Assembly (NCBI GenBank): GCA_050084515.1
Contig: CM114271.1
Location: 22,258,001 to 22,322,000, forward strand
Source: Blasia pusilla
Taxonomy: Eukaryota
Direction: 5' to 3'
Length of the DNA stretch: 64,000 nucleotides
Shown here: one piece after another, positions 1 through 64,000 of the stretch
Layout of the letters: each line of letters starts with the position of its first letter
How positions within the stretch are numbered: position 1 is the stretch's first letter
Translations under genes and position numbers: made by a program
The notes under the pieces: model-generated
Databases searched by the model: none
The model's input: the letters and a program-made list of their open reading frames with translations, nothing else
Told to the model about the DNA's origin: nothing

Positions 1-853
1 TTTTCTATTTCTATTTTTACGTGTTTGCAAACGTTCCTTCGTGGAGATCGGTAAATCTTGCCGGTTAAACTTCCCGTAACGATGGTCCTCCCGAGTGCCG
101 TGTATCCAAGCGTTAGCCCGATGTAATCCCCCTCCGGTCGACAGCTGAAATTTAGCGGGAGTGGGGAGGGGCTTGGGGAAGAGCGGCGCCGGAGGCGGAT
201 CCTGTAGCCAGCTAATTTGGCAGAGCGTGCGCGGTGGAAGAATGGGGGAGTGCGAGGCAGATTCGAAGATGATTCCGAGATTCGCGACTTAATCGGATAG
301 TGCGAGAAGTGTGCTTCGTTTTGCCGGTTTCACTTCTTTCCTTCTTTCTTGATTCTTCACTGGTTGCGCGGCGCAATGGCGCCCTCGGAATTTCAAGGCG
401 GGCCTAGGGAATGTGCGATTTGCGACCGCACTTTTGACTGTCTGCGGCGTTCTTTGCTTGCTCCCCTCATATCAGATCTAAGGGAAGGAGGATGATGATT
501 TCTTAGCTGGAAGCTTTTTGCTGTCTGGTTTGCAGGCGGAGCGCTGTACATGGCCTTCGCTTCTTTCTGCTAGTAGTAGTTCCTTGATTGGTGTTTCCTC
601 CTAATTCTAAGAGAGCAGTGATTGGACTTTCCTTCTCCGCCTCTGGCTTCTTACCGTTCTGGGAGGGAAGCATAGGCGGTGGAAGACGGAGCTGGAAGGG
701 ATTTGAAATCCTGTCATGCGAGCCCGAAACTAGAGGATCAGACCTGACTGGATGGCCTAACGCAGCGAAAAGGAATTGGAGAGAAGTGTAGTGAGTAGTG
801 GTGTAGTGCAGCGGATCGGACTCTGGAGGTGGCATTTCAGGGATGCGATCGGG

Positions 854-3800
854 ATGGGTGATGTAACACAATGCAGGCTGTGGTTGCCCCGGCATCTATG
901 CAGCACGCAGCAGGACCGGAGCCTGGCGTTGCTGGGATGGATCAATGGCGGGCTCCAATCTCTGGACTTCGTGGTGGTCACTGGAGTGCCAACGTGCGAG
1001 AATGCTTGCGCGGACTTTCTCCAATTGCAGGTGCCCTGCATCCTTTTCCCTTCCTGTCTAGAAGAAGCTTCCGATTGAGCCCCCAAGATTGCCTTTTCTA
1101 AGACATGTCACAAATGAATCTGCCCATGTATTTGTATAAATAATTCCTCTGAATATTAATCACTTACAAATCAATTCAGTCGAGTGATGTATCTGTAGAG
1201 ATATTATTAAGAAATCAATTCATCCATTCAATCGTAGATCATTTTATTTGTCTTTAATGGAAGACTTTCTCGTGCATCAATTATGCCTCGCACCACCACA
1301 TTAGATGTGTCAAGTATAAATTTAATGGGCCCGTTCTTCTCCGTGCGTCGATCGCTTGTTAAGTTTGAGAGGGTTGTTAATTGTAGAGAATTCTGGATGC
1401 TGCTGCAACGAAGTTGCCTTGGACGCTTCAGAATGAGCAGAATTTGCGCGTCATAGGGGAGTATCTGGTCCCACATGAATCTGATCAGCTACCTAAAGAT
1501 AAGTCAAAGAGTAATTACCAGCTTGACGGCTGCAGCATGCGACCCGGGTACGAGATCAGCAAGGGGGTGGAGAATGCCGGTGCGCCTGGGATATCCGGAG
1601 GCTCAGAGAATATTGGGAATTTTGACGTCGTCCGTGACACAAAAGAAAATCGTCCAGATAATTCTCAGCGAAGGGTCGATTGTAACAAACGCCCGATGAG
1701 TAACGTCTGGGCAGTTCTCTCTGGCTGTATTCGAAGCGGGGACAGCATGAGATCAGACTGGATACCAAATATTCATTCCATCACACGGAACGGTTTTCAT
1801 CTTCCCATCAGAAAACACGTATGTAAAGATGGCATCAAGTTCTTTCTCCGATCGTTGTAATCAGTTTTGTGGGGACATTCTAATCATAATCTATTGTCGA
1901 AGTGACAGAAGGATTTCCTCTGCGAAGTAGTGAATGAATAACTGATTCGTCAAAAAAAATTCCACCTTTAAAAAATTGAAAGAATCAAAGTGTCTAACGT
2001 GTGTTAGGATGGATCGCCTTGTCCCTTCGTTCACTTATCAATGCTCATTTGTCGATCAGGGAGCTCTGTTGAGTTAGAACTTCACTTCTGTGTTTGCCAA
2101 CTCTAACCCTTGCAAGAGTGGTTGCCAGGATCCCTAGAAAATGCATGAGCTTTAAACAGTTTAGGATATTGAATCTGGTTTCATCTTGCGCAGTTTTGTT
2201 CTTTTAATGTGGTCCAGTGGGATGATCGTGAGGTACGGCTTCCGTGTTGGTTTGGCCAATTTTGTGAAGTGTGGAAATGCACTTCTCTGGACATACTCCC
2301 ATCTGTAGTCTGTCAAGCAACTGGAATTCTTGGGCTTAGTGATTATGCTTGATTTGAATGCAGATCATTATCTACAATGAACCCAAATTTGGGAGCCACC
2401 ACTTCTCTTGTCTTCCATGGACTTTCCCTCATGAAATTATAAATCTACAGAAACCTCATGACTGCAACAAGTCCTCAAAGAAACCACTATGGTTAGCTGC
2501 AATTGATCAACAACAGAAGTTTCCAAACATGGTGAGTCTTCATGCGGAACTTCAACCACTAGTGAGTTACCAGGGGAGAGCTAAATCTGGATAGGAATTG
2601 TGCATTCAACAGAGTCTTGGAGGTGTCAACTAGAGTAGGTGGTGGAGCGTTCAGGTACTTGGGATTGTCATGAGGTTAGGCTTTACAGGAGAAGGTCCTT
2701 CGACAAGATCATTGCAATTGGTATGGCATGGTCACTGATCTCTCAGAAATAGGAACTCAAAATTAGGCTGAAACTGGGAATGCCTGCAATACTGTCTACA
2801 GGAGGTGATCATGACTGAATTAAATTGTGCAGTATTCATCAACGAAACTGTGAAGGCTCTTTGGTTGCCTGCTTACAGCACGGAGAGGCATCCAATCCGA
2901 ACCCCCATGTATTGTCCATCTTACCACATTACAAACCCTTACAATTTATGTTTATGGTCTAGTCGTTTCCCTCCCTAAATTGTACAGAACTGACTTTACA
3001 AAGGCCAAATCCATATGGGCAATCAAGGCCTAGGCCTGTAGTTCATTCACAGGTACAAAAGAAGGTAATGATTGAGCAGAAATGCCATCATTATTTCTGA
3101 AGATTTGTTTCTGTGGTAATGGTTTGCAGATACCAAAACAAGGTTTGGCATCCAGTTCACGTGTTTGTGGCAGTGTGGGCGACTGGTCTTTACTGCCTTG
3201 CTCGAGTTCTTGCACTGGGGTTGAATGTATCACTCCGAGCAGCTCCCTTCTTGCAGAATGTGTTGCACAAGAGTATGACCTGGCAAACAATGCACATTCG
3301 ATGCCAGCAGCTGATGGCATGGCCTTTCAATGCTTTATGGGGAGGCTTGGGGTATACATATTCGCAATCTTTCTGATGCAATCTCTGATTATTCACTATG
3401 GACATGCTAGTTCCTACAGATGCTTTTCACTTAGTCCTCCACTAATCTAGAGCCTTGTTCAGAGTGTTCCTAGGTCTTAGTACCCACACTATTCTCACGG
3501 AACATTGGGACAGAAAAGTTCCTGATGTATGCAGATAAACCCCAGATTCACAAGAGCTAGTCATTGTAGTTAGATTTTAATAAGTTGCACGTCGGACAAC
3601 GTACCTTCAACATGCAAACCTGAATCTGTCCATCTTGTTGAGATACGCATTGTCTTTGATATTATTGTGCATGTCAACTAGGTGTAAGACCAAAATTAGT
3701 TGGATTCACGGATGGACCTGTTACAACTGAATTATCTTGGGTGGAGTCTCAAATTTAAGTGATGTGGGTGTTCATTTGTGGGTGCAGACCAGAACAGCCA

Positions 3801-5999
3801 AATGTGGATGCTGCTCACAGAGTTGCATTTGCTAAGCACTCCACTTGGTTTAGTGTACTCATCGACAAATTTGTTGGAGCCATTGTTGGTTATCTCGTTC
3901 TAAGTCATCATGCTTTAATCTCCCAGTCAGTGGTCAAAGCAGGGCAAAGCCTGACAAATGATGTGTTGCGTACCGGATGTGTATGGCTGATGGGGGTGCC
4001 TGCTGGATTTAAGATCAATACTGAGCTTGCTGCAACATTTGGAACGTTATCTTTGCACTGGATACAAACTTGGTCCACATTGTTGTACACTTTGATACCA
4101 GCACTTGGAGTTTTTCTTCGTGTTTTGGGTCTTACTGGAATTCTACTGGGCTTCACAGTTCCAGCCGCAATGGTGTCGGATGTTATCTCTGCATCAACAA
4201 TTCATGTAAAATCTCTTCATCATACAGTTGCATTCATCTACTCAAATCAGCTACGCGCATTGGCTGCTCTATGGCGCCTATTCAGGTATCCATTATATGT
4301 ACATTGAACTTTTTTGTCTTCCACAAGTGTTTGTTTCGAAAGTGATAAGCCCCATCTAAGTACTAGAACCAATGTCAGATAGTTCTAATGAAGCAGAGCC
4401 TTTCTCCTCTCTCCATCAAGGAGTTACATCCCCTACTACCTGATGACTCCTCAGTAGAACAACTCTGGGGTTTGACAATTAGGTAGATGCTGGAAATCCT
4501 TATGCTCCAACTCACCGATATCATGAAAGTGCACTTGACCAGCAAAAATAAAATATTGACGTATATCTTCAAGCTCTATTCAATGGACTGCTTGGTCAAT
4601 CTTTGTACTCTTCAGATGTCCGTTGAATTCAGCTTTCTTCTCCCACTTGAAACGATGAGGTCACAGTGGGATCCTGAATTTTCTTCAGCTGGTTTTGTTT
4701 CTAGAAGGAAAATTCTGAAAAGACACTTATGATTCCAGGGGTCGGAAGCGCAACATTTTACGACGAAGACTCGACACTTTTGATTGTAGTGTAGAGCAGC
4801 TGGTTGTGGGTTCACTCATGTTCACACCCTTGCTGCTACTTCTTCCTACTACTTCTGTGTTCTACACATTCTTCTCCATCATCTTCTTCACCCTCTCTTC
4901 TATACAACTTATTCTACACTATATCATCTTCTTCTTTCTCTCCTTTCCTTTCTGTTTGGTAGGCGCATGGCTCATGCAGCCTAAGCAATTCCCTTCTGGA
5001 GTGGTGATGGTATCCCTATCCAGAGATGAAAATGAGAAGTCTAAGATGACGAGCCCTTTTTCTAAGAGAGTAGCAGAGAGTAGTTTTCCTCCCATGAATC
5101 TTGATGGCAATAGGATCACCCATAGGATGGAAAAGAAAATATCAGGATCACCTATCATGTTTCAAGAGTTTGTAGAGTCCTCAAACTTGGAAGAGGCACA
5201 AGTCGCCAAGCTCAACCTTGAAATTGGACCCGAAGAAAGTGAGAAATTATCCAGTTTAGAAAGCACATGGAGCAGTGGGGCAGAACATGGGGCAGTTCTG
5301 CTGACCTCCTTGGGAATCCGAAGTGCTACCCTGGGTACTTCCTCAATTACACTCTCCCTTCTTGACTGATCTTTATTCATTACGAGCTGTGGAGTGAGTG
5401 GCTGAGTTACATCAGTTCCTAAGCATCAATATTTGGCTATAGAGAAGGTTTCTGTTCAGGATCATATGGCATGATTTGTGATACATTTAACTGTTGGGCA
5501 CTGAACAGGAGAATTATTTATACCTTTTTTGAGAAACCACTTCATTAGGCCTGAATGGTCGTCAGGAGCAACTTTGGCTTACAAGTTGGTCACTGGGGAA
5601 AGGTACGATCTTCTACTAAGTGACAGCTTTGCTCGCGACTGAGTTTCTTGCCGATGGATCCATGACTAAACTCCCTGGCAAAGGGAGTTAGTTGGGTCGT
5701 AGTTACGTTTGCTATGTCTAGAAATCCACTTGAGGAACATGATCTCTGCTAAGGGATTCAGGCTATCTACTTTGTCGCCATGATTGTGAGTGACTTAAAA
5801 CACCTTACAAAGGTGTTTAAAGTCCAGAGATCTGAACAGTTGGTTGATGGGTTCTTGCCACAGGTACGTCCAGAATGTGCAGTTTGGTGGCTTGGCACCT
5901 CTTCCTCATACTCCAGTAAGCTTGCGGGTCTTTGCTAAGCTGTGCTACACAGCAGTGGGAGCTGCTTCTGGATTTTTCCTGTCAAACACCTCTAATTAA
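854..5999 (+). CDS. PIGQ: GPI-GlcNAc transferase component PIG-Q/GPI1 (9 coding exons)
   Basis: Phase-consistent GT-AG exon chain: 854-1030, 1387-1818, 2364-2531, 2802-2908, 3130(or 3103)-3351, 3788-4285, 4739-5334, 5509-5602, 5864-5999 (TAA). Plant PIG-Q N-terminus CRLWLPR and Gpi1-domain signatures WLMGVPAGFKINTELA, QLRALAALWRLFR|GRKRNILRRRLD, EQLVVGSLMFTPLLLLLPTT. Confidence 0.92.
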
Positions 6000-7506
6000 T
6001 GTTTAAATCAGACACTTCAAGTGACTGAAATTGAAGAGGTCTTCTCTTATGACGATCTAACAGTCCTTGCTGAGCTTTCCGACCAATGATTTATCCAGCT
6101 GGAGGCCATACACATATCAGCAGGTACACTCGTGTCCATCTACGCTTCTATTTTCTTGGAAGAAGAGGCTTCTCTCATAATCTTTACAAATATTTATTGG
6201 TTGAAACTGTTCTGGGTCTTGAATCATGAGTAGTAAGAAAGCAACAATCACCATCCACATTTGCTTGAGCTGCCAATGGGTCTGCTATTCAAGATATGGA
6301 CAAATGCAAGTATGCATATATGAAATGAGCAGCAACAAGCAGTAGGTTCGGGTTTATAAGGGCCTAACTGCCGAGAGCCTGAGGACAAAATCAGAAGATC
6401 ATTGAATCGCCACTGGCAAGGTGCGATTTTGGCACTTGTGCACAGCAGATCTCAGTTTCAATGCTCAATGAAGTATGAGGTCATTCACAGTACTAAGGTA
6501 CTCAACAGACGTATTTTGTATATGGCTAGTTCTACAGAACCAGCTTCGCTCTTTTCACCCACTGAGCTGGTATTAGTGCACTCGACTAGTTCGTGCCCAC
6601 TTACATTCATGTGAAGTGCTGGTGTCGGAATCAGTCTAGTACGAGAGCCAGGCATTCATATGCACGCACTAACGCTTGAGTTGCTCAGTGCTGCAGAGGC
6701 CTGGGGGATCCCCATGCAAGGATTAATGTTCCTCTCAGGGAAGTGCGACCTGTCAGCAATGTACACCTTATAGTGGATGGATGCACGGAAGCTGATACTA
6801 TCTTGACTCTGGCGATTCCATTACAATTCAGAATTTAGGGAGCTTAAACTTGTACTTCTAATTTGTCGAGCTGCATTCAACGTGTGTTTGAATGACTCCT
6901 GATTCAAGGCATTCACGTCTATCGGGATTGCAAATCATTTAATGTGAATCAAAACATTTGCCTGAGAAGGATTTCTCATAAGATTGACTCAATGGGATAC
7001 AAGTCCATTTGCATGATGAAATAGGCGAATAAGATGTGGCGAAGATATTTGTTGTGTCCAGTGGTTTTCAATTAAAACATCAATTTTCTTGGCTGATAAT
7101 ATTTTTCTTTCGATTACAAAAACCTGGCCAAATGTCACTTTCTTTCCCACATGGGAAGTACAAGTGTGAAAAAGGTCTTTTCGCATGTAAGAAAAGAAGC
7201 ACATTTCACAGAACCAATTTGACTATTCCTCTATAATGGACCTCTCTTTGTCCACGTCATGAATAGGCACCATCTATCCCTCATTGTCTTTATCCATTAT
7301 GGTGAAAGGCGATGGGATATGGCAGTCACATGTAAATGATTGATACATATACACATTATGTACATATCCCTTTGGGTAACATCCCTAAGGACTGTGTAAC
7401 AAGTAGCAAACCCTTTGGGAAAAATTCCAGATTAAATAGTGATCTGATAATGATTGCTTGTGAATGCATTTAAAAATATCCCCATAAGTCCTGTATGTGT
7501 CCTCTG

Positions 7507-10500
7507 CTAGAGTCTCGGATAAGAATGCAACTCCTGATAAGTCCCCCTTGACTTAAGGAGGCATGCCCGTGCCTGCCCATGAGAGCCCTCTCCACCTGGA
7601 AAAGGAATAGACCCGGATGTTGGATTTCCTCCATATTTTGGAGAATGATAAGATGGGAAATTCTGGTACACGCTGGAAACAGAAGAGTTGTCCTGAAACA
7701 TGGAGTCCATGTACTCTTTGTCGTCATAAGAAGCAACGTCCTCCAAGCTATCAACCTTCCCATTGCGATAGCTCATGGCTTTCAACACAAAAGCATCATC
7801 ATGCAATTCAAATGGTGTACTGCCAGCATAAGACACCCACATATCAAACATAGTATCAATCACTGCATTTTTTATTCACTTTGACTGTACCAGTCTCGAA
7901 TAAGCTAGTGTCAGCACATGTTCAGCATAGCTGCATTTCTTCACCTCAAGGACATCTCGACTCATGATCACATGAAATTATCCATGAAACCAATTTCAAC
8001 TCAACAGAACCCACTTCACAAAGCAAACTTGACGAGCTCTCAATGATTGCCACTGATGTACAAATGGCTACAGGCAGGCCAAACAGGACATTTTTTTCTA
8101 CATCCATTTGCCTCAGCTCGTGCTCTGATGGCCTATGATTGACTGAGATGAGATAGCAATCGTCTGGAGACACCTAGTTTAGGGAGTTCAATGACAATTT
8201 TTTGACAGAGGTTTTCTTTTACTTAGTCTAGTGACTTTCTCAACAATCTGAGCTTCATTGGGCTGTACTTTTCTGAGTGGGAATTGGTGAAGATGAACTT
8301 TGGTAAAATAAAACCTACAGGGCAAGAGCAAGCAAGATTCAGTTCATGGTCAAGTAGAAAGAAAACAGGTGGTAGGTTTCCTGAATGTACCTGTTGAAAT
8401 CGAAATGGACAACTTGCATGTCCTCCGAAATTTCAACTCCTACTGTGGCCTGGGGTTGAGTCTGCAAGCCCCACCAAGCCAAACCCCAGCAAATCATTGA
8501 ACAGTTCACACATCACTGGACAGTCTCTCGGCAAAGTACTAGCTTAGACACAAATGGACAACTCCAAATAACATCTTAAAGTGCACACCCCATGTCAGTC
8601 TCATTAGATTCTTTCGAGGGGAATGTTTCACATTAGTGTACAGGTGAAGAAACCTATAAATATGTCAATCTCAACACCTTGACAAGAACAGGATGCCCTT
8701 ACCTGTACAAGAATAAAAGGTAAGGCGACACCACCAGCAGGTGTTCCTCCAGTGCAATTATATGATTTTTGATTCCGCAGGACAAGATTTTGTATCCTTT
8801 TCATCTGTATACAGTTTCCACATCCAATTGTTATGGACAATTCAAGAGTTCAGTCATCAGATTTCCTCCAGTCCTTTCTGTTTCAAGGTGATCTTACCAG
8901 CATACAATTATGTAAATAACTCTATGTCTGTCTCCTGGTTCGCAGTAGGAAATCTAGCTACACCATCTGAATGCAAAGACAGCACCTTAAGGAGTCTCTT
9001 GCGGAGGGGCCATTGGATGAATGGTTTCATACACTGTACAGATGATGTCTTGCTGAGAATCAGGTCCATCAAAAAGGTAGACCCAACCTATGGGCTTGAG
9101 TACTGTTACGTTGAGGCCATCACAATATCTAGTCAAAGTAGAACTATCCTTCAAAGAGTGCAATCATTACCACACCACACCTGCTCTTCCAACTCCTGAA
9201 GATAGGCTGTCTTTTGTTCAATCCTTTCTCTCACTTGGAATTGCTCAGCCTGCACCATATAAACCTGAATGTCAGGAATTCTAGATACCTTCCAGCAAGT
9301 CATATTTCTTTCCTTGCATAATTCCTGTGGAATCTTCTGCTAACAGCCACCTTCATTCATCAGGCTAGTGTACAACCCGTGCTATGCACATGAGTGAAGG
9401 GACTAATCATGCGGCACACAAATTCAAAAAAAAATCTCGCTGCCCGTAGTATGAGAAACATTTTCTTGCTGCCCAGTTGCCACATGTCAAGCAGACAAGT
9501 GTTTGCAAATCAAGAAGGCACTCCCCAATAATAATTTAGATTGTACAAAATGTGAGGACATAGAGAAGCATTCCTCACTTTCACTTCTTGTCATTCTATT
9601 TCCAAACAATCACAGATCAATCCTGGAGAGAACTTGTGAAAACATTTCCAGGACCTGGTTATACTCCAACAAAACTTATTACAGAACAGAGTAAAGGTGA
9701 CAACGCTGAACAGGTAGCCTTGCAAGTGATGAAATGAAGACTCACTGACCTTGATGCGATTGCTGTCATTTGCATTGGCAATTGGCACACCTTTCCACTG
9801 AATTTCTTTTTTCTCTTTTGATATTATATCCAAAGCCATTAGAACGTTTAACGCATCATAAACCCTCCGCCTGATGTTCTTCTCGTCATATTGTTGCTGC
9901 AATCAAACAATTCTTATCACTCAATACATCATGTAAGCGTTCAAAGAGTCTGCAAGAACTGGTTACAAGTCTACATCTCCAGAAGCTTGTTGCTACACTA
10001 CGCAATTAGAATCACTCCACAAATTGTGGAAGCTTTCTACGAGCTCTGCAAGAACTGGTTATTAGCCTCTGTAGCGTAAATGGGATGGTCTTCCCATATT
10101 TAGGAACAATTTTGCAACATGCCTCTTGTGAAATAAAGTTTCAACTTCACCAATTAAACTCTAAGAGATAATTAATTTGCCAACCCACAGTAAGATAACA
10201 GCCATCCTAATCTCCTCAGACCCATCTGTTATCCTTGATGTACTCGGCATCAGAATGGAAGATTGGACAGCACTTTAGTAAAGCCAGTACTAGGACGAAT
10301 CTGACCATTTCCTTAGTTTCTTCATGAACAGTACGCAGATAAGTGCACAGTGAAGACGTCAGAACTTAGGGGAACAAAAGCAAATAGAATAAATCTTCAG
10401 ATTGAAGTTGTCACAGTGTATTGTTGGCAGTGTCAATTGCTTTCTTATAAGAGAGGAGACAACTCAATTTTAAGACATGGAAAGGGTTTGACAAGTTGAA

Positions 10501-12590
10501 ACAAATACCAACTGAAAGTCAGAAACAAAAGTTTTTTGAGGTTAAACTTCCCAGGAATAGCCAGTCATCATCCAAATGAAATGCACTCTCCTCTTGTCGG
10601 AGGGTGATCAGAAACAAATCCGTGATAGGATCATTACCCCTCTTTTACAAGGGTGATGTCATTGGCACATGGGTACAGGAACATACACACCACAAAGCTA
10701 GATGAAGGTTGATTCATGGAAGAATGAGGGGAATCCGTACTAGGAAGTCAAAGGTCATCATCTTAGATACAAATTAGCTTCCGATCTTTCACGAAATCAC
10801 AACCCAAGAGTGAGTTATCAGAGGAGGACCTTCATCTAGCACAGAGGTAATTTTTCCAATTCGAATGATGGCATAGAATGATTGATGTCTCAGAAGCAAG
10901 TTAGCTGGGTGCTCATCCTACAAAACACTGAGTGAGGACACTGCCATCATAGTCCTTAAATTATTATCCCAGCATTGTCTTTGACCAGAATCTGTGTAGT
11001 ATGAGAAGAAAGCCATTTGTCCATACTGTAATGATCATCAAAATCATAAATCATATACCTGATCAGGTGACACATGATTATTGGACGGATTGGTGAATTC
11101 AGAAACCAGCTCGTCTGCAACCTGCCACATGCATGACCTCCGCTGTGAAACACTTAACCATACTCGTCTACAGTCACTTCCTCACAAGCTATGAATATGC
11201 ATTGGAGTGAGTAATCATTCCCATGCGATATGAATATGCATTGGAGTGCAAAAGTATCCATGTGCGCATATCGCATTTTTGCACTCTATACAGTCTCTCC
11301 AACCTCGTTTGTAGATGGTACAGAAACTCGTGTGCAATTCTTAATTCAGGCACCTCTGACAGATCTAGAAGAATGTAGCAAAGCCCACTTCCACTTTCGT
11401 CTTAATACTTACAAGAAACCTCTCAAATGCTCTTCTTCCATCTCTATCTTTCATAAAACAACGCAAAAAGCTTCCTTTAAGCGCTTTAGGAGCTGCTAGC
11501 CTGTCCGTCATGAGACGAACTTGACTCAGCTGCAAACATAAACTGAAGCCGACCTCTTACTCATAGAACCGCTGCAATTCCACTACGGTCTTTGAATTCA
11601 ACAAGCTTCAGAAACTGTGCTTGACTGAAAAAGGAACAAAAAGGATCGTCTCGTCTCCGGAACCCATCGGGATCACCGCATGGAAAAGTATCGAGAATAT
11701 TCTGGAGAAAGGTGCCATGCTTCATTATCCTCTTAGTATCCAGTAAAGCCTTGGTACACTCAGAAGAATTCTCCGCCGAGGAAAATGGACAACCAGCACG
11801 TGCGAATGGGATTGTACTTGCGATGCTGCCAAAAGGGACAAGGACAGCTCGAGAAAGAAGCCCAGAAGAAGGAAACAATACAGTCCACCAAGTAGACAGT
11901 TTGCGAATTATACTCACGTACCTCATTGTAAGTAGTGTGCCCCTTGCTCTCGACCTTTTGACAGACTGAACACCACAAATACGCAAGACACGCGAGGGTC
12001 AGAAGTGGAGAGAGAGGGTTTTTTGGAACCACAGCTTAACAGAGGAAGAGCAGAGCCGCATTGCGCCAATAGGTCTCGCAGTTAAATTTTAGTCATCGGT
12101 AACGCAGACGACTCACCTTTCATGCTAAAATGACGGAGCCCTTTTCCGCCTTTCTCGCCACCAACCGATACATGAGTTCGTTTTTTCTTGGGCCTGCCAA
12201 CACGAACATAAACCCCTGATTACCTCTTTCGTAAGTCACACAATCCGGTCCCAGAGAATCCATGGGCTTTTCGGGTGCTCCTACTTGCCCAATTCCCTGA
12301 CCATCTGCAGAAATTCCGAGTAGATGACGTGAAGCCAACCGAAGCTAGCTACCACTCGCTAGAGTTCTAAGACATACCACAAGAAAAGAAACTGCTCACG
12401 CCCAAGAAATGCCAGAGAGGCCGAATTGCCGTCTGTCGTCAGAAACCCACCCGAGCATTTCTTGAGACGAGTCCAGGTCATCGAGAGCAGGAGCAACTGC
12501 ATCGGAAAAACCATCGCATCCCAAACTCAGGCTGGCACTCTCCATCGAGGGCAACGGCTGAGGCGAGACAGGAGCCCTGGTCCTGCCCAT
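7507..12590 (-). CDS. DP: E2F dimerisation partner (DP family transcription factor), 9 coding exons
   Basis: Phase-consistent exons on the minus strand: 12590-12451, 12193-12117, 11965-11922, 11121-11059, 9896-9750, 9249-9181, 8804-8703, 8461-8391, 7819-7507. Motifs [77 protein letters not shown]. The start ATG (12590) is the least certain part. Confidence 0.93.
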
Positions 12591-13116
12591 CCTGCCTCCC
12601 ACTCTTCCAACAGCTGCTGCAGTAGCAGCAGCGGTAGTCACCGAATGCTCGCCCCTCCGGCCGCAGCAGCAGCCACAGCTGCACTAGCTGAATGCATCGA
12701 CCACGGCACGGAGCCCGATCTCCCAATGTCACCAACACAGCTCCAATCCCTTTGGTTTCCTACCACTTCTCACCATCGTCCCTCCCTCTCCCAACATCCC
12801 CGATCCCAATCTACCTCAACATTGCTCTCCCTCTCCCCCCAGCAGCTACCTACCACCCACCTCGTGCCCCATCTCCTCACGCCCGCTCCCACAACCTCCT
12901 TTCCTCTCCATCACAAACGGTACCACCTCGCGCACTCTTGCACCGTGCTCCCAGCCAAAGCATACCAAACCAAACTGCCAACTGCTACGCCTCCCTCTCT
13001 CCGTCACCTCTCTGCTCTCCTCCGCCTCCTCCTCCGCATTGTACATACAGTACAGGGCCTCTTCCCCCATGCAGCCAACCAACCAAGCACACCCGAACGA
13101 ACCGAACTAACCCTCT

Positions 13117-13143
13117 CTCCTCCTCCTCCTCCTCCTCCTCCTC
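13117..13143. repeat. (CCT)n microsatellite in the DP leader region
   Basis: Run of tcc/cct triplets read directly. Confidence 0.9.
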
Positions 13144-13529
13144 AATAATGCCTCATCCCTCTACTCCTCCTCCGCCTATGGCTGAATCATCCTTCCTCCT
13201 CCATACCGTATAGTGAGTGTATCGTAGCGCCCGCTCGTCGTCCTCGTCTCCTCCATCGACACGTAGCGAGGGCAGCGTAGGAGGCGCCGGAGCTCCTCCT
13301 CTCCTCCGGCTACACGTAGCGCGCAGCGTGCTAGGGGCCACTCGTGCTCCTCCGCAGATCGGGAACGCTGTGCCCTATCATCATTATCATTCTTCTGCTC
13401 CTCCTTCTACTTCCTGCCCTAAACGGCCCCCCCCACCTCCGAGCCTCCGCCACCTCCATACATATACGTACCGTATATGTATGGAGGCTACTTAGTGACC
13501 GTCTCCTCCGTCGTCCCACCCGCTGGTCG

Positions 13530-13580
13530 GCCGGTCGGTCGGTCGGTCGGTCTGCCTGCCTGCCTGCCTGCCTGCCTGCC
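13530..13580. repeat. Compound (CGGT)n(CTGC)n microsatellite in the DP leader region
   Basis: ggtcggtcggtcggtcggtc followed by tgcctgcctgcc... Confidence 0.9.
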
Positions 13581-15293
13581 ATCATGTTCGCAGCCAACCA
13601 ACCAACCCCACTCTCTACTTCTACTCTAGTAGCACCACCTCCACCTACCATATGCGGTGGCCCTGCCTGTCCTGTCTGTGTTGTCTTGTCTGGTCTTTGT
13701 TTTGTCTTGTAGGGCAGTTCAAATTCATTCGCTCCCCCGCCTCTCGTCGCGTGACTCGTCACCCGCGTCCGCTCCGAATCTCCGATGATGCGCTCTCTCA
13801 CTCGCCCGGGATCAGATTCCCGGTCTCGGACAGCACGGGTATTGGAGAGATCGCTGGAGGATCTTGTTGCTTGCGCGTCAATGCGGTCCGTTCTGCATGG
13901 CCGCGATTTCTGACGCGAGTAATCACGACTATTCCTGTGTTTTAAATCGGGGTAAAAATGCGCAATTATTTGTCAGGATGATCTATATTATTATGGGAAT
14001 GTTTTTTCATTTGTAAATATTTTTTTATGTGATAAGTGGGGGAGAGAAAATGTTTATCTTCTAGTGATCACAAAACAAAATTGTGTGCAACATCATTAGT
14101 CATTTCCCTTCACAAAAGACTATACATTAACAAAAGCTCTTCAAACACTTCTTTATTTTCAGTGCACTGTAATAATTTTAAGGTTTGGAATCTATTCTCT
14201 TTGCGACCTATGCAAGTAGGCTCCATTTTAAATGGCTTCTTCTCGTGCCGTGTCCATGTCTCCGTTTGTTACCCTCCTCATGAGACTATGTCCACCTTCT
14301 AAAATGTTTACATGTTTACCCCTAAGTCGTCGGATGTCTTCTAACATGGCACAATTATACGTGTGAGAAACCCTTTAGTAAGTGCGCCTCAAATTTTGCT
14401 ATGGGAAGTTTACTAGTCGTCAAGGTTTGGCACGCGTGGGTTCAACATCGTTTTGTATGAGCCTTCCTGTCGAGCTCGTATAAAGATGTAGCACGCGTGA
14501 CTTTCACTGCGCTTACTTTTAATCTTGTGTGAACGTTATGAAGTTTTGAGTTGGTTGCGGCCACGCGTAAGAATTTTGCAACTACTCTAGGTCCCTCATT
14601 CGTATTCCCTACGTTAGTACTAATTGGGACGTTTCTAACTATATATCTGACTGCGGAGTTTATGAGGATTGCATGGTCGTTCTTACTCCATCTTGAGTTC
14701 ATGTTAGAATTTTCCCCATAGCTTGATGTTGTTGTTACATTGATATACGCTTATTGTACTCTTGTGTTTTTCGCTTATGCTCCTAAATTCACTTCAATCG
14801 CGTATCATCTTGCTACAAGATTTTTGTGTTCTTTCATCTAGTCATTGTACTTTTGAGTGCTTGCCCATGTACTTTATAGCATTCGGTTTCATCTCCCTTT
14901 GTGGTTGGTTGGGATTTTTCCCTACACTTTGTCTTTACATTTTTGCTACTAAACCCATTTCAGCTGCATACCATCTTCTTCATCTAGTCACTCTACTCGT
15001 GCGTGCTCTTCCATGTACCTTCTAGATCCCGGTTTATCCTTTGGTTGAAATTTTCCCCGCACGTTTTCTACTACAAGTTCCAAAGGTAAACCGACTTGGG
15101 CTTACTCTGTCCATTGATTGTCTTTTCATGTTTCCATTGTGTATTTGCTTTGGTTGAAGTCAATGAAGTCCTAAAATCCTTAAACCCATGGGCTAGCCAA
15201 TAAAATCCTGTCTCGTAACAATTTCGAAGTTTGAAGGTAAGTAAGTGCTATAGGCTAGCTATCTAGGTTTAGAAGACATGCTAACTACAAGCA

Positions 15294-15398
<105 letters not shown>

Positions 15399-18300
15399 TA
15401 TCCTCCTTCTCTTAGGCTAGACCCTAGGCGATTCGGGAGTTAGGACACGACAAAAAGTAGAAGAAGGTAGGAAATGAGGAGGAAAAATTGAGGTTGGGTT
15501 GTGTTCACTGTGAAGGGTATATCGCTTAAGATACTCTGTCATGGGTAGGAAAAATTGTTGGGGCCTGCAATACTCAAACCTTTCACAAGAGTAGCCCACA
15601 GTGGAAATCATACCAACATTATCGATTATTTTTGTGGTTGCAGTGAAGTATACTACTATACGCTTGTGCTAATTGTCTTGAGTTGATGAGATGGTAGTAC
15701 CTTTCCTCCTCTGTCCTTTCCTCTTGCAAATTCCAAAAGTGACACTCCCATGCTGGGAAGATATATTCAAGACCGGAGCTCGTTAATTAATAACCGAAAT
15801 CAAGCACGATCCAAGTTAATTCATGAACTTATTTGAGGGTCAATAAGGTCCAAGCAAAGGACATAGTATTTGAAAATCAAGCATAATGAACTATCCACAA
15901 AGCTTCTCATACATTGATTGAATAGTCATAGTTTAAGCATTTAAGTGATGGAAACTTTCTTCCACTCATATTAATGTCATTTGCATCACCACTGGCTTGA
16001 CATCTAATACTAGCAACTTTAATCCTTTCATGCACAATCTTAGTATTCGATTCATTAGAATGTAATAAAGACTAGACTATCCATAAACAAGTACATCAAA
16101 CTTACAAGTTCATGAGAAATGCTCACTACATTCAAATATACAGTTATCAAGAGGATAATTCATGACCAGACTGTGCCACTATTCCGTTGCAAATTCAATA
16201 CATTCTTGCTGATCATCTATATCCTCTTTTTTGACCTTTTTTATGTTTTAGCTATCCTTATGATTTGTCATGTTGAAGGATTGTGCCCCTTACTTCAATT
16301 ATTTCATGTAGTTGCAAGAATCTTTGAGCTTCTCCATCATGTCGTTTTGTACCCTTCTGCAATGTAAGAAAGAGATATCACTACATAAACTATCTTTTTT
16401 TTAATTATCTCGTACTTCACCTACTCCCTTCCGTTGGGACTTGTGCATTGCAATATCTAAGTATCTTACCAATCATATTTCTTACACCTATAACTCTTTT
16501 GTGCATATCTTAGGTGATCCTACTCTACCTTCTTTACTTTTCAGGGAAACTAATAAACTTCATGTTAATCTTGTTATGTTCTTGAGTCCTATTATATTCC
16601 TCGTGATTCTTCACTTCAATTATTTATTTATTTTCAACTAATTTCAATGCATCTATAAGTGTTATAATAGCAAGATAGGTTTTGTTATATGATTCGAATT
16701 CAAAATTTTACTACTTTCTTTTTGGAAATAACAAAGTCTTTTCCAATATCCACCTTAACCTTATTTCAATCTTTTGTACTGTTGCAATGGCAACAACCCA
16801 TAAATAATCTTCCACCTCTATAAATCATTGTCCATACAATCTAGGTACTTCAGGAAGAAACTCGTCTACCACCTCCCATGGAAACCTTAGCAAGCATGTA
16901 TTATCATCACTAAGAGTACTTAACAAAAATCAACTAAAAAAATGCATGCAATATGCACTGCCAATAAATTTTACAACTCACAAACTTTCGAGCAAACCTA
17001 TCGCCTATCACTAATAGCCACAAATTAAGCACATGATGTTAAGGTGGGAACTTTAATGTTGTGAAGTTATATCAAAGATGCAATATTGCAGATATTGAGG
17101 GCGTGTCGTCCATTGCAGTCCCCGTGTTAGAATGTGTAATACCAATTTTGACCAATATCCGCCATATGCTTTATGCAATGCTTTTCTTGTTCCTTATATA
17201 ATACCAAGGCCTGGTGAATTTTTCATATGTGATGTGTGTTCAAAAACACAACCACGCCTAAACTTAACGTTTACATGACACATTAGGCAAATATTGCTTC
17301 TTGACCCTCTCTACTTGCAACAACTTTCTACTGTTGATTCAAGAATATGAATGCAAAGGAATTTTAATAGATTCCACTATGGGTTTTTCCATGCTATATC
17401 CCTACTAGATTCCAAGGAACAAATTCAAAAAAAAGATGTTATTACCCAGATAATCTTTCTTTTAATTCCAACTCCGAACTGTGTTGGATCATCCCATTTG
17501 GTGCAAAGGTACGCCCAGAGGCTTACTTCATATCTCTTGCGTGTTTTCTAGCATTAACCCTCCCTTCTACGAGTGGTTTAAAAGCCTGTTAGGGGCCAAA
17601 AGGCTCACAAAGTAGATGGAGAATGTGCCCTTTTTTCTCATAAAGCGCCACGGGGAAGCAACTGAGTAAATTGGTGTAGTCGCACATGCAGCATGGCAGG
17701 CATGCCCATGTGATTGCTTACTTTGATGCCTTTTTGAGGAAACAAAAAGTGACGAAATCACTGAAATCTTTACAAAACTTAGAGATACAAAGTGGCCTAG
17801 TCCGTCCGTGCGCTCACAAAAGAGCTTCGATGGAACATGAACATGGAGATAACTCGACATACGAGAATACGCTACCATTGCGGCTCCCAACTATTTCACT
17901 ACTCGGGAAACTAGGGTTTTTTTACCTCATTTTCTTAATTCTATTAATAGAAAACTTAATAGAAACATGCCTCCGGGACGCATCAAGGTGCCGTGCATCC
18001 TGATGCAGTATAGGGTTAGATAATCCTGTAACGCTACTCCTGAAACCACATATGTCACATTACTATGACTCCTTAGATGTCTAAGTCGGAACCATCAATC
18101 TAGACTTCTCCTCATACAAGAGGACCAATCATATTAATGGTGCTCATAAAAGTGGATGTTGACAATCCAACAGCCTTTCCTCGAGCATCGGAATGGCGCC
18201 AATTAGGTGGTGAACGTGTAATGCAACAGTCGGACCACACAACACCTAAAAGCTCTAGCATAGGTAGCATTTAGTCAGGCATGGCTCAAGTCCTAGCCTA

Positions 18301-19739
18301 AGAAAGCAAGGTTGGGACATGCGGGTCAGCCGCTTTATCGATTAAAATAGATATCGAAGTCATAAAGGACTTCTTGTTGCGTCTTTTAACTTTCACTCAA
18401 CATTATACTCAGCATATCCGCTTGAAGCTCAAGCGCATCATACATTGACGTTTAGAGTTTGCCAGATGGTAATAGTTGGCAAGGCCGCATAGAATGGGAC
18501 ATAATTCTTGAATTACATATTGACAATTTACAGTAGGATCAATCATTGAAAAAGCCTTTGTAACTTGCCTTTGTGAAACAAATTATAACTTTCTCAATAT
18601 ATTTATGAAACAACTCTAGTTTGGTCCTACATGGCTTATAAGCTTGTAGTATCCCTATACTCACATGATCATGAAAGATGGTGTTAGTCATACAAATTTA
18701 TAAGGAAGAGAACAAAGCATCTAAAGAGTATACTTGAAGTGTACGTTGTATCATTTAATTGGATATACAAATGAAATACATACTTATGATTTACCTATAT
18801 CAATCAATGCCATAATTGGTAGAGTTGCCACTATTGCATGACCATCTTTTATACTTCTTTGCTCATAGTTGATGTTTTCTAAGGTTATCATAAATAGCCT
18901 TCCTCGAGTTCTTGGTGATGTTTTATAGTGATGTTTGGCATGGGTAGAGAATAATTGGAGCAATAACTCCCCTTAGCTAGACACTTGACTACAACTTGTC
19001 ATTCCATTTCATACCATCATTCTACAAATTATAGGGATATGTAAATTCTTTCATTGTTTACAACAGTAGGAGATGAATTAAGTACAAATCCTTCTTGATG
19101 ATTTGGCGACAAACAAGTTGTTATAGTACTTGCATGGTATATTGATAATGGAAACATATTTCAGGGATATACATCAACATTATGTTCTCACACTATTTTC
19201 TTTTGCCATATTTCTTCTCTCTTACATGCCACGAAAATTGATAAGAATTACATGTGCTAGATTCGTACATAACTTCATTGAATAGAATATTGTAGTATTT
19301 ATGTTATAGTGGCAATTTTCGTTACTTGTGATAGATGCTTCATACTTGTAAATATTAGATGCAGAACGGACATTGATATCTTTCAGGTGAAGTCCAAGAT
19401 GGAATAATAAACTAAGAATAGAATTTATATCTTTACGGGACAATCTAAGTCCATTTCGACATCTTCTAATAAAAAGAAACAAGTTGAAATGTCTTATCAA
19501 AGCCCTTTCTTCAAAATTCTTCCACATGAACGATATGGATATCCTCTTCAAGTTCTTCAAGAGGAAAATCAATCCCTTTGTATATGTTGTCCTCCAAGTC
19601 GACCGTTTCCTCAACTTGGTTTATAGCATTCAATTCTTCAAGTTCTTTTCATTTTCTTCCAGCAACTTTGGCCTTGCAAAATCCATTTTTGACTCGATAA
19701 ACCTTGAGTGCTCCTTTTGAGGTGAAACCATTAGCTTGA

Positions 19740-20190
19740 TGACATATGTCACAATGCCATATCGTCGGTGGTGTGGAAGAATTGTAGACCTATGAATTCA
19801 AGAAGCTATCTACAAAATATTCTTAAAGTTACTGAACATTTATTGGACATCAGTGAAGAGGATGATGAGATAACTCAAAGGAATTCCTAGATTTGGAATC
19901 ATGTATCAAAAATCAAAGGAAGGTATGATTCTTCATGGTTATTCTGATGTGGATTGGGCTAGAGAGTTTGATTCCATGATATCCACTTAAAGGTGTTGTT
20001 TTCTATTCAACAATGCCAGTATCAATTGGAATTCAAAGTTAGAAAGAAATGTTGTTTTGTTAAGTATTGAAGTTAAGTATATTGCACTTTCAAATGCAAC
20101 TATTGAAGCATTGTGGTTGTAGAAGCTTATGAGTAATGTCACTTTTGATTATGAATCACCAATAATTCAGTATTATAACCAGAGTGATAT
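19740..20190 (+). pseudogene. Ty1/copia RT C-terminus/RNase H remnant
   Basis: Translates to HWTSVKRMMR*LKG...GYSDVDWA...SINWNSKLERNVVLLSIEVKYIALSNATIEALWL, the copia YSDADWA / WxSKKQxxVALSTxEAEY signature with stops. Confidence 0.85.
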
Positions 20191-20499
20191 GGCTCTTTAC
20201 TATATAGTGCTATGGCTGTGAGTTGAGCAACATACTACATTAGTGTTGTAGAAAAGTTGTACCTTTCCAACTGTTTGGAGTCAAACAGATTAGTTTCACC
20301 TCAACATTCTTCTTCCAACCTTCGTTTGGCAAGGATTGCAAAATGGCGTGGAGGGAAGAAACACAAATACATTACCAATAAAATCATTGATTTTGTAGAT
20401 CAAATGAGATATCAATCTGCCCAATTATGGATAATATAAATTCAGAAATAAACAAAACTAAATCCCGCTCCAAGATCTATAGATCTGAATCACATGCAT

Positions 20500-21180
20500 G
20501 TGGTAAGCAACTTTGCAAGTTGACTACTAGTGTTCCCACGAAGCCTTGACCAAATGGGACCCGAGATACCCAAACCTCTTTATACTCGAAGATATTATCT
20601 TAGACAAGAATTCCCCACCAGAATGCCAGATGAATACAATCCACCCACTCTTCAAGGTGAGGGACCCTATGATATCCTTAAATACAAAACTATCATGGTG
20701 AGTTATCTAATGGCCAAATTATATGGGCTAATGCTGGAAAGGAACCTTAGTAACTGGGTTCATGAAATGAAGGTATAAGAAAAGGGGCAAGTAGGCTTTC
20801 GGACATCACATAGCATTCTAGACCACATTCTCACACTCCGAGTACTCATTGAAGAAACTTCCAAGTCCATAATTGGCCATAAGCCGGGAAGCTTATTGTG
20901 TTGTTTTGCTGATTTCAAGAAGGCATTCAACACAGTACCCAAGTCACTTCTTTAGAAATGACTAGAAGAATTGGGGGTTCCACCACAACAGCTTACATCA
21001 ATAAAAATATTGTATGCTAAGGTGTTAGCAAAGATTGCCACTAAGAAGGGCAAATCTGAATCTCTATCCTCAAGCACCATAGTCAAACAAGGATGTCCCC
21101 TCTCATCTACAGTGTTTGGACTCTACATTGACGAATTCCATACGATACTCTCTAGTTGCGGCGGCTCGATAGCTTGAGCA
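20500..21180 (+). pseudogene. Non-LTR retrotransposon (LINE, RTE-like) reverse transcriptase remnant
   Basis: YKTIMV...QVGFRTSHSILDHILTLRVLIEE...CCFADFKKAFNTVP...VKQGCPLSSTVFGLYID with stops. Degenerate homology may continue to ~21900. Confidence 0.88.
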
Positions 21181-21933
21181 TGCCTCAAGAGTTTTGAACG
21201 TGGATTGCTTGAGTCAACCCATGTACAATTGTTATTCAAAGTTTTGACAAAGAGAATAGATATTACAAATGATTGAATTAAATTCAGAATAAATGTCCAC
21301 CGGATGATGGATTGAGGAACTCTTCAGAATCCAAGAGAACCAAGAGAAGTTCTTACTTTTTGCTATTTTGCTAATCTGATAAAGTTGGTTTACCCCCACA
21401 AGATGCAGAGATAGCCAAGCTTAGAGTTAATCTGGATAGGTGCTTGCAAAGAAACAAGGTAGAGTGTCATGAAGAGATGGAATTGACGACTTTAAAATAT
21501 GAGAAAATTCTCCGAGATCTTTGAGATGCACTGCACACAGAATAAATAAAACATCACAAACTAGTATGTGGTCCTCTTAATAATCTCAAGGTGGGTGATA
21601 TGCTAGGTGCTCCATCTGATACAATTTCTCCGAATAATATATATACTAAGATACTCGGCTATCAATGTGGTCGTCGTTAATTGGGGATTAAAACGGCCAA
21701 AGTAATAAAATGCTTCAAGGTGGATTCGAAATGATATAGCATATCATTGTGCGGGTTTCCTAAGGGTATATGTCAAGTATCATCAAGATTAAGTAGATAT
21801 TGTAGAAAAGTGGATTGTCACTTGAATTGGATCCTTGGTGTGCTCTCAAGATGTGACTTGAATCCATCAAACTTCATTCCTACCGTCTTCAAGCAAGACA
21901 AGAATACCCTTGAATGGAAGGACTCTTGAAAGA

Positions 21934-22128
21934 AAGTAGGAATCATGTTTCAAATGGTTCAGACATTCTTGAACATAACTAGTGGTTTTTTTTGTTCATT
22001 TGGAAGACAGTAGGAATCATGTTTCAAATGGCTCAGATATTCATGAACATGACTAATGATTTTTTTTTGTTATTTTGAAAGACACTAGGAATCAAATTTC
22101 AAATGGTTCAAATATTCATGAACATGAC
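21934..22128. repeat. Tandem repeat, ~75-bp unit, ~2.7 copies
   Basis: Three copies of taggaatcatgtttcaaatgg(t/c)tcaga(c/t)attc(t/a)tgaacat... Confidence 0.85.
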
Positions 22129-24019
22129 AATTTATTATATTTTAGAGGACAATGGTGAGGTGGAAAGATAGAGGATCACCTACAATGGTCAATCTGATCA
22201 TCGGAAGCCATAATCCAAGCTCGATGATTGCAAGAGCAAAGTATTATTTGTACAATTCTTTAGTAATCAAATCCGCATCTAATTTTGATCTCATTCCCAC
22301 TTCTTAGAGAGATGATATTGATGTTTTTAGAATCACAAGCAAGAGCTAAAAGAAGAATTGAAAGAAGTTAAGCAAGCAAGTAAGGAAGCTTCGGGAGCAG
22401 CGAATGATGTTTCCTCGAAGTAAAAGCAAGAGTTGGATGTAATCCAAAGGGACTGTATTAAGTAGGTTGAGCACCTATTTATGCATAATGATGAGAAAGT
22501 TCCAACCTCGGAAAAAAAATTGATGGAGAGGTTGCAAACTGTGGAAGATGATTGGAAAGACAGGTATAGAGTGAAGAGATAATGTGGTTTTTGAAGCATA
22601 CAAATGATCTCAAGTAGCGTCATAACTTATTTAACGACATCCCATAATAAGAAAACCTCTTTATAAACTCATTATTGACCTTTACAAATTATTATTCTCT
22701 TACCACATATTCGCGTATACAACCGCTTAAAATAATGTGGATTTTCCATACATCCCTACTTATAATTTGCACATTAGTCTTCTTGTTTCCTTAAAAGGAA
22801 AAAAGATGTTGTATGTCTTAATTGTCAATAAGAGTGCAGTTTGAGCTGAACCACACAATGATTTCTAGTCATATGTTGGATGGATCTTTCATTGCACAAA
22901 TACATTACTCAACTCAGAAGAGGACCTTGTAAGCTTCATAAAGCCTAGTTTCATCTCATTGTAGGGTCTTTGCTCTATGAGTGTTCCACTACAAATTCCT
23001 TTGCTAACTAGAGCCATAAACTTGGTGGCTCAAAATTTGTATCATACCATATTTCTCCTACACATGGAAATAAATTACAAAAGGGAAGTTTGAAAGTTAA
23101 CCAAGTATACTTATGAGTTGTAAATGTTAGTTGTCTAGATGGTATCTACTGAATGAACCCTTGTTCCTCCATTTTTTCGATATAAATAGAATGAAAACAA
23201 GCTTTCCTTTTTGGCTGGCCAACCCACAAAGTGTAAGACTGATCCATTTTATCCAAATTATATGTGAACGAATTGGTTTATTGTTCACGGGAGCCCAGAG
23301 CGAGGACCGTAGGGCTTGGATTTGCAATATGTGCTAGAATTGAGGAGGAAGAGTATAAACAAAGAGAAATTAAGAGCTCTTATGCTCTTTAGCCATCTTG
23401 TGTCATAATTTATCCTTGTGAATCTGGTGCTCACAAGTCATAAAATGAACAACCATGTAGCTAGGACCTTTGAGGAGATTAGGAAACACTATTATGATGT
23501 ACCTGTGGTAATCGCACTTGAGAATGAAATAAAAATTATCACATGAATTTTTTGAGCTACAATTCCTAAATATAATTTGTCCTCTTTTTTACTTGTGAGA
23601 ACTTTCCTTTATCTAACTCTAATATTTCGAGCTACATATAAATCTGGCAAGTGGATGACATAGCTTTATTGTCATTTTTGTAGAGGTGTAAGCACCCTTT
23701 GGTTAGATTTCCATGTATTCATGAAGATGTAGTATGTCACATCCGAGACCAATTGTACATACTCTCTTAATTGTCTATGGGGTCCCCATGGACAATAAAA
23801 TTGTTCATTCAGTCAATCATATGGCTTTTTGTGCTTATCCTAGAGATGTGGTTGTTGCTCACTTAGTTATAGTTGGAAAATAATCAATTTATTTGCTCCA
23901 CTTGTTAAGACATACATTGCACTCTTGATACCAATTATTTCAAACTGAGCAAGTAGAAGGTTATGGTGGTTCGTCATCTTCACACCTAGGCATCACTAAA
24001 CAAATGTTTTTTCTTGAAT

Positions 24020-24520
24020 ATATAGTTGCTTAGGTCATTCATTAACACCCTGATGCCAAACTTCATAAGTATAAAGAGTCTGGAATGATAACGACTTTAA
24101 GCAGTTAAAGTCTTTTTTGGGTACGTTGCACTCCTATTTCTCTTGCAATTGATTCCTGCAGGCAAAGATATCTCATCCATGTTTTAGCTTTGCCACGATT
24201 TCTATTGGTTCTCTAATCATCGTGGGGTTTTGATCAGTTGTATGCCTAGGTAGACGTACTTATCCACAATTGCAATAGCTTCTTTCCTCATACCTCTTCC
24301 ATGTATGAACATGTAGAACTGTTTGAAAGTTGGTAGCTAAGAGCTGAAGATGACTATGTGCAGATTGATCTTCATTCCTCATCTACTGTAGAATCCCCAT
24401 AGTGCGTTTAGATATAGTAGTAAATTTTGTGTTGAGATCTCCCAAACTAGTTGAAAAAGACTTAAGCGGTGTAAAGCCATCAAAAAGGCCTCTTTTGGTG
24501 TTTGTTTTCGTGTCATAGAT
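24020..24520 (-). pseudogene. Possible PIF/Harbinger transposase remnant
   Basis: EAFLMALHRLS and a degenerate NxxKKxFNCLK/VIIPD stretch resemble Harbinger DDE_Tnp_4 motifs; highly decayed. Confidence 0.3.
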
Positions 24521-24629
24521 TGGCATGCCCTATTTGTTAAGCCATTCTCTACATTTGTAGTATGCATGGTTCCCCCCAACTAGAACACTGTTCTTAGAAG
24601 GGTTGAAAATTTTTGTTGAAAGGCGGAGT

Positions 24630-25270
24630 CATCTTCACATGGACACTTGCAAATCTACCAGAAGGAAATAATGTTGTTAAATATAAATGGGTTTTTTAAA
24701 CCAATTATAACGCTGATGGATCAATTGAAAGATATCAAGCCATATTGGTAGCCAAAAGGTGCTTGCATATATTTGGCATTGATTATCTAGAGATATTCTC
24801 ACACGTGGTAAGAATAACATCTATCATAATCATTTTGGCTCTTGCTGCCTAGTTTGATTTGGAGATAGAGCAATTGGATGTTAGAACAACATTTCTTCAT
24901 AGAATTTTCGAAGAGACTATTTACATGGAACTTCGAGAAGGTCTTGAAGGTAATGAATTCCATAGAAAGGTCAATAAGTTGAACAAGGCTTTGTATGGCC
25001 TTAAACAAGCTCCGAGACAATGGTTTCAAAGGATTGACTCATATCTCACTCAAACCTTGGGGTTTGAGACTAATGATGGAGACCAACATCTTTATTTTGC
25101 TAGATCATCAAAGAGATTTGTGATGTTGGTCTTCAATGAAAATGATACTATCCTCGTCAATAATCAATAACAGTCACTTCACATAATAATGCATGTACTC
25201 AGTTCATAATTTGAAATTTCATATCTGCTTGAAATCACTCAATGTCTTGGCATGGAAATTTTCAGGAACA
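24630..25270 (+). pseudogene. Ty1/copia reverse transcriptase remnant
   Basis: TWTLANLPEGNNVVKYKWVF*...DGSIERYQAILVAK...GIDYLEIFS...EQLDVRTTFL...LNKALYGLKQAPRQW. Confidence 0.92.
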
Positions 25271-26512
25271 AAAATGCCATTTCTACTTCCTTGTTGCCTT
25301 CACACATCCCTTCTTGTTATACACTTATGATGCAAATAGAAGAGCATAACATCGGCACCTTCAAAGGAGTTGGATGCTCCTACACTTGAGGCTAGTGGGA
25401 CTCGAATAAGTGTAGGTGCAAAGGTATGTTATTATGTAGAAAAAATAAGGATTTATAGTTGAGACTTGGAAGCTTTTGTGCCATGGTTTGTTTAGTTACT
25501 TATTGCTCAATTCACATATAGTTTCCTGATCTAAAATTTTGGTAGGGGGTGGAATTTGACGTAACTTACCAAAGGGCATTGGAGTCCTAAGAAAGGCGAT
25601 GGATAGCACAATTCCAAGCAATGCGGACATCTATCGAGGAGAAGGTGGAAAAAATAAGAGATAGCAAACTACTAATTTGACTACACAATTAACCGACCTC
25701 ACAAAGAGGGTTGCTGATTTGGCAACGATGGTCACTCAAAATAATTCAAGTTAGATTGATATGTTAACGCACCACACCATTTAGAGATACCAACTTGTAA
25801 GATTTTTTCTTGTGAAACTTGAATGTCTTAATATGCCATGGTTGGAGATTGTTTAGATATGTGCAATCTTGAGCATTTTTATTGTTGTAGACCCAACTAT
25901 CATGTAATTTCAACTCACAAGTTTTCCAATATCAATTTTAATTTTATGTTGTTATCTCATATGTATACTATTTTCAGGGGTTCTTGATCCTTCAAAATCA
26001 AGACTTTCAAAACAAGTTACTGAGCCCATCAAGATTCACAAGGGTCAAGAGTATATGCACTTTGAAATTGGCAAGTATATGGGCAGATTTTACACCTAAT
26101 GCCTTATGCAAATGTTTATTACAAATTAGTGAGGTTAAGTCCTGTTTCTTTTCATAGCTTATACAAAAGACTCACATGTATTTCTCATGAAGGGTTGCAT
26201 AAGAGAAACAAGATCCCGACAATACTCATCTCCCACGAAGATGGTGTCGATGCATCGACAACTAAGGGTGAGTGAATTAAATAGGCATCATATTAGTCAC
26301 TCCAATTTTTTTGTTATTGGATTATTTCATGCCTTACAGACTAATACTTTGTACATCTTTTTTTTTCTATAATTTTTTCTCAGGTTTATAGTTGTCTCAT
26401 GTATGAGGGAAAGGATTGGGACCAGAACAAGGTGCTCAACCAAGAAATCCACCATCTGAAGTTGGCATCCAATCAATACTTTCTTCTCCAATGAAGAAAT
26501 TTTTGAAGACAA

Positions 26513-27270
26513 TATCGTGCGCATGCACATCGCTACACAACCCACATCGTTGGTGACATCTACACACCACACAACACTTATATTCCCCAACACATAGGTA
26601 GATCCACACCTAAACAAAATACACTCACGCATATACATTGGGACCCTACAACTGAAATCAAGAGTACTAAAAACGGCTTACCCGGCCTAAAACTCCACTC
26701 ATGAGTCTACATCGGCATATCAAACCACATCCACCCTTTGTTATGAGGGAATCCGAATGCTAGCACCCTAACTCCTATATATCCACACACGTCTATGCAA
26801 GAGAGGCACTCATTAGGCTCAATATGAGAAAGATGGCTTGAGAAATCCATCTCTTTCACTCTTATACCCTTGGGAAGAGCCAAAAAGCTCTTCCCCCAAG
26901 CCCTCCCAACGGTAACTTGCGTGCACAGGTTATTGGATGACCATTGACTTGTCCAATGGGTCATTTGACGGACTAAAGTAGGGAGATTTCCATAAACGAC
27001 GTTCCCGACGCAACAAACCTATCGCCAACCTCATCTGACATCTAGGGACAAAGTTACACCCAAACAACCCGCTGACTCACTATATCATCGACGCGATAGA
27101 ACTTTACCTACGTCAAAATAAGATGTGATAGCTATCGTGCGCAAACACATCGCTACACAACCCACATCGCTGGTCACATCTACACACCACACAACATAGA
27201 TCTTCCCCAACATACGGGTAGATCCACACGTAAACAAAATACACTCACGCATATAGACTGAGACCCCACA
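26513..27270 (-). repeat. 3' terminal B-A-B repeat block of the minus-strand DNMT-gypsy copy
   Basis: B1 27270-27133, 2-nt spacer, A 27130-26655, B2 26650-26513. Purine tract (TAAGGGGGCGG on minus) lies just before B1. Confidence 0.85.
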
Positions 27271-27299
27271 ACCGCCCCCTTAGCTGGCAGTCGGGTCCC

Positions 27300-28470
27300 C
27301 CTAACTCCATATAGCACACACATATGTACTCGACGAGATCTCCTATCCTATATAAGTCTAGCACCATTGGTGTCGTCATCCCCGCAACATTGCCACACTG
27401 CAACAACCCGCCATGTTGATCCCTCCAAGAGATCTGACATTCTTGTACCCTGCTCCAAACATAGACGCAGCTCCACGCATGCCTCACGAGCTCGTATGCA
27501 CTCCACGCATCTCAATGCTCATCCCCAACAATGATAAAATCAAACTCCCCACCATGGGAAGAGACATCCATCTTGGCATGTCTCTCAGTGGGACTATCCG
27601 CTACGGGAATGTCCTCCCCAACCACTATTTAATCAACTGACACCACATGTGAATGCTGCCAGCGTGGTCACCATATTCTCACGCGGTCGACCATCACTAA
27701 CTCTTGCAAACTGCACCGATAGATGGCTCATATGTTCATCACCTAATCGCCATCCTGGCCGTTAAGAAACTATCTCCTCCCAAAAATCCAGAATAAAACC
27801 AAGGGGATACAACAATGTATTCCCTACTAACATAGCATACAACTCTGTCGGCGTCGTAATCGCTTGCGTCTGCACCATTGCACTATCTGACTCATGCTCT
27901 TGCCAAAGTCTTACCACCAACTCTTGTCGAGTCATATATAGCGTGGGTGATACGCCCCCAATAGAGATTTGTATCTGAAAGGCATAATGCTCAATGTTGC
28001 ATTTTCGTGAACCCAACGCCAAACACACCGCCTTCCCTAACATCAAGGACTGCGCTCTCGGATCAAGTAGGATGCGTTGGAGGTGGTACACCGTACCTAT
28101 GGGACTAACCAAGAAAAAAACTCATGCTCAGTTATCCAACAACACCACACTTGGTGTGATCATGGCTCGCTCTATCGCTCACCGAGCTGGCATATCTACC
28201 AACTTTGCCGCCGCCGCATGCCATGACTCAATGGAGGACGTCTTGAGCTCTTGCTCTGAGGGCAAGTCTACCACCTCCTCAACTATGTCCGAACGAGAGG
28301 TAGTCACCTCTTCACGCTCACACAACATGGCGGCCACTCGGAACACCTCCGCTGGTCCAACTTCCAACGTCGCCAACTCCATAGTGGAAAACAACGGAGC
28401 GTGGCTCACTCTAGTGGCCACCTCCAACAATGTGGTCAACACTGGCTCCACCGGAGCCGGCATAGGAGTT
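27300..28470 (-). pseudogene. Gag-PR linker, aspartic protease and start of the DNMT domain of the deleted gypsy copy
   Basis: LVSPIGTVYHLQRILLDPRAQSLMLGKAVCLALG is homologous to 43385-43684 (degenerate LLDSGA protease motif). 28179-28463 is homologous to 43158-43451. Confidence 0.8.
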
Positions 28471-29298
28471 TTCTAGGGGCTGGTATTATGGATGGAGAGA
28501 GGAAGAGAGAGAGGAAGAGAGGAAGAGAGGAAGAGAGGAGAGTCTCTCTTCAAAAAGAAGGGCAAAATCCGTCTCCTCTCTTCAATTTTTTTTGACATTT
28601 TTGAAATTTTTGTTTGCTTTCAAATTCATGGAATCTTTAGAAGAGAGTAGCAAGTGGATCACATTCGGGCCTAAAGTAACCTTCTTTTTTGAGGCTTCCA
28701 AGAACAAGTAGACATCATAAGACCGCTACAAATATCCTTCCATCACTCTCCATGTGAGCCCAATTTTCTTCACATTGCCTGTCTAAGCCAGCTCTACAGT
28801 AAGCCGAGCTGAGGGGTATTAATGTCGGAGGACCATCGACAGATAATTTGACCCGAAGTAGCAATTTCACCTCAAGGAAAGGTTCAAATAAAGACTCTAA
28901 CTATGGTCTCAATAGACTCATGTGCCCTTCAAGGTTTAGCTTCTCTGAGGATGTGGGTGACATTATGGATTGTTGACTCTTCTTGCATTAAATATCCCAT
29001 CCGATCAATACTCATCCATGAGGGGGTTTCACAACAGAACAAATCACTAATTACTGATGGTAGCCAAAGACTTTCATGATAGCATTGGATGATGTTGGCT
29101 CATGAATGGGTGCATAAAGTATACCATGGAGTGTTATGCGTTTGACAACTTGGTTTCACCATTCTCTCAACCATTGAGAAATGTATGCATCAAGAAGAAA
29201 ATGTGATGAGACTGAGAGGACAATTGAACTAAAAGGTTGATAGCTATCATGAGTAAAGAGGAACGGATGCACCCATGTCCCTTCATTCAGACCCTTAA

Positions 29299-29710
29299 TG
29301 TCGGAATCCGACAGGTTGTACCCCTTCCAACCCGTCGGAATGCGACAATTTGCAACTCGTCGGAATCCGATTGGTTGCACCCCTTGCAAGCAAGCACACA
29401 ACAACAAAATAAGGATCTTGAGAAGTGATTCCATTCCATCCTGCAACCCATGAGAATCTGACATGAAAATCCGATAAGTAGTAGGAATCCAACACATCTC
29501 TGAAATACCGTGTTAGAGAAGAATGGTGTGATGATCATGGGGGGAACGAGGCAAAAGTGAAGAAGCCTACCAAACTGCCTGAAAAGTTGGACTAACAAGA
29601 AAAGAGTGGGATCACTCAAGCAGCCAACTTGTCGGAATTCGACAAGTTGCTTGCAAGGGGTTTAAAATATTGTGACAAGTTGCAACCCGTCGGAATCCGA
29701 CGGGTTGCAA
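29299..29710. repeat. Palindrome cluster 1 (subterminal)
   Basis: Perfect 15+1+15 copy TTGCAACCCGTCGGA-A-TCCGACGGGTTGCAA at 29680-29710, plus degenerate copies. Confidence 0.9.
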
Positions 29711-30769
29711 AACAAACAACCTCGAGAAGATAGACCAACACAATCGACAAGAACAACAAAAATTCAGCAGAAGTTTACAAAAACTATCATGATTCAAAGA
29801 CCTTGTGTCCTTTATTACATCTGAGGGAAGCTCGAAAATGTGCATTTGATCTTGTCTATGATTTCTTTAGCCTCGTCATCTACAAATTTACTCCTAACTC
29901 TCATAGGTTCCCGTACAAAAGGAATGTCTTGGGATACAAGTGGCTCCTCTGGCCGATTATAGACAAGGATCCAAAATGTTGGGGAATTCGAGATCCTTGC
30001 CCCTCCCCCTAGGTACACCATAACGGTCCCATGTAACATGATTTGAGTCCCAACACCTTCCTCAACGGTAAATCTTGTATGCTCTGCAAGGTGACATCCA
30101 TCCAATATCAATATGTGCTCCGTCCTTGGAAAGCACTAAATCCCTTCTCCAAAACGCTTGAGTAAAGTTGGGTCCAATAAATCTTTGAACTCACTCGTCA
30201 TCGTCCGATAGCTCTTCCAGAATTACTCTCGGCTTTGCCCTCCCGATTTTCGTAATAGTAGGAAGTGATGACGGTGTCACTATCAATGGTGGTTCTAGAA
30301 CTGGAGCTGTTGGCTTTGGAGGAGAGTTGTATACTCCCACTAGCCTATTTGCAAAGGTCAAAAAGTTTGGCCTTCCCTCAAGGCAGAGAATGTTCCTGCC
30401 ACTATGCCATGCACCTCTCATACTCGCCCCTGATAAGCCCACTAAGTCAAAGACCAAGTCACCCGGCCTCGAACAGAGCTCAATGAGCGTTTGCATCAAG
30501 GCAGGTGACTTTTCCCTTCCTCCAAGTAAGGGGGTCCCGTCTTGCATGTAAATTCCCGCGGGGGGTGGGGGATTGTAGAGACTATCTAAGCTGTACCCAT
30601 CGGAGCATGGATCCACTGGATCCGGGATCAGGAACACTTGGAAGTTGTGCTCGGGCCTTACAAAACAGTACAAAAATGAGTGGTCCATCTGTAAACAATC
30701 AGGTTAAAAATAATGTCACCAAAAAGAAAAAGCTAGTAGACCGCTGGTCTACTCTCCATAAATTGACAC

Positions 30770-31275
30770 AATGTGCAAACCATCGAGATCTGACGGGTTG
30801 CTTTTCAACCTGTCATACTAGGTCCATACTAATTACCAACTCGTCCAAACTTGGCCTATAGGCCTGACAGAATAGCGTCTTGTTGAAGTCCGACGGGTTG
30901 TCTTACAACTCTAAGACCCCTTTTTGGCCATGAGCAACCCGTCGGAAGCCGACAGGTTGCTCATCTTGCTGGACAGAACCTCCACTGTTTCGAGTGCGAT
31001 GGTTGGCTTACAACTGAATACAATTGTTAAGAGTTGAGAAGTTCCTAATATAAGAGCAACTCTTCACTTTCAAACGGGTTGCATCAATCCAGAAACACGG
31101 GGAAAAGCAGTGCTACTTGCAACCCGTTGGGTTTTGACGGATTGCAATAAATTGAGACTTGTTGGTGAATTTGCAACCCGTTGCTTTCACACGGACTGCA
31201 ACATCGCAGACACAAGATGTTGGGATCCGACATGTTGCATGCACAGATGCAACCCGTCGGAGCCCGACGGGTTGA
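30770..31275. repeat. Palindrome cluster 2 (last intron of the ParB-MTase gene)
   Basis: e.g. gcaacccgtcggaagccgacaggttgc at ~30934 and tgcaacccgtcggagcccgacgggttg at ~31248. Confidence 0.88.
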
Positions 31276-31944
31276 GAACTAAATTTGTTTAATAAGAGGA
31301 CTTACCCGGACTTGACTCGTCCCCGATCGGAGTGGATACTCGTTTTTAATTACCCATGATTGCGTCGTCCTCCACTTCAGTGACCTCTTCACGCACTGAA
31401 GGTTGAAGAGCTCGTCTTTGCTCCCTCCAGTGAGAACCAAGAAACAACCCCTGTCACTCAAATACGCATCAATAAAAGAAAATAATAGCGCGATCTGGTC
31501 GTACGAAAGCTGGATAGTGTCAGACGGATTGTTGTCCCACAAGCAAAACCTAGAAGGAAAATTCGAAACGAGGAAGTCCACCGCCACCTCCTCAACCACC
31601 CCATGCACCGTCCATGGGGCGTGCCCATTTCGAAGGAGTTTTTGTCCCACCACGTTCAATTTGTCGATGGCAAGTGTCGATTCCTGAGAACTGAAACACT
31701 GCAGCTCATCGACAAGATGAGTCAATTGAACAAGGAAATTTTTCCTGGTGGTTGTTTCCCTATGCCTGCCCAAGGATGATGGAGTGTATTCCACATCCTT
31801 ATCTCCTCCCTCGGACGAACCAAACGTCTCCCACTTCTGCTTTTCTCGAGTCTGCTCTCGGCTTGTGGGAGTCTCTGTTACCTCAAACTCCACATGAGTT
31901 TTCTTGGATGAGGACCTGGTCCGGTCCTCTAGCCCAACTCGCCT

Positions 31945-32090
31945 GGAAAATTCCGCCTCTCACCTGGACGATTCCGCCTCTTGCGTGGACCATTCCGCCT
32001 CTCACCTGGACGATTCCGCCTCTCGCCTGGACGATTCCACCACTCGCCTTGAGGACTCAGCCTTTTTTCAGGAAGACTCCGCCTGAGAAT
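31945..32090 (-). repeat. In-frame 21-bp coding tandem repeat (AESSRxE)n
   Basis: ttccgcctctcacctggacga repeated ~5-6 times. Confidence 0.85.
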
Positions 32091-33460
32091 TCCTCGATCC
32101 CCTTGCCTTCCTCAAACCCGTTGTGGATTTGTCTTTGGCGGTGACAACCTTGCCCACCAACTATGTTGTCTTACGGGCTTGCTCTTCCACATCTCCTTCG
32201 AAAAAATTGTTAGGTTGCACAAAGTTTGGAATGTCGTCCCTACCTACGACCAATGCATCATACACCACGCGTAGATTTTTTTGTGTAATGTCCTCTGGGT
32301 CGTTGAAGTCCAACTAGATTGGACAATTGTTAACATCCCAGTCGGACATGCCTTGTCCCATCTCCATGTCGTACATGGAGAATGCCTCTACATCAGGCAA
32401 AGAAGCCCACAATTTGCAGGCTGCCGGTAATTTTCCTAGGTACCTCCATTCTTACAATTGATGAGGTACCTGTACACCATCCGCTGGGAAAATCTTTGTC
32501 GAGATGACTCGGCCGCCTTGTCTTGAAGATCCCGCTTCTTCTTTGCAAAATCCCCTTTTTGGGCGTCTATTTCCTCATCCAACTCTGCCTGAGGGAGCAT
32601 GTGATTCTTGAACATCATCCTACATCATGGGTTTTTCGTGGGCTAATCTATGATGTCCTCAAGCCATAGTTCAAAATCTTCTACAGCCTCTTGGTTTGCT
32701 TCCTTTGGAACAAGCTCAATCTTCTTCAGCTCCGCTTGAAGACCCACAATCATGGACTTCCCCAGAAGGCGTAACGCGTACCAGAATGACCATTCCCGAA
32801 GCCAATGGGAGATCGCAGGATCTGAAACTCCCGGAGGATTGTGTGTGGCCCTCTTTTGGGCCTCAGTGCCCTCGAGACTGATTTTCATAAGTCAGATTTG
32901 CCTAAACTCGGATATCCCAAAGAGCGCAAATCTGTGCACGCGGTCCAAAGACACTTTCTTGCCGATCCGACCATGTGGATCTTCGTCTCTCTTCCGCTAG
33001 CGCTTGATTATCGCCTTGAGCTCCTTGTGAAACTCCGAGCCAAGTTCGGATTTGAGAATCCCAATGTAGTGCTGCATCTTGCTTGCAGTGTACTTTGTAG
33101 CTGCAGATACGCCGGATTGAATAAACTTTGCACGTTCCGACGCTGATACGTTCTCCCTTCGCTCCAGTTCCAACGAAGCACTCTTCTTGGCTGCGTGGAT
33201 CTTGGACCAACATAGGATTGTGACGGCTGCATCTTGGGAAATGAAGGTATTTGCCCAAGTCTTCTTTTTTACTTGACCTCCCTTTGCCAACATCTCATTT
33301 TCCAGACCATCGCCCAGGAATCCCTTGCACTCTGCCGGATGCGTCAGAAGCACCTTCTTCATCCTATCGCAATCCTAGATCGACTGGTGGGTGATATTTC
33401 CCTCGGATAAAATCTTGAACATCCAAACACAAGGTAAGAATACTGGAAGCTATTGGGTTC

Positions 33461-34275
33461 CTGCAACCGGTCGGACTCCGACGGGTCGCAATTTTGTCAA
33501 CCCATAGGGGTCGAAATGGTAGCACAGAGATAAATGTTGCAACCCGTCGGAGTCCAACGAGTCACAACACATATCTTTGTGTTACACTTATTACAACACT
33601 CTTGAATTTTTTAGAGAGAATTGCAACCCAGTCGGACTCTGAAGTCGGACTCTGACGGGTTTTGGAATGACTTCAATTCGGAGACAAGCTCTCGGAAAAA
33701 AACTGCACATATCAAACCTTATGAGTCCGACGAGTTGTGGAATGACTTCAATTCGGAGATAAGCTCTCGGAAAAAAACTGCACATATCAAACCTTCGGAG
33801 TCCGACGGGTTGTGCGATGCCTTGTAAAGCTGAAATTGGATGCCTAAAAGCAAGCTCTTGTACTCTAACTACCTACCCTTGGGATGTGTGGGGGGATGCA
33901 ACTCGTCGTAGTCGGACGAGTTGCTTTCGGCCAAAAGTATCCGAAAAATACCGGACAGTCCAGCAACTTGTCGGACTCCGAGGAGTTGCTTTTAGGCATC
34001 CGATGATTTGTTAGCTCTCGTTGTGCAACTCGTCGGAGTCCGACGGATTGCAGAACAAATAAATCATGCAGTCATTTTTCCACCCGTCGATGTTTGACTG
34101 GTTTCAGTATCCCGGATTAATCTGGTGTGCTTGGCCATCAGGCAACCCGTTGGACTTCGACCGTTTGCTTGACTACGACATTGACCACAAACAGGATGGT
34201 GGCAAGAGACTCAAATCATTCCTTCCCATCTTTAAGCTTTCCAATTATTCAACCTGTCTGACTCCGACAGGTTGA
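33461..34275. repeat. Palindrome cluster 3 (intron 2 of the ParB-MTase gene), including a ~75-bp tandem duplication at ~33660-33810
   Basis: About a dozen degenerate gcaac(c/t)cgtcgga(g/c)tccgacgggttgc copies. Confidence 0.88.
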
Positions 34276-35889
34276 AGCAATCAAACTTAAAGAAGAGGAA
34301 ACTTACATATTCATTGCATGCATTGCCATTTCCAACATTGCCATGTGATGAGGAAATGGATGGAGCACAACTGCCTTCACGCAAAAATCCGCCTCCAATG
34401 AATTTGGGCGCTCCTCTGCAAACTGCGTCCACACCATGTACCTGTGGTTTCCATCCGAGATGAAGAAGTAAGGGTTCCCCATCCTGCTAAATTTGGTTCC
34501 TTCAATCGCTCTTCTGAACTCTTGATCTCTCATCCTCCAGAAAGTATCCAGCGCCTCCAAGTCCTCTTCCGTCACCACCGCTTGGGTTCCATAATTGTCG
34601 TAAGGTTGAACATAGAATGGAGGGAAGCTGTCGACGTAGGATGTCACTGCCGACTGTTTGAGCTTTGCAATGTCCTCCTCCGACTAAATTTTGCGGACGT
34701 ACCCCATTGTCCGTAATTGATAGAGTGGAATTCTCGGGGCGTTCTGGCCCTCCATCAGTGCCATATGCTTAACAATCTGCCACAATGGGGACCAAGTCAA
34801 TAAAATAATTAGCCTTCACATAACTCAAATTTTTCTTACCTGCTCAAAGATTGGGTCGATGTCGAGGCCTGCCAACTGCTCTGGGATAGCAGCAGGCAAG
34901 TCCACGGTGAAACTCATCGATACGATAAAGGTCGATTTCTTTGGCACGGTTCAAAGACGATGAAGACTCTTCTCCTACTTCTTCAAATATGTCCACCATC
35001 TCCACACTTGCTGTCCTCATGACCTCATTGTCTGTCACTTGAACTTCGGCCGTTTCCTCAACCGATTTTAGATTCATGGTGTCCTTAGACCTCATCAGAG
35101 ACATTTTTTGCATCTCAACACTCTCTGTTGGACGAGCATAGCTTTCTTCAATGGCAATTGCTTTTTCCTTTTGAGCTTTCGCGAATTTTGCTCGCCTCAC
35201 AGAGGCATCAAGACGCTTCTTCTGGTGTTTCTCATCCGCGACTCTTTTCTTCAAGGCCTTTGATGCCTCATCCTCGGCGTTTTGCTTAGCGAGCTCCTCT
35301 AGAACACTTTTTGCTAGAACCTCCTGCGTGTACACATCTGCTTCCCTTTTCCACTCCTCTATTTCTTGTTGCCTTATCTCATTTTCCAAACAAGGACCTA
35401 GAAATGGTGACGTTGGAGTCCTTATGGACTTGGGAGTGATGCTCCTACCTTGGTTGCTTGTGTTTTCTTTCTCGTCATGATGCATGTTGGGTCAGTTCTT
35501 CCTCTTTGACAGTCTAATCTGCTCTTGTGCACGATAGATCCCTCGGAGCATTTCCTGATGAAGCACCGTGACCCTAAACCTGACTCTCTTAGCCTTTCAT
35601 GATGAAGTGCCGTGACCCTCTACCATATGGGCTTGCCAAAATCAAACCCTCGTAGCGTCGGGTGTTGGATCTTTGTAACCTTCTAGCAAAGTGGTGATGT
35701 AGCCGAGTTTGGCAGCGGATAGGAAACGTCAACTGTTGCGAGGAAGAGCACATGAAATCGCGAAATGAAAAACGGGAATGATCAAAACCTCGGCCTTTTA
35801 TACTTTTCCAACCATTGAGCTGACCGTTGGGTGGTTGGGTCATATCGACAGCGACGTGTCGGCCGTTATGGAACTTTGCACGTGGGAAC

Positions 35890-36720
35890 CCGGGCAACCC
35901 GTCGATCTCCGACGGGTTGCACGCTTCCCTCGTCTTGGGGATGCGGGGTGAGTTACCAAGTCAACCTGTCCGAGGCCGACGGGTTGCACGCGTTCCTCGT
36001 CCTCGGGTAACAAGGCAACCCGTCGGAGACCGACGGGTTGCCTGGGTACCTCGCCTTGTTACCCGAGGGCCAAGTTGCACGCTTCCCCCGTCTTGGGGTA
36101 ATAAGGCAAGGTACCCGCGCAACCCGTCGGAAACCAACGGGTTGCACGCTTCCCTCGTCTTGGGATTACAAGGGGAGGTACCCGCGCAACTCGTCGGAGA
36201 CCAATAGGTTGCACACTTCCCTCATCTTGGGAAAACAAGATGAGGTATCCGGGCAACTCTTCGGAGACCAACAGGTTGCAAGCTTTCCTTGTCCTTGGGT
36301 AAGAATGCGACAAAGCATGGTCCCGAGGCAAGCCGTTGACCTCCAACGGGTTACAAGGTCTACCATGGGTTGGACACTTCCCACCATACGGCAAAACTGC
36401 ACTCACGGTTTGCACGATTCATTGGACAAAAGAAATTGACGCGAGATCCAAAAGGGAAAGTGAGGTTAGGTGCCTTACGAATCCGTCGCAGTCCCCAACG
36501 GGTTGCTGTAGCAAATCCATGCGATGTCTCGTATCTCGATGTTAGCAAATCCCGACTCCAATCATATAGGTCAGCCAAGCAAGGGGTACCAACCCAACGG
36601 ACTCCGACGGGTTGCAAGTTACACTCATACTCTTACAGAAGCAGGTACTCCGTGGCTTTGCAACCCACGTGTCTAAGTCCCAAATTTTGCAACCTGTCGG
36701 ACTTTGACAGGTTGCAACAG
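35890..36720. repeat. Palindrome cluster 4 (between the divergent genes), partly in 67-bp tandem units
   Basis: Palindrome starts at 35894 and 35961, then 36119, 36186 and 36253 (67-bp period), most followed by a cacgcttccctcgtcttggg-like sequence. Confidence 0.9.
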
Positions 36721-36995
36721 GATTGAATCCATTGCGTCAGACAATCTCACCTACCAAACAACATATTTTCAGTCGAATTTTATCATGAGAATAACCGTCA
36801 CTGTTCACTATAAATTAAACATTCCCATTCTCATTCTTATTCTTATTCTCATTCTCCACCCAGTGGAATCATCTAGGAATGGATAATTATGTGAAACTCA
36901 CTTGTGGGAGTCATCTAGCGGCCCTTCCTCAATCATAAATAGTTTGATCGCAAGCTCGTGAATCTTTCATACCACTTGATGAAAATTTCCTCTCA

Positions 36996-39900
36996 GTGCG
37001 ATTTCTTCTCCAAATTGGAATAATCTTTGTTTCCAAGGACGTTAAGGTGGACGTTAGGGTGGACGGTATGGAGGACGTTGTAGGTGAGACAGTCCAGCCA
37101 ATGATAGCAGACCGTAAAGTACGGAATCTCCTACCTCTAAAAAATGGTCAATACGGAGTTTATGGCTTGCCTCTAAATTCCTATGTTTCCCAAGTAGACA
37201 GTCCAGAATTTCCTAGTGCACCGAGCTCCACGTTTGCCACTCCAAGCTCAGTAGATCCGGCTTCGACTCCAACTTCAAACGTTCGTAACAATGTTGTACT
37301 TCTTGAAGACATTCCGGATGTCGTCAATCTCAGTGGAACTGTCGGACACCAACCGGGTCTTTTGTTTGCCTACTCGTTCCTCTTGGGAGTATCAGGCAAC
37401 AGTTCGCTGTCATCTCTGCCCTTTAAAATATTCAAGCACATTCTTATCGACGAGATGCCGCCCACGTACGATGGTAATTGCATTTTTGAGTTGCCCCCAC
37501 TTGCTCGTCTTGCTTAAAAGAAAGATGGAGGACGCTTGAAGGATATGGACAGAAAGTCTTATTGTCATCAATGGTGCAGCTTCAATGGACTATTGCTTCA
37601 ATTCGAGATGGTCCTTGGATCGTTTTTCGCCGCCAATGCGTGGAGCCCTAGAGTGTAGAAGTCCTGCATGCCCGTATCTAGAGCGCAATGGGCGAGTCAA
37701 TACGTCACAATTTCCCCCTAAGAACGCAGAAACTCCATATGAGGTCGGTGTGACCATATCGCCGGGAGGCCATCGATATCCTCATTATCAGGCATCCCCT
37801 TTCTACGTTGGAGCGTGTCCTGCATACATATTTTTCATTGTGCACAACTTCAATTCTACGTCCGAGTATACAAGGCTGGAAGTTCATGTTGGCTCCCACA
37901 TTCATCTTGTTACCGGTGTAATTCAGAGACATATCAAGGAGGATGTGGCAAAGAAAGTGGCCGAGGTATATAGAAACTCTCCGGGATCAAAGCTCAGAGT
38001 GATAAAGTTAACAACATCATCACAAATTTGTGAAAAATTGCTTAGAGTCCCTGAGCAGTGCGAGATCATGGCTGCTGAGGAGAAACAACTATGGGAAAAT
38101 CTCGCATTTCTCGCTGATCCAGAATGCTTCTGGAATTTGCTGCCTCAAATACGGGCACTGGATGGAAAGACGGCCGGAGTGGAAGCCATTTCTAGAATCA
38201 AGGTGAACTCAAGATTTCCATTTATTCAAAGATGGCAGTTCATGGGCCAAGGAGGCGAAGGATTCAGGGCTTATGTCTTCAAAATGTCAACGATATGGTA
38301 GTCGAGTGGCCTAGATCTTAAAGATCGAATGAGGGAAGGGGAAGATCTTTACGGCAGGTGAGTAAGCTTTGATATTTGCTACAGAGTGCTGAATGGATGG
38401 TTGACCATGGGTGCTCACGTTTATGACCATGTGCAGAAGGGACTCAAAACTACATTCGTCTGTGAGGTAAAAGCAAAAGACGTTGGCAGTTTGAAGATGT
38501 GTTGGTTACTCTTATTGGAGGTGGTGAAGGAAAACAAAAGGCCACCTCCGGAAATTTATGGATTCATGGCGGAAAATGCACAATCTGGGTGGATTGCTAT
38601 CAGGGAAGTGTTATGGAGTGGACAGGTTCAACCAGAGAGGGAAAGGTCGGATGCTTTCCATTGGCAACAGTCTGCGACCCGGTACACCAAATCTTGCATC
38701 AAGGAGAATAAGAGGACAAAGCATGTCACTCTACTCCAACGTTGTAAGGACAACAAAACCTTGAAACATGCCATGGAGTGCTAAGAAGAACTACATGGGT
38801 GGTGGAGGAAGCATGCAATTGAGGGGAAGAACAAAGAGTTGTGCTCTTGGCTCAGTTGGTGGATTGTACGAATGAGATAATGGGAAAACTTCATGCGTGA
38901 GGTGAGTTCAGTATTTCGTCCTGTCGAGCTCATGTTGACAATTTTTTGAAAAGTTGCAACTCAAGTTGAGAAGTGTGGGCACTATAGGGATTTCAAACCG
39001 AAGAAAAAGCAACCCGTCGAATGCGAAGGGTTGCGTGAGTGTGCAACCTATCGGAAACCGACGGGTTTCCTAAGTGTGCAACCAGTCAAAAACCAAAGGA
39101 GTGCATCAAGAATGTTTGTGTTACCCGTTGGAGCGCGACATGATGCACGAGGAATGTTTGTGCAACCTGTCGGAACCCCATTGGTTGCATGAGTGTGCAA
39201 CATGTCGAATCCCGACGGGTTGCAAGTTGCATGTATACAAGGCTTGCAGATAATTTGACCTGGATGGGTTGCAAGCTGCAAGCCTGCGAGTTAACTTGGT
39301 TAGCAACCCCTCAGATTCCGACAACTTGCATCTGTCTGCAACGTGTCAGATTCCGACTAGTTGCGTCTGTATGCGATTCCTTGCATTAAGACAGGTTGCG
39401 GCTGTCTCCAAGTCGCATCCAAACACGTTGCATCAGTTCAAGTTAACTGGAACCCGTCGAATTCCAATAGTTGCAAAGCTTCGTGTGTGGACATTTCTTG
39501 CAAACCAACGGAATCCGACAGGTTGCACAAGGATTTTTGACACAACCCATCCGATTTCGACGAATTGTAGAAGCAGGTTCCTGGGTGCTGGGTTGTAGTA
39601 AAAGGTTACAGGGACATTCCAGGGATGTCTCCGACTTGCAACCCGTTTCTAGTCGGAGGCTGGAAAATCCATGTGCGACTCGTCGGATTCTGATGACTTG
39701 CACTTGGATCTTCCAGCTCGAAGTGGCCAAAGTTACTTGCAACCCGTCCAAATCCGACGGGTTACAGTAGGTGGTTCCTAGATGTTGCAACACGTCGGAA
39801 ACCGATGGGTCGCAGAGTCATTCATGGGATGCATCTCACTTGCAACCCGTCTGGTTCCGACAGGAAGTTTTTTTCTTTGCTCATAGAGCTATTTTCGTTC

Positions 39901-40282
39901 CCTTCTCACATTGCCGTCGTTGCAGGGATTGAACATTCATGAAAATGCCCTCTGCCCCAATACGAGTGGAGCAGAAAGTGTTCATTCCTCTTGGAGGTCG
40001 TCACAAGCATGCCAAAGAATTTCACTTGTGGAGGCATGCCAACAAGACCAGGCAAGAGCAATGCTACAATCAGCAGCATTCCATATCTTCCTCACAAAAG
40101 GCATAACAAAAGGAAGGGGGCCTTCGATTAACGAGCTCTATGTCAGGGCGGCATTGAGATCTGGTGATGAAAAACTCTATGTGGAAGCCTTCAATCGGTG
40201 CGTAGCAGGAACTCTCCTCGAGCAAGATGTCCACATTGGTGGAGACATTCGTGGGCGTGTTCAAGACTTCCCATACAGATGA
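36996..40282 (+). pseudogene. MULE-like DDE transposase with N-terminal WRKY/GCM1-type zinc finger; one phase-0 intron 38902-39925; several stops
   Basis: LECRSPACPY...CPAYIFFIVH...HVGSHIH; VSFDICYRV..WLTMGAHVYD; GFMAENAQ; RERSDAFHWQQS (C/DxxH); PNTSGAESVHSSW. Confidence 0.78.
39005..39865. repeat. Palindrome cluster 5 (transposase intron)
   Basis: More than 15 degenerate tgcaacccgtcggaatccgacgggttgca copies. Confidence 0.88.
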
Positions 40283-40899
40283 TGGTAGAGCAGTCCGAGC
40301 GAGACTCGTAGAGACCAGATAAGTATCTTGACTTCAAGCAAGTCCTTATGCTGTAGGAATGGTCTCAGCAAGGGAGTAGTACCCTCTCAAGCTTGTGTAC
40401 ACTTTGAAGCTTTCTCATTCTTGATGGAGGAGTAAAGAACTCATTTCTTCATTCTGATGTGCGATGCATATGTATGAGAATTCTTATTGGGTTTGCAGAG
40501 TGAAGAGTGAATCAGGAGAACACTTTCATCATTAGAATAATCAACATTGAGTTGTAAGAAATCTGTTCGATAGAGAGTAGCCTGCCTACACGGATTGAGC
40601 TCCAAAAGTAGGAGAAGCCAGCTTCTTGTTGAGGTCTTTGTGAGGCTCTTTGATGTTAAGTGAAGATCTACCTGAGCGTGAATTCAATTCCACTAGAGAG
40701 AATCGAGGAAAGAAATCTTGGTACCAAGGGAGAGAAGAATACATTGACAAGTGATTGAATCCGAATTGTACACACTTAACTACAACTATTGCAAGATAAA
40801 TGCCATCTTGAACTCTATTTTCACATAATCGTGATCCTTTTGGCGATCGAGCTCATTAAATTAATGTAAAAAGAACAATTCTTAAACTTCTTGTACATT

Positions 40900-41460
40900 A
40901 CATCCGCACATGTCCCCTCCTATGGGTCAATCTCAACCCCAACGCTCGATGGCTCGATTACTCTCGCAACACCCCGAGTCACCATCGCAACAGCCTCAAC
41001 TTGAGCCGCTCTACACATAAATCCCATCCTTGTAGAATCCTCATTAGCACATGGTAAGATGTGGAGGCTGGCGCGACACTAGCTACTCTTAGCTTCGTGC
41101 ATGCGTGCAATGGCGTCATCGTCATGGCAACAATCCTCTCCTCCAACTAATCTATGCGCGTAAGGAGCGCTGCATCATGTGCATGTCCTCCATCTACTAT
41201 GACGGGTGATAGCACTCTACCACTACAATCACCCACCAACTCTCTCACCCCCAAGTCATGTGCCTACATCAGGACGTACCTCATGGCAAAGATCATAATA
41301 CGTATCCCTAGTGTGACCATATCGGTGATAATGATCACATTGCCACTATAGTGGGGCCATCCTCTGTGGCTCCTGAGCAATCACAGGTGCCCGTGGCCCT
41401 CTCCCATGATGTGGGCAGTTTCTCTACTTATGTGGCCCATCACACGTTGTCGTATAGTAA
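40900..41460 (-). pseudogene. Gag fragment (two degenerate zinc knuckles) of the minus-strand DNMT-gypsy copy
   Basis: TCDGPHK*RNC and CDHYHRYGHTRDTYY. The reverse complement of 40900-41170 aligns with 42750-43010. Confidence 0.75.
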
Positions 41461-41470
41461 AATCAGCCAG

Positions 41471-42659
41471 TGTGTAAACTCCTTCCTCGTTAAGTGTTAG
41501 ATAGAGTTTTATTAGTATTAAGTAAATTAGCTTAGGAAAAGGAAATTCCCATGTTTAAACCTCTTTATGGTGCCTCTTCTATGCCGGCCCAAATTTATGA
41601 AAAGAGGTAATAAATAAAGGATGACTTTATAAAAGTAAAGTACTGAGGTTGGTGCTTTAATGAAAAGCAAAAGTAGGCTTGGTTGGTGGTTAGGTTAGTT
41701 GAGGTAATTTGGAAAATATCAAGTGGGTAAAAGATGATATTTTGGAAGAGATAAGAGGAAATCTATTTGTGTCAAAATGTGATTGGCTAAGCCTTGAGAG
41801 GAAGCCATGTGGCACAAGATAAGATTAGTTCTATTTCGTACCCTTTTGGGTCTCTTGTGAGTATATAAAAAGGAGGGACCTTCAAGGGTTCATCACCTTT
41901 TATTCCACATCTTGAGTCTCTCGTGTCACTCTTGAGTGTATGGCTTTGGAATTGCTTGCTCTTCCAATGAGAGTGGATCACTTCTCTTGGGAAAGTAACT
42001 TGATCATGCTCTATTTTTTGAAAGATTTCTAGAATGTGGTGTGTGTGGAAATGAGAGGTTTGTCACCTTAGAGGAGTTTAGTCATACTAAAATAGTGAAT
42101 GTTTTGGTTTGTTACTTCCCAATGAGAGTGGATTATCCCTCTTGGGATAATAACTCCGCCAAAACCCATTTTTGAGGAGAGTAGATAATGTTTGTCAAAC
42201 ATGGATAGGGGTGGAGTACGAGTTGTGCCCAAATTTCCTTTCCTTAATCCATATCATGTCAAGATACTTTTTGTAGATAGAAACTGGTTCACTCGTTATT
42301 TAGTTTATCACTTTCGGGAAGCGTTCATGAACGAGGTCATTCAATCTCCAACTCCGGTTATCCTTCCTATCGTCAGATATGGAAGGACATGGGATTATAC
42401 TTTGTATGTCCTTATATAGCGATCCATGGACATCAATATGCTTGCTCAAGTAGGGTTTAACACTAGTTGTGTTATCTTCCTCATGTACAAGGGTAAAATA
42501 GTTTATAAAGATTTTATAGTTAGGAATTTCGGAGTCCGATGTTACGAAAAAGTGATCGCCTCGGCACTTCCATTTGTGATACCTGTCGTGAGAAAATGGA
42601 GAGTATACATAATAATTTTATATTGAAAAAAAATATCTTCTTAGAGAGTTCATTTTGCA
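41471..42659 (+). mobile_element. LTR-like segment of an unrelated element
   Basis: Abrupt AT-rich non-coding block, TG start and CA end, TATA-like gtatataaaa at ~41861. No TSD or partner LTR seen. Confidence 0.35.
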
Positions 42660-44263
42660 TCGACCACGTATGCTGCAATTAGAAGGCATGGTGGTAGAGG
42701 ACCACCACCAACTAGAGAAGATGGAGCATGAGCACCAGAGCCGACACTTCTCTCATACATCGATCAATTGGAGTAGAGGATTGCTGCCATGACGATGATG
42801 CAGCTCAGGAAAGGCACGGAGCCGCGAGCAACTATTGTGGCTCCAACTTCTGCCTCTTACCCTGACCCGGGTGAGGATCTCGCTAGTATGGGGTTTATGT
42901 GTAGCGCAACTCTAGTTGAGGCAGCTGCAGTGGTGACTCATGGTGCTATGAGAGGCATCGAGCCATAGAGAGGTGGAGTTGAGATTGACCCATCGGAGGG
43001 GACCGATGGGCGGCAAGCTAGGGTTCTACAGTCATTCACATTGTCGGAGGCACTACACACACCATCGATGGTGCATTGACGACTAGTGGTGCCTACAACT
43101 CAGGCAAGTACGTCGACGTCACGAGGAGTTGGAGTGACAAATCCTATGTCGGCTTGAGTGGAGTCAATGTCGACCATAGTGTTGGAGGTGGCCACCAGAG
43201 TGAGTCAAACTCCGCTATTTTCCGCCATAGAGTTGGCAACGTTGGGAGTTGGACCAGCTGAGGTGTTCCGGTTGGCCGCCATGTTGTATGAGCATGGAGA
43301 GGTGACTGCTTCTTATTCAGAGGTAGTTGAGGAGATGGTGAACTTGCCCTCGGAACCGGTGCTCATGACGTCCCCCATAGAGTCATGGCATGCGGCGGAG
43401 CAGAAGTTGGTAGATATGCCAACTCGACGGGCCATAGAGGAGCAGTGGTGATACCTAGAGTAGTGTTACTGGATAATCGAGCTAGAGTATTTTGCTTGGT
43501 TAGTCCGACGGGGATAGTATACCACCCGCAGTGCGTCCTACTTGATTTGGAAGCGCAGGCCTTGATGTTAGGGAAGGCGGCGTGTTTAGCGTTGGGGTTA
43601 CGGAAGGCCGACATTGAGACTTGTCCCTTCCAGATAGAGACCTCGATTGGGGGCGTATCACCCACGCAGTATATGACTCGATAGGAGATAGTTGTTAGAG
43701 TCCAGCCAGAGCATGCGACGGATAGTGCTATGGTGCGCACATGTGCGATTACGACACAAGCTAAGTCGTACAATGTGTAGGTGGGGAGTATAGCGTTAAA
43801 TCCCCTAGGATTCATCCTTGACTTTTGGGAGGAGACCGTTGCTTATCGGCCAGGGTGGCGGTCAGGTGACGGGCAGATGAGTCAATTACCTTTGCAGTTT
43901 GCGGGACGAGGTGGTCGATCACGAGACGAGTCTGTGACCACGTTGGCAGCTTTCACAAGTAGTGTTAGCTGGCCATGAGAGTTGTTGGAGGGGAACGCAC
44001 ATGCGGAGGATGTCCCAATAGCGGATAGTCCCACTGAGAGACAGGCCATGGAGGGTGTCTCTTCCCATGTTGGCGAGACCTCTTCACCATTGTGGGGTAC
44101 AACTTGAGAGCTAGAGAGGAGTGCCGACAACCTCGTGACTCATGCGTGGAGTCATGCCTTTATCTCGGAGGAGCGAGAGTCAGGTGGCGATCGGGCTCCT
44201 GGAGTGGAGACATTGACCCCATTGGATACCACACGCGTTGTGTGGCAGTGTCCAGAGGAGGGT

Positions 44264-45190
44264 GTTAGGGTTTTAGATCTCTTCGGAGGGATAAGCACTA
44301 GATTGGTTGCAGTATTGTAGGCGGGCATACGGGTGCATCAGTACCTTTATGTAGAGAGAGATGATACCACACGGCAACTATCATTATGTCACGTAGCAAG
44401 ATTGGTCGAGAGGTATCCTGAGTTGTTGTCAGTATCTGCGAGTACGGGGATATCAACATACACTACTCGCCGACATCTCTTTGGTGGGGACGCAGGATCT
44501 GGATAGAGTTTGCACCATTCATTTGGTGATTGTTGGATGGCCATGTCATGGTCATTCATCAACTGGCCGAGGATTTGGATCGCAGGATCCAAGGCCAAGG
44601 ATGTTTTGGGAGATGCTGCGAGTAGTATGACACTTGCAGAAGACTCAAATACGTTCTCCAACATACATTTTTTAGAACGTGCCGTTGTTGGGAGACACTC
44701 AAGCACGTGTGATGACGAGTGTGCATCAAGTAAGGTCATGGTTACGACCTGTTGTGTTGCTAGATGCAGCGAGAGTTGGATCACGTGCCGATCGTCCATG
44801 ACTGTGGTGAACGAACCTGATAAGATCAGAGGTACTGAGTCTAGCATACGATGGAGTCTAGAGATCACCACATCTCACATTGGATGCTATTTTGGGCTCA
44901 GGGGGTCAATCTCAGGTGGTGATGCGGGATGATAGACAACCGTTGGCGATGGCCAATAGGGTGGGGGAGTTGAGGGCAGCCTTACCTACGTTGGTGATAT
45001 TCCCATCATCCCATGCCTTTTGTCAAGGAGGGCCACGCATGATTTGGGATGAGGTGACCTGAGCATTAGAGGAGCCTACAGTAGATGAGCGCGAGCGCGC
45101 CATGGGGTGTGCTACGGATACTACAGTGGTGCCAGGTATGACTGAAGCATCCCGGAGACAAGTGTTGGGGCAGGCGATGGACCTCAACTG
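44264..45190 (+). pseudogene. DNMT3-like C5 cytosine methyltransferase domain within the gypsy pol
   Basis: Motif I VLDLFGGI, II YLYVE, IV LVIVGWPC, QDPRPRMFWEMLRV, VI (E>*)NVP, VIII LLDAARVGSRADRP*LW*TNL, IX DERERAMG, X RRQVLGQAMDLN. Confidence 0.9.
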
Positions 45191-45599
45191 TCTCACGTCC
45201 ACGAGTTGGACCATTGCCTACACGGTCTATACAGGCATTGGCTAGGGGCGGGACAAGGAGAGATAGGCACCCATGGACTTCCTGGGACGTCGCTCGAGCA
45301 GAGAGTGCGAAGGCAGCCAGAGTAGCACATGTTCATTTTTTGGATGTGGAGCATGGTGTAGGAGGTCAGAGTGGAGTGGCTGTTGCGAAGGTGGCTAGGG
45401 TTGCTACATAGCAACCAAAGCCAGAGATTGCGTCCTCTCCGAGTGAGGTCACAATGGAGACTTAGGAGCCTGTGATAGGTCTCAAGTTGATAGGAGGAGA
45501 GCGACGGCGAGTTCATAGGTTTTTGAGAGGGCATGTCAGTTGTTTTGCCTTCAATATGAGATACTTGGGTAGCTAAAGGGTCTCGGGATACGGATTGAG

Positions 45600-48496
45600 T
45601 TGGCTAGTGATACGCCGATCTTTCGTCGACCCTACATGTGTTCTGATATGGAGCGAGCCTTGATTCAGAGCAAGAGTCAGGACTTGTGGAGTTATCCCAT
45701 GGGGAGTATGCATCTGCCACAATCATGTTGGCGAAGAAGGACATGTATGGCAATTGGACGGATAAGCGGATGTGTGGAGATTACCGTCCTATCAACCGAC
45801 ATACGAGGTCAAATCGGTACACCATGTCTACTCTTGAGGAGATCTTTGATGTGGTAGAGCATGCAAAGATCTTCGATACTTTAGATCTCTTTGCCAGCTA
45901 TCATCAACTTCCTATCAGGTTGGAGGACAGGGAGAAGACGGTATTATGGGGGATAGATTGGTTTGGGAGATATTGCTTGTATGAGTGACGGTTCTTATCA
46001 TTTGGGTTGAAGAACGCGCATGCAGAGTGTCAACGAGTGATGGATAGGATTCTGGCTGGCTTGGAATTTGTATGATGTAACATAGATGATATTCTTATCT
46101 TTAGTTCCACGGTTGAGGAGCATGAGCGACACCTGGAGGAGGTATTTCGGCATTGCAGTTACATGGACTGAAGTTACATCCAGGCAAGTGAAGATTCTTT
46201 CAGGAGCAGATTGAGTACTTGGGACACACCATAAATCTGAGTGGGTTAAGCATTCAGTAGACAAAGGTGGAGGCTATTGCGTAGATTCCACGCCCTACAG
46301 ATGTGAGTCAAGTCCGATCATTTCTTGGACTGGTAAACTTCTATCGACGGTATGTCAAGGGTTTTAGTGCGATCGCAAAGTCTTTCACCTTGTTGACGAG
46401 ACTTTATCAGGTTTGGTTGTGGGGAGATGATCAGGAGCGAGCATTCAAGGAGCTCAAGGACACATTGACGTCCTCATCCATTTTACAGAGACTGGTTAGG
46501 GGTCGCCCATTCCGGTTACATACGGGTTGGAGCATGTTGGTTCTAAGAGCATTGCTTACTCAGAGGGATAATGAGGAGAGGGAGTTTGTTATGGCTGACG
46601 CGAGCTGATAGAACAACATTTCAGAGGAAAATTATAACTCTTACGAGGGAGAGTGCTTGGCTGCAATGTGGGCCGTGGCACATTTCAGGTGCTATTTATT
46701 CGGCAACCCTTTCACACTTATCACTGATCATCAGCCGTTGAGGTGGTTGATGGAGTTCGACAAGCTTACGGGAAAGCTTTCCCGATGGGCTCTATTACTA
46801 CAGGAGTATGAGTTTGAGATGGTTCACAGGCCAGGTCGGCTGAACCATGATGCGGATGGTTTGAGTCGTAACCCATGTCCGAGTCAGAGAGACGACATAG
46901 GAGCTCGATGGCACGGAGAGAGTAATGAGGAGATGGTGCCCGGTTGGCATGCATCTACCTATCTTTGTTGGTTGACTATGGTAGTTCAATCATAGGTGAT
47001 GACTCTAGTAGTGGGATTGGATGATGAGTCTTTGGATCCGGAGGTCAGTGAGGAGGCGACAAGTGGTCGTGATATCCATGACGACGTGGAGGTTGTGGAG
47101 TTCTTGCGCAGTGACATCATAGCGAGCACAATGAGTGTTAGGGAGCGGGATCGGATCCTACAGAGAGCCAGGAGGTTCATGTGGGAGGGGACTCACATTT
47201 TGCAAGTATGGGGAGATGGTAGGATGCGAGTGGTACCTCATCCTTCCTAGCGAGCAGGTGTAATGTGACATGCCCATGAGGAGTTGGGACATTTTGGAGT
47301 GAAGCGTACTTACAACTTACTCTAGATTCAGTATTGGTGGCGTGACATGCATATTGGGGTACAGCAAAGTATGTGACAAAGTACGAGCATCCTTCAATGC
47401 TCCCACTCCGTAGTTACATCCTTTGCCGATTATGGGTTTATGTTATCGGTGGATTTTAGACTTTGCGGTACCTTTGCCATTGACGGGACGTCATCACAAG
47501 TACTTGTTGGTCATGGTGGAGCATTTATCCAAGTGGATAGAGTTGGTGGCACTACCGGACAAGGTGAGCAAGGAAACAACTTATGCATTTCTAGATCGTG
47601 TGCTTAGTCACTTTGGTGCACCAGCGGAGGTGTTGACTGACCAAGGTCCCGAGTTAAGGGGAGAGTTTTAGACCTTGTGTGATCAGGCGTTGATAGATCA
47701 CCGCACCACGTCCATAGATCATCTTGAGGCGGATGGGTTGGTGGAGAGAGTAGTACATACGGTGAAGAGAGGATTGCGCAAGTATGGCTTCCAACGGGGA
47801 CAGTTCAGGGAGTGGGACCTACACTTGTCATTGTTGGCTATGGGTTGTCGCTTTAGTCGGTACGCATCCTTGGCATCATTTTCACTGTAATTTTTGCTCT
47901 TTGGGAGAGAGCCAGATTTACCTTCAGCTATTCGACGTAACGTGGCGGAGGTGTTAAATCTTGATGATCCAGATGTGTGGGTACAAGCGTGTTCTTAAAG
48001 GGCAAAGATTTTTTGTAGAGTTATGCCTATGGCCTTTGGGAACTTAGCTATTGCTCAGCATAAAGATACATTGAGGTACGCGACCATTCGTGGAGGAGGT
48101 TATCGCCCAAGGATTAAGAGGTTTCATCCTGGAGATTACGTGTATTTACAGCAAGCGGCACCCACGACGCTACATGTCACTGTAGGGCGCACAATCCTAC
48201 ATGTGCGCGAGATATTATCGACTAGAGTTATCATGTTGGAGAGACGGGATGGTATGGTCTAGAAGGATCATGTGCGCAATTGTGCGCCATGCCATCTTCT
48301 GAACGTAGACGGGACAGTGGATCCGAGCTTGGCAGTGGTACTTGCAGGCTTGAGGTGTATGTTGTGCGGATCTGCGAGGGGTGCAGCCACCATGTTGGTA
48401 TGTGATGGTTGTTCTCGAGGGTGGCATATGTCATGTCTAACCTCCCCTCTTGATGTAGTTTCCATGGGACGATGGATGTGTCCGAGATATGCATAG
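45600..48496 (+). pseudogene. Gypsy RT - RNase H - integrase - PHD finger (degenerate)
   Basis: PIFRRPY, KRMCGDYRPIN, (Y>N)IDD, VRSFLGLVNFYRRYV, LITDHQPL, LTDQGPE, ADGLVERVV; PHD CMLC...CDGC...WH..C...WMCP. Confidence 0.92.
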
Positions 48497-48575
48497 GGTC
48501 ATAGGTCATGTTAGAGAGATGTGATATTTTCTATCTGGAGTTGGGGGAAATCCAACTGCCAGCTAGGGGGCCGGT

Positions 48576-49331
48576 TGTGTGATCTCCATGTACGTGTATG
48601 AATTTATTTCTGTACATGTGTGGATCTACTTGTGTTTGGGGAAGACTGGTGTTGTGTGGTGTAAATCTGACCAGGGATATATATTTTGTAGCGATATGTA
48701 TGTGCACGACAGTTGTCACATCTCAGTAGCCGATAGGCCGAGATCTATCGTGGATAGGGCGTAGGAGCTAGCGGACTATCTTGAGTGTAACTTTGTCCCA
48801 TAGTGTTGGACGAGGTTGATGATAGGTCCATTGTGTTAGGAACGTCATTTCTGATAACTTTCCTGTTGAGGTCTTTCACAACCGAGTGACTTGTTGACCA
48901 GGTCATCCGCACTTGGTAACCTGTGCGCGTAGGTTACCAAGGATTTGGCTATTTTTAGGGGAAGAGCCTTTTGGCTCTTCCCAACCCTATATAAGAGAGG
49001 AAGATGGCTTTCCTAAGCACTCTTTCTCGTGTTGGGTCGTTGGAGCACCTCTCTTGTATGTGTGTGACATAGGACTATGGTGCTGGCATCCGGATTCCTT
49101 AATAGCACAGGGTGGACGAGGCTCGATATGCCAATGGAGATTGAGGAGTGGAGTTTTAGGCCCGGTGTGTCATTTTTTACTACTCTTTATTTTATTGTGT
49201 GATCTCCATGTACATGTATGAGTTGATTTTTGTACATGTGTGGATCTACCCGTGTGTGGGAAAGATCGATGTTATGTTGTGTAGATGTGACCAACGATGT
49301 ATGTTGTGTAGCGATATATATGCGCACGACA
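48576..49331 (+). repeat. 3' terminal B-A-B repeat block of the + strand DNMT-gypsy copy
   Basis: B1 48576-48711 and B2 49196-49331 (136 bp each, TG...CA) flank A 48714-~49190. Purine tract AGGGGG at ~48565-48570. Confidence 0.88.
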
Positions 49332-49502
49332 TCTGCACCAAAGAAATCTGAGAAAAATGGATAGCGCTTCCGTGCACGACCTCTCAAACTAAAAAAACGA
49401 AAAATACAAACGCCAACCAGTGTCTCCAAGGGCTCCCGACTGAGGCAACTCACTTGCCTACCTGCAAATAACGAATTCTCTGCCCCCTCGCATCTTTCTC
49501 AT

Positions 49503-49992
49503 GTAAAATCAAGAGTAGTAAAAATAGCTCACCCGACCTAAAACTCCACTCATGAATCTACATCGGCATATCAAACCACATCCATCCTCTGCTATGAGGG
49601 AATCCGAACGCTATTACCCTAACTCCTACACATCCACACACGTCTATGCAAGAGAGGCGCTCCTAAGGCTCAACATGAGAAAGATGGCTTGAGAAAGCCA
49701 TCTCTCTAACTCTTATACCCTTGGGAAGAGCCAAAAAGCTCTTCCCCCCAAAACAGCCCTCCCAACGGTAACCCACCTGCATATATTACCGGATGATTGT
49801 TGACTCGGTCAAGGGGTCACATGACGGACTAAAACCAAAATAGGGAAATCGCCACAAACGACGTCCCTGATGCAATAGAGTTCTCGCCAACCTCATCCGA
49901 CATCTCGGGACAAAGTTACACCCAAAAAGCCTGCTGACTCACTATGTCGTCGACGCGATAGAAATTTACCTACGTCAAAATAAGATGTGACA
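49503..49992 (-). repeat. 5' terminal repeat A of the minus-strand DNMT-gypsy copy (no B attached)
   Basis: High similarity to 26655-27130; followed on the minus strand by unique leader sequence, not by B. Confidence 0.85.
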
Positions 49993-50909
49993 ACAACTAA
50001 GGTGCAATCTGATGCCACTAGTGATGGAAATGAGAGCAAACCAAAGTCAGGTGGCATGAGGAAGAAAACAAGAGTACTTACTAAATCCCCAATTCTATGC
50101 TTTCCTTGCAATATAAATGATATTTCAGATGTTATTGTGAGCAGATTTTCAACATGGATGATGTCAAGTTCAAAAGGATATTACCACTTAATGGTTGGTC
50201 TTACAAAAAGTTACAATGTTTGTGACTTCACAATTTTGGACTTTATCCAATTTTTTATGAATGATAACGAAGATACTTATTCTTTTGTTTTCATATCAGT
50301 TGTAGGTTGGAGACAAGGTTGAATTCACTGAATTGAGGAATACTTTACATGTTATTGGCTATGGAGTGGTTAGTGGCCTTCAACGTAAAGATCGGTTATA
50401 TGGGTAGGAAATCCCAATAAGGGCACTCTCTTGTTGCTTGATTGAGGCCGTTGAGCCTAACTTAAAATTATGGCAAGCGAATAAGGACGATGAACCGCCA
50501 CTATATGTTTTGGGTGATGTTGTACGATTAGTTGTACTTTGGCCTAAAAAAAAAACTGAAAGAAAAGAGTACACTGATCTACTTCTATTAGATTTGGTGA
50601 TTAGATTTTTACTTTATGTTTCTATTGAACACTTTTCTTGTACCTACGAGGGAATTTAAACGTTGTTTCTACTTCAATATTCACATAATCCAAAAGAGAA
50701 GTCATGAAAAAGGCCATCTGACAATCAATTCTATTTTGTCTTCTCCTCCGAGGTATAAATTCCATGTTCTTGGTTCTTTACATTTCATATTTCTAATTAA
50801 GTAGGCATACAATTATTGGCTTCTTTTCATTTCTTACAATACATTCATATACTAGCTAGTGGTACCTTAAAAAACTGCAAACCATCAAATATACCCAATC
50901 CAACTTAGA

Positions 50910-51369
50910 TATATGACTACATGACTAATTGAAAAGACTGAATGAATGACGCAATGAGTCATCTCATGACTCCATGCATAATTGAAGTTGACTTTGGGAG
51001 TAATGAAATGACTCTATGAGTCACACATACATATCACTTTAAGTCATTATGTGTTTGTGATAATCTATTGAACATTTAACTCTTTTGTCTTATTATCTAT
51101 TCCGTAAAAGCGACGTGGTATTCCACATTGGATTGATGATGTGTAACACACGTGTCAATTTTATCCTTTTATCCACGTCATTTACTACGTATACTCACTC
51201 ACAAGTCATACATAAATGACTTGGTTAAATTAAATGACAATAGTTATGACAAAAATGACTTCTCTTTTAAGAGTGGTTGAATCATAAGTCATATTTAGTC
51301 GTGGTTTGTAAAATACGAATCTATGGAGTCATATTTTAAAGTCATGAAAGTGATCTTATTCTTCTAGTG
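50910..51369. mobile_element. Probable CACTA-type terminal fragment with subterminal ATGACT/AGTCAT repeats
   Basis: Many short direct and inverted atgact motifs ending at ttcttctagtg (reverse complement CACTAGAAG). The other end was not found. Confidence 0.35.
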
Positions 51370-54300
51370 ACCTTTCACAATCACACTAGACTTGACTCTT
51401 AGATCTCTTTGCTCAACCGACCCCCAATGACTCTGAATTCATGGCAAGTCATAATCATGTTCTTATTGATATGTTCCTTCATTGTTGTGTGAAGACTAGA
51501 GAAAACCACCTGGCACTAAGGACCTACAGGGTCCTTGCTTGTGTTTTGCTGGTAATTCCTTCTCAAAATTTTGAATTTTTTTGCAAAGCTAAATTCCATG
51601 GCCCAGTGGGGTACCCCTGGATATATATATATATATATATTCATGCATTCATTTCTCATTCCCTTAAAGGCCCTATGTTATCCATCTCAATTTAATATCC
51701 TCAACTGCTACCATATCCTGAAGCAGTCTGACATCCTTGACCACTAATAGATGTTGAAGCAAAAAGAGATCTTAAACTACTGGCAGATCCTCAAGAAGTG
51801 GGAGATCCATTATCAAATATAATTAAAATTTAGACTGATGAATTAGTGGCAGACTCAACCACCTCTTTTTAATCTTGAAGGTCCTCAAGAACGTCCATCC
51901 ATACTAGTGGAAGCATATATTGTATAATTTATAACCAAACTAGTATATATGGCTCAGATTGACGCTAGTAAAATGCTACTTTGGATTTAACCTCTACTAA
52001 AGTTGGTTTTCCACAACAAAGTTCAAACTATATTTACAAAGATAGCCAATCTGCAGCCAACTTTCTAATAGTTGATGTTTGGACGTCAAGGTCATGAATT
52101 TGGAACTTTCTTTTTTCTTTATTGCCTAGAAAATAAATAAAAAACACATTTGCCTACAATAATGTCGCTCTTCAATTTAGGTTGCTAAAGGTTTTGAAAA
52201 AAAACTTCACGAAGGACAACAATATTCTTTGATTCGCATAAAGCTTCACGAAGGACAACAATATTCTTTGATTCAATCGTAAGTTTGCTCCAATTCCCAA
52301 ATTGAACTTATGGAACTCAAATTATTCTTCAGATTATAATATATTCATCAACAAAACATTGAATTACGATAATGTAGATCTTCAATTTAGAGTGATGCTC
52401 TCACTAGATGTATCCCTAAAGACAAAAAAAATATAACCCTAGGGTTATATAGTTTTGTAGTAAGGTAAGCGGGAGCAAGAGAGACCACATGCACTAAATG
52501 TATCTCTAAAGACAAAAGAAAAATATAATCCCAAGGTTATATAGTTTCCTAGTAAGGGAAGATGTAGTAGGAGAAACCACTGTATGCTAAGTTAAGGTTG
52601 AATGGAGCACGAAAGCTAATTTTCCAGCACAACATAAGCATGCCAACACGTTGGGACAACACACCATGAGAACGATAGTACATCAAGTCAAAAAACTACA
52701 AGCACAATTGGCTTAATTAGAACTAGCAATAACAGTAAAGAGAAAACTATTAGCCTAATTGAAGTGAGAGACTTTCAACCTTGGTTAGCATAACTAACTA
52801 CAGTTGAAACTAAATGGGAGAAACGATAGTGGAGAAAAGAGATGGAGTAGATGACAATTTTCTATGCAATCATGAAAGGCCTTAGATGAGAATGGTCTAC
52901 AAAGTTCTCCATAAAGTTCATGAACAACGTTGTAATCATATCATTAATCTCTCGTCGTTCAACACATATGGTACTGCATGATTTATCTTTTCCAAAACAA
53001 ATATTTTAGCAAAGTCAAATTTTAGATAAAGGTTTTGAGAATTATGAAGTCAATGAAAAGAATTGACCTATGCTCGTACTATCGCCCACTCGTCCCTTTT
53101 GAGTCAATAAAGATACTGACACACTTGAATGCATATCACAACGTTTACACTCTTACTTTTCCACTTGCATAATGTGGCACGTTGAAGCCTATTATCTTAT
53201 ATAGTGTAATGACACAATAATGGAGCAAACTACTTTGTTTCGAGCAAAGATCGAGACTGGTATATGGTATGGGACTCATTTGAAACTAGTCGATGGAGTT
53301 TCTAAAACTTGAGAAAAACCTTTAATATATATCATACAATTAATCTTTAAATCACTTCAGACATACCAACTCCACCTCTCAAGCAACCACAAGATGAAGT
53401 TAAACTACCCTATAAAAACCACTTAAAGAAAAGATACTAGTCTTTAAAGAAAACATCTCACACACATTGACATGGTCATGGTTATGGTCAGTTTCATTTG
53501 AGTCTTGTGTGTGTCCTCAAAATATGTTCAATCATCTAGCCAACAACGTATCAATTTTTTGCTCAAACATAGGCTATGGACATTTTGCACTTGAACCAAC
53601 TACCCCCTCCCTTTGGGGCCTTTCAACAGAGAACTCTAGGAAATTGTAATGTTAGGCATAAACCCTCCTAAATCACTCTCTCGCCCCCATGTGTATGATC
53701 AATTTTCCATATCATATTCTATTTGGTAAAAGTATCTTGTCAAGCTGAACCAACCACCTCATTTGAGCTCTATTTGCGGTTCTAATTACTTGACCTCAAA
53801 AGTAGGATACACAATATTGGTATGCTAGTTCCTTAGTTCTACACATCCTAGGTGACTATGCAGTTTTGTGGGATTGGTTTTAATAAGGCTATTAAGAGAA
53901 GATGAAGATATTGTGGCTAAATATAGTCATACAAATACACATCACATAAGACTTGTCATCTTGTCTTTATTTATCAATAGAGTAGCATTATTCCAGTCCA
54001 TGTTTAGGGAATGGAGAGGTTAGGATGTTATGACTTTTTCCACAATAATGGTATCAACACTTCAATGCTAGGATATGTGAAGCTATTGAATTTGAAAGAT
54101 AGACTTCATATTAATGTACTTCAAATGTGTTGGTTTATGAATTGTGACGGTAAGACTATATGACAATATACACTTGTGTCATAATATATGTAAATCCAAT
54201 GCCTTTAGAGGTTGCATTCCATTTCCAATCTTCCATCGCTTTATAATGATAGGAATTTTATTTGTTGGTGTGTATTATTTATAGTTTGCTTAATTTCCAA

Positions 54301-54869
54301 GTTTTGTTGGTGTTGTTGTTCAAAATAAATTACATTATTGAGAAGAGTGAAGTCATGTTAAACACCACTATAAAATTAGGCTTAATCTAGTTAATACTTA
54401 TAGCTTTGCAGTCTGTGATTGTATTTGGTAATTATTCTTGTAATGCATAATTGTTTGTAATAGTGCTCATCATCTTCAATGTATTATAATCAAAAGAAAT
54501 ATGCTAAATAAATCCCCAACAAGACAATGTCGGGAAGGGACCATAAACTAGGCACCAATAAGGCTAATATACGTATAACAACCTCCACATGAACCATCCA
54601 TATAGAACTAAAGGTGATTTCATTGATTAAGTTAAATATTTTGAATTCAACAAAAAATTTACGTAAAAAATGTATTCAACTAAACATACACACATCATAC
54701 TCAAATCTATTTTAAAAAATAGTATTTGGCCCTAACATTTTACTCGTGTAAGCATATGGAGTGGCCTAGTTTAAACTACCTCCCATAATTAACTTCCAAA
54801 ATTCTCAAATGATACTTTCAATCTCAAACAATCTTATTAGGAGAGGAAATTTTAAATGATGGAATACGG

Positions 54870-55830
54870 TTGATTTGGGATTCTATACACAATAACCTTA
54901 ATAGCATTATTGCTAGTGATATTTCTTTTGGTTCAAAATCATTCTTCATTGACGGGCCTGGCGGAACAGGAAAAACCTTTTTATACAAACTTCTTCTTGC
55001 AAGTGTACGAGGTGCCAGAGGCATAGCTTCAGCTATCGCTTCATCGGGAATAACTGCTTTGTTCTTAAATGGAGGACGCATTGCGCACTCGTGTTTCAAG
55101 ATTTCAATTAATGCAGATGAAAACTCCACTTGCAAGTAAGTATCTATCCATTTCATGACTTGCGAACTCTTTTAATGTTGTAAAGATAACACTTGTCTGA
55201 CATACTCATATCTTTTGGTATGTTTTTTTATAGTTTACCTGTTAATTGCAAATATGCACACTTGTTTCAAAGGGCTTGGCTTATTATATGGGGTGAGGCA
55301 TCGGAGACTCATCGCCATGCATTTGAGGCTATAAATCGATCATTTCAAGATATCGTGGGAGTGGTATCGAAGACTTGAGGAATGTTCAGTTTGATGGCAA
55401 ATTAATAATATTTGGTGGGGATTTTTGCCAAGTGTTACATGTTGGTTGTTATGGAGACCGTCAACAAAATATTCAAGCTACATTAAAGAGGTCATATTTA
55501 TGGTCTCATGTGAGGGTAATGCAAATTACAACAAATATGAGAGTTCAAAGTTTGGAGGTGAACATGCGTGTACATCAACAAGCTTTTGCAAACTAGTTAT
55601 TGGAGTTTGGAGAGGGTTGTGTGTCTTTGGAATCTCACTTGGGAGAGGATTTTATACGATTGCCAAATTATATGGTGACCAAGAGTAAGAATATAAGTGA
55701 TCTTATTGACATCATTTATGGAAATGATTATGAGAAGTTTCGTGACATCAGAATTTTAAGAGCTACATCAATTCTTACCCAAAAAAAAATCATCATCAAT
55801 GCAAAAGTCATGTCTCGATTCTATGGAGAG
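54870..55830 (+). pseudogene. Helitron Pif1 helicase, N-terminal part (intron 55136-55233)
   Basis: FFIDGPGGTGKTFLY, ASSGITALFLNGGRIAHS, IIWGEAS (DEA), FGGDFCQVL, ITTNMRV. Confidence 0.9.
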
Positions 55831-55937
55831 CTAATATTGGTTTTCAAATAATTTTCATTTCATTTTCCTCACAAGTACTTGAATTATATTATGCATCAAA
55901 ACTAAATTCATCTTCTAAGATATGTTTGTTCTATGCA

Positions 55938-56954
55938 TGTCGCGACCCTCATAACCAAACAACACCAAATACGCGCCAAGCGAAACATCAGAACTCAAAG
56001 GAACTCACGCCGCGAGGTTTGCGCTTTGGAGAGGCGTTTGGAAGAGTCTCTTGGAAAAGTCTAAGAGACGAAACGCGGAACAGAGTTGTGCGTTTCATGC
56101 GTTAGTGGTCGCGACCAGGAAACCTAGACCAAACGCGAGCCGAGACTTGAGATGAGTTGAGTCTTGGAGGTTGGTTGCCAAAGAGGTGAGAACCAGTTTG
56201 GAACACGGCTAGCGTTTGGGAGAATCTGACTGTGTTTAGGACCATAACGTTGAGCTCCAAGATGCGTTCGGGACAAGTAAGGGCGCGTTGAAAAGCTGAT
56301 CTCGAGATGCTTCCAACGCACAAAAGATCTCAGCAAACGCATAAGTACAGGCTGAGATATTGGCCAAAAACGATTCAGAGAGCAATCGGGTTGAGGGCCA
56401 ATTGAGGGGCCCGGTGTGTCTTTCCTAAATGTAGGGGGCCCCGGAGATCCCCAGAAGTACTAGTAAGGGGAGTACCTTCTCTGAGATGTCTCGGAAACGA
56501 AACCCCACTTTGGGCGCCAAACGGCGTTCAGAGGCACGGATGAAACGGGAGATGAAACCCAAACCCAAACCTGATCCAAGGGAGTGGACTTTGTACGCCA
56601 CACTTGGATTCCAACCGAGATTCACCGTGCAAGTCTTGGTGAGGAACTCATTGGATGTTCATCGGACAGTTGGAACCGCTAGGCGCGAAACGCCGTTTCA
56701 GGTTCTTGAACCGACCAGAAAGTTTGTCCCAAGTCTTTCGAGACTTGCCCGTGTTGGAAACCGCGAAACTAGGAAGGTTGAGCTTGAAGAGAGAGTTTGA
56801 GACGAGAACTCGGAAAGTCATCCCGCTGATTGATCCAAGACCCGACTAACCGAAGTGCGTGTTTGGATGCAGATCAACGTTGAGAGCGTGACCTACTGAA
56901 CGCACGCTTCCGCAACAAACAAGATTAACGTTCAAGGAGAGTAGGCGCACGACA
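55938..56954 (+). repeat. 5' LTR of the chromovirus
   Basis: TGTCGCGACC...GCGCACGACA. Confidence 0.96.
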
Positions 56955-56956
56955 CG

Positions 56957-56968
56957 TGGTATCATAGC
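56957..56968 (+). promoter_or_regulatory. Primer binding site (tRNA-iMet type)
   Basis: TGGTATCATAGC, one mismatch from TGGTATCAGAGC, 2 nt after the LTR. Confidence 0.85.
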
Positions 56969-57106
56969 AATTCCTTGATGAGCGTGAACTTGGGGTCGTT
57001 GAAGATCTGGATGTTTGGGGAGAACTCAAGGTAGCCGGAAGACCGCGACGCCGAGGAGGAACGCAAGAGGCGAGGAGGAGATCTGAGAAAAGGCGACGAC
57101 TCGCAA

Positions 57107-60100
57107 ATGGCGACCAAGGGCGAAGAACCGAGGAAACCGCGAGTCAAAGCAAAGAAGCCAAGAGACGAATCAATGAAGGACCGAGAGCCGGAGGTGGAAT
57201 TTGCGACTCCCGAAGTGCCGAAACCTAGACATGAGGATGTTCCAACCGAAATCTTTCCGCGGGACCTTCGGGAAGACCTTTGTAAGACTAATTTGCCAAC
57301 ACCATTCACAGGAAGGGGGCATTCTCGGAAAGTGAGCGAGTTTCTAACGGAACTCGAACTCTATTTCGAAGCGCAAAAGGCAGATGAACAAGACAAGGTG
57401 ACTGTAGCGGTCACGTTTCTGAAGGATCACACTCTCCATTGGTGGACGGCTCACCGCAAAGAACATCTAGGTCGTGGGAAAACGTTGAGTTGGGAAGATT
57501 TCAAGGAGTTGATTGGGAACCGATTCACTCCATAATATCAAGAGTACCGCGATGGCATGGAGGTGGTGAGGTTGCGCCATAGTGGATCACTTGGCGCTTA
57601 TGTGCGAGAGTTTAGTGCGCTCATGAGTGCACTTTCCACGGATGAACATACTAAAAAGGTGATCTTCCTAAGTGGGCTCAAACCGAGTGCCGAGAAGGCT
57701 CTCTTTCGTATGCCTCACATCCCAGAGACGTGCGCGGACCTCTTGAGACTAGCCGAGCGGATTGGGGACGATGAAGTCCAACACCCGAAACCCTTTGAGA
57801 CAAAAAGTTTTTCTAAGTTACAGAAGAACAAAGGGACATCCAAGAGGGTTTGGAATGGGGGTGAGTGCGACCACGGAGGGTCTCTTGCCCCAGCGGCGAA
57901 ACGAGTGGAACTCAACGCGAAGCCAAAGGGGCCGCCGTTTACGAAGTCAGCGAATGCCAAAGTGATTTGCTACAATTGTGGCGAACCCGGGCATATGGCT
58001 AAGGAATGTGTTAGGCCCAAGGTTAGTAAATCGAGTATGATTGCGTTTGCCGCTAAGCATTTATCGGAGGGAGATCTAGATACATCTCTACAAGTCACCA
58101 AGAGAACGCCCAATTTGGTTTACCTAGGATCCAAGATCGCTAATCGCGATGTGATGTTGCTCGTTGGTACAGGTGCTTCGCACTCATTCTTGAGTCCGAG
58201 AATCGTAAAAACGTTGGGATTGCCAACCACCAAGGCGGATGAACCCATTAGGGTAGGATTTGCGGGAGGCAAGTCCCACCAGACATCAGATCTGGTTTTA
58301 GGGCTAGTTGTGAGATGCGGAGTGTTTGAGTTGAAGGAGAATTTTACGCTATTTTGAGATGGACGGTATCGACGAGTCTTGGGAACACGTTCTTGGATGC
58401 GTATGAGGTGGAACTGAGGCAAAGACCTTTGAGGTTGAGCGTCTTGGTTAACGGCAAACGGACGGACGTCAGATTGGTTCGTGAGGTGCCTAGAAAGACG
58501 GAGTTGGTGAACGCCATCACGAGGACGAGTTTGGCCGAGTTAGAGGAAGGATTCCTTTGCTTGATGAGACGAGTAGAGGATGATGCAAGCGCGAGATGCA
58601 GAGATCAGAACTCAGCTTCAAGGGGGATCCTTGAAACACTCAAGAGAGTTGTGAAAGAATTTGAAGATGCGTTGACTAAGGAGCTTCCGACTGAGTTGCC
58701 ACCACATAGGGCAGTTGATCATAAGATTGAGGTGCTACCAAGATCTCAACCACCTTCAAAGGCACCATATAGGTTGAATCAAGAGGAACTTGCTGAGTTG
58801 AAGAAACAGTTGGGTGAACTCCTAGAGAGGGGTTACATCCGAACAAGCAAGTCACCTTATGGGGCGCCCATCCTCTTTGTAAAGAAGAAGGATGGGAAGT
58901 TGAGACTCTGTGTTGATTATCGGGCGCTGAATAAAGTGACGGTAAGGAATAACTATCCTCTACCGAGGATGGATGACCTCTTTGATCGATTTTGGTGCCA
59001 AGTATTTCAGCCGGATTGACCTGAAATCAGGATATTATCGATTCGGATTGCCAAGCGGATGTAGAGAAGACCGCCTCAGAGGACGAGATACGGTTCGTTC
59101 GAGTTTGTAGTAATGCCTTTCGGTCTTTGTAATGCACCTCCGACGTTTACCACTTTGATGAACTCCATCTTTCACAAGGAGACGGATGAGTTTGTGATCA
59201 TCTATATAGATGACATACTCATCTATTCGAAAACACTAGAGGAGCACGCTTCGACATTTGAAGACGGTGTTTGAGAAACTTAGGCTTAACAAGTCGTATG
59301 CGAATGCGGATAAGAGTGAGTTCGGTTTGACGAAGATCAAGTTCTTGGGGCATGTGGTTAGTGCGGATGGAGTGAGTCCAGACATGGAAAAGGTGAGCGA
59401 TTGCGAATGGGAACCTCCTTCCACGGTGAAAGGGATGAGAAGGTTCATCTGAGTCGCCCAATTTTACCGGACATACGTGAAGAACTTTTCGCGATAGTGA
59501 AACCTCTCACGGATTGGACCGCAAAGTTTTCCAATACTACATGGACCGAGGAAGTGGATAAAGCGTTCAATCGAAGTCAAAGAGATCCTCTCGCAGAACG
59601 ATTTCAAGTCGCCGGAGTTTGAACAACCGTTCGAGGTGCACACGGATGCTAGTGATTTCGTGATTGCAGGAATGTTAGTGCAAAAAGGGAGACCTGTAGC
59701 ATACGAAAGCAAGAAGCTTAGTGACACCGAAAGGAGATGGCCTACTCATGAGAAAGAGTTGTTTGCGGTGGTTCATTGCTTGAGGAAGTGGCGTCACTAT
59801 TTGGGACTTCACAGGACTCGAGTATTCACCGATAACATATCGCTCAAGTATTTTGAGACCCAGGATCGCGTGACGCCAAAACAACTTCGGTGGCATGATA
59901 CCTTGGCGTTGATGAATGTGGAGCTAATCCACAAGCCGGGGAAAGACAATGTCATTCCAGATGCGTTAAGTCGCAGGGATGAACACATGCCATCGACGAC
60001 ACAAGTGTTGAGAGCAATGTTCCCTAATGAAACAGACCTGGAAAGAAGGATTCGTGAAGGATACATGAAGGATGAGCAAGCGAGGGAGTACCTTGGGAAG

Positions 60101-61497
60101 TTAAAGCGGGGCGAGAAGGTGGCCAATCTGAGTTTGAGACACGGCTTGCTAAGGTTTAACCAGAGCAGGATTTATGTAGGCCAAGGCAAGCTACGGACCA
60201 AGGTGTTTGTGGAATGTCATGATGGACCTTTGGCGGGACACAAAGGGGAGAAATCCACTCTTGTTGTTTTGTCTAAGAGGTTCTTCTGGCCCAACATGAA
60301 GGAAGATGTTGCTCAATATGTGAAAACATGCGTGACTCCGCCAAAGCGAACGCGTGTCTTATGCGAAGAAACAAGGTTTACTTCATCCTTTGCCAATCCC
60401 GGAGGGACCCTTGCAAAGCATTAACATGGATTTCATTACGAGTCTTCCAGAATCTGAGGGATACAATGCCATACTTGTGATAGTTGATTGGTTTAGCAAG
60501 TTGGGGAGGTTTGTGCCGACGAGAGAGTCTGCGACGGCCTACGCGACTTCCCGACTATTCTTGGATGGTTGGTGGCGTGCGCACGGATTGCCTAGGAGCA
60601 TTGTGTCCGATCGGGATCCGAAGTTTACCAGTGTCTTTTGGAAACATCTATTCAGGAGGTTCCGGACCAAACTCAGCTTTAGTACGGCCTTCCATCCTCA
60701 AACGGATGGGCAAACGGAAAAATTAAACTCGGTCGTAAACCAATACTTACGGAATTACGTGAGTGCGGACCAAAGAGATTGGGCCAAGTGGTTAAGTATG
60801 GTTGAGTATTGTTACAACTCGACTAAGCATTTCGCAACCGAGAATCTCGCGTTTTTCGGGCGTATCAAAGAGAACCGAAGGGCCTCTTGACTTAGCTCTT
60901 TCGAAGGGCAATACATCGACACACACTCGTCAAGCAACGGCGGAATGTTTGTTAGTGGAAATGCAGGAACGACAAGAGCGAGCGAGAGAAAGTCTCGCCA
61001 AGGCTCAACTAAGGTACGTAAAGCATGCTAACAAAAGTCGGCGCCAAGTGAGTTTCCAAGTTGGGGAACAAGTGTGGTTGAGTGTTAAGAATCTCACTCT
61101 TCCGAAGGAATTGTCCGCGAAATTGTCAGCCAAGTATCCTGGACCGTATGTGATCAAGGCAAGGCCGTTTGAGGATGTGTACACGTTGGAGCTGCCAAAC
61201 GAGTTCAAGATTCACCCGACTTTCCATATGTCATTATTGAAGAAGTATCTTCAAGACAACGTGCGTCCGGAGCAAAGGAGGATGTTGAGACCACAACCGG
61301 TCATCAGAAATGAGGAACCAGAGTTCGAGGTTGAGACTATTCTGCGTTCCAGACGTAGGGCCACCAAGTACGAGTACTTGGTCAAGTGGAAAGGCTATCA
61401 TGTGAAAGAGGCGACTTGGATTGCGGAGGCGGATCTAGAACATGCGCAAGAAGCATTGCGTGACTTCAGATGGATGCAAGAAAGGCACGTGCGTTAG
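57107..61497 (+). pseudogene. Chromovirus gag-pol (zinc knuckle, protease, RT, RNase H, integrase, chromodomain), interrupted by one stop and several 1-nt frameshifts
   Basis: [68 protein letters not shown]...YLVKWKGY...ATW. Confidence 0.95.
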
Positions 61498-62177
61498 TAC
61501 ATGGTGAAGCAATGGACATAACTTGTGACCGGAAAGCTTGGGCCGATAACCCGTTGTAACTAGAAAGGTTTAGTTGTTGCAATAAAGAAGACATGGATTT
61601 GGAGATTCGATGCTTGTATTGTAATTTTGAGTTTGGTTTGTGCAAGGCAATGAGTAGTTCTTCATATGCTTAGGATGTAAGTCAAGGAGACCAAACAATG
61701 AGTATTTGAGGTGAGAGCTTGTATTCAGATAAGGCATTTAGATCAGGACCAAGTGTTGAAGTACTAGCATTTGGGCTCGCCCTAATGTCGGCGGGGCAGA
61801 TGAGTCTGACTTGGGGTTTGTGGTGATCTCATTCATGTTTCATGATTGAACTTAGTGACGCGCCTAGGTGGAGTACAGGTGACCCAAAAGTAGTACGAGT
61901 TGGCTAGGTAGACAGACGGTTGTTTACAAATAGTGAGTGAAGTGTTAGGTTGCAGACTTAGTGAGCTTATTTTGATAGTTAGATTAGTTCCGCAGAACTA
62001 GTCTAGGCTCGTCAGAAAGAGAAGCTAATAAGTCTAAGTGTTGCAAGCGACAACCTAAGACTTAAGCCAAAAAGAGGAATTGCGGGTTAGCTACCAGAAC
62101 GCGATTCTGTGTTAAGGGGTCGGCTTCCCAGAACTTAACATCAATAAGGTTTGCGTTGATGAGGACATCAACCTTCT

Positions 62178-62190
62178 AAGGAGGGGTGAG
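62178..62190 (+). promoter_or_regulatory. Polypurine tract
   Basis: AAGGAGGGGTGAG directly before the 3' LTR. Confidence 0.85.
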
Positions 62191-63213
62191 TGTCGCGACC
62201 CTCATAACCAAACAACACCAAACGCGCGCCAAGCGAAACATCGTAACTCAAAGGAACTCACGCCGCGAGGTTTGCGCTTTGAGAGGCGTTTGGAAGAGTC
62301 TCTTGAAAAGTCTAAGAGACTAAACGCGAACAGAGTTGTGCGTTTCATGCGTTAGTGGTCGCGACCAGGAAACCTAGACCAAACGCGAGCCGAGACTTGA
62401 GATGAGTTGAGTCTTGGAGGTTGGTTGCCAAAGAGGTGAGAACGATTTGGAACACGGCTAGCGTTTGGGAGAATCTGACTGTGTTTAGGACCATAACGTT
62501 GAGCTCCAAGATGCGTTCGGGACAAGTAAGGGCGCGTTGAAAAGCTGATCTCGAGATGCTTCCAACGCACAAAAGATCTCAGCAAACGCATAAGTACAGG
62601 CTGAGATATTGGCCAAAAACGATTCAGAGAGCAATCGGGTTGAGGGCCAATTGGAGGGGCCCGGGTGTCTTTCCTAAATGTAGGGGGCCCCGGAGATCCC
62701 AGAAGTACTAGTAAGGGGAGTACCTTCTCTGAGATGTCTCGGGAAACGAAACCCCACTTTGGGCGCCAAACGGCGTTTGAGGCACGGGATGAAACGGGAG
62801 TTTGGCGCGAAACCCAAACCCAAACTCCGATCCAAGGGAGTGGACTTTGTACGCCACACTTGGATTCCAACCCGAGATTCACTTCGTGCAAGTCTTGGTG
62901 AGGAACTCATTGGATGTTCATCGGACAGTTGGAACCGCTAGGCGCGAAACGCCGTTTCAGGTTCTTGAACCGACCAGAAAGTTTGTCCCAAGTCTTTCGA
63001 GACTTGCCCGTGTTGGAAACCGCGAAACTAGGAAGGTTGAGCTTGAAGAGAGAGTTCGAGACGAGAACTCGGAAAGTCATCCCGCTGATTGATCCAAGAC
63101 CCGACTAACCGAAGTGCGTGTTTGGATGCAGATCAACGTTGAGAGCGTGACCTACTGAACGCACGCTTCCGCAACAAACAAGATTAACGTTCAAGGAGAG
63201 TAGGCGCACGACA
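62191..63213 (+). repeat. 3' LTR of the chromovirus
   Basis: Near-identical to 55938-56954. Confidence 0.96.
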
Positions 63214-63219
63214 ATGCAG

Positions 63220-63690
63220 GAACATACTTACCTTAGTGTTGATTCCGTTCCGGATGAGGGAATGAGTCCGAAAAAATTCATAAATATATGCTTACCGTTA
63301 GGTTTACCACCATATCGTTTAAGCTTCAAAATTGTTGCACCTGTCATGCTTTTACGAAACTTGAATAGTTTAAAGGGACAAGCCAATGGAACTCGATTTA
63401 TGATCCGTGGATTCATGCAACATGTCATTGATATTGAAATTATCATAGGCAAGAACACTCGGGATCGAATCTTTATTCGACGAATCCCATTGATTGCATC
63501 AGACTCGGGTTTACCTTTTGATTTACGTAGATTTAGATTTTTTATTTTTCCTGCTTTTGCCATGACTAGGAATAAATCTCAAAGTCAAACTTTGAAAAAG
63601 ATATGAATTTACCAATTACATGAGTATTTTCTCATGGTCAATTATATGTAACATTGTCAAAAGCAGGACAAAGAAATACAATTAAATTAA
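63220..63690 (+). pseudogene. Helitron Pif1 helicase, C-terminal part
   Basis: TYLSVD, GLPPYRL, PVMLLRNLN..GQANGTR, PAFAMTRNKSQSQTL, FSHGQLYVTLS. Confidence 0.9.
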
Positions 63691-63811
63691 AGAAAGTGAT
63701 GCAAGAGACTTCGTGTGTAATATGGTGTATAAGAAAATCAATAAGAAATTTATTTATTTATTGATATCTCCGTATCCGTGCATAGCAGAGGCAACTTACT
63801 AGTAGTATATA

Positions 63812-64000
63812 TTAGTAAGGTGCCCATGCTTTGCACGGGCAATACAAATTGTTTGAAGAGCTTTTGTTAGTGTATAGCGTCATCATGGAAGACATCATCG
63901 TGCAAACATAACACCTAGCGATCTTCTCTCCATGTTTGGAAATAACACGTCGTCTCTCCACATTTGGGAAGAACTGGTTAGCACTAGGCCAACTACATGA
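63812..64000 (-). mobile_element. 3' end of a second Helitron in opposite orientation
   Basis: Minus strand reads gcccgtgcaaagcatgggc (hairpin) accttaCTAA (CTAG-like) ending at 63812. Confidence 0.55.

Follow-up and report, generated by a model that had tools for sequence, protein, structure and literature searches.

To our knowledge, the recognition and re-marking of a transposon's own DNA by a protein that the transposon encodes is known experimentally only for the VANC proteins of VANDAL elements. VANC proteins are reported to target short specific motifs that have accumulated, in part as tandem repeats, in VANDAL non-coding regions, with element-by-element specificity, and both their binding and hypomethylation have been demonstrated in Arabidopsis (PMC10398659). 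Accessory genes that join a ParB-like part to a methyltransferase or an oxygenase were first noted in 2025, in algal transposons, and their roles are putative. The Ectocarpus element Sola1-1_Ec32 (21.5 kb) is described as carrying, opposite its transposase, a gene for a 1104-aa ParB-like and N4C/N6A methyltransferase protein that its authors propose to bind and epigenetically modify the element's own sequence (Dinatale et al. 2025, PMC12477816). Red-algal Plavaka elements are described as giant DNA transposons with a PF01555 methyltransferase gene (PAG2) and a ParB-like gene (PAG3), the latter adjoined by tandem arrays of inverted repeats, and homologous accessory genes are reported from Mutator elements of Chondrus (Petroll et al. 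2025, bioRxiv 10.1101/2025.02.11.637652). Neither of these algal reports is known to define a binding site. In the ParB-MTase of a B. cereus prophage, the ParB domain is reported to be a non-specific nickase, not a reader of sites (PMC3592412, PMC5512222). Rotifer N4CMT, which targets transposons (PMC8885841), and Marchantia MpDN4MT1, with the motif TSPPY (bioRxiv 10.1101/2021.02.12.428880), are described as host genes with canonical catalytic motifs, proven 4mC activity and no ParB part.

The window, the whole 64-kb stretch of DNA that was analysed, contains two divergent genes that we read, with slightly less than even confidence, as the relic of an autonomous MULE DNA transposon whose repeated palindromes would be cis-acting sites, the protein of its accessory gene being the favoured binder. 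An earlier, sequence-only reading knew of no description of a transposon combining ParB and methyltransferase parts, but the combination is already in print for Ectocarpus (PMC12477816) and red-algal Plavaka (bioRxiv 10.1101/2025.02.11.637652). The relic supplies a concrete candidate site, a 27-bp dyad in 28 copies with a clear position-specific profile, and widens the range of the class to a MULE-like element whose sole database relative is a liverwort protein.

Like Sola1-1_Ec32, the window element is a large DNA transposon (here about 11-17 kb) with an opposite-strand ParB-like and methyltransferase gene of ~1,100-1,200 aa; the architectures agree by description, with domain scores here below threshold. 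Compared in the same way, Sola1-1_Ec32 is a Sola1 element of a brown alga, whereas the window element is MULE-like and the sole relative of its accessory gene is a liverwort protein; it is not known to have a cognate repeat array (PMC12477816), whereas the window has clusters of palindromes; and the window element is a dead copy with a non-canonical motif IV. Plavaka shares the repeats beside a ParB-like gene, and the same hypothesis of binding and modification of the element's own DNA has been put forward for it, but as described its PAG3 fuses the ParB-like part to a 2OG oxygenase and its PAG2 the methyltransferase to SET, whereas here the ParB-like and methyltransferase-like parts belong to one protein, and the repeats of the window occupy, besides the spacer, introns of the two genes. 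VANDAL elements resemble it as MULE-type transposons with an accessory protein and partly tandem motif arrays in non-coding DNA, of which the cis-side pattern alone is seen here; VANC, as described, is neither a ParB nor a methyltransferase. VANC motifs are short and are not known to form long dyads. The bacterial ParB-MTase protein is ~400-450 aa in length. In prokaryotic and phage ParB-MTases, as in the window protein, a ParB/Srx-type domain at the N-terminus precedes an amino-methyltransferase, and the gene is carried on a mobile element (PMC3592412, PMC5512222), but the window protein has a further ~600 aa and its motif IV is degenerate. With N4CMT and MpDN4MT1 it has in common a bacterial-type, PF01555-like methyltransferase domain, probably of the permuted beta class, encoded in the nuclear genome of a eukaryote, but the window gene is carried by a transposon and has NFPS at the motif (DLPT in a relative from Riccia).

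Gene structure

The accessory gene, on the minus strand, has a putative ATG at 35485-35483 and a stop codon at 30193-30191. Its first exon (34840-35485) encodes a charged, helix-prone N-terminus without a Pfam match and undergoes a frame change near 34900. An intron of 63 nt (34777-34839) separates this exon from the ParB/Srx-like exon (34307-34776; 'FFISDGNHRYMVW'), which contains one in-frame TAG at 34686. A 943-nt GT-AG intron (34306-33364; donor AT/GTAAGT, acceptor ...GATAG/G) restores the frame into a long, pseudogenised exon (31306-33363) that comprises a conserved middle region (WLxxWSFWY), 21-bp coding repeats (a tandem array at 31938-32063) and the methyltransferase-like N-terminal half. 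After a 617-nt GT-AG intron of phase 0 (31305-30689; the donor, at 31305, is GTAAGT, and the acceptor, ...TTTACAG, ends at 30689), the last exon (30194-30688) encodes the methyltransferase-like C-terminal half (motifs X/I, 'DLVGLSG') with no in-frame stops.

The transposase gene, on the plus strand, has a putative ATG at 37068-37070 and is separated from the accessory gene by a spacer (35486-37067). Exons 1-2 (37068-38901), which can be bridged by a GT-AG intron of 79 or 106 nt from 37474, encode an N-terminal region, a Cys/His-rich block and a DDE-like core. A 1,024-nt GT-AG intron of phase 0 (38902-39925; donor GAG/GTGAGT, acceptor TTGCAG/GG) precedes the last exon (39926-40282), an open frame. 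The three long introns preserve the phase of the reading frame, and a cluster of palindromes lies in each of them.

Decay and candidate ends of the element

The accessory gene contains 11 in-frame stops and two frame changes, ten of the stops and one of the frame changes (near 32465) being in the long exon, and the transposase gene contains four in-frame stops, all in exons 1-2. Both genes are pseudogenes, which the sequence-only reading did not mention, and this copy of the element, the single copy on which the analysis rests, is dead. It cannot encode any protein now, so that the proposal that the element encodes its own marking or anti-silencing module does not hold for the present copy.

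MULE terminal inverted repeats are often long, and the target-site duplication is 8-11 bp. A search for terminal inverted repeats at 29290 and 40330, where the ends of the element had first been placed, gave none. Outside those positions, a left arm at 27471-28473 (arm B) is matched in inverted orientation by a right arm at 43136-44151 (arm B'), with 75% identity over 1,024 aligned positions. These 1-kb arms may be the true ends of the element, or they could be two unrelated insertions; no exact target-site duplication of 8-11 bp was found at their outer ends over the ranges tried, and with 25% divergence between the arms one would be unlikely to have survived. Neither arm contains a palindrome half-site at three or fewer mismatches; should the arms be the true ends, end binding is not what the palindromes serve. 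Downstream of the last transposase exon, inverted repeats of 250 bp (40904-41156 and 42758-43013; 74.7% identity over 257 aligned positions) bound a probable nested insertion (40904-43013).

The accessory protein

The C-terminus of the accessory protein matches the SAM-binding half of beta-class amino-methyltransferases below threshold but repeatedly, and that assignment, made in the sequence-only reading, is supported. Pfam N6_N4_Mtase matches the last exon with E 6.8e-4 (20.1 bits against a cut-off of 26.7; positions 165-219 of 221), M.RsrI in the PDB with E 7.5e-4 (residues 64-118 against 226-280), and nine PADLOC methyltransferase models with a best value of 7.4e-5; a tblastn search with the C-terminus matched 52 plasmid records and 211 from phages. 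The AdoMet-binding motifs X and I (FxGxG) are present in 'EKSPALMQTLIELCSRPGDLVFDLVGLSGA'. Three plasmid methyltransferases from the tblastn matches gave only PF01555 and no ParB part in a Pfam scan, and the one phage match inspected is, by its annotation, a 240-aa gene for a DNA methylase with no ParB part shown.

The methyltransferase-like N-terminal half has no significant match to a profile or PDB chain. The order of the halves is nevertheless consistent with the permuted beta class, in which the catalytic half is N-terminal to the AdoMet half. In the long exon, the segment 'VDFLVSNFPSR' resembles motif IV, and hhalign sets its NFPS on DPPY weakly (E 0.076). At the position that hhalign pairs with TDPPY, the window reads SNFPSR and the Riccia relative MDLPTH, and neither contains (D/N/S)PP(Y/F/W). 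The suggestion that the protein marks DNA by methylation is therefore doubtful. Because motif IV is non-canonical in both known members of the family, binding, nicking or NTP-dependent clamping would be likelier activities than base methylation, and the non-canonical catalytic loop points to binding or clamping.

The assignment of the N-terminal part is less firm. An arginine patch after a beta-strand, DGxHR, is the consensus of the ParB/Srx superfamily, and the exon at 34307-34776 contains DGNHR ('YFFISDGNHRYMVW'). Pfam DUF1015, which we take to be a member of the ParB clan, matches this exon with E 1.4e-3 and 2e-3 (18.1 and 17.5 bits against a cut-off of 25.8), whereas ParB_N, NCBIfam, PADLOC and PDB sequence searches with the exon gave no match. 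AF2 models, with pLDDT of 39 for this exon and 38 for a second model, were unusable. Thus the profile and structure comparisons returned sub-threshold N6_N4_Mtase and DUF1015 for the accessory protein, and of the ParB/Srx-like domain first proposed the motif stands while no profile exceeds its cut-off; a ParB/Srx fold is weakly supported. Bacterial ParB reads its palindromic parS sites through an HTH domain, not through the DGxHR N-domain, and clamps in a CTP-dependent manner; no Pfam HTH profile matches 32997-33374.

In an exhaustive search of 1.84 billion representatives with the exon of the methyltransferase N-terminal half, the sole relative was KAL3687003.1 of Riccia sorocarpa. By tblastn, this protein (Riccia P0001) is colinear with the long exon in three blocks, through the stops (E 1e-11, 7e-11 and 2e-4), which indicates that the accessory protein family is real and conserved.

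The transposase

The transposase gene is MULE-like, a superfamily assignment that we infer from look-alikes. In the Atlas protein-language-model search, whose look-alike score is a feature search lead and not an alignment, 23 of 30 clusters for the core fall in the MULE PF10551 set, with a top score of 0.94. The gene has no Pfam match, whether to the MULE and Transposase_mut profiles (PF10551, PF00872) or to any other, even at E up to 10, and none in NCBIfam or the PDB. The core motifs read 'SFDICYRV ... FMAEN ... DAFHW', and the DDE triad of this mutated copy is read as D ('SFDICY'), E ('FMAEN') and E ('GAES'); the last exon contains 'NTSGAESVHSSW', where, by the MULE consensus, the candidate catalytic E would lie. 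The description of the gene as a MULE-type transposase thus holds as to its look-alikes but not as to Pfam, and the second acid is E, not D. Weaker leads for 37540-38301 (0.79-0.86) are FAR1, GCM, FLYWCH and ZSWIM.

A dyad palindrome confined to non-coding DNA

The 13-nt half-site GCAACCCGTCGGA occurs 56 times at two or fewer mismatches in the window, and every match lies at 29307-39854; in 100 shuffles the mean was 0.69 and the maximum 4, and none reached 56. Twenty-eight pairs of plus- and minus-strand half-sites form full dyad palindromes, with a spacer of 1 nt in 27 of them, and one at 29680-29710 is perfect (15+1+15 nt). The 27-bp consensus, present in at least 28 copies, is GCAACCCGTCGG-N3-CCGACGGGTTGC. 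As had been proposed, a single palindrome recurs in five clusters and is absent from exons. Cluster 1 (29307-29708; three full palindromes, including the perfect one) is 3' of the accessory gene, clusters 2 (30789-31275) and 3 (33463-34275) are in its 617-nt and 943-nt introns, cluster 4 (35894-36715) is in the shared spacer, and cluster 5 (39009-39854) is in the long transposase intron. Cluster 1 is real, but its earlier label, subterminal, is unproven. None of the 56 half-sites falls in the 5,866 bp of assigned exons; all are in the non-coding part of 29291-40282, which amounts to 5,126 bp (binomial p 2.8e-19); the sites are not independent, so the five clusters are the conservative count beside that p value. 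When three mismatches are allowed, 79 of 81 matches lie within 29290-40330. The palindrome had been thought absent elsewhere in the window, and there is indeed no full copy in the remaining 53 kb, but two lone half-sites at three mismatches occur at 11659 and 58454.

That the same palindrome occurs in introns of each gene and in the spacer they share, but in no exon, joins the two genes as parts of a single unit. It would otherwise be necessary to suppose that a MULE relic and a separate host or transposon ParB-methyltransferase-like gene became neighbours by chance. Such a coincidence could explain why the two genes are not exactly bounded by terminal inverted repeats or a target-site duplication, and why the annotation of the Riccia homologue, encoded on a contig of 49 Mb, is that of an ordinary hypothetical protein. 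It is very improbable, as the palindrome fills the spacer and introns of the two genes and is otherwise represented in the window only by the two lone half-sites, the two genes have decayed to a similar degree, and a head-to-head layout of ParB-methyltransferase and transposase is described in Ectocarpus (PMC12477816).

Three clusters consist in part of tandem arrays, as VANC targets do (PMC10398659): 75 bp x 2.2 at 33647-33814 (TRF) in the 943-nt intron, 67 bp x 3.5 at 36074-36310 in the spacer, and 35 bp x 2.2 at 39024-39099 in the 1,024-nt intron. These arrays would suit palindromes that have no protein partner and are either self-propagating, hairpin- or minisatellite-like repeats or sources of small RNA, having been cleared from exons by purifying selection; absence from exons is expected of any insertion-type repeat, and tandem repeats of transposons are reported as siRNA sources (PMC10398659). 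We nevertheless judge this explanation unlikely, as most of the palindromes lie outside the arrays at irregular spacing, full palindromes are missing from the rest of the window, and only the palindrome is common to the clusters: its flanks are not conserved, so that the clusters are not copies of a longer repeat. A fixed 27-bp dyad with a constant centre and unconserved flanks is, on sequence grounds, the pattern of a recognition site.

Candidate readers of the palindrome

Transposases commonly bind repeated subterminal motifs, and the transposase's own Cys/His-rich DNA-binding region could just as plausibly be what reads the palindrome. If its N-terminal domain, of WRKY/FAR1 type, bound the palindromes in the manner of the subterminal and internal motif arrays of En/Spm (TnpA) or Ac, the ParB-methyltransferase-like gene would be unrelated cargo. 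The look-alikes at 37540-38301, at the low scores given above, and the clusters in the intron and promoter spacer of the transposase gene agree with this arrangement. As a whole it seems doubtful: four of the five clusters are within or beside the transcription unit of the accessory gene, no site occurs in the candidate 1-kb arms or in the stretch from the last transposase exon to the right arm, and fingers of WRKY/GCM1 type usually bind as monomers to short sites, whereas the dyad spans 27 bp.

Under the favoured reading, with the accessory protein as binder, the ancestral element would have been an autonomous MULE, perhaps spanning 27471-44151, with ~1-kb inverted arms and two divergent genes. 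Its accessory protein of ~1,200 aa would have had a conserved middle region between an N-domain of ParB/Srx-like type and a C-domain resembling a beta-class amino-methyltransferase, and the dyads in the promoter spacer, in introns of the two genes and in the accessory 3' flank would have been cis-sites for a dimeric DNA-binding protein encoded by the element. We infer that the accessory protein bound the palindromes; by recognising the non-coding DNA of its own element it may have altered chromatin or transcription there, as VANC does, with a presumed effect on silencing. A more specific version, which we consider quite unlikely, is that a MULE of the land-plant lineage encoded a ParB-like protein that loaded at parS-like 27-bp dyads across the promoter and introns, spread or clamped, and shielded the element from silencing, its methyltransferase-like domain having lost canonical catalysis; this would be a eukaryotic, nuclear and transposon-borne counterpart of bacterial ParB-parS, of common ancestry with the accessory genes of ParB-methyltransferase type in algae. 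With intact copies, should the source genome or liverworts have any, the binding hypothesis could be tested directly.

The palindromes themselves have decayed. By the sum of their mismatch counts, the 28 copies differ from the consensus at 96 of 728 positions, a mean of 13%, which fits neutral decay and the 25% divergence between the 1-kb arms, and suggests that the sites were near-identical while the element was alive.

Palindromic sites of the element

The 13-nt half-site GCAACCCGTCGGA, with two mismatches or fewer, has 56 matches across the 64 kb of the window, none of them outside 29307-39854, whereas dinucleotide-preserving shuffles of the window give a mean of 0.69 matches and a maximum of 4. 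With three mismatches or fewer, 79 of 81 matches lie within the element, the decayed MULE-like transposon relic that the sequence-only reading had placed at 29290-40330. Plus- and minus-strand half-sites pair into 28 full palindromes, of which 27 share a centre of 1 nt, and one copy (29680-29710) is a perfect palindrome over 31 nt. The position profile of the 79 half-sites gave the conserved core GCAACCCGTCGG; positions A2, A3 and T8 are the most conserved (75-79 of 79), followed by C1 (73/79) and C4 (72/79), while the central base is random and the flanks are without conservation except for a preference for T at position -1. A central GANTC was considered as a target for a CcrM/HinfI-type methyltransferase and was dropped, being present in only 11 of 27 palindromes.

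The palindromes form five clusters (29307-29708, 30789-31275, 33463-34275, 35894-36715 and 39009-39854, numbered 1 to 5). None of the 56 half-sites falls within the 5,866 bp assigned to exons (binomial p 2.8e-19, a value that is overstated because the half-sites are not independent, so that the five clusters are the safe count). Tandem arrays (75 bp x 2.2, 67 bp x 3.5 and 35 bp x 2.2) make up parts of three clusters, and comparison among the clusters found no common unit longer than the palindrome, for which reason an origin of the palindromes as MITEs was rejected. The palindrome had no match in metagenome, viral and genome contig collections. The sequence-only reading had described one palindrome recurring in five clusters of the element and sparing the exons, and this description is correct for all 56 half-sites, since nothing longer than the palindrome is common to the clusters and the 64-kb window contains the element only once.

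The accessory gene

The accessory gene is transcribed from the minus strand, divergently from the transposase gene. From a putative ATG at 35485 it consists of a charged N-terminal exon (35485-34840), a 63-nt intron, an exon containing the motif DGNHR (34776-34307), a 943-nt GT-AG intron that contains cluster 3, a 2,058-nt exon (33363-31306), a 617-nt GT-AG intron that contains cluster 2, and a last exon (30688-30194) that encodes the methyltransferase-like, AdoMet-binding end; the reading phase is exactly restored across both long introns.

In every library tried, the last exon resembles the AdoMet-binding end of beta-class amino-methyltransferases: positions 165-219 of the 221 in the Pfam profile N6_N4_Mtase (E 6.8e-4, at 20.1 bits below the 26.7-bit cut-off), M.RsrI in the PDB (E 7.5e-4) and nine type II/III methyltransferase models of PADLOC (best 7.4e-5). 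By tblastn, 52 plasmid and 211 phage records matched across the same ~55 residues, and among the matches listed, 13 of 15 plasmid rows and 24 of 25 phage rows are annotated as DNA methyltransferase or methylase. The N-terminal half of the methyltransferase-like domain (31650-31306) had no profile match and no match to PDB sequences, and a two-row profile of it found only six unrelated PDB matches (E 0.2-1.4). By pattern, the expected strand-4, motif V/VI and motif VIII elements are present in this half, and hhalign against three plasmid PF01555 proteins weakly (E 0.076) set 'VDFLVSNFPSR' on 'IDFILTDPPYL'.

The DGNHR exon has a sub-threshold match to Pfam DUF1015 (E 1.4e-3) and none in NCBIfam, PADLOC or PDB sequence searches. 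Its layout, a '...seedi.kL..S' helix and a P..V.p strand followed by 'yffisDGnHR', resembles that of ParB N-domains, and the exon probably encodes a ParB/Srx fold.

Within the long exon, a tandem repeat of six 21-bp units (31938-32084, minus strand) codes for heptad-like 'EAESSR' units within the linker that precedes the methyltransferase-like domain; two units now contain TGA. Directly 3' of the gene, a 106-aa open frame on the minus strand (29815-30135, 'HILILDGCHLAEH...') has no Pfam match and may be left over from another gene or have arisen by chance. An echo of 'DAYISQWLREW' at 29159-29191 is probably due to chance (E 0.15).

Relatives of the accessory protein

With exon 31279-31959 as query, phmmer run exhaustively against 1.84 billion representatives retrieved a single protein within the E limit of 0.001, the 488-aa hypothetical protein KAL3687003.1 of the liverwort Riccia sorocarpa. 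Three blocks of this protein align in the same order with the window (E 1e-11, 7e-11 and 2e-4 against the window sequence) and take in the motif W-L-x-x-W-S-F-W-Y and the methyltransferase N-terminal half, which reads 'IDLLLMDLPTH' in Riccia. The motif (D/N/S)PP(Y/F/W) is missing in both known members, the window copy and the Riccia protein, which argues that the predicted catalytic loop is non-canonical by conservation rather than by damage to the window copy alone. AF2 models were of very low confidence for both the DGNHR exon (pLDDT 39.4) and the Riccia protein (pLDDT 37.8, from a 4-row alignment).

In word-based protein searches the Riccia protein retrieved only itself, and the DGNHR exon retrieved none of the longer proteins. 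A homologue search with the transposase read-through found none, and a peptide-pattern scan of metagenomes matched 175 stretches, of which none was confirmed. An origin from a prokaryotic ParB-methyltransferase was rejected, as no ParB part was seen in the four plasmid and phage matches inspected: by Pfam, the three plasmid methyltransferases have PF01555 only, the phage protein is a 240-aa annotated DNA methylase, and ParB_N (PF02195) was found in none of the four records behind these matches.

The transposase gene

On the plus strand, a GT-AG intron of either 79 or 106 nt can link the first transposase exon (37068-37473) to a block ending at 38901, which is followed by a 1,024-nt phase 0 GT-AG intron (38902-39925) that contains cluster 5 and by the last exon (39926-40282). 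The gene has no match in Pfam or NCBIfam, and a PDB sequence search returned one unrelated match only. In a protein-language-model search with exon 38362-38784, the MULE (PF10551) set accounted for 23 of 30 look-alike clusters (top score 0.94), and 37540-38301 gave weaker leads to FAR1, GCM, FLYWCH and ZSWIM. The motifs read by eye, namely the D in SFDICY, 'C/D-x-F-H-W', a 'W..W' region and 'GAES', with E replacing the second D, fit a MULE core, and the gene is quite probably MULE-like.

Extent and decay of the element

The ends proposed by the sequence-only reading are without a terminal inverted repeat, none being found at 29290 or 40330. A 1-kb inverted repeat is located further out (27471-28473 versus 44151-43136, 75% identity), and its arms bracket both genes roughly symmetrically once a nested 2.1-kb insertion is discounted. 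MULEs typically have long terminal repeats, and the 25% divergence between the arms matches about 13% decay per lineage. Counted against an element of 16.7 kb bounded by these arms are the lack of a detectable target-site duplication at the arms and the presence of a seemingly unrelated repeat, unit A, next to the left arm; the odds of the 16.7-kb model appear about even.

Unit A is a TRIM-like repeat of ~800 bp with 140-bp terminal direct repeats; besides the copy adjoining the left arm, two more are found right of the element, one inverted (72%) and one direct but partial (85%); the three are at 26512-27314, 48531-49332 and 49504-49994. The nested segment (40904-43013), between the transposase gene and the right arm, is bounded by 250-bp inverted repeats of 74.7% identity and is probably a non-autonomous DNA transposon; its ORFs have no Pfam match.

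Both genes are dead. The accessory gene is interrupted by in-frame stops at 11 places and changes frame twice, and the transposase block 37540-38901 has four in-frame stops, for which an explanation as small introns was ruled out. The palindromes differ from their consensus at 96 of 728 positions (13% by summed mismatches, a value capped by ascertainment). CpG transitions account for 43 of the 143 substitutions in the 79 half-sites, and the two C positions before the first G also often show C>T; this pattern is the signature of cytosine-methylation decay. The observed/expected ratio of CpG is 0.5-0.97 over the element versus 0.35-0.43 in host-like sequence. A search of sequencing runs listed no RNA run, and the DNA runs matched shares of 0.15 or less of the sequence words.

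A candidate reader of the palindromes

The palindromes are best read as a putative recognition site for a dimeric protein encoded by the element: the 27-bp dyad keeps a fixed centre over at least 28 copies, is found solely in the promoter, the introns and the 3' flank, and has mutated neutrally since the element died. The accessory protein is the favoured reader, with roughly an even chance of being the correct one, because four of the five clusters are located in its transcription unit or promoter and because ParB-like genes occur with inverted-repeat arrays in independent transposon lineages. That the transposase reads the palindromes is unlikely; the 1-kb arms contain no palindrome, which, if the arms are the ends, speaks against the palindromes as end-binding sites of the transposase. 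Even less likely, given the dyad and its fixed centre, the palindromes have no protein reader.

Methylation of the palindromes by the accessory protein is quite improbable because motif IV is degenerate. The accessory protein would more likely bind, nick or nucleotide-dependently clamp the sites, with an anti-silencing or regulatory outcome. The sequence-only proposal of a marking or anti-silencing module is accordingly retained in part, its methylation component being doubtful.

Published parallels

The sequence-only reading knew of no description of the combination, but genes joining a ParB-like domain with a methyltransferase have already been reported in algal transposons (PMC12477816). 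In the 21.5-kb Ectocarpus element Sola1-1_Ec32, a gene of 1,104 aa that combines ParB-like and N4C/N6A methyltransferase domains lies opposite the transposase (Dinatale et al. 2025, PMC12477816, which cites Iyer et al. 2011 and Petroll et al. 2025). As described by Petroll et al. (2025, bioRxiv 10.1101/2025.02.11.637652), PAG2 combines PF01555 with SET, PAG3 combines a ParB-like domain with a 2OG oxygenase and is adjoined by tandem inverted-repeat arrays, and Mutator elements of Chondrus carry homologous accessory genes. ParB-HTH-methyltransferase fusions are described in chlorophytes and chytrids (Iyer et al. 2016, PMC4738411). In the literature, no report was found of ParB-like and methyltransferase accessory genes in a land plant or bryophyte, nor of dyad arrays inside introns of both genes, although supplements may hold such families. 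The element belongs, as a dead copy, to a class of transposon accessory systems that was recognised recently and is putative in function; what makes it valuable is an explicit candidate site, an extension of the class in the direction of land plants and a canonical catalytic motif whose loss is conserved.

Other features of the window

Two exons of a gene for Gpi1, a GPI-GlcNAc transferase component (3759-5369, plus strand, E 1.6e-37 and 1.5e-24), lie in ordinary host sequence with a CpG observed/expected ratio of 0.35. At 12001-14000 is a GC-rich island (0.56) with strong negative GC skew and ORFs of 213-261 aa without Pfam match. By eye, ORFs at 45647-46995 (plus strand) resemble reverse transcriptase/RNase H fragments of LTR retrotransposons. 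A young-looking Ty3/gypsy chromovirus (55938-63213), with LTRs at 55938-56954 and 62191-63213 that are 97% identical, has matches to zinc-knuckle/protease, RNase H, integrase zinc-finger, SH3 and chromodomain.

What the first reader, a model, noticed from the sequence alone, without database searches (positions are those of the whole stretch)
29299..39865. Dispersed array of roughly 50 (by eye) copies of the palindrome TGCAACCCGTCGGA-N-TCCGACGGGTTGCA confined to non-coding DNA
A perfect 31-bp copy sits at 29680-29710. Degenerate copies cluster at 29.3-29.7, 30.8-31.3, 33.5-34.3, 35.9-36.7 and 39.0-39.9 kb, mostly separated by non-repeated spacers. Each copy has four symmetric CpGs, and many variants are C>T/G>A changes at them (cctgtcgg, cccgttgg, ctgacggg, ccaacggg, ccgacagg), consistent with 5mC deamination. 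The centre base differs by cluster (mostly A/T in clusters 1 and 5, G/C in cluster 3, gagacc-type in cluster 4), hinting at local amplification. Dyad symmetry fits a dimeric protein site, a cruciform, or RNA hairpins in the introns.
Basis: seen in the sequence. Interest (0 to 1): 0.8.

Follow-up and report, generated by a model that had tools for sequence, protein, structure and literature searches.

The report
Transposon studded with protein-binding palindromes
The repeated palindrome belongs to a very abundant plant jumping gene that also carries a gene resembling a phage DNA-sliding-clamp/methylase fusion, and it most likely serves as the landing site through which the element recognises and switches on or shields its own copies.

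Summary
In detail: 46 copies (≤9 mismatches), all inside one element, none in exons. The region is a 3'-truncated copy of a ~12.5-kb Mutator-like DNA transposon (9–10-bp target duplications, ≥1,204 right ends in the genome). It carries a transposase and a divergent ~1,225-aa accessory gene: ParB-like domain, helical middle, and a β-class amino-methyltransferase domain with eroded catalytic motifs. Relatives occur in Riccia and Adiantum. The palindrome (13-bp arms, fixed 1-nt spacer) sits in three introns, the shared promoter region and near the ends. Its consensus is identical across subfamilies whose synonymous sites are saturated. It is also kept in ~630-bp non-autonomous minis whose interior is otherwise unrelated. 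That points to selection on a site for a dimeric protein, not a hairpin. The CpG/CHG decay is element-wide, not palindrome-specific. Best reading: a convergent VANDAL/VANC-like self-recognition system, probably using the ParB–methyltransferase-like protein, possibly by loading and spreading as ParB does at parS. Binding, the binding partner and the function are inferred, not shown. I found no description in the literature searches I ran.

The parts
28475..40343 (+). Mutator-like DNA transposon copy, older subfamily, 3' ~1.5 kb lost, inserted in a Gypsy-type LTR retrotransposon
   Evidence: Aligns along its length to 10 other copies and to the family consensus 2-11197 of 12685
28475..28560 (+). 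Left end: G-rich terminus plus GAAGAGAG subterminal repeats, mirrored at the right end of full copies; a motif distinct from the palindrome
   Evidence: End alignment of 11 left and 9 right ends. No matching target duplication found on the right in this copy
29292..29709 (.). Palindrome cluster 1 (5 copies, including the perfect one at 29680-29710), non-coding, 3' of the accessory gene
29854..30133 (-). Short ORF remnant or partial duplication of the accessory gene's 3' region; role unknown
   Evidence: no Pfam hit
30191..30688 (-). Accessory gene exon 4: C-terminal half of a beta-class amino-methyltransferase (motifs X and I, eroded)
   Evidence: Pfam N6_N4_Mtase E=7e-4, below gathering cut-off; PHROG DNA methyltransferase E=2e-5 for another copy. 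RNA read ends match this copy's letters and none of the other fetched loci
30774..31276 (.). Palindrome cluster 2 (8 copies) in accessory-gene intron 3 (about 30689-31305)
   Evidence: intron inferred from GT..AG and protein homology, not seen in RNA
31306..33414 (-). Accessory gene exon 3: helical middle domain, 21-nt coding repeats (31917-32084), N-terminal half of the methyltransferase (motif IV region); broken in this copy
33462..34276 (.). Palindrome cluster 3 (10 copies) in accessory-gene intron 2
   Evidence: the homologous intron is spliced GT..AG in 6 RNA reads laid on L026 (joint flagged 'between: not known')
34307..34776 (-). Accessory gene exon 2: ParB/Srx-like domain with DGNHR motif
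   Evidence: DUF1015 E=0.0014; Atlas features DUF3723 0.94-0.96 and ParB_N 0.91-0.94; Atlas structure TM 0.51-0.60, under its naming bar
34840..35478 (-). Accessory gene exon 1: low-complexity/coiled-coil N-terminus
35893..36716 (.). Palindrome cluster 4 (9 copies, 67-nt tandem units) between the two divergently transcribed genes
36879..38901 (+). Transposase exon 1: Cys/His-rich N-terminal region, then D...D...xFH...W pattern; broken in this copy
   Evidence: motif reading is by eye and from recall; no Pfam MULE hit
39042..39869 (.). Palindrome cluster 5 (14 copies) in the transposase intron (38902-39925)
   Evidence: the homologous intron is spliced in 14 RNA reads laid on L026
39926..40343 (+). 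Transposase exon 2, truncated; full copies continue to a SWIM finger, one more palindrome ~225 bp from the end, and the right end
   Evidence: SWIM E=0.017

Best explanation
SHOWN: the palindromes are a built-in part of a high-copy Mutator-like transposon, lie only in its non-coding segments, and keep the same consensus while the DNA around them turns over. INFERRED step 1 (about 0.75): they are binding sites for a dimeric protein encoded by the element. INFERRED step 2 (about 0.55): that protein is the accessory ParB-like/beta-methyltransferase-like protein, probably descended from a phage-type ParB-N6/N4-methyltransferase fusion, while the transposase uses the separate GAAGAGAG end repeats. 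INFERRED step 3 (about 0.4): as with VANC in VANDAL elements, dense clusters recruit the protein to every copy in trans to counter host 5mC silencing or otherwise license transcription and transposition. The ParB-like domain would let it load at a palindrome and spread over the 12-kb element. The eroded methyltransferase domain more likely binds or opens DNA than methylates it. Non-autonomous minis keep the palindromes to use the same service.
For: 19 of 20 genome loci with a perfect palindrome align to the element outside the palindromes; the 20th is a fragment of the element's intron 2 beside a Helitron-like region. The palindrome consensus is identical in 8 of 8 sets, including subfamilies with saturated synonymous sites (ParB exon pS 0.74-0.76, pN 0.12-0.15). 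dN/dS is at most 0.22 in all 15 accessory-gene comparisons. The spacer is fixed at 1 nt and information is confined to the arms. Minis: both ends found in 21 of 24 loci, 14 of 21 with a near-perfect 9-10-bp duplication, all 21 with 2-5 palindromes; apart from the two ends their consensus does not align to the palindrome-masked full element. Both genes are sense-transcribed at low level and two palindrome-bearing introns are spliced (3 runs, 1 study). The methyltransferase domain is beta-class by profile (M1.HpyAVI E=4e-4, CcrM E=4e-3) and by fold (CcrM top). VANC binds motifs in introns and intergenic DNA of VANDAL that amplify as tandem repeats (PMC5735166).
Against: No binding was tested. 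No HTH or other known DNA-binding fold was found in the helical middle domain. The ParB call rests on sub-threshold hits; my model of that domain was poor (pLDDT 42) and found no fold, and a profile search of PDB sequences found nothing. Palindrome CpGs decay as fast as the rest of the element, so resident copies were not lastingly protected. No second family with a different protein and a different palindrome was found to show co-evolution. Four distant metagenome loci with ParB-like remnants carry no arrays, but they are decayed. A MULE transposase alone can bind and activate its own copies (bioRxiv 2026.08.24.746577). VANC motifs are short, non-palindromic 9-mers.
Confidence: 0.5

Rival explanations
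1. The palindromes are internal binding sites of the transposase itself (its Cys/His N-terminal region), serving as an enhancer for transpososome assembly or for self-activation; the accessory gene does something else.
For: Minis need only ends plus palindromes. Every full right end examined has one palindrome ~225 bp inside, and half-site-like sequence abuts the end repeats. AtMu1 transposase binds and activates its own copies. 8 of 40 right ends followed by GGTTGC have it at offset 0, i.e. insertion at one register of the palindrome's outer edge (P about 2e-4 for the 7 new cases).
Against: The ends carry their own distinct repeat. AtMu1 binding is at the TIRs, not internal. Overall insertion is not biased to palindromes: 2 of 134 junctions have one within 31 nt.
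Confidence: 0.22
2. They act as structures (cruciform DNA, or pre-mRNA hairpins affecting splicing or small-RNA production).
For: One copy folds at -18.2 kcal/mol, z=-8.8. Symmetric double changes exceed shuffles: 353 against 217+-13 in 812 unique 29-mers, relatedness not controlled; 8 against 3.4, p=0.015, at consensus level. Three clusters are intronic.
Against: The same sequence, not just symmetry, is kept in unrelated contexts. The spacer is fixed at 1 nt. 101 of 572 consensus-level arm pairs are broken against 8 symmetric changes. In the window alone there is no excess (14 against 11.2, p=0.21). Clusters also lie between the genes and in non-coding minis. No Rfam match.
Confidence: 0.1
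3. They bind a host transcription or chromatin factor that the element exploits.
For: A host partner would explain why the motif does not drift between subfamilies, whereas VANC targets diverge between families.
Against: A 27-bp dyad is long for a plant transcription factor (own knowledge). All 20 sampled perfect sites derive from the element. The element carries a conserved candidate of its own.
Confidence: 0.1
4. Neutral by-product: one ancestral palindrome spread by slippage and template switching, with no function.
For: Tandem units and cluster-specific centre bases show local amplification. Recent decay rates equal those of flanking DNA.
Against: The consensus is unchanged across saturated dS while spacers become unalignable. 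The motif is excluded from exons, and retained in AT-rich minis (GC 0.62 in palindromes, 0.33 elsewhere).
Confidence: 0.06

Closest known systems
VANDAL elements and VANC anti-silencing proteins of Arabidopsis (PMC5735166, passages read; PMC6446971, passages read)
   Same: Mutator-like element with degenerate TIRs and 9-bp TSD; accessory gene; one motif concentrated in introns, intergenic and terminal non-coding DNA and amplified as tandem repeats; tandem peptide repeats in the accessory protein.
   Different: No Pfam hit links the accessory protein to VANC or PMD (no direct comparison with VANC was run); it is ParB-like plus methyltransferase-like. The motif is a 27-bp dyad, not an oriented 9-mer. 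The motif is stable across old subfamilies. Anti-silencing is not shown.
Phage/prophage ParB-CTPase-N6_N4-methyltransferase fusions (PMC12704722, passages) and ParB-dependent phage T-dioxygenases (PMC13229309, passages)
   Same: ParB-like N-terminal domain with a conserved Arg in a GxxR-like motif joined to a beta-class methyltransferase, on a mobile element.
   Different: Eukaryotic, intron-split, in a cut-and-paste transposon, with a ~450-aa helical insert. Motif IV reads D-[L/M/I/F]-P-[mostly S/T] instead of DPPY, and motif I is eroded. Only weak phage hits (E=0.03, motif X/I region).
Bacterial ParB/parS
   Same: Several copies of a palindrome near a ParB-fold gene.
   Different: No ParA and no HTH detected; the site is 27 bp; NTP binding and sliding are untested.
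Eukaryotic horizontally acquired amino-methyltransferases: Marchantia DN4MT1 (bioRxiv 2021.02.12.428880, passages), bdelloid N4CMT (search listing only), inactive DIRS1 methyltransferase domains (PMC4738411, passages)
   Same: Bacterial-type amino-methyltransferase domain in a eukaryote; DIRS1 is a precedent for a transposon-borne, eroded one.
   Different: DN4MT1 has an intact SPPY motif and is a host gene. DIRS1 is a retroelement with a different methyltransferase group. The passages read report no ParB-NTD fusion in land-plant DNA transposons and no linked motif arrays.
Spm TnpA and AtMu1 transposase self-activation (bioRxiv 2026.08.24.746577, abstract and one section)
   Same: An element-encoded protein recognises cognate motifs, also in non-autonomous copies.
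   Different: Those regulators are transposases or derive from them, and AtMu1 binds at its TIRs.

Membership tests
Mutator/MULE superfamily | 8-11-bp target site duplication | tested here: met
   Of 11 full copies with both ends located: 7 perfect 9-10-bp TSDs, 2 near, 2 none; 14 of 21 minis near-perfect
Mutator/MULE superfamily | MULE DDE transposase domain | tested here: inconclusive
   No Pfam MULE hit and no structure. The D..D..xFH..W..E pattern is conserved with the single 38% relative P0028, read by eye from recall. SWIM finger E=0.017
Mutator/MULE superfamily | TIRs (long, or degenerate in non-TIR MULEs) | tested here: met
   Short degenerate G-rich termini with mirrored GAAGAGAG repeats: non-TIR type
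VANDAL/VANC system | Motif concentrated in non-coding parts of the element and amplified in tandem | tested here: met
VANDAL/VANC system | Accessory protein homologous to VANC | tested here: inconclusive
   No Pfam hit to a VANC-type or PMD domain; its recognisable domains are ParB-like and methyltransferase-like; no direct alignment to VANC was run
VANDAL/VANC system | Protein binds the motif and removes 5mC from cognate copies | not testable with these tools
   Needs DAP/ChIP-seq and a methylome
ParB/Srx (ParB-CTPase) fold | Fold and Box-II arginine | tested here: inconclusive
   GNHR is conserved with Riccia relatives. DUF1015 E=0.0014; Atlas ParB_N/DUF3723 0.91-0.96, TM 0.51-0.60 under the naming bar. 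Own model pLDDT 42, no fold hit
ParABS partition system | ParA partner and HTH parS-binding domain | tested here: inconclusive
   No ParA-like ORF recognised in the element; no HTH match listed for the middle domain, which was not searched alone
Class beta amino (N6A/N4C) DNA methyltransferase | Motif order IV-TRD-I and fold | tested here: met
   Profile aligns over both motifs to CcrM and over the C-terminal part to M1.HpyAVI; top Foldseek hits CcrM, M.BceJIV, M1.HpyAVI, best E=3.8e-3
Class beta amino (N6A/N4C) DNA methyltransferase | Catalytic motif IV (D/N/S)PP(Y/F/W) and motif I FxGxG (PMC7544214) | tested here: not met
   Motif IV is DLPS here; DMPS/DMPT/DIPT/DFPT and similar in relatives, DLPF in one fern protein and one subfamily copy. 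Motif I is DLVGLSG here and DFAGGWG in Riccia
Palindrome as an independent MITE/REP-like insertion | Own flanking duplications; occurrence outside the element | tested here: not met
   1 of 41 with a flanking repeat of 5 bp or more against 0.9 shuffled; 20 of 20 sampled sites derive from the element

The most novel reading that the evidence does not exclude
A eukaryotic parS/ParB-like load-and-spread system built into a plant transposon. A phage-derived ParB-NTPase-methyltransferase fusion loads at the 27-bp palindromes and slides along the 12-kb element, marking or shielding it against host 5mC silencing. The centre of the consensus is GANTC, the CcrM site, so the mark could be 6mA or 4mC if the divergent active site still works. 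The same protein family is carried in liverworts and ferns.
Probability: 0.18. Interest if true: 0.92.

Novelty: new variant of a known kind. Interest (0 to 1): 0.72.

Why it matters
Sequence-specific anti-silencing by transposons is known mainly from Arabidopsis VANDAL/VANC and Spm TnpA, and how one short motif lets a protein act over a whole long element is an open question (PMC5735166). Here a very successful family in a seed-free plant shows the same layout with an unrelated, prokaryote-like protein whose ParB-like domain offers a concrete spreading mechanism. Protein and 27-bp site are both defined, so the idea can be tested directly by DAP-seq, NTP binding and methylomes. If it holds, it is a convergent transposon counter-defence and a possible long-site epigenome-targeting module.

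Tried and rejected
Helical phasing of palindromes: a 10-bp periodicity of spacings looked strong (R=0.29) but vanished when homologous spacings were collapsed (R=0.15, p=0.45). Insertion targeted next to palindromes: junctions cluster 3-12 nt from GCAACC, but non-palindromic GCAACC sites and the control hexamer GACCAC cluster too; a weak general target preference predicts the peaks, and only 2 of 134 junctions lie near a palindrome. For true palindromes the best-window test gave p=0.13. Only the offset-0 register remains unexplained. Palindrome-specific CpG loss or protection: not seen (one search had transposase exon 1 wrongly in the non-coding class and was redone). GANTC as the functional core: intact in only 19 of 41 consensus and 13 of 41 window sites, and common elsewhere in the element; kept as a lead only. 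A second family with a different palindrome: not found with two Riccia queries, which returned what looks like the same family (top 150 and 98 candidates scored, hits not fetched one by one). The palindrome is absent from viral and prokaryotic contigs and has no Rfam match. No relative was found for the ParB exon alone among longer proteins. No fold hit for the low-confidence ParB model and no HTH listed for the middle domain: absence untested rather than shown. No RNA holder was listed by index; same-species raw reads were laid instead. Earlier scan notes: three look-ups, nothing.


Full report
1. Observation. The array is real. A 31-bp palindrome lies at 29680-29710. At <=9 mismatches there are 46 copies in five clusters, all within 28475-40343, against 0.07 in shuffled windows. 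The genome (390 Mb) holds 178 perfect 29-mers. Over 1,053 distinct sites from the loci fetched up to then, information is confined to 13-bp arms (GCAACCCGTCGGA), the centre base is free, and the spacer is 1 nt in 722 sites, 0 nt in 23 and 2 nt in 6.

2. The element. Ten other copies align to window 28476-40343. Full copies are 11.9-13.0 kb, begin with a G-rich terminus and end CACCTC, with mirrored GAAGAGAG subterminal repeats. Of 11 copies with both ends located, 7 have perfect 9-10-bp target duplications, 2 near-perfect and 2 none. An exact 13-mer of the right end occurs 1,204 times (control 18). Protein searches gave 3,602-4,308 first-look candidates, of which 136-150 were scored. The + strand gene has a Cys/His-rich N-terminus, a D..D..xFH..W..E pattern (my reading, from recall) and a SWIM finger (E=0.017). 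Pfam MULE does not hit, and only one 38% relative was found. I file it as Mutator-like on TSD, ends and motifs; 8-11-bp TSDs and non-TIR forms define MULEs (PMC6446971, passages). The window copy is an older subfamily (dS 0.3-1.1 to the main consensus), broken, truncated at 40343 and nested in a Gypsy-type element.

3. The accessory gene. On the - strand four exons give about 1,225 aa. They encode a coiled N-terminus; a domain with WDGNHR that scores ParB-like below threshold (my model failed; no PDB profile hit); a confidently modelled helical middle in the Riccia relative P0005 with no clear fold match; and a beta-class amino-methyltransferase. A search of 1.84 billion representatives gave 10 hits at 26-35% identity: 6 Riccia, 3 Adiantum, 1 metagenome fragment. 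Sixteen further Riccia sorocarpa gene models followed from P0005. Whether those lie in transposons I could not check. The host is therefore probably a seed-free land plant (inference). Motif IV is DLPS rather than (D/N/S)PP(Y/F/W), and motif I is eroded (consensus from PMC7544214, passages), so catalysis is doubtful. Yet dN/dS is at most 0.22 in all 15 accessory-gene comparisons between subfamilies. ParB-N6_N4 fusions are typical of phages and prophages (PMC12704722, passages), a plausible origin that I did not test phylogenetically.

4. Where the palindromes sit. None of 38 consensus palindromes overlaps an exon. Clusters lie 3' of the accessory gene, in its introns 3 and 2, between the two genes, in the transposase intron, and singly near the right end. 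RNA from three runs of one study laid on copy L026 gave 242-365 reads per run, mostly sense for both genes. It spliced the transposase intron (14 reads) and accessory intron 2 (6 reads); introns 1 and 3 were not seen. Read ends in the last exon match the window copy's letters and no other locus fetched by then. Of 20 genome loci picked from the first 50 listed perfect sites, 19 align to the element with palindromes masked. The 20th is an intron-2 fragment beside Helitron-like ORFs (Helitron label by eye).

5. Evidence of selection. In eight sets (main consensus, window, G1-G5, G9) the palindrome consensus is the same and clusters occupy homologous positions. Yet synonymous sites of the ParB exon are saturated in G2-G5 (pS 0.74-0.76), and spacers of diverged copies do not align to the main consensus. 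A ~630-bp non-autonomous family exists: 39 near-full matches among 40 scored candidates. In 24 fetched loci both ends were found in 21, 14 of these have near-perfect TSDs, and all 21 carry 2-5 palindromes in an AT-rich interior that does not align to the full element. A 330-bp form keeps one perfect palindrome.

6. Results against or neutral. C>T/G>A rates are 5-7% at CG and CHG and 1-3% at CHH everywhere in the element, palindromes included (12 copies): methylation decay, no protection. Symmetric changes are in mild excess, but 101 of 572 arm pairs are broken. Spacing periodicity and palindrome-directed insertion did not survive controls. One insertion register at the arm's outer edge is enriched: 8 of 40. 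One of these prompted the test; the other 7 have different flanks, and 5 of them show a further palindrome within 45 nt. Four metagenome loci with decayed ParB-like remnants have no arrays. No second protein/palindrome pair was found.

7. Mechanism. A fixed-spacing dyad conserved in sequence, in dozens of non-coding copies and in minis, fits a dimeric binder supplied in trans. The ends have a different repeat, which leaves the conserved accessory protein as first candidate. VANC binds motifs in introns and intergenic DNA of VANDAL, amplified in tandem, and demethylates the whole element (PMC5735166, passages). ParB clamps load at palindromic parS and spread (passages), and a phage ParB-like protein licenses a DNA-modifying enzyme (PMC13229309, passages). 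CcrM is a dimer acting on GANTC (PMC6787082, abstract start in listing), and GANTC is the palindrome's centre, though intact in only 19 of 41 consensus sites. The transposase is the main rival (bioRxiv 2026.08.24.746577, abstract and section 7).

8. Novelty. Full-text searches for transposon+ParB+adenine methyltransferase+moss and ParB+MTase+Selaginella+transposon gave 0 papers. Searches listed none on this by title or abstract start. Iyer et al. (PMC4738411, passages) list ParB-linked methyltransferases in phages and algae and inactive ones in DIRS1, not this; I did not see its supplement, which may list such proteins. The library lacks most subscription papers, and repeat databases were not searched. 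Verdict: it works like a VANDAL/VANC-type self-recognition system but is not shown to be a member; new variant; interest 0.72.

Noticed in passing
window 55938-63213: Young chromodomain-bearing Gypsy-type LTR retrotransposon: LTR pair about 6.25 kb apart, 96-100% identical in four of five blocks; gag knuckle, protease, RNase H, integrase, chromo hits.
   Followed up: partly
window 26500-28474 and 40900-49990: Older Gypsy-type retroelement pieces with a PHD finger after the integrase; the Mutator-like copy is inserted in one of them.
   Followed up: partly
G000 C1:48196616, C3:20630983, C3:42414671, C6:15393889, C6:24156910, C7:13314919, C7:13573072, C8:24128519: Eight insertions whose target duplication starts at the same GGTTGC register, apparently the outer edge of a palindrome arm (8 of 40); unexplained by the general target preference.
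   Followed up: partly
L095-L118: Abundant ~630-bp MITE-like derivative made of the two ends, poly-A/T tracts and 2-5 palindromes.
   Followed up: yes
L076-L077 (cluster at 9551-10135 of the 20 kb): Fragment of the element's intron 2 with 10 palindromes between a UBX-type host gene and Helitron-like ORFs (labels by eye): a candidate host gene brought under the element's control.
   Followed up: partly
window 30154-30349: RNA read ends match this copy's methyltransferase exon and no other fetched locus, so this broken copy or its near kin is transcribed there.
   Followed up: partly
window 34307-34776: Nearest named Atlas clusters for the ParB-like exon are fungal DUF3723, a term found in Starship papers (search listing; its role as Starship cargo is recalled): ParB-like cargo may recur in large eukaryotic transposons.
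   Followed up: no
window 40340-40875: 0.5-kb piece that also lies inside copy E1 but is not in the family consensus.
   Followed up: no
window 3759-5369: Host Gpi1 (PIG-Q-like) gene exons.
   Followed up: no
window 21912-22135: Three-copy 75-nt AT-rich tandem repeat.
   Followed up: no
L119-L148: 8 of 30 right-end flanks lie in family sequence: frequent nesting, possibly only from local clustering.
   Followed up: partly

Follow-up and report, generated by a model that had tools for sequence, protein, structure and literature searches.

A disrupted copy of a multi-copy plant gene with a beta-class methyltransferase-like domain in Blasia pusilla

Results

The window, the whole 64,000-nt stretch of Blasia pusilla DNA analysed here, carries a series of minus-strand open reading frames (ORFs) that the initial annotation had joined into one four-exon gene. 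Its exon 1 (34840–35485) is a Lys/Glu-rich ORF of ~213 codons from an ATG at 35485, and its exon 2 (34307–34776) is a ParB/Srx-like ORF of 156 codons. Exon 3 (33460–31306) comprises a middle stretch (31960–33460), in which ORF fragments of 50–130 codons alternate between two frames with many stops, followed by 218 open codons that hold the N half of a methylase-like domain (31306–31959); the last exon (30191–30688) holds the C half in 165 codons and a TGA. The two halves flank a phase-0 GT..AG intron (30689–31305, minus strand, donor GT at 31305), and the 3′ flank (29800–30190, minus strand) is transcribed with the last exon in RNA runs. GT and AG dinucleotides are present at all three proposed intron borders, and every peptide string quoted in the annotation was found on the minus strand of this region.

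Joined as proposed, the exons (646, 470, 2155 and 498 nt) sum to 3769 nt, which is not divisible by 3, and reading from the ATG at 35485 meets 40 stops. A TGA (34846–34844) closes the exon 1 ORF 5 nt short of the proposed donor, exon 1 is incompatible in phase with the ParB-like frame of exon 2, and exon 2 is itself interrupted by an in-frame TAG (34686–34684), so that the single spliced ORF of ~1,200 aa that had been claimed is not open here. The three frames of exon 3 contain 28, 15 and 18 stops, and only those last 218 codons are open; some of the stops in the middle stretch could lie within additional, unrecognised introns. Neither the exon 1 ORF nor the middle stretch gave a family match, and nothing in the middle stretch resembles the N-terminal regions of the moss relatives described below. 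The stops and frame breaks in the upstream pieces bear out the suggestion that this copy has decayed, as judged against distant relatives and reading frames.

The 3′ part shows the motif order of beta-class amino-methyltransferases, with motif IV before motif I. On the minus strand, the motif IV position is occupied by VDFLVSNFPS (31581–31552) and is followed in the N half by LLFSFIDAYLSDRGCFLVL and then WVIKNEYPL, within which stretch YLSDRGCFLVL lies at 31464–31432 and WVIKN at 31355–31341. The C half contains HSFLYCFVR (30682–30656) and the motif X/I/II region (30514–30377), which reads REKSP..., DLVFDLVGLSGAS and GRNILCLE, the EKSPALMQ...ILCLE string spanning the same interval. The last exon matches PF01555 positions 165–219 of 221 (E 6.8e-4), M.RsrI residues 226–280 (E 7.5e-4) and five PHROG DNA-methyltransferase families (best E 2.4e-5), while the curated Pfam cut-off for PF01555 of 26.7 bits is reached by no family member (15.7–22 bits). 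A search of 1.84 billion representatives returned nine proteins at E ≤ 1e-3 (best 9.6e-6), among them a hypothetical protein of 758 aa from Ceratodon purpureus and a protein of 596 aa.

A family profile of 11 rows, made from the retrieved proteins and both window exons, matched over its positions 113–290 the DpnA-type methylase 5hfj/5hek (E 1.8e-8) and CcrM 6pbd (E 7.4e-8), with the family's 'iDlliadlPeglp' aligning onto 'VDAIITDPPYNIS'. In an AlphaFold model of the 596-aa relative, rather than of the window protein (mean pLDDT 42.7, only 78 residues at 70–90), the best Foldseek matches were all beta-class N6A/N4C methylases, namely CcrM (1.5e-10), M.BceJIV, M1.HpyAVI, TTHA0409, bdelloid N4CMT (5.4e-9), MboIIA, RsrI and PvuII. 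Similarity to the amino-methyltransferase fold was thus confirmed at family level, for homology and structure alike.

The catalytic motif and the SAM-loop motif have both degenerated, as had been proposed. In the intact relatives, a conserved A-D-x-P-E-x-L-P-V-P stands in for the catalytic loop (D/N/S)PP(Y/F/W), and x-[S/T]-G-A-S takes the place of the FxGxG loop; D328, P330, E331, L333, P334, V335, P336, T522, G523 and A524 do not vary between relatives that share only 28% identity. Their conserved motif IV, D-[A/L]-P-E, reads NFPS in this copy.

Of the three proposed junctions, only 31306|30688 (phase 0/0) holds. The joined last two exons align continuously to the family model at 52.1 bits, compared to 44.3 for the C half alone, and none of 200 shuffled N halves exceeded 44.0 bits when joined to the C half. 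Taken alone, the N half gives a weak indication of homology: scored with a family model from which the window was left out, it ranks second of 1659 six-frame ORFs (E 0.19), and hhalign places 126 columns at the expected position (E 0.0078, probability 5%). The last two pieces constitute one beta-class N6A/N4C methyltransferase-like domain, of a family shared with moss (Ceratodon) hypothetical proteins.

RNA reads use the predicted acceptor (30690/30689), with 14, 13 and 22 reads in three runs whose fit ends at 30690; however, they link the last exon to an exon end with donor GTACGT at 11.9 kb (11922–11953, minus strand), which is not colinear with 30688 here. These reads, whose source is a near-identical other copy, are confined to the last exon and its 3′ flank, and the ParB-like and motif-IV exons have no RNA read coverage. 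The intron between the two methylase-like exons carries several copies of the 27-nt palindrome described below for the MITE-like insert.

The ParB/Srx assignment of the exon 2 ORF is weak. In its favour are a DGNHR motif (34455–34441), a sub-threshold match to DUF1015 (18.1 bits, E 1.4e-3; cut-off 25.8 bits) and a top Atlas cluster annotated 'ParB N-terminal domain-containing protein' (0.93); against it, the ORF has no ParBc, PDB, PHROG, NCBIfam or PADLOC match, and its fold model (pLDDT 39.4) is unusable. No ParB was detected in the nearest full-length relatives (596–810 aa), which counts against the ParB–methyltransferase fusion that had been put forward.

The gene is present in tens of copies at 90–95% identity. 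Of 15,555 DNA reads placed on 9.1 kb, 13,934 were 90–95% alike and 65 at least 99%; DNA depth, summed over both read orientations, is ~23–145 over the coding pieces (~115 at the ParB exon, ~49–145 at the methylase exons) and runs from 18 to 266 along the locus. Most genomic copies part from the window left of 30182, where 251 DNA loose ends lie. Four Ceratodon paralogues sit on at least four contigs that differ in length, under different chromosome-style locus tags, and the two that were aligned are 89–92% identical to the query. The proposal of a transposon-borne gene thus stands as regards a multi-copy, dispersed family; the type and ends of such an element were not identified.

Several repeats adjoin or interrupt the proposed exons. 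A MITE-like insert of ~590 nt (33461–34053) lies inside the proposed intron 2, has an inverted 27–30-nt palindrome (GCAACCCGTCGG..CCGACGGGTTGC; z = −6.5) as its boundaries and supplies with its end the 'AG' of the intron 2 acceptor (33461); DNA depth peaks in its region, where rearranged copies also occur. A 21-nt tandem repeat (31917–32084; six overlapping 63-nt copies at 21-nt spacing) lies immediately upstream of the open methylase-like exon. More broadly, the locus sits in a patchwork of LTR-like repeats, RT/RNase H remnants, MITE-like inserts and palindromes. Neighbouring plus-strand ORFs of 189, 253 and 140 codons (36948–38784) lie in higher-copy repeat DNA and gave a single weak lead to their identity, pointing to WRKY/FAR1-type (Mutator-like) DNA-binding domains.

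Discussion

This locus holds a disrupted copy of a multi-copy plant gene. With its catalytic loop altered still more, to NFPS, and with stops and frameshifts throughout the upstream two thirds of the gene, it makes nothing functional. The account that we consider probable is that of a pseudogenised copy of a dispersed, multi-copy gene in a plant-like (bryophyte-type) genome, with a methylase-like, probably non-catalytic domain, its fusion with ParB being unproven. The 3′ part of this gene is made up of two exons on either side of one genuine phase-0 intron; the N6-adenine/N4-cytosine DNA methyltransferase fold that it encodes is of the beta class (motif IV before I) and probably descends from prokaryotes or phages. 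A mobile element is the most likely carrier; as neither a transposase nor termini nor a target-site duplication could be linked to the methylase-like gene, copy number and context are the grounds for that assignment.

Because the catalytic and FxGxG loops of the relatives are replaced, the family protein would no longer stack and methylate a flipped base. On the strength of these substitutions, we lean slightly towards a non-catalytic protein, in which the domain may have become an accessory part of the element that binds DNA and/or SAM, in a pseudo-enzyme role that might resemble that of the inactive methylase domain of DIRS1 elements. The conserved D-x-P-E loop could instead signify changed rather than absent activity, and we regard an unusual active enzyme as unlikely.

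The ParB/Srx-like ORF, which lies 2.3 kb upstream on the same strand, could, tentatively, be the remnant N-terminal domain of an ancestral phage-type ParB–methylase gene, a link that we infer, or it may be a separate neighbour. The stronger proposition, that intact paralogues encode a spliced, phage-type ParB/Srx–methylase fusion of ~1,200 aa on a transposon and that the window merely holds a damaged copy, is rather improbable. Prokaryotic fusions place ParB before the methylase, and the ORF and the methylase-like exons share strand and order with them; the two frames are phase-compatible across the proposed intron 2 (an accidental chance of 1 in 3), their DNA depths are near one another, and the DGNHR, DUF1015 and Atlas leads point the same way. 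Yet 2.3 kb of broken sequence separates the two parts, the intron 2 acceptor belongs to the MITE-like insert, the relatives are without detectable ParB, and the ORF itself is wanting in database matches, a usable fold model and RNA coverage.

A chance assembly is less likely again: unrelated decayed genes or element fragments would adjoin in a repeat nest, with a methylase-like gene of ~600–800 aa starting in the 32–33 kb region and the ParB-like ORF belonging to another unit. The size and ParB-free architecture of the nearest full-length relatives, the uneven DNA depth and the mosaic surroundings agree with this arrangement, but the middle stretch does not resemble the N-terminal parts of the moss proteins, and it would take a coincidence to place two domain types that phages often fuse side by side on one strand. 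Phages and large DNA viruses typically carry ParB-like and beta-class methylase genes, and viral taxa in the top Atlas clusters together with the matched phage methylase families would suit a remnant of integrated viral DNA, giant-virus-like or virophage-like, as the source of both genes, but a spliceosomal intron splitting the methylase domain, with its acceptor used in RNA, the tens of copies and the lack of any further viral hallmark gene among the ORFs scanned make this very improbable.

Returning to the probable account, that of a dispersed methylase-like gene present here as a pseudogenised copy, among the closest known systems are the DpnA/M1.HpyAVI and CcrM methylases (5hfj, 5hek, 6pbd; PF01555), with which the family shares fold and motif order, the catalytic half preceding the SAM half. 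The profile similarity covers the whole catalytic domain (E 1.8e-8 to 7.4e-8), and the relative's model agrees by Foldseek (1.5e-10 to 1.4e-9). Unlike these enzymes, the family has D-[A/L]-P-E (NFPS here) in place of DPPY and x-[S/T]-G-A-S in place of FxGxG; it is eukaryotic, intron-containing and multi-copy, has long non-homologous N-terminal regions and scores below the Pfam cut-off.

Bdelloid N4CMT (8s9m/n/o) and Marchantia MpDN4MT1 are likewise prokaryote-derived N6_N4-type domains with introns in eukaryotes, and N4CMT is a significant neighbour of the family by profile and by structure (E 0.008 and 5.4e-9). Both are host genes, single or duplicated, whose catalytic motif is intact and whose 4mC activity has been demonstrated (PMC8885841; bioRxiv 10.1101/2021.02.12.428880), whereas the present family consists of repeated copies with a degenerate catalytic loop and scores higher with the N6A-type DpnA/CcrM than with N4C enzymes, the comparison with MpDN4MT1 being by description.

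Phage and prophage ParB–terminase (Tls) loci, as described by Iyer et al. 2016 (PMC4738411), carry genes in which a ParB-type module goes together with a group-1 amino-methylase, and such a gene has passed to eukaryotes with subsequent lineage-specific expansion, as in the haptophyte clade 6. Here, by contrast, ParB is weakly indicated and 2.3 kb away, and the clade 6 proteins are described there from haptophytes, with an FHA domain (PMC4738411). In that source, the inactive methylase-like domain of DIRS1 retrotransposons and the METTL14-type pseudo-methylases keep the fold with substituted catalytic and substrate residues (PMC4738411), the likeness being that a methyltransferase fold so altered is retained, whether by a mobile element or as a partner that does not catalyse. 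They are placed there in other methylase groups, the PCIF1-like group 2 and the MT-A70 clade, so that the likeness is not one of homology at family level; we adopt them as a possible functional analogy for it.

Reading frame and exon structure of the locus

What remains at 30191–35485 (minus strand) is one decayed member of a dispersed gene family; its beta-class methylase-like domain is genuine, though degenerate. The initial annotation had joined four segments here (exon 1, 35485–34840; exon 2, 34776–34307; exon 3, 33460–31306; and the last exon, 30688–30191) into one spliced protein of about 1,200 residues, a fusion of a ParB/Srx domain and a methyltransferase. All of the peptide strings quoted for this protein were found in the minus-strand ORF pieces, and GT and AG are present at the quoted intron borders. 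The join of 646 + 470 + 2155 + 498 nt = 3769 nt is no multiple of 3, and its translation from the ATG at 35485 contains 40 stops. The long ORF of exon 1 is closed by a TGA at 34846–34844, ahead of the donor, with a resulting phase that is unfit for the frame of the ParB-like ORF (exon 2), which itself has an in-frame TAG at 34686–34684, within its conserved-looking N-terminal part. Stops number 28, 15 and 18 in the respective frames of exon 3, of which only the last 218 codons are open; the junction between 31306 and 30688 is phase 0/0. Real coding remnants and one sound intron are thereby retained from the proposed spliced fusion gene, but an intact 1,200-aa ORF is not. An intact gene at 30191–35485 is ruled out by the TAG in exon 2 together with the stops and frame breaks of the join; the locus itself is a dead copy, and a ParB-methylase fusion there is not established.

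Both long proposed introns are filled by a perfect or near-perfect palindrome of 27 nt, GCAACCCGTCGGAnTCCGACGGGTTGC, which occurs 11 times at <=3 mismatches (0 expected by chance), with all 11 copies confined to the 10.4 kb between 29352 and 39765. This palindrome is very abundant among genomic DNA reads and bounds MITE-like inserts, for example the strongly folding insert of ~590 nt at 33461–34053 (z −6.5), whose terminus forms the AG of the proposed second intron. The recurrent peptides NPSESDGL and RRSPTGC in the ORF tracks are a product of the palindrome. A tandem array of a ~67-nt repeat bearing it lies at 35885–36306, and a second array, with a 21-nt unit, is found immediately upstream of the methylase-like exon (31917–32084).

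Homology and fold of the methylase-like domain

The methylase-like domain is split into an N half (31959–31306, at the end of exon 3) and a C half (30688–30191, the last exon). The C half matched PF01555 (N6_N4_Mtase) over model positions 165–219 of 221 (20.1 bits, E 6.8e-4), below the curated cut-off of 26.7 bits, as well as residues 226–280 of M.RsrI (E 7.5e-4) and five methyltransferase families in PHROGs (best 2.4e-5). When 1.84 billion representatives were searched exhaustively with phmmer, nine proteins reached E<=1e-3 (best 9.6e-6), three of them ordinary bacterial methylases and six eukaryotic-looking, with the same odd motifs. The eukaryotic-looking relatives include a hypothetical protein of 758 aa from the moss Ceratodon purpureus, which has paralogues of 788–810 aa on other chromosomes, and a further protein of 596 aa; against PF01555, six relatives score 13.6–22 bits, under the cut-off of 26.7. 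When region 400–700 of the Ceratodon protein was used as the query, three proteins were returned, all from Ceratodon. A word-index search for homologues in the 'longer' range returned nothing for either the last exon or the ParB-like ORF, and two metagenome contig scans for flanked loci produced pattern matches and zero confirmed relatives. The intact relatives (P0004, P0010, P0017 and P0018 from C. purpureus, and P0005; 596–810 aa) are annotated merely as hypothetical proteins, and their long N-terminal regions are without any family match.

A family profile of 11 rows, made up of the eukaryotic proteins and both window exons, matched the DpnA-type enzymes 5hfj/5hek (E 1.8e-8, ~180 profile positions) and CcrM (6pbd, E 7.4e-8), in each case over the whole catalytic domain, with N4C enzymes (8s9m, E 0.008) and RsrI (0.02) ranking behind. 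For the 596-aa relative, AlphaFold gave a model of low confidence as a whole (mean pLDDT 42.7) that reaches ~70 in the core; in Foldseek, this model returned beta-class N6A/N4C methylases in all of the top ranks (TM on target 0.47–0.72), with CcrM at E 1.5e-10 and the bdelloid N4CMT at E 5.4e-9, rank 19. Profile matches spanning the catalytic domain, with which the relative's low-confidence model agrees in fold, thus bear out the beta-class methyltransferase-like C-terminus of the initial annotation.

The N-half exon alone had no match in Pfam or the PDB, and hhalign gave it E 0.0078 at a probability of 5%. Against a family model free of window sequence, it ranked second among 1659 six-frame ORFs (E 0.19) and aligned colinearly, at the position expected for the domain. 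Joined, the N and C halves formed a single domain alignment of 52.1 bits, compared to 44.3 for the C half alone, and 0 of 200 controls with a shuffled N half exceeded 44.0 bits. We placed the N-half exon in the domain on account of its ORF rank, its colinear position and the joined score. Chance ORFs are ruled out by the rank against the family model and the score of the joined exons relative to the shuffled controls. The beta-class motif order read from the sequence also holds in these colinear alignments, with the motif IV position (31581–31552) upstream of motifs X/I/II (30514–30377) on the minus strand.

State of the catalytic motifs

The canonical motif IV, (D/N/S)-P-P-(Y/F/W), is absent from the domain, which reads N-F-P-S in the window (S-N-F-P-S). 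In the profile alignment, where the DPPY of 5hfj serves as the canonical reference, the family sequence 'iDlliadlPeglp' falls on 'VDAIITDPPYNIS'. The relatives carry D-A-P-E or D-L-P-E, of which D, P and E are invariant across proteins 28% identical; in the 596-aa protein and its Ceratodon counterparts, the longer string A-D-x-P-E-x-L-P-V-P that replaces DPPY is invariant, as are R-E-K-D-P and T-G-A in the SAM half. Motif I, F-x-G-x-G, is absent too, the window reading D-L-V-G-L-S-G-A-S and the relatives D-x-x-x-x-[S/T]-G-A-[S/A], and the loop has shrunk to x-[S/T]-G-A-S. From the canonical motif, the second glycine alone survives, together with the Asp upstream of it. Compared to the aligned 5hfj, which has DPPY and 'Dpfmgsg' at the two places, NFPS and LSGAS in the window confirm the divergence of both motifs noted initially.

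Judged from these alignments, the motif IV of the family is a conserved replacement lacking an aromatic residue, and not a randomly decayed DPPY. Amino-methylases use the aromatic side chain of this motif to stack against the base that is flipped out. Since this residue is missing, we infer that the family domain would be non-catalytic or re-tooled.

Copy number and transcription

Reads from the same organism were mapped on 29800–38900 at >=90% likeness, using three RNA runs (6–12% of each) and one DNA run (~1%). Among 15,555 DNA reads, 13,934 were 90–95% alike, 1,556 were 95–99% alike and 65 were >=99% alike. Depth over the coding pieces was ~23–145 (both orientations summed) versus ~1 for the >=99% class, which therefore means that tens of diverged copies are present in the genome, a figure uncalibrated in absolute terms. 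A multi-copy, dispersed family is confirmed by this preponderance of reads 90–95% alike and by the Ceratodon paralogues on several chromosomes. At 30182, just beyond the stop codon, 251 DNA reads depart from the window sequence.

The three RNA runs gave 259, 289 and 294 reads, nearly all of them on 29800–30711, with first mates on the plus strand, so that the RNA probably derives from the minus strand. Exon 1 and the ParB-like ORF, like the middle stretch and the motif-IV exon, had zero or nearly zero RNA depth at this likeness, a weak negative at the sampling used. Differences from the window are present in all or nearly all of the RNA reads at 29868, 29966, 30105, 30509 and 30671, and the variant at 30509 is common to only 4 of 99 DNA reads. 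Moreover, 43 of 58 RNA reads have a 4-nt deletion at 30499, which is seen in 0 of 108 DNA reads, and 54 of 80 RNA reads carry one extra nucleotide at 30367. As indicated by these letters and indels, the source of the RNA is another, near-identical copy, in which the motif X/I stretch would be out of frame; the RNA is therefore not evidence for a methylase-like protein.

RNA reads continuing beyond 30690 into other sequence (14, 13 and 22 in the three runs) proceed into window positions 11924–11953 on the minus strand, identical over 30 of 30 nt. The partner exon (11922–11953, minus strand) ends in ...ACAATGAG, followed by the donor GTACGT, and is joined in the RNA to 30688. Junction support for the proposed gene is consequently partial: the acceptor 30689/30688 works as a 3' splice site, but the partner exon is not at donor 31306. 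The exon at 11922–11953 and the acceptor at 30688 are not colinear in the window because the acceptor precedes the donor on their shared strand, and a second copy of 29500–35700 was not found within the window. Candidate explanations are a back-splice, an exonised near-identical copy beyond the left end of the window, or genome structure that differs from one individual to another. Above the exon at 11.9 kb, a low-complexity block rich in GC (56%) occupies 12–14 kb.

Genomic surroundings and the probable mobile-element carrier

The window is eukaryotic and plant-like in character. On its plus strand are a split gene for Gpi1, a GPI-GlcNAc transferase component, in two exon blocks (3759–5369; PF05024, E 1.6e-37 and 1.5e-24), a decayed RT/RNase H (45573–46995), a largely open Ty3/gypsy-type gag-pol (57035–61497) and a Helitron-like Pif1-helicase 2B-domain fragment (63151–63606); no Rfam families were found across the entire window. 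The 30191–35485 locus sits within a GC-richer block at ~26–50 kb built of nested repeats. LTR-like segments at 26512–27314 and 27471–28473 have inverted counterparts at 48531–49332 and 43136–44151, respectively (72–75% identity), and a direct repeat pair occupies 26655–27128 and 49506–49990 (85% identity). The inverted LTR-like arms, ~2 kb long, flank a 14.7-kb core; the arrangement represents either a pair of old retroelement copies face to face or very long terminal inverted repeats.

Searching ~28.4–43.2 kb for TIRs returned palindrome pairs and one 2.1-kb element (40904–43013; TIRs of ~250 nt, 75–80% complementary), probably a non-autonomous DNA transposon, and nothing else. Around the locus, the only terminus candidates are nested or inverted LTR-like repeats and palindrome clusters. 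Three plus-strand ORFs of 189, 253 and 140 codons at 36948–38784 had no Pfam match and gave weak Atlas leads (<=0.86) to FAR1/WRKY-GCM-type DNA-binding domains; they may be a Mutator-like transposase remnant. The DNA around these ORFs has a very high copy number (depth up to ~1,100 at 38312–38900), much above that of the locus, so the ORFs may be part of another element.

The locus is multi-copy, sits in a nest of repeats and has Ceratodon paralogues on multiple chromosomes, for which the best reading is a mobile-element gene. For the initial claim that it is carried by a transposon, the many diverged copies speak in favour, but neither element ends nor a transposase are defined at the locus.

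The ParB/Srx-like ORF and the question of fusion

The ParB-like ORF at 34776–34307 on the minus strand (156 codons, with X at the stop) contains IPLYQL..., EEDIAKLKQS..., PPFYVQP, an insert of ~44 residues and YFFISDGNHRYMVW, a series that we take to resemble the ParB/Srx pattern. ParB/Srx proteins have a conserved DGxxR/GxxR-type loop following a hydrophobic strand; the DGNHR at 34455–34441, within YFFISDGNHRYMVW, fits this loop, but it is a short motif and weak by itself. In an Atlas feature search, the top cluster was 'ParB N-terminal domain-containing protein' (0.93), a lead with just 130 shared features. DUF1015 (PF06245), presumably a member of the ParB/Srx clan, scored 18.1 bits (17.5 for the read-through form) against a curated cut-off of 25.8, and ParBc (PF02195) was not listed at E<=10. 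The PDB phmmer search gave three chance-level rows (E 0.79–1.9), phage tblastn no match, PHROGs at E<=1 three families, none of them ParB (best 0.071, a terminase family), and NCBIfam and PADLOC no ParB family; a single-sequence AlphaFold model (mean pLDDT 39.4) was too poor for use. The proposed ParB/Srx domain is therefore weakly indicated by DGNHR, the Atlas lead and the sub-threshold DUF1015 score, but not by a Pfam score above cut-off or by any of these structure and family collections, and we consider it an even chance that the ORF has the ParB/Srx fold.

A single polypeptide containing both ParB and the methyltransferase is not borne out by the locus, where 2.3 kb with >=15 stops in any frame separate the two, or by the moss and other relatives (596–810 aa), in which ParB was not found by Pfam, BLASTP or phmmer. 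One mycobacteriophage methylase of 436 aa, considered as a candidate phage ParB-methylase, was without ParB by Pfam. A true ancestral ParB-methylase fusion is somewhat doubtful.

Meaning and comparison with known systems

The domain is homologous to the beta-class N6A/N4C methylases and may work like them, yet we term it 'methylase-like', and not a methylase, because it falls short at the catalytic motif, the SAM-loop motif and the Pfam cut-off alike. The family is missed at standard Pfam thresholds and is labelled 'hypothetical protein' at NCBI. A bolder scenario, which we regard as rather unlikely, would see in it an undescribed mobile-element family of bryophyte type that descends from phage ParB-methylases by a further independent eukaryotic capture, whose ParB/Srx module and methylase fold, the latter with a re-tooled but conserved D-x-P-E loop, form a selected DNA-handling device of the element (for example, binding or marking element DNA, or interfering with host silencing) and of which a near-identical fragment was exonised into a host transcript. 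Should intact members prove functional, the family would bear on the reuse of prokaryotic DNA-modification folds by mobile elements, on whether pseudo-methylases help to defend plant genomes or to counter such defence, and on the non-canonical DNA methylation reported in early land plants.

N6_N4 beta-class domains are rare in eukaryotes, with two known cases, the bdelloid N4CMT and DN4MT1 of Marchantia, both active host genes (PMC8885841; 10.1101/2021.02.12.428880); the bdelloid enzyme is stated there to have no eukaryotic homologues (PMC8885841). Iyer et al. list six acquisitions in group 1, one of them a haptophyte clade that derives from methylases of phage ParB-Tls loci, and describe an inactive methylase domain carried by DIRS1 elements (PMC4738411). 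A literature search of article texts returned no description of a beta-class methylase gene, whether degenerate or linked to ParB, among the repeats of bryophytes. Neither N4CMT, DN4MT1, the clades of Iyer et al. nor DIRS1 is described in these articles as a repeat family of bryophytes that carries a D-x-P-E loop. Beside the bdelloid and Marchantia enzymes, the window presents a third kind, which is repetitive, intron-bearing and shared with mosses, and in which the catalytic loop is changed but conserved.

Follow-up and report, generated by a model that had tools for sequence, protein, structure and literature searches.

The element and its methyltransferase domain

The remains of a Ty3/gypsy retrotransposon, from which a degenerate cytosine-C5 methyltransferase (MTase) domain can still be read, lie at 42735–49331 of the window (the whole stretch of 64,000 nucleotides that was analysed). 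All features below are on the + strand unless noted. The colinear element begins at 42735 with the last part of gag and the stretch of ORF1 that precedes the protease (42735–43445), where the gag HMM starts matching and where amino acids 395–604 of the Marchantia gene model P0088 align (42738–43445). The copy lacks gag residues 1–394 and the 5′ repeat A1; self-matches and the gag HMM recovered neither a direct copy of repeat A upstream nor the gag N-terminus in this copy, and no family protein matched the segment 41448–42734. The rearranged 5′ side of the copy is marked by an inverted fragment of the C-terminal part of the family gag at 40794–41447 on the − strand (gag HMM from 23 relatives, iE 1.2e-13; tblastn with P0088 aa 304–465), which pairs as an inverted repeat with 42758–43003. 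The protease region, placed by tblastn alignment to P0088 and P0105, occupies 43448–44250; its active-site triplet has decayed to D-L-E (43544–43552) compared with D-S-G in the relatives, and the homologous residues of P0105 gave a weak match to Pfam Asp_protease_2 (22.7 bits, below the cut-off of 24.3).

The DNMT3-like MTase domain follows at 44264–45190, with C5-methyltransferase motifs I, II, IV, VI, VIII, IX and X in canonical order. The preliminary description had quoted these seven motifs from the translation, and all of them were found in that order, on that strand and in that place. Motifs I (VLDLFGG, 44270–44290) and II (YVE, 44348–44356) are read in a first frame. The reading frame breaks once, near 44440, where a one-letter length difference shows in 333 of the 400 DNA reads that come from other copies, and the remaining motifs are read one base off the first frame: IV (GWPC, 44535–44546), VI (xNVP, 44673–44684), VIII (SRADRPxLWxTNL, 44781–44819), IX (ERERAMG, 45087–45107) and X (VLGQAMD, 45162–45182). 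This motif set is far beyond chance. The domain is a pseudogene with seven in-frame stops, one in the first frame (44318) and six in the second (44628, 44673, 44799, 44808, 44859 and 45060). The stop at 44673 takes the Glu codon of ENV, a position conserved in the relatives, and that at 44799 replaces the second Arg of Arg-x-Arg, likewise conserved in them, with the further stop at 44808 two codons on. The catalytic Cys had been called intact, and GWPC is indeed present; the residue has no functional meaning here, because the window copy is dead.

The assignment to the C5-MTases, for which a search with PF00145 had been proposed, was upheld when the translation of 44442–45239, with X at the stops, scored 22.4 bits against this Pfam profile (curated cut-off 22, E 9.5e-5); intact relatives scored 35–47 bits. 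When 1716 candidate proteins were searched with the same piece, 86 matched at E ≤ 1e-3; the top match (9.3e-93) covers 97% of the query at 61% identity. The N-terminal piece (44252–44497) alone gave no Pfam match and was aligned to motifs I–II of the relatives solely via tblastn matches. When the broken domain was searched as a single sequence against solved structures, the matches were weak (best E 0.066, M.HaeIII), and an ESM Atlas look-up returned generic C5-methylase clusters only; clear answers from the structure databases came from family profiles only. With a CpG observed/expected ratio of 0.72, the element is no outlier in the window (0.68), so no methylation-decay argument can be drawn from it.

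Downstream, the C-terminal tail of ORF1 (the HPWxxWD stretch, 45190–45408; P0088 aa 1210–1261 at 45190–45357) is read in a third frame, since the length differs once more near 45193, and joints at 45193–45196 were seen in 294 DNA reads. An in-frame stop closes ORF1; together with its context it reads TAG CAA CCA (45409–45417), and it was located by alignment to the junctions of the relatives. Then come a reverse transcriptase (RT) broken by frame changes (45466–46160; Pfam RVT_1, E 1.1e-10 at 45779–46159), with which P0090 and P0100 align at 54–66% identity; an RNase H (46420–46810; RT_RNaseH, E 5.9e-25, and RT_RNaseH_2, E 2.8e-21); an integrase with H2C2 zinc domain and rve core (47242–47715; Integrase_H2C2, E 1.1e-7, and rve, E 4.4e-11); and, at the integrase C-terminus, a PHD finger (48356–48493; Pfam PHD, E 2e-8) that has lost its last Cys and is also found in the relatives P0113 and P0116. 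RVT_1, RT_RNaseH, Integrase_H2C2 and rve thus stand in the Ty3/gypsy order of protease, RT, RNase H and DDE integrase, with the protease remnant upstream. Both the gypsy setting and the position of the MTase between protease and RT had been proposed from the letters; they are borne out by these domains, by the protease active-site remnant and by colinearity with the Marchantia models, P0088 aa 395–1261 running along 42738–45357 and P0090 remaining colinear up to 47205.

Repeats and family plan

The 3′ side of the element (48575–49331) consists of repeat B1 (48575–48711, 137 bp), repeat A2, the 3′-side "LTR" copy (48712–49194, with about twice the read depth of the internal part), and repeat B2 (49195–49331), B1 and B2 belonging to direct repeat family D7. 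The element ends at 49331, where loose ends occur in 2088 reads with an agreement of only 0.38. Another copy of this family, with an internal deletion, lies at 26513–28471 on the − strand (blastn self-matches; tblastn with P0088 aa 515–774; repeat family D6); its protease region (28471–27545) is joined to an inverted B-A-B (27272–26513), and it has no MTase, RT or integrase. The region as a whole is transposon-dense and heavily rearranged, with inverted fragments and nested repeats, and holds another gypsy element besides the MTase-bearing family.

Among the relatives, the arrangement A1-coding-B1-A2-B2 was found in three of the four loci tested (L066, L069 and L061, not L047), and A2 of the window is homologous in position to the 307–342 bp direct repeats of L006, L066, L061 and L069. 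Two identical flanking LTRs were not found: the relatives carry the DIRS-like pattern A-coding-B-A-B, and the window copy is without the 5′ A. Less decayed relatives show how the family is built: repeat A comes first, followed by a leader of some 1.1 kb, ORF1 with gag (CCHC), protease and MTase, a TAG or TAA stop, ORF2 with RT, RNase H, integrase and PHD finger in the same frame, and B-A-B. The feature is best read as the MTase domain of a dead, 5′-truncated Ty3/gypsy copy whose family carries a DNMT3-type MTase as a regular coding part; we place the probability of this reading at about 0.85, a figure that covers identity and anatomy and excludes the mechanism proposed below.

Affinity to DNMT3

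The class of the MTase was evaluated with family profiles and a predicted fold. With a 41-sequence profile, the best matches were found to be DNMT3A (7e-26, 94.4 bits), DNMT3C (3.8e-23) and DNMT3B (1.5e-22), followed by NtDRM (1.2e-15, 60.7 bits), DRM2 (7.7e-12), M.HhaI (3.2e-9, 39.5 bits) and DNMT2 (3e-6, 29.6 bits). An 11-sequence profile gave the same order, with DNMT3A, 3C and 3B on top (55.6 bits); neither DNMT1 nor a chromomethylase was among the matches listed for the two profiles (55 and 57 rows, the latter at E ≤ 1). An AlphaFold model of an intact relative built from the 41-sequence alignment reached a pLDDT of 91.4, and one from a 10-sequence alignment (pLDDT 47) was set aside. Foldseek placed DNMT3A, 3B or 3C at every rank shown for the former, with target-normalised TM values of 0.79–0.84 for catalytic-domain chains and DNMT3A chain 6f57_D as the best match (E 6.4e-19, TM 0.84). 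The motif order is unpermuted (I–II before IV–X), unlike that of DRM. Family profiles, predicted fold and motif order thus agree with the DNMT3-like character first suggested for the domain, and it is on profiles and predicted fold that the MTase is assigned to the DNMT3 type.

The host enzymes of this type (mammalian DNMT3A, 3B and 3C; in plants, for example, PpDNMT3b, as described in the text of PMC6453930) share with the family the motifs LFxGIxTG, ENV and HRxRxxWxNL. They differ in motif IV, which is GWPCQG in the window family and GSPCN in DNMT3A, and in that the family domain is embedded in a retrotransposon polyprotein and shows no Pfam companion domain in the six relatives scanned.

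Relatives, host range and the two architectures

Colinear polyproteins were found in Marchantia, Riccia, Calypogeia and Sphagnum, and among the matches listed all named close relatives are from liverworts or Sphagnum mosses. The Marchantia models are as close to the window element in the MTase (59–62% identical) as they are in the RT (54–66%). Altogether 365 representatives (50% clustering) match at E ≤ 1e-30, and a relative is encoded in 117 of 169 metagenome stretches found by pattern. Such relatives already sit in public protein sets, including that of Marchantia polymorpha, as unremarked gene models. The suggestion that the range of retrotransposon-borne DNMTs might extend to land plants is therefore supported by the liverwort and Sphagnum hosts: relatives are numerous in both groups, and what was known as a peculiarity of algae occurs in land plants as well.

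Two architectures were distinguished, type A with the MTase between protease and RT, as in the window, and type B with the MTase between RNase H and integrase. The only named members of the type-B sister clade are from chlorophytes, Monoraphidium neglectum (MNEG_11595) and Cymbomonas tetramitiformis (CYMTET_8324). Type B resembles the window family in its related MTase (32–36% identical to that of the window; E 1e-53 to 1e-81 against the type-A profile), in the PHD finger after the integrase and in its RT lineage, and differs in the place of the MTase and in the chlorophyte named hosts. No printed description of type-B elements was met in a literature search that did not go by their names.

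The MTase trees split cleanly by architecture (36 versus 43 rows) with a support of 99 (SH-aLRT) and 0.997 (FastTree). The RT tree sets all 8 type-A rows, the window RT included, and all 27 type-B rows apart from the outgroup, which is a single sequence, the other gypsy element of the window. A tentative reading, well short of an even chance, is that one ancient PHD-bearing gypsy lineage has brought a DNMT3-type enzyme from the algae, chlorophytes and charophytes, to the land plants, has shifted its place in the polyprotein a single time, and persists in bryophytes, Marchantia polymorpha among them, in hundreds of copies, with the enzyme at capsid stoichiometry ahead of a leaky stop. Against vertical descent from algae, the bryophyte elements may have gained their MTase separately from those of Klebsormidium and the green algae, or may have spread horizontally among bryophytes. 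Recurrent independent captures are argued for in the text of PMC5890265, the MTase occupies two different positions in the polyprotein, and no Klebsormidium-named protein appears among the 229 matches listed. Such an origin is nevertheless unlikely, given the strongly supported split of the MTase trees, the PHD finger common to both architectures, the grouping of type-A and type-B RTs apart from the single outgroup, and the A-coding-B-A-B repeats, which match the figure legends for KnitGypsy-Dnmt3 in PMC5890265. Named sequences also cluster by host in the tree, those from Marchantiales together and those from Sphagnum together.

Catalytic residues and constraint

Residue conservation was counted by alignment column over 234 domains at ≤50% redundancy, replacing regular-expression counts that proved too narrow. 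The catalytic Cys was found in 31 of 32 type-A and in all 159 type-B domains, the motif VI Glu in every domain of both types (32/32 and 159/159), and almost every one of the 234 retains Cys, Glu and Arg-x-Arg. Glu takes the place of the Pro that precedes the catalytic Cys in 11/32 type-A and 84/159 type-B domains, an exchange unusual for active C5-MTases; Pro-Cys-Gln is kept in the crown group that holds the window MTase. Among decayed copies, dN/dS was 0.58 for the MTase, 0.41 for RT–RNase H and 0.74 for the protease region. The family domain is presumed to be enzymatically functional.

The domain might instead be a genuine part of the family that does not methylate DNA: a pseudo-enzyme with a structural role or a role in binding nucleic acids, or else an RNA MTase acting on the element transcript. 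The exchange of Pro for Glu in a third to half of the relatives and a dN/dS only moderately below 1 would suit this idea, and RNA methylation was raised in the text of PMC5890265 for a LINE-borne DNMT inactive on DNA in yeast. The near-universal Cys, Glu and Arg-x-Arg, the Pro-Cys-Gln of the crown group, and the nearness of fold and profile to the DNA enzymes DNMT3A/B/C rather than to DNMT2 make it improbable.

Copy number, decay and RNA

The family is present at about 350 copy-equivalents in the same organism. Whole-genome sequencing depth (reads at least 80% like the window) was 996–1090 in the MTase bins, equal to that of the protease bins (950–1293), and 2–4 in the flank beyond 50018; only 137 of 101,568 placed reads are at least 99% like the window copy. 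The MTase is stop-free in only 2 of 37 unbroken-frame metagenome copies. The window copy is dead and most copies seen are decayed. In all three RNA runs, which carry the same species label, reads in sense orientation were found across the element, with a depth of 2–10 over the MTase against 34–97 over RT–integrase. This roughly ten-fold lower depth suggests that expressed relatives may largely lack the MTase or be too diverged to match.

The preliminary description had allowed that the domain might be missing from other copies of the family; it was found both in other copies of this genome and in relatives elsewhere. That the window copy alone captured a host DNMT3 fragment, or that a host pseudogene adjoins a gypsy insertion, is suggested by a degenerate copy in a rearranged, transposon-dense region, but is exceedingly improbable in view of an MTase depth equal to that of the protease and about 350 times that of the flank, the same gag–protease–MTase–RT order in Marchantia models and metagenome loci, and the six relatives scanned without a Pfam companion domain of host DNMT3. 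Colinearity, read depth and the metagenome loci rule it out unless the reads stem from non-element sources.

The conserved stop and a possible mechanism

An in-frame stop with the context TAG/TAA-CAA-CC parts gag–protease–MTase from RT–RNase H–integrase–PHD. In the relatives' loci with the junction aligned, the stop is followed by CAA CC in 58 of 58 (TAG in 39, TAA in 19), the downstream frame is unchanged in all five loci read, and the corresponding position is where the Marchantia models P0088 and P0091 terminate. The CCC found downstream in most loci fits only in part the context rule for read-through, CAR-YYA. No conserved RNA structure was detected after the stop (consensus energy −6.64 kcal/mol, covariation term +0.32), and the case for read-through is consequently one of codon context. 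Read-through of a gag/pol stop codon is used by gammaretroviruses and by Skipper of Dictyostelium; these share with the window family a single in-frame stop, an upstream structural ORF and an RT-bearing ORF in the same frame, and differ in that the upstream ORF of the window family also holds the protease and the MTase and no downstream RNA structure was detected.

Chromoviruses are Ty3/gypsy elements with a chromodomain at the integrase C-terminus. The window family likewise has a chromatin-reader module fused there, the reader being a PHD finger and not a chromodomain; by analogy, the PHD finger may have a targeting role. A mechanism can be proposed from the anatomy and from the discussion in the text of PMC5890265; in its specifics, from ORF1 stoichiometry to PHD tethering, its chances are somewhat below even. 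The enzyme would be made in the same amount as Gag because ORF1 would be translated in full, and RT and integrase would be made only via occasional read-through of the stop. The protease would free the MTase within the particle, the MTase would act de novo on new double-stranded cDNA or on integration-site DNA, and the PHD finger of the integrase would tie insertion to one given state of the histone H3 tail. The window copy is capable of none of these steps.

Known systems and significance

Retrotransposons that encode the silencing enzyme of their hosts have been described in dinoflagellates and one charophyte alga (PMC5890265, main text). In KnitGypsy-Dnmt3 of Klebsormidium nitens (de Mendoza et al. 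2018, PMC5890265), as described in the text, a Ty3/gypsy-type, intronless and multi-copy element carries an unpermuted DNMT3-type MTase in its polyprotein, and the window family likewise has a DNMT3-type domain within a gypsy polyprotein. According to a figure legend, the KnitGypsy-Dnmt3 repeats are DIRS-like (A-coding-B-A-B), as found here in three of four loci and on the 3′ side of both window copies. The two differ in their hosts, a charophyte alga as against land plants (liverworts and Sphagnum), and in constraint, which is much weaker among the decayed copies here (dN/dS 0.58) than the Ka/Ks below 0.2 given for KnitGypsy-Dnmt3 in the text of PMC5890265. SymbioDIRS-Dnmt3 of dinoflagellates, as the same text describes it, also has a DNMT3-type enzyme in a retrotransposon Pol and A-coding-B-A-B repeats; it uses a tyrosine recombinase, unlike the window family with its DDE integrase (rve) and protease. 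No bryophyte gypsy element with an MTase was described in the full-text literature searched, a body to which subscription journals, supplements and the DNMT tables of the Marchantia genome do not belong. The element is thus of a known kind, and its extension to bryophytes was not found in print within that literature.

Since the family sits unremarked among Marchantia gene models, surveys of PF00145 in bryophytes may be counting transposon copies. The family is abundant in a genome whose element groups, by sequence, with those of liverworts and Sphagnum. The conserved stop, the PHD finger and the combination of A-coding-B-A-B repeats with a DDE integrase bear on the replication and target choice of such elements, and what a transposon gains from an MTase becomes testable in a plant with methylation mutants and transformation. 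If the tentative reading of one ancient lineage is true, transposon-encoded de novo MTases would be an overlooked contributor to bryophyte methylomes that could be studied in a tractable plant.

The Methyltransferase Domain

Three-frame translation of 44100–45400 recovered the C5-methyltransferase (MTase) motifs claimed in the preliminary description, interrupted by stops and one frameshift. On the forward strand, VLDLFGG (44270–44290) and YVE (44348–44356) share a first frame piece; after a frame change near 44440, a second piece carries GWPC (44535–44546), xNVP (44673–44684), SRADRPxLWxTNL (44781–44819), ERERAMG (45087–45107) and VLGQAMD (45162–45182). The first piece is broken by one in-frame stop and the second by six. 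When the repaired translation was searched for PF00145, as had been proposed, the second piece (X at stops) scored above the Pfam cut-off (22.4 vs 22 bits), and the first piece searched alone gave no Pfam match. The second piece was matched by 86 of 1716 candidate proteins at E ≤ 1e-3, the best with 9.3e-93 and 61% identity.

An 11-sequence family profile, run against every solved chain, ranked DNMT3A first (3.7e-14), with DNMT3B and DNMT3C next, followed by tobacco DRM, M.HhaI, DRM2 and DNMT2 (8.3e-7, 1.2e-4, 7.7e-4 and 1.9e-3, respectively). Similarly, a 41-sequence profile placed DNMT3A (7e-26), DNMT3C (3.8e-23) and DNMT3B (1.5e-22) above DRM (1.2e-15), M.HhaI (3.2e-9) and DNMT2 (3e-6), and neither DNMT1 nor a chromomethylase occurred among its 57 rows. 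An AlphaFold model of the intact relative P0001, built with the 41-sequence alignment (pLDDT 91.4, pTM 0.89), retrieved only DNMT3A, 3B and 3C among the Foldseek matches listed, the top match being 6f57_D (E 6.4e-19, target-normalised TM 0.84). DRM has a permuted motif order, whereas that of the window family is unpermuted. On these profile and fold rankings the MTase is classed as DNMT3-like, as first described.

Element Anatomy and Terminal Repeats

Downstream of the domain, Pfam identified RVT_1 (45779–46159), RNase H (46420–46809), an integrase zinc domain and core (47242–47713) and a PHD finger (48356–48487), all on the forward strand. With longer relatives, tblastn traced a single colinear polyprotein: residues 395–1261 of P0088 (Marchantia polymorpha Mp_4g09160, 1278 aa) align to 42738–45357, the alignment of P0090, another Marchantia model, extends to 47205, and P0113, a relative with integrase and PHD finger, spans these up to 48484. 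The protease active site 5' of the MTase is recognisable but decayed (VLLDLEAQ vs LLDSGAQ in relatives). The placement of the MTase between protease and RT thus held, with the protease remnant upstream, RVT_1 downstream and colinearity throughout. In the copy, the first ~394 gag residues are missing and no 5' repeat is present. A piece of gag lies inverted at 40794–41447, and the minus strand carries another copy of the family, with an internal deletion, at 26513–28471. The 1.3-kb segment between the inverted fragment and the element (41448–42734) has an element-like DNA depth of ~1000–1200 and showed no match to family proteins or the gag profile.

Direct repeats of ~307–342 bp, 88–94% alike, were found in four metagenome loci (L006, L066, L061 and L069); they depart from a simple LTR plan. 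A stretch of ~114 nt immediately before the 3' repeat recurs directly after it (89–94%) and not beside the 5' copy in L066, L069 and L061; no such match was found in L047. The layout in the relatives is A1-coding-B1-A2-B2. Repeat analysis of the window gave B1 at 48575–48711, A2 at 48712–49194, where DNA read depth doubles, and B2 at 49195–49331, with 2088 reads having loose ends at 49331; the deleted copy (26513–27272) is B-A-B as in the main copy. In the figure legends of PMC5890265, DIRS elements are described as 'A-coding region-B-A-B', and, as far as those legends go, this common oddity is the best available link between the window family and the Klebsormidium element. A partial inverted repeat A (49504–49990), directly 3' of the element end, matches 26655–27128 in direct orientation, and opposite-strand joints occur there in DNA reads (49177/49508, 70 reads).

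The window is otherwise a patchwork of decayed transposons, with a LINE-type RVT_1 remnant (20750–21150, forward), a Ty1/copia RVT_2 (24640–25290, forward, E 1.8e-39) and a tandem array (35885–36306) whose units start every 67 bases. A second Ty3/gypsy element (55938–63213) has ~1020-bp LTRs, 97% identical (55938–56954 and 62191–63213), and its open frames are longer; between its RT and that of the MTase-bearing family, identity is 26–31%.

Copy Number, Age and Expression

About 1/100 of a whole-genome run under the same species label was aligned to 41000–51000 at ≥80% likeness. Depth, summed over both read orientations, was 996–1090 over the MTase, 950–1293 over the protease region, 1407–2324 over RT–integrase and 2–4 beyond 50018. 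This suggests roughly 350 MTase-carrying copy-equivalents at a depth equal to that of the protease, an approximate figure, given the very low baseline depth. Of the 101,568 aligned reads, just 137 were ≥99% like the window copy and 64,319 were under 90%, so this copy is old. A one-letter length difference at the 44440 frame break was present in 333/400 reads, so the break is not characteristic of the family. The same order recurs in longer public proteins (MTase-RVT-RNase H in P0090, aspartyl protease then MTase in P0105, gag then MTase in P0088), and a metagenome contig scan yielded 117 relatives (80 kept), with whole elements of ~9 kb on several contigs. Absence from other family copies, which the preliminary description had named as fatal to its claim, was not observed: the MTase is present at protease-like read depth and in relatives. 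Reads, proteins and contigs agree that it is a regular part of the element. Among metagenome copies having an unbroken frame, the MTase is without stops in only 2 of 37; most copies are dead, and that in the window is a fossil.

Three RNA runs under the same species label were aligned to the window at a set likeness threshold. First mates fell mostly on the minus strand, which indicates sense RNA if the library is of the usual stranded kind. Depth was 2–10 over the MTase, 34–97 over RT–integrase and 35–167 over 41334–42669; relatives are therefore transcribed, though at this threshold the MTase is far less represented than the remainder. RNA depth peaked over segment 41448–42734 (35–167), a uniform loose read end occurred at 41448 (115, 222 and 138 reads), and 20 reads join 47168 to 41441, a link seen in RNA only.

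Constraint on the Enzyme

Across 234 MTase domains, the catalytic Cys was found in 31/32 of type A (MTase between protease and RT), 159/159 of type B (MTase between RNase H and integrase) and 43/43 unclassified domains, and the motif VI Glu (ENV) in 32/32, 159/159 and 42/43, respectively; the motif VIII Arg pair is nearly invariant. Unexpectedly, Glu replaces the Pro before the motif IV Cys in 11/32 type A and 84/159 type B domains. Identity to Marchantia models was 59–62% for the window MTase, 54–66% for RT and 39–49% for the protease region. Pairwise dN/dS among decayed metagenome copies (dS 0.1–0.6) was 0.58 for the MTase (761 pairs), 0.41 for RT–RNase H (833 pairs), 0.42 for integrase (99 pairs) and 0.74 for the protease region (411 pairs); a separate calculation for the MTase agreed. 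Since its value lies between those of the other regions, the constraint on the MTase falls within the range seen for the parts essential to the element. In contrast, the sections of PMC5890265 on KnitGypsy-Dnmt3, the Klebsormidium element, report Ka/Ks <0.2, a much stronger constraint than the 0.58 of the present copies.

A Conserved In-Frame Stop between ORF1 and ORF2

The MTase frame ends ...PKVFA-stop and resumes in the same frame into RT in 5/5 loci read. A stop stands at this junction in 58/58 aligned loci (TAG 39, TAA 19), followed by CAA CCC in 56, CAA CCT in one and a final-letter gap in one; the window has TAG CAA CCA (45409–45417). The Marchantia models P0088 and P0091 stop 37 residues past the HPWxxWD motif, a distance as in the loci, and the Sphagnum fallax model P0109 skips exactly this stretch, as a stop-avoiding gene predictor would. 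Because it is kept at one place in every stop-riddled copy, with only TAG and TAA exchanged, the stop is ancestral, which makes ORF1 gag-protease-MTase and ORF2 RT-RNase H-integrase-PHD. It is read here, from sequence, as a putative programmed read-through site. The CAA after the stop resembles the tobamovirus-type read-through context; a conserved RNA structure sought 3' of the stop was not found. Public Marchantia and Sphagnum models (P0090, P0095, P0101 and P0109) get from the MTase into RT by leaving out the stretch that contains the stop (~310 nt in the loci). These transposon ORFs are annotated as ordinary genes, some named DNA (cytosine-5-)-methyltransferase.

Two Architectures and Their Hosts

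Custom domain probes classified all 349 relatives' proteins as type A, the window's type (MTase after gag/protease or before RT; 53), type B (MTase following RT/RNase H or immediately preceding integrase; 163), MTase domain alone (132) or mixed (1). Pfam gave the order RT-RNase H-MTase-integrase-PHD in P0113 and P0116. Named type B hosts were only the chlorophytes Monoraphidium neglectum and Cymbomonas tetramitiformis, plus one match, polyprotein P0316, labelled as from a Minisyncoccia bacterial bin, probably a eukaryotic contig binned by mistake. The MTase tree divides exactly by architecture (36 vs 43 rows; SH-aLRT 99 in IQ-TREE, 0.997 in FastTree). In an RT tree for which the other, unrelated gypsy element of the window served as root, 27/27 type B rows grouped together (0.889) inside a grade of type A rows, which is a hint only, because the tree has one outgroup and was built with FastTree alone.

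An exhaustive profile search gave 7068 representatives at E ≤ 1e-3, 1367 at ≤ 1e-10 and 365 at ≤ 1e-30. The named close relatives are all from bryophytes: Marchantia polymorpha (many models), M. paleacea, Riccia sorocarpa, Calypogeia fissa, Sphagnum troendelagicum, S. jensenii and S. fallax. The suggestion that a gypsy-borne MTase occurs in land plants was thereby supported. A small FastTree built from named sequences joins the window sequence weakly (0.775) with one from Calypogeia; both fall within a crown clade where Marchantiales form one cluster and Sphagnum another.

Proposed Mechanism and Significance

Anatomy and conservation are established, and from them the following course is inferred. 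The MTase would be produced together with Gag and protease, outnumbering RT and integrase, and would be freed by the protease; it may then methylate either the double-stranded cDNA of the element or the target site, and the PHD finger would guide integration. Methylation of cDNA or target-site DNA is given a probability of roughly 0.4; a non-DNA or non-catalytic role of the MTase is considered unlikely. Gains suggested in the Discussion of PMC5890265 include evasion of foreign-DNA recognition, deamination protection, insertion-site chromatin shaping and self-limitation.

In the openly available full texts searched, no account of bryophyte elements of this sort was found. The words Marchantia and Sphagnum do not appear in the available text of PMC5890265; in the relevant passages, a 2025 survey (PMC12344493) places TE-embedded DNMT3 'in streptophytes and dinoflagellates', citing the 2018 paper only, and a 2019 opinion (PMC6338049) states that such transposons are absent from land plants, 'such as tracheophytes'. 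The kind of element is already known; the present family adds a wider host range, together with some newly described anatomy.

Follow-up and report, generated by a model that had tools for sequence, protein, structure and literature searches.

Retrotransposons of a Ty3/gypsy-like lineage in Blasia pusilla carry split terminal repeats, with a lone repeat A at the 5′ end and the order B-A-B at the 3′ end, on an element that encodes a DDE integrase. The first-pass annotation had claimed this arrangement for an element in the window (the 64-kb stretch of DNA analysed here); it is confirmed there and extends to the whole lineage, in the reads of the source organism and in relatives as well as in the window. 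It probably represents a family-wide architecture of this gypsy lineage and not a damaged copy, with the insert corresponding to a permuted two-LTR form. Tyrosine-recombinase retroelements are diagnosed by their split direct repeats; in this case such repeats belong to a DDE-integrase gypsy lineage that reaches about thousand-fold depth in one large genome and has relatives in several liverworts.

The coordinates of the window repeats, obtained by repeat search and self-BLAST, are given in Table 1 for the 3′ ends of two copies, P and M, and for a lone A repeat, A3. Across the joint between B1 and A, P has GCACGACA-gt-TGTCACATC and M has GCACGATA-gc-TATCACATC, and a G-rich tract adjoins B1 in both copies, in keeping with the purine tract described earlier ahead of B1. 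By self-BLAST, the identity of B1 to B2 is 88.6% over 140 nt in M (E 9e-46) and 83.9% over 137 nt in P (E 5e-36); A3 shares 85.2% identity with the A of M (485 nt, E 4e-157) and 70.2% with the A of P, and the entire M and P blocks are 71.9% identical over 823 nt, their homology breaking off precisely at the end of B2 (26512/49332). A profile search across the 64-kb window recovered three A and four B copies and none further. No match to B-like sequence was found after A3 (49502-49332), which agrees with the previous description of the only 5′ end as A alone. The TTGT just outside the start of A3 is also found just outside the B2 end of M (26509-26512), 23.5 kb away; this lone match is taken as suggestive only, because the frequency of TTGT in the window is 0.0064 per position and TTGT is also how every B starts. 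A3 may be the 5′ end of M, in which case the 22 kb between them would be the interior of M with nested insertions. For the 5′ end of copy P, no additional A or B came out of the profile search of the window, nor does a TCTG|TGTC site occur. Copy P is colinear with the relative L017 only downstream from 42894, colinearity being lost upstream, and the 5′ 2.4 kb of L017 used as a query found no match in the window; an inverted repeat near the 5′ side of P (40904-41156 / 42758-43013) suggests a rearrangement. A reading of the structure as an artefact or segmental duplication was rejected.

Table 1. Positions of split-repeat element features within the window
Feature	Position	Strand	Remarks
Copy P, degenerate pol region	42894-48498	+	
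Copy P, Dnmt3-like methylase	about 43170-45197	+	
Copy P, RT	45430-46147	+	
Copy P, RNase H	46153-47350	+	
Copy P, integrase	47342-48250	+	
Copy P, PHD finger	48263-48493	+	
Copy P, purine/G-rich tract adjoining B1	48560-48574	+	..agctagggggccgg
Copy P, B1	48575-48711	+	ends GCACGACA
Copy P, 2-nt spacer between B1 end and A start	48712-48713	+	gt
Copy P, A (3′ copy)	48714-49194	+	begins TGTCACATC
Copy P, B2 = element 3′ terminus	49195-49331	+	ends ..GCACGACA
Copy M, internal remnant	28474-27394	-	N-terminal part of methylase-pol ORF
Copy M, G-rich tract ahead of B1	27273-27290	-	..agctagggggccgg, same as in P
Copy M, B1	27272-27133	-	
Copy M, 2-nt spacer	27132-27131	-	gc
Copy M, A (3′ copy)	27130-26653	-	
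Copy M, site in A complementary to A3 leader 12-mer	26824-26835	-	
Copy M, B2 = 3′ terminus	26652-26513	-	TTGT next (26512-26509)
A3, lone A repeat, 5′-terminal repeat type	49992-49503	-	begins TGTCACATC at 49992
12-nt site in A3	49686-49675	-	CATCTTTCTCAT; ~32 nt downstream of TATAAGAG
Putative self-primer binding site directly after A3 end	49502-49491	-	ATGAGAAAGATG; 12/12 complementary to site within A
Rest of leader behind A3	49490-49332	-	interrupted at 49331/49332 by copy P 3′ end
Candidate 4-bp target duplication outside A3 start	49993-49996	-	TTGT in element orientation, ACAA on +

The family is very abundant in the source organism, at roughly 1000-fold read depth: depth is 1,100-1,670 over the integrase and PHD finger compared with 0.1-2.3 in unique flank, and the A3 leader, too, is repetitive in this genome, reaching a depth of 538 in the bin 49420-49500. 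Reads enter the A start (48714) from dissimilar sequence (456 X13 reads; consensus agreement 0.33) and leave the B end (49331) with similarly low agreement (2,087 reads in X12 and 2,136 in X13; 0.38), a further 411 leaving at 49332 (0.34; X12/X13). The B end is joined through NN to TGTCAC in X12, with NN being AC in 507 reads and TC in 487, and P-type A is joined straight to the A3 leader in 69 reads of X12 and 70 of X13. These loose-end and joint figures are the best-supported ones; another 2,720 loose ends and 116 joints lie beyond them, and flank-to-B1 or B-to-leader contexts may exist. Mixed flanks at the A start and B end, together with the recurrent A-to-leader joints, identify the split layout as a trait of the family.

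Relatives of the family were found at 80 loci from metagenome contigs; the closest occur in liverworts, others in many plant-associated metagenome contigs. Every one of the 13 independent 5′ ends (nine in family F3, four in F2) is an A-leader without an upstream B, and none shows the mirror permutation A-B-A...B; B-A-B or A-B blocks at both ends of intact copies, which the first-pass annotation had named as the contrary outcome, do not occur among them. There are 12 independent B-NN-A-B 3′ ends (ten loci in F3 and two in F2), beside which stands L047, whose B2 has an internal deletion. Perfect 4-bp TSDs flank the element, one before the TGTCA that starts A and one behind the GACA that ends B, in six of seven independent complete copies (CCAA in L067, ATGT in L040, TGAC in L078, CCAC in L047, TGTT in L017 and ATTA in L020), and in L031 three of four positions match; the termini TGTCA...GACA are of the TG..CA type, which upholds the earlier account of TG/CA ends and a 4-bp TSD. 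A G-run adjoins the first base of B1 in all 13 B-A-B loci inspected, and in L001, L002 and L006 it is followed by B-NN-TGTCA. The spacer NN is fixed in length at 2 nt and free in sequence; it copies the last two nucleotides of the TSD in one of four cases (L078), which is the chance level. B starts ATACATG and A ends TTCAAT in F3, and in most copies the A2/B2 junction is the exact concatenation of the A end and the B start. Small deletions occur at this junction in four loci (L036, L078, L049 and L056, the last two representing one insertion); as for a clustering of indels here as a mark of end joining, indels of 15-18 nt are also found elsewhere in B. The copies are all old (identity 86-92% for A1/A2 and 89-96% for B1/B2), with no fresh insertion among them. 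Plain A...B 3′ ends make up six of eight in F2 and seven of 18 independent ones in F3, and A...B copies with perfect TSDs are frequent.

An ordinary LTR element, in which the entire B-A-B would be an LTR with an internal duplication and the lone A (49503-49992) a truncated 5′ LTR or solo fragment, would suit the purine tract adjoining B1 and the TG..CA ends of B in the window family (starting T-TG, ending CA), but it can practically be dismissed in the face of the uniformly B-free 5′ ends of the relatives, the TSDs that flank the A1 start and B2 end in all but one of the complete copies, the source reads, in which mixed flanks directly precede A and A-to-leader joints recur, and F3 ends of B and A that are not of the integrase type.

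The element combines a Ty3/gypsy-like pol (RT, RNase H and DDE integrase) with a Dnmt3-like methylase, a PHD finger and, perhaps, a protease. Pfam finds RVT_1, RT_RNaseH(_2) and rve in P, in the Ty3/gypsy order RT - RNase H - DDE integrase; the best solved relative is Ty3 Gag-Pol (7q5b, E 5e-102), Integrase_H2C2 is present in L067 (Pfam), and the full relatives are colinear with the pol of P by tblastn. Copy M is without the 4.2 kb encoding RT-RH-IN, and its remnant (27394-28474) is 75% identical to P 43135-44316. The Pfam DNA_methylase match scores 21.7 bits in P against a cut-off of 22, and reaches E 1.5e-6 in L040; the stretch 44321-45197 of P can be matched to the methylase portion of P0029, P0050 and P0051, and DNMT3A is nearest to the methylase region of P0050 (E 1.6e-4). 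A PHD finger (PF00628) occupies the C-terminal position of the integrase in P and is listed for 13 of 81 homologues. Aspartyl-protease matches are sub-threshold (L067 7142-8263, E 0.005; L040 7170-8363, E 0.0013), and Pfam found no gag family in the ORFs of L067 and L040. A tyrosine recombinase (Phage_integrase/YR) has no Pfam match in the 179 ORFs of the window or in the 17 ORFs of L067 and L040, and PF00589 is listed for none of the 81 homologues.

A tRNA-type PBS is absent after A1. The 12 nt that follow A1 can pair with a site inside A at 12 of 12 positions in the window, L047 and L017, and at 11 of 12 in L020; a TATA box precedes the paired site by 31-32 nt. The 12-mer covaries, with three families having three different 12-mers and the pairing being preserved. 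Judged by its complementarity, the 12-nt pairing appears to be a Tf1-like self-priming signature, and the TATA spacing and the pairing together suggest that transcription starts at the 12-nt site. The earlier reading was right in that a tRNA-type PBS is missing and priming is non-standard; it had left the priming as unknown, in place of which a candidate self-priming site of the Tf1 type can now be put forward.

With these signals in hand, a tyrosine-recombinase retroelement of the PAT/Ngaro/TOC kind, or its mechanism, in which sub-genomic cDNA is closed on a B1-A2 template and inserted site-specifically, is extremely improbable. Its A1-internal-B1-A2-B2 order, as described in the available parts of the sources, is identical (PMC8969392, PMC4157794), but no YR domain emerged from the Pfam searches above, the integrase found is of the DDE type and has an H2C2 finger, and the copies have 4-bp TSDs, as against none in DIRS-type elements by the account available in PMC8969392; a putative PBS right after A1 and a G-run right before B1 suit reverse transcription of the LTR type rather than priming at an RNA 3′ end.

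The inserted copy has the order A1 - 12-nt PBS - leader - coding region - G-run - B1 - NN - A2 - B2. The LTR is taken to be B+NN+A because the reverse-transcription signals, the PBS after A1 and the G-run adjoining B, set it so. RNA would start at the 12-nt site in A1 and self-prime like Tf1, the plus strand would be primed at the G-run, and ordinary reverse transcription would give DNA with two B-NN-A LTRs. The integrase ends (..GACA and TGTC..) would abut inside the LTR as a CA-NN-TG palindrome, not at its outside, and with the ends placed there the inserted copy would show the two-LTR DNA in cyclically permuted order (A_left ... B_right-NN-A_right-B_left). As to how this permuted form originates, we infer two steps as the most economical route. 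In the first, a two-LTR circle, or else end joining that follows strand transfer, would link the U5 end (A end) with the U3 start (B start); in the second, the integrase would open the leader-proximal LTR at its B-NN-A joint, where a pair of nicks 2 bp apart would give recessed CA-3′OH ends like those of processed retroviral DNA. A full U3-R downstream would be retained only in the A...B-A-B product, and only that product would be re-copied. Copies of the A...B form would be, at least in part, later B1 x B2 deletions.

Two parts of this scheme are conjectural, namely the formation of a circle or joining of ends and the opening of the internal joint by the integrase. That the DDE integrase obligatorily uses the abutted ..GACA-NN-TGTC.. 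joint (2-bp spacer) in U3, with insertion from a two-LTR circle or after joining of the outer ends, is a tentative and rather doubtful proposition; that route was long disputed, and then dropped, for retroviruses. The extra B after A2 might, in addition, make the 3′ copy of the poly(A) site usable, with the leader-followed 5′ copy skipped. Random opening of a circle at either joint predicts dead A-B-NN-A ... B copies in equal number to live ones; the choice of opening would have to be directed, or another route be taken, because none of the 13 independent 5′ ends has that form. The mostly exact A2/B2 junction is neater than sloppy joining predicts. Where the permuted model invokes a deletion step, perfect-TSD A...B copies could be primary products too.

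That A...B is in general the primary inserted unit, with the B-A-B ends secondary, is nevertheless quite improbable. Perfect-TSD copies of this kind exist (L017 and L020) and B-only 3′ ends are common, but an A...B copy is without a downstream U3-R and could not be re-copied. L064 (A...B) and L067 (A...B-A-B) have the flanks on both sides and the TSD in common, and represent the same insertion without and with A2-B2, a difference for which a B1 x B2 deletion is a simple explanation; moreover, A1/A2 and B1/B2 divergence within one copy is similar. Better placed, although still unlikely, is a linear A ... B-NN-A-B cDNA made by reverse transcriptase via non-canonical steps, such as a second plus-strand start at the A start or the copying of read-through RNA that includes B2; integrase would then act on outer ends of the ordinary kind, and neither a circle nor end joining would be required. 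The lack of the mirror form, the mostly exact A2/B2 junction and the resemblance of the TGTC..GACA outer ends and 4-bp TSDs to normal integrase substrates would all fit. On the other side, reasoning from the PBS and PPT found here gave no scheme that leads to A...B-A-B; the sole PBS-like pairing lies after A1 and would start the minus strand at the A end, while A2 is not preceded by a purine tract, nor B followed by a PBS.

What is new here is the self-priming pairing together with the position of the G-run, which point to an LTR of B+NN+A; the integration ends lie at the B/A joint. Reverse-transcription signals and integration ends conflict in the anatomy of the element, and the use of an abutted-end joint by an integrase becomes directly testable in a plant system. 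If the obligatory use of such a joint were real, these elements would naturally link LTR retrotransposons with circle-integrating DIRS/Ngaro elements and with circle-junction transposition of the IS type. Standard LTR finders would pair A1 with A2, placing the 3′ boundary 140-180 bp short, missing the TSD and leading to wrong dating and classification. The elements encode a Dnmt3-like methylase and a PHD finger and are therefore relevant to the engagement of transposons with host chromatin.

Compared with canonical Ty3/gypsy elements (Metaviridae), the family shares TG..CA termini and a TSD of 4 bp, against a criterion of 4-6 bp, but the two identical end LTRs are absent, being replaced by A alone at the 5′ end and B-NN-A-B at the 3′ end. 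In IS3/IS30-family circles and in retroviral two-LTR circles, two integrase or transposase ends likewise meet head to head across a short spacer whose length is fixed; the retroviral two-LTR junction, formed between U5 and U3, counts as a dead end, whereas the joint here is contained in the U3 of each LTR and seems to set the ends of the inserted copy. PAT, Ngaro, TOC and VIPER have the same A1-internal-B1-A2-B2 order and an internal B1-A2 joint in which the right end is fused to the left end; they use a tyrosine recombinase and make no TSD, in contrast with the DDE integrase, TG..CA ends, 4-bp TSDs, 2-nt joint spacer and LTR-type PPT and putative PBS found here.

Tf1/sushi elements and plant Tcn1, by the features given in the available parts of the sources, likewise have no tRNA PBS and carry sequence just past the 5′ repeat that is complementary within the repeat (PMC6317226, PMC2864245); in this comparison by features only, they differ in having ordinary LTRs and a chromodomain, as opposed to split repeats and a PHD finger that ends the integrase. 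Troyka, for which the first-pass annotation had suggested a similar layout, proved to be the wrong parallel: as an unusual lineage first filed under Gypsy it is comparable, but in the portion of Kojima 2025 available it is defined by 3-bp TSDs and 5′-CG..CG-3′ termini (PMC12440569), compared with 4 bp and TG..CA here. A literature search on split direct repeats with integrase, Gypsy and TSD gave no such gypsy element among the matches listed, and one on split or permuted LTRs gave unrelated papers only. The layout does have a precedent on a gypsy element. KnitGypsy-Dnmt3 of Klebsormidium nitens (de Mendoza et al. 2018) has the order A-coding-B-A-B, 'the same as that of a DIRS retrotransposon' (PMC5890265, Fig. 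4c legend); the terms 'target site' and 'primer binding' do not occur in the main text of that paper, which proposes no mechanism for the element. By description only, both share a Dnmt3-like methylase inside a gypsy-type Pol and the DIRS-like repeat order, and they differ in host, a charophyte alga there as against liverworts for the relatives here (PMC5890265). The split layout on a gypsy element is thus already known from KnitGypsy-Dnmt3, and the present family is another case of it.

Repeat search and a BLAST of the window against itself confirm every block from which the first-pass annotation had deduced split terminal repeats (A ... B-A-B) on a gypsy-type element, and that reading is essentially right. 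Read in element order, the layout is A1, leader, coding region, G-run, B1, a two-nucleotide spacer (NN), A2 and B2. Copy P (forward) and copy M (reverse) both retain the 3′ blocks, and a third A, A3, stands alone with no B aligning behind it; a profile search of the window revealed these A and B copies and no others. Alignment of M with P shows that homology ends exactly at the end of B2, that the same G-rich tract adjoins B1 in both, and that the B1/A joints read GACA-gt-TGTC in P and GATA-gc-TATC in M. In the self-BLAST, B1 and B2 are 88.6% identical within M and 83.9% within P, compared with 73-80% between the B copies of M and P, as expected if both are remade at each insertion; the A of M is 85.2% identical to A3, and the entire M and P blocks are 71.9% identical. 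The tetranucleotide TTGT (background frequency 0.0064) borders both the start of A3 and the end of B2 of M, a match that favours, short of proof, A3 as the 5′ end of M, 23.5 kb away.

Positions of repeat blocks, coding domains and neighbouring repeats in the window
Feature	Positions	Strand	Detail
B1, copy P	48575-48711	+	followed by spacer gt
A, copy P	48714-49194	+	
B2, copy P	49195-49331	+	
B1, copy M	27272-27133	-	followed by spacer gc
A, copy M	27130-26653	-	
B2, copy M	26652-26513	-	
A3, lone A	49992-49503	-	
C5 DNA methylase	44397-44627	+	Pfam, copy P, borderline match
RT fragment	46076-46168	+	Pfam, copy P
RNase H	46285-46992	+	Pfam, copy P
rve integrase core	47414-47668	+	Pfam, copy P
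PHD finger	48263-48493	+	Pfam, copy P
Inverted repeat	40904-41156 / 42758-43013		75%
Tandem repeats	31917-32084, 33648-33797, 35885-36306		units 21, 75 and about 67 bp
Separate LTR retrotransposon	55938-63213	+	LTRs 55938-56954 / 62191-63213

The coding domains are Pfam matches in P's broken ORFs. A query with the RNase H ORF retrieved 81 homologues, of which the best named ones belong to liverworts (Riccia sorocarpa, Calypogeia fissa, Marchantia polymorpha); a PHD finger (PF00628) is listed for 13 of them and a C5 methylase for five. In tblastn, full-length relatives are colinear with P over 43170-48487, in the order methylase region (43170-45197), RT, RNase H, and integrase with PHD. The pol of P contains a Dnmt3-like C5 cytosine methylase region upstream of RT, which matches Mp_2g26090 (P0029) of Marchantia as well as metagenome proteins joining methylase, RT, RNase H and integrase. 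Copy M retains only the N-terminal part of this methylase-pol ORF (27717-28436, reverse strand) and lacks 4.2 kb spanning RT to integrase. Among solved structures, Ty3 Gag-Pol is nearest to the full relative P0050 (E 5e-102) and DNMT3A to its methylase part (E 1.6e-4). Protease matches stayed below threshold, no gag match was identified, and Pfam found no tyrosine recombinase among 179 ORFs of the window or among 17 from two full relatives. The inverted repeat overlapping the upstream coding part of P likely marks a rearrangement that removed or inverted its 5′ part. Elsewhere in the window, the tandem repeats between M and P lie in a stretch where no protein family was found, and the separate retrotransposon has ordinary LTRs of 1.0 kb with 97% identity; its pol ORFs are largely open, and it resembles the split-repeat family's proteins at just 24-35% identity.

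Reads from two raw whole-genome sets, and contigs from two further sets, all with the same species label, were mapped on 47800-50200 at 80% likeness. In read set X12, with both orientation columns summed, depth is 1,100-1,670 over integrase/PHD, about 1,500-1,930 over the A of P, 340-890 over A3 and 538 in the leader bin 49420-49500, against 0.1-2.3 in unique flank (both X12 and X13), which marks a very abundant family. The figures for loose ends and joints are those of the best-supported rows, with a further 2,720 and 116, respectively, outside them. The A start (48714) is reached from unlike sequence by 456 X13 reads (consensus agreement just 0.33) and by 18 contigs of X3; the B end (49331) is left by 2,087 (X12) and 2,136 (X13) reads (agreement 0.38), and 411 X12 reads depart at 49332 (0.34). 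These mixed flanks indicate that both are genuine element termini in many copies. Other reads continue from the B end into NN-TGTCACGTC, which is how B meets A in other copies; here NN is AC in 507 reads and TC in 487. P-type A joined directly to the A3 leader is seen in 69 (X12) and 70 (X13) reads, hence A followed by leader without B is recurrent. At 49292-49331, 1,064 and 1,356 X12 reads match B over its last 37-40 nt alone, after a different, well-agreeing sequence (0.84-0.88); a still more abundant subfamily or relative therefore has only the integrase-end part of B in common. Reads over 47800-50000 show C>T at 204 and G>A at 224 places in X12, versus 12-98 for other classes, an excess among family copies as expected from methylated-cytosine decay.

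Pol alignment gave access to 80 metagenome loci with flanks. Self-comparison covered 51 of these, leaving out 29 short or partial ones; profile annotation of all 80 gave matches in 32, and BLAST with A and B of a second family, again over the full 80, gave matches in 13. Counts rest also on junction listings, and loci with common flanks were scored once. In family F3, ten independent insertions end in B-NN-A-B (L028, L030=L031=L033, L034, L036, L040, L043=L044, L049=L056, L067, L078 and, on the other strand, L073), and L047 is a further case with B2 cut down to its last 29 nt. Seven end in B alone (L038, L041=L042, L046, L059, L061=L062=L063, L064, L080), and three were unscored (L071, truncated A2; L069=L075, partial B; L077, contig end). 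In family F2, where homology of B to the window's B is visible, L010 and L021 have B-NN-A-B, and L012, L017, L020, L024, L025 and L066 have B alone. At least some B-only ends reflect later B1 x B2 deletions, since L064 536-9666 (A...B) and L067 4008-13677 (A...B-A-B) share identical flanks and the TSD CCAA and are one insertion in two metagenome contigs. The 5′ ends of nine independent F3 and four independent F2 loci consist of A then leader, and none carries B-A, A-B or B-A-B; among those of F2, L018=L019 has a 5′-truncated A and L014 lacks the usual leader. In the subfamilies L001+L002 and L006, the G-run is followed after about 100-140 nt by CACGACA-NN-TGTCA, with B2 out of view because contigs end or copies are too decayed.

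In all families A starts with TGTCA and B ends with (C/T)GACA; 4-base duplications immediately flank the insertion, before the A1 start and after the end of the terminal B. The TSD is perfect in six of seven independent complete copies (L067, CCAA; L040, ATGT; L078, TGAC; L047, CCAC; L017, TGTT; L020, ATTA), the seventh being L031 (ATTA/ACTA). The B start (ATACATG) and A end (TTCAAT) of F3 are neither of them integrase-type termini. The B1-NN-A2 spacer is constantly 2 nt long and variable in sequence: GC, GT, AA, AT or AC in F3, AC or GC in F2, GT and GC in the window copies, and AC or TC in reads of other copies.

The first 12 nt downstream of A1 have their complement in a 12-nt site in A, located 31-32 nt past a TATA box. 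In the window, ATGAGAAAGATG pairs with CATCTTTCTCAT at 12/12, the site being intact in the A of M too. In F3, TCTAGAAAAACT and AGTTTTTCTAGA pair at 12/12 in L047, at 9-11.5 in six other 5′ ends and at 6 in the pair L064 and L067, whose register is shifted by an extra A; in F2, ACTCAAAGAACT and AGTTCTTTGAGT pair at 12/12 in L017 and 11/12 in L020. Pairing is kept across three different 12-mers, and the same arrangement of a complementary site is described for the Tf1/sushi and Tcn1 self-priming groups (PMC6317226, PMC2864245). The G-run adjoins the first base of B1 in 13 of the 13 B-A-B loci printed. Around the inferred transcription start in the A of F2 (L010 2712-3049), a perfect 10-bp hairpin, CTCAAAGAAC ATA GTTCTTTGAG, sets the PBS core, in sense orientation, just upstream of its own complement.

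Taken at face value, these signals would place the RNA start within A1, the beginning of the minus strand at the A end and that of the plus strand at the B start. Ordinary reverse transcription would then yield two-LTR DNA in which each LTR reads B-NN-A and U3 comprises B, NN and the first part of A; the integration ends would be abutted within each LTR. The inserted A ... B-NN-A-B would be a cyclic permutation of this two-LTR DNA, requiring, we infer, that the A end be joined to the B start and that the B-NN-A joint be opened in the leader-proximal LTR. Two integrase nicks, 2 bp apart and after both CA dinucleotides, would create standard recessed CA-3′OH ends and would explain a spacer of fixed length and free sequence. 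This permuted two-LTR route is the most likely working of the element; its weak points are that the mirror product A-B-A...B is never seen and that the A2/B2 junction is exact in most copies.

A likeness to Troyka, suggested in the first-pass annotation, was mistaken: that group is defined by 3-bp TSDs and CG..CG termini (PMC12440569). Literature on 'split LTR' and variant names yielded nothing relevant. Split direct repeats are described as a DIRS-group trait without TSDs (PMC8969392, PMC8557442, PMC4157794); membership of that group fails, as no recombinase was found and a TSD is present. In the DIRS-type tyrosine-recombinase model (PMC7192593), the internal joint templates a circle junction, and this is the functional analogy for the present family. 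For KnitGypsy-Dnmt3 of Klebsormidium nitens, the Fig. 4c legend of de Mendoza et al. (PMC5890265) gives a repeat structure like that of DIRS retrotransposons, A-coding-B-A-B; the main text of that paper contains neither 'target site' nor 'primer binding' and gives no mechanism for this element. A 2026 preprint mentions 'streptophytes (Gypsy-DNMT3)'. The split-repeat family is most fittingly classed within the Gypsy-DNMT3 kind, as a new member from land plants whose repeats are DIRS-like. Apparently new features are the self-priming site, the G-run at B, TGTC..GACA ends with 4-bp TSDs, the 2-bp spacer of fixed length, and the conflict that results between where reverse transcription sets the LTR and where integration sets the ends.
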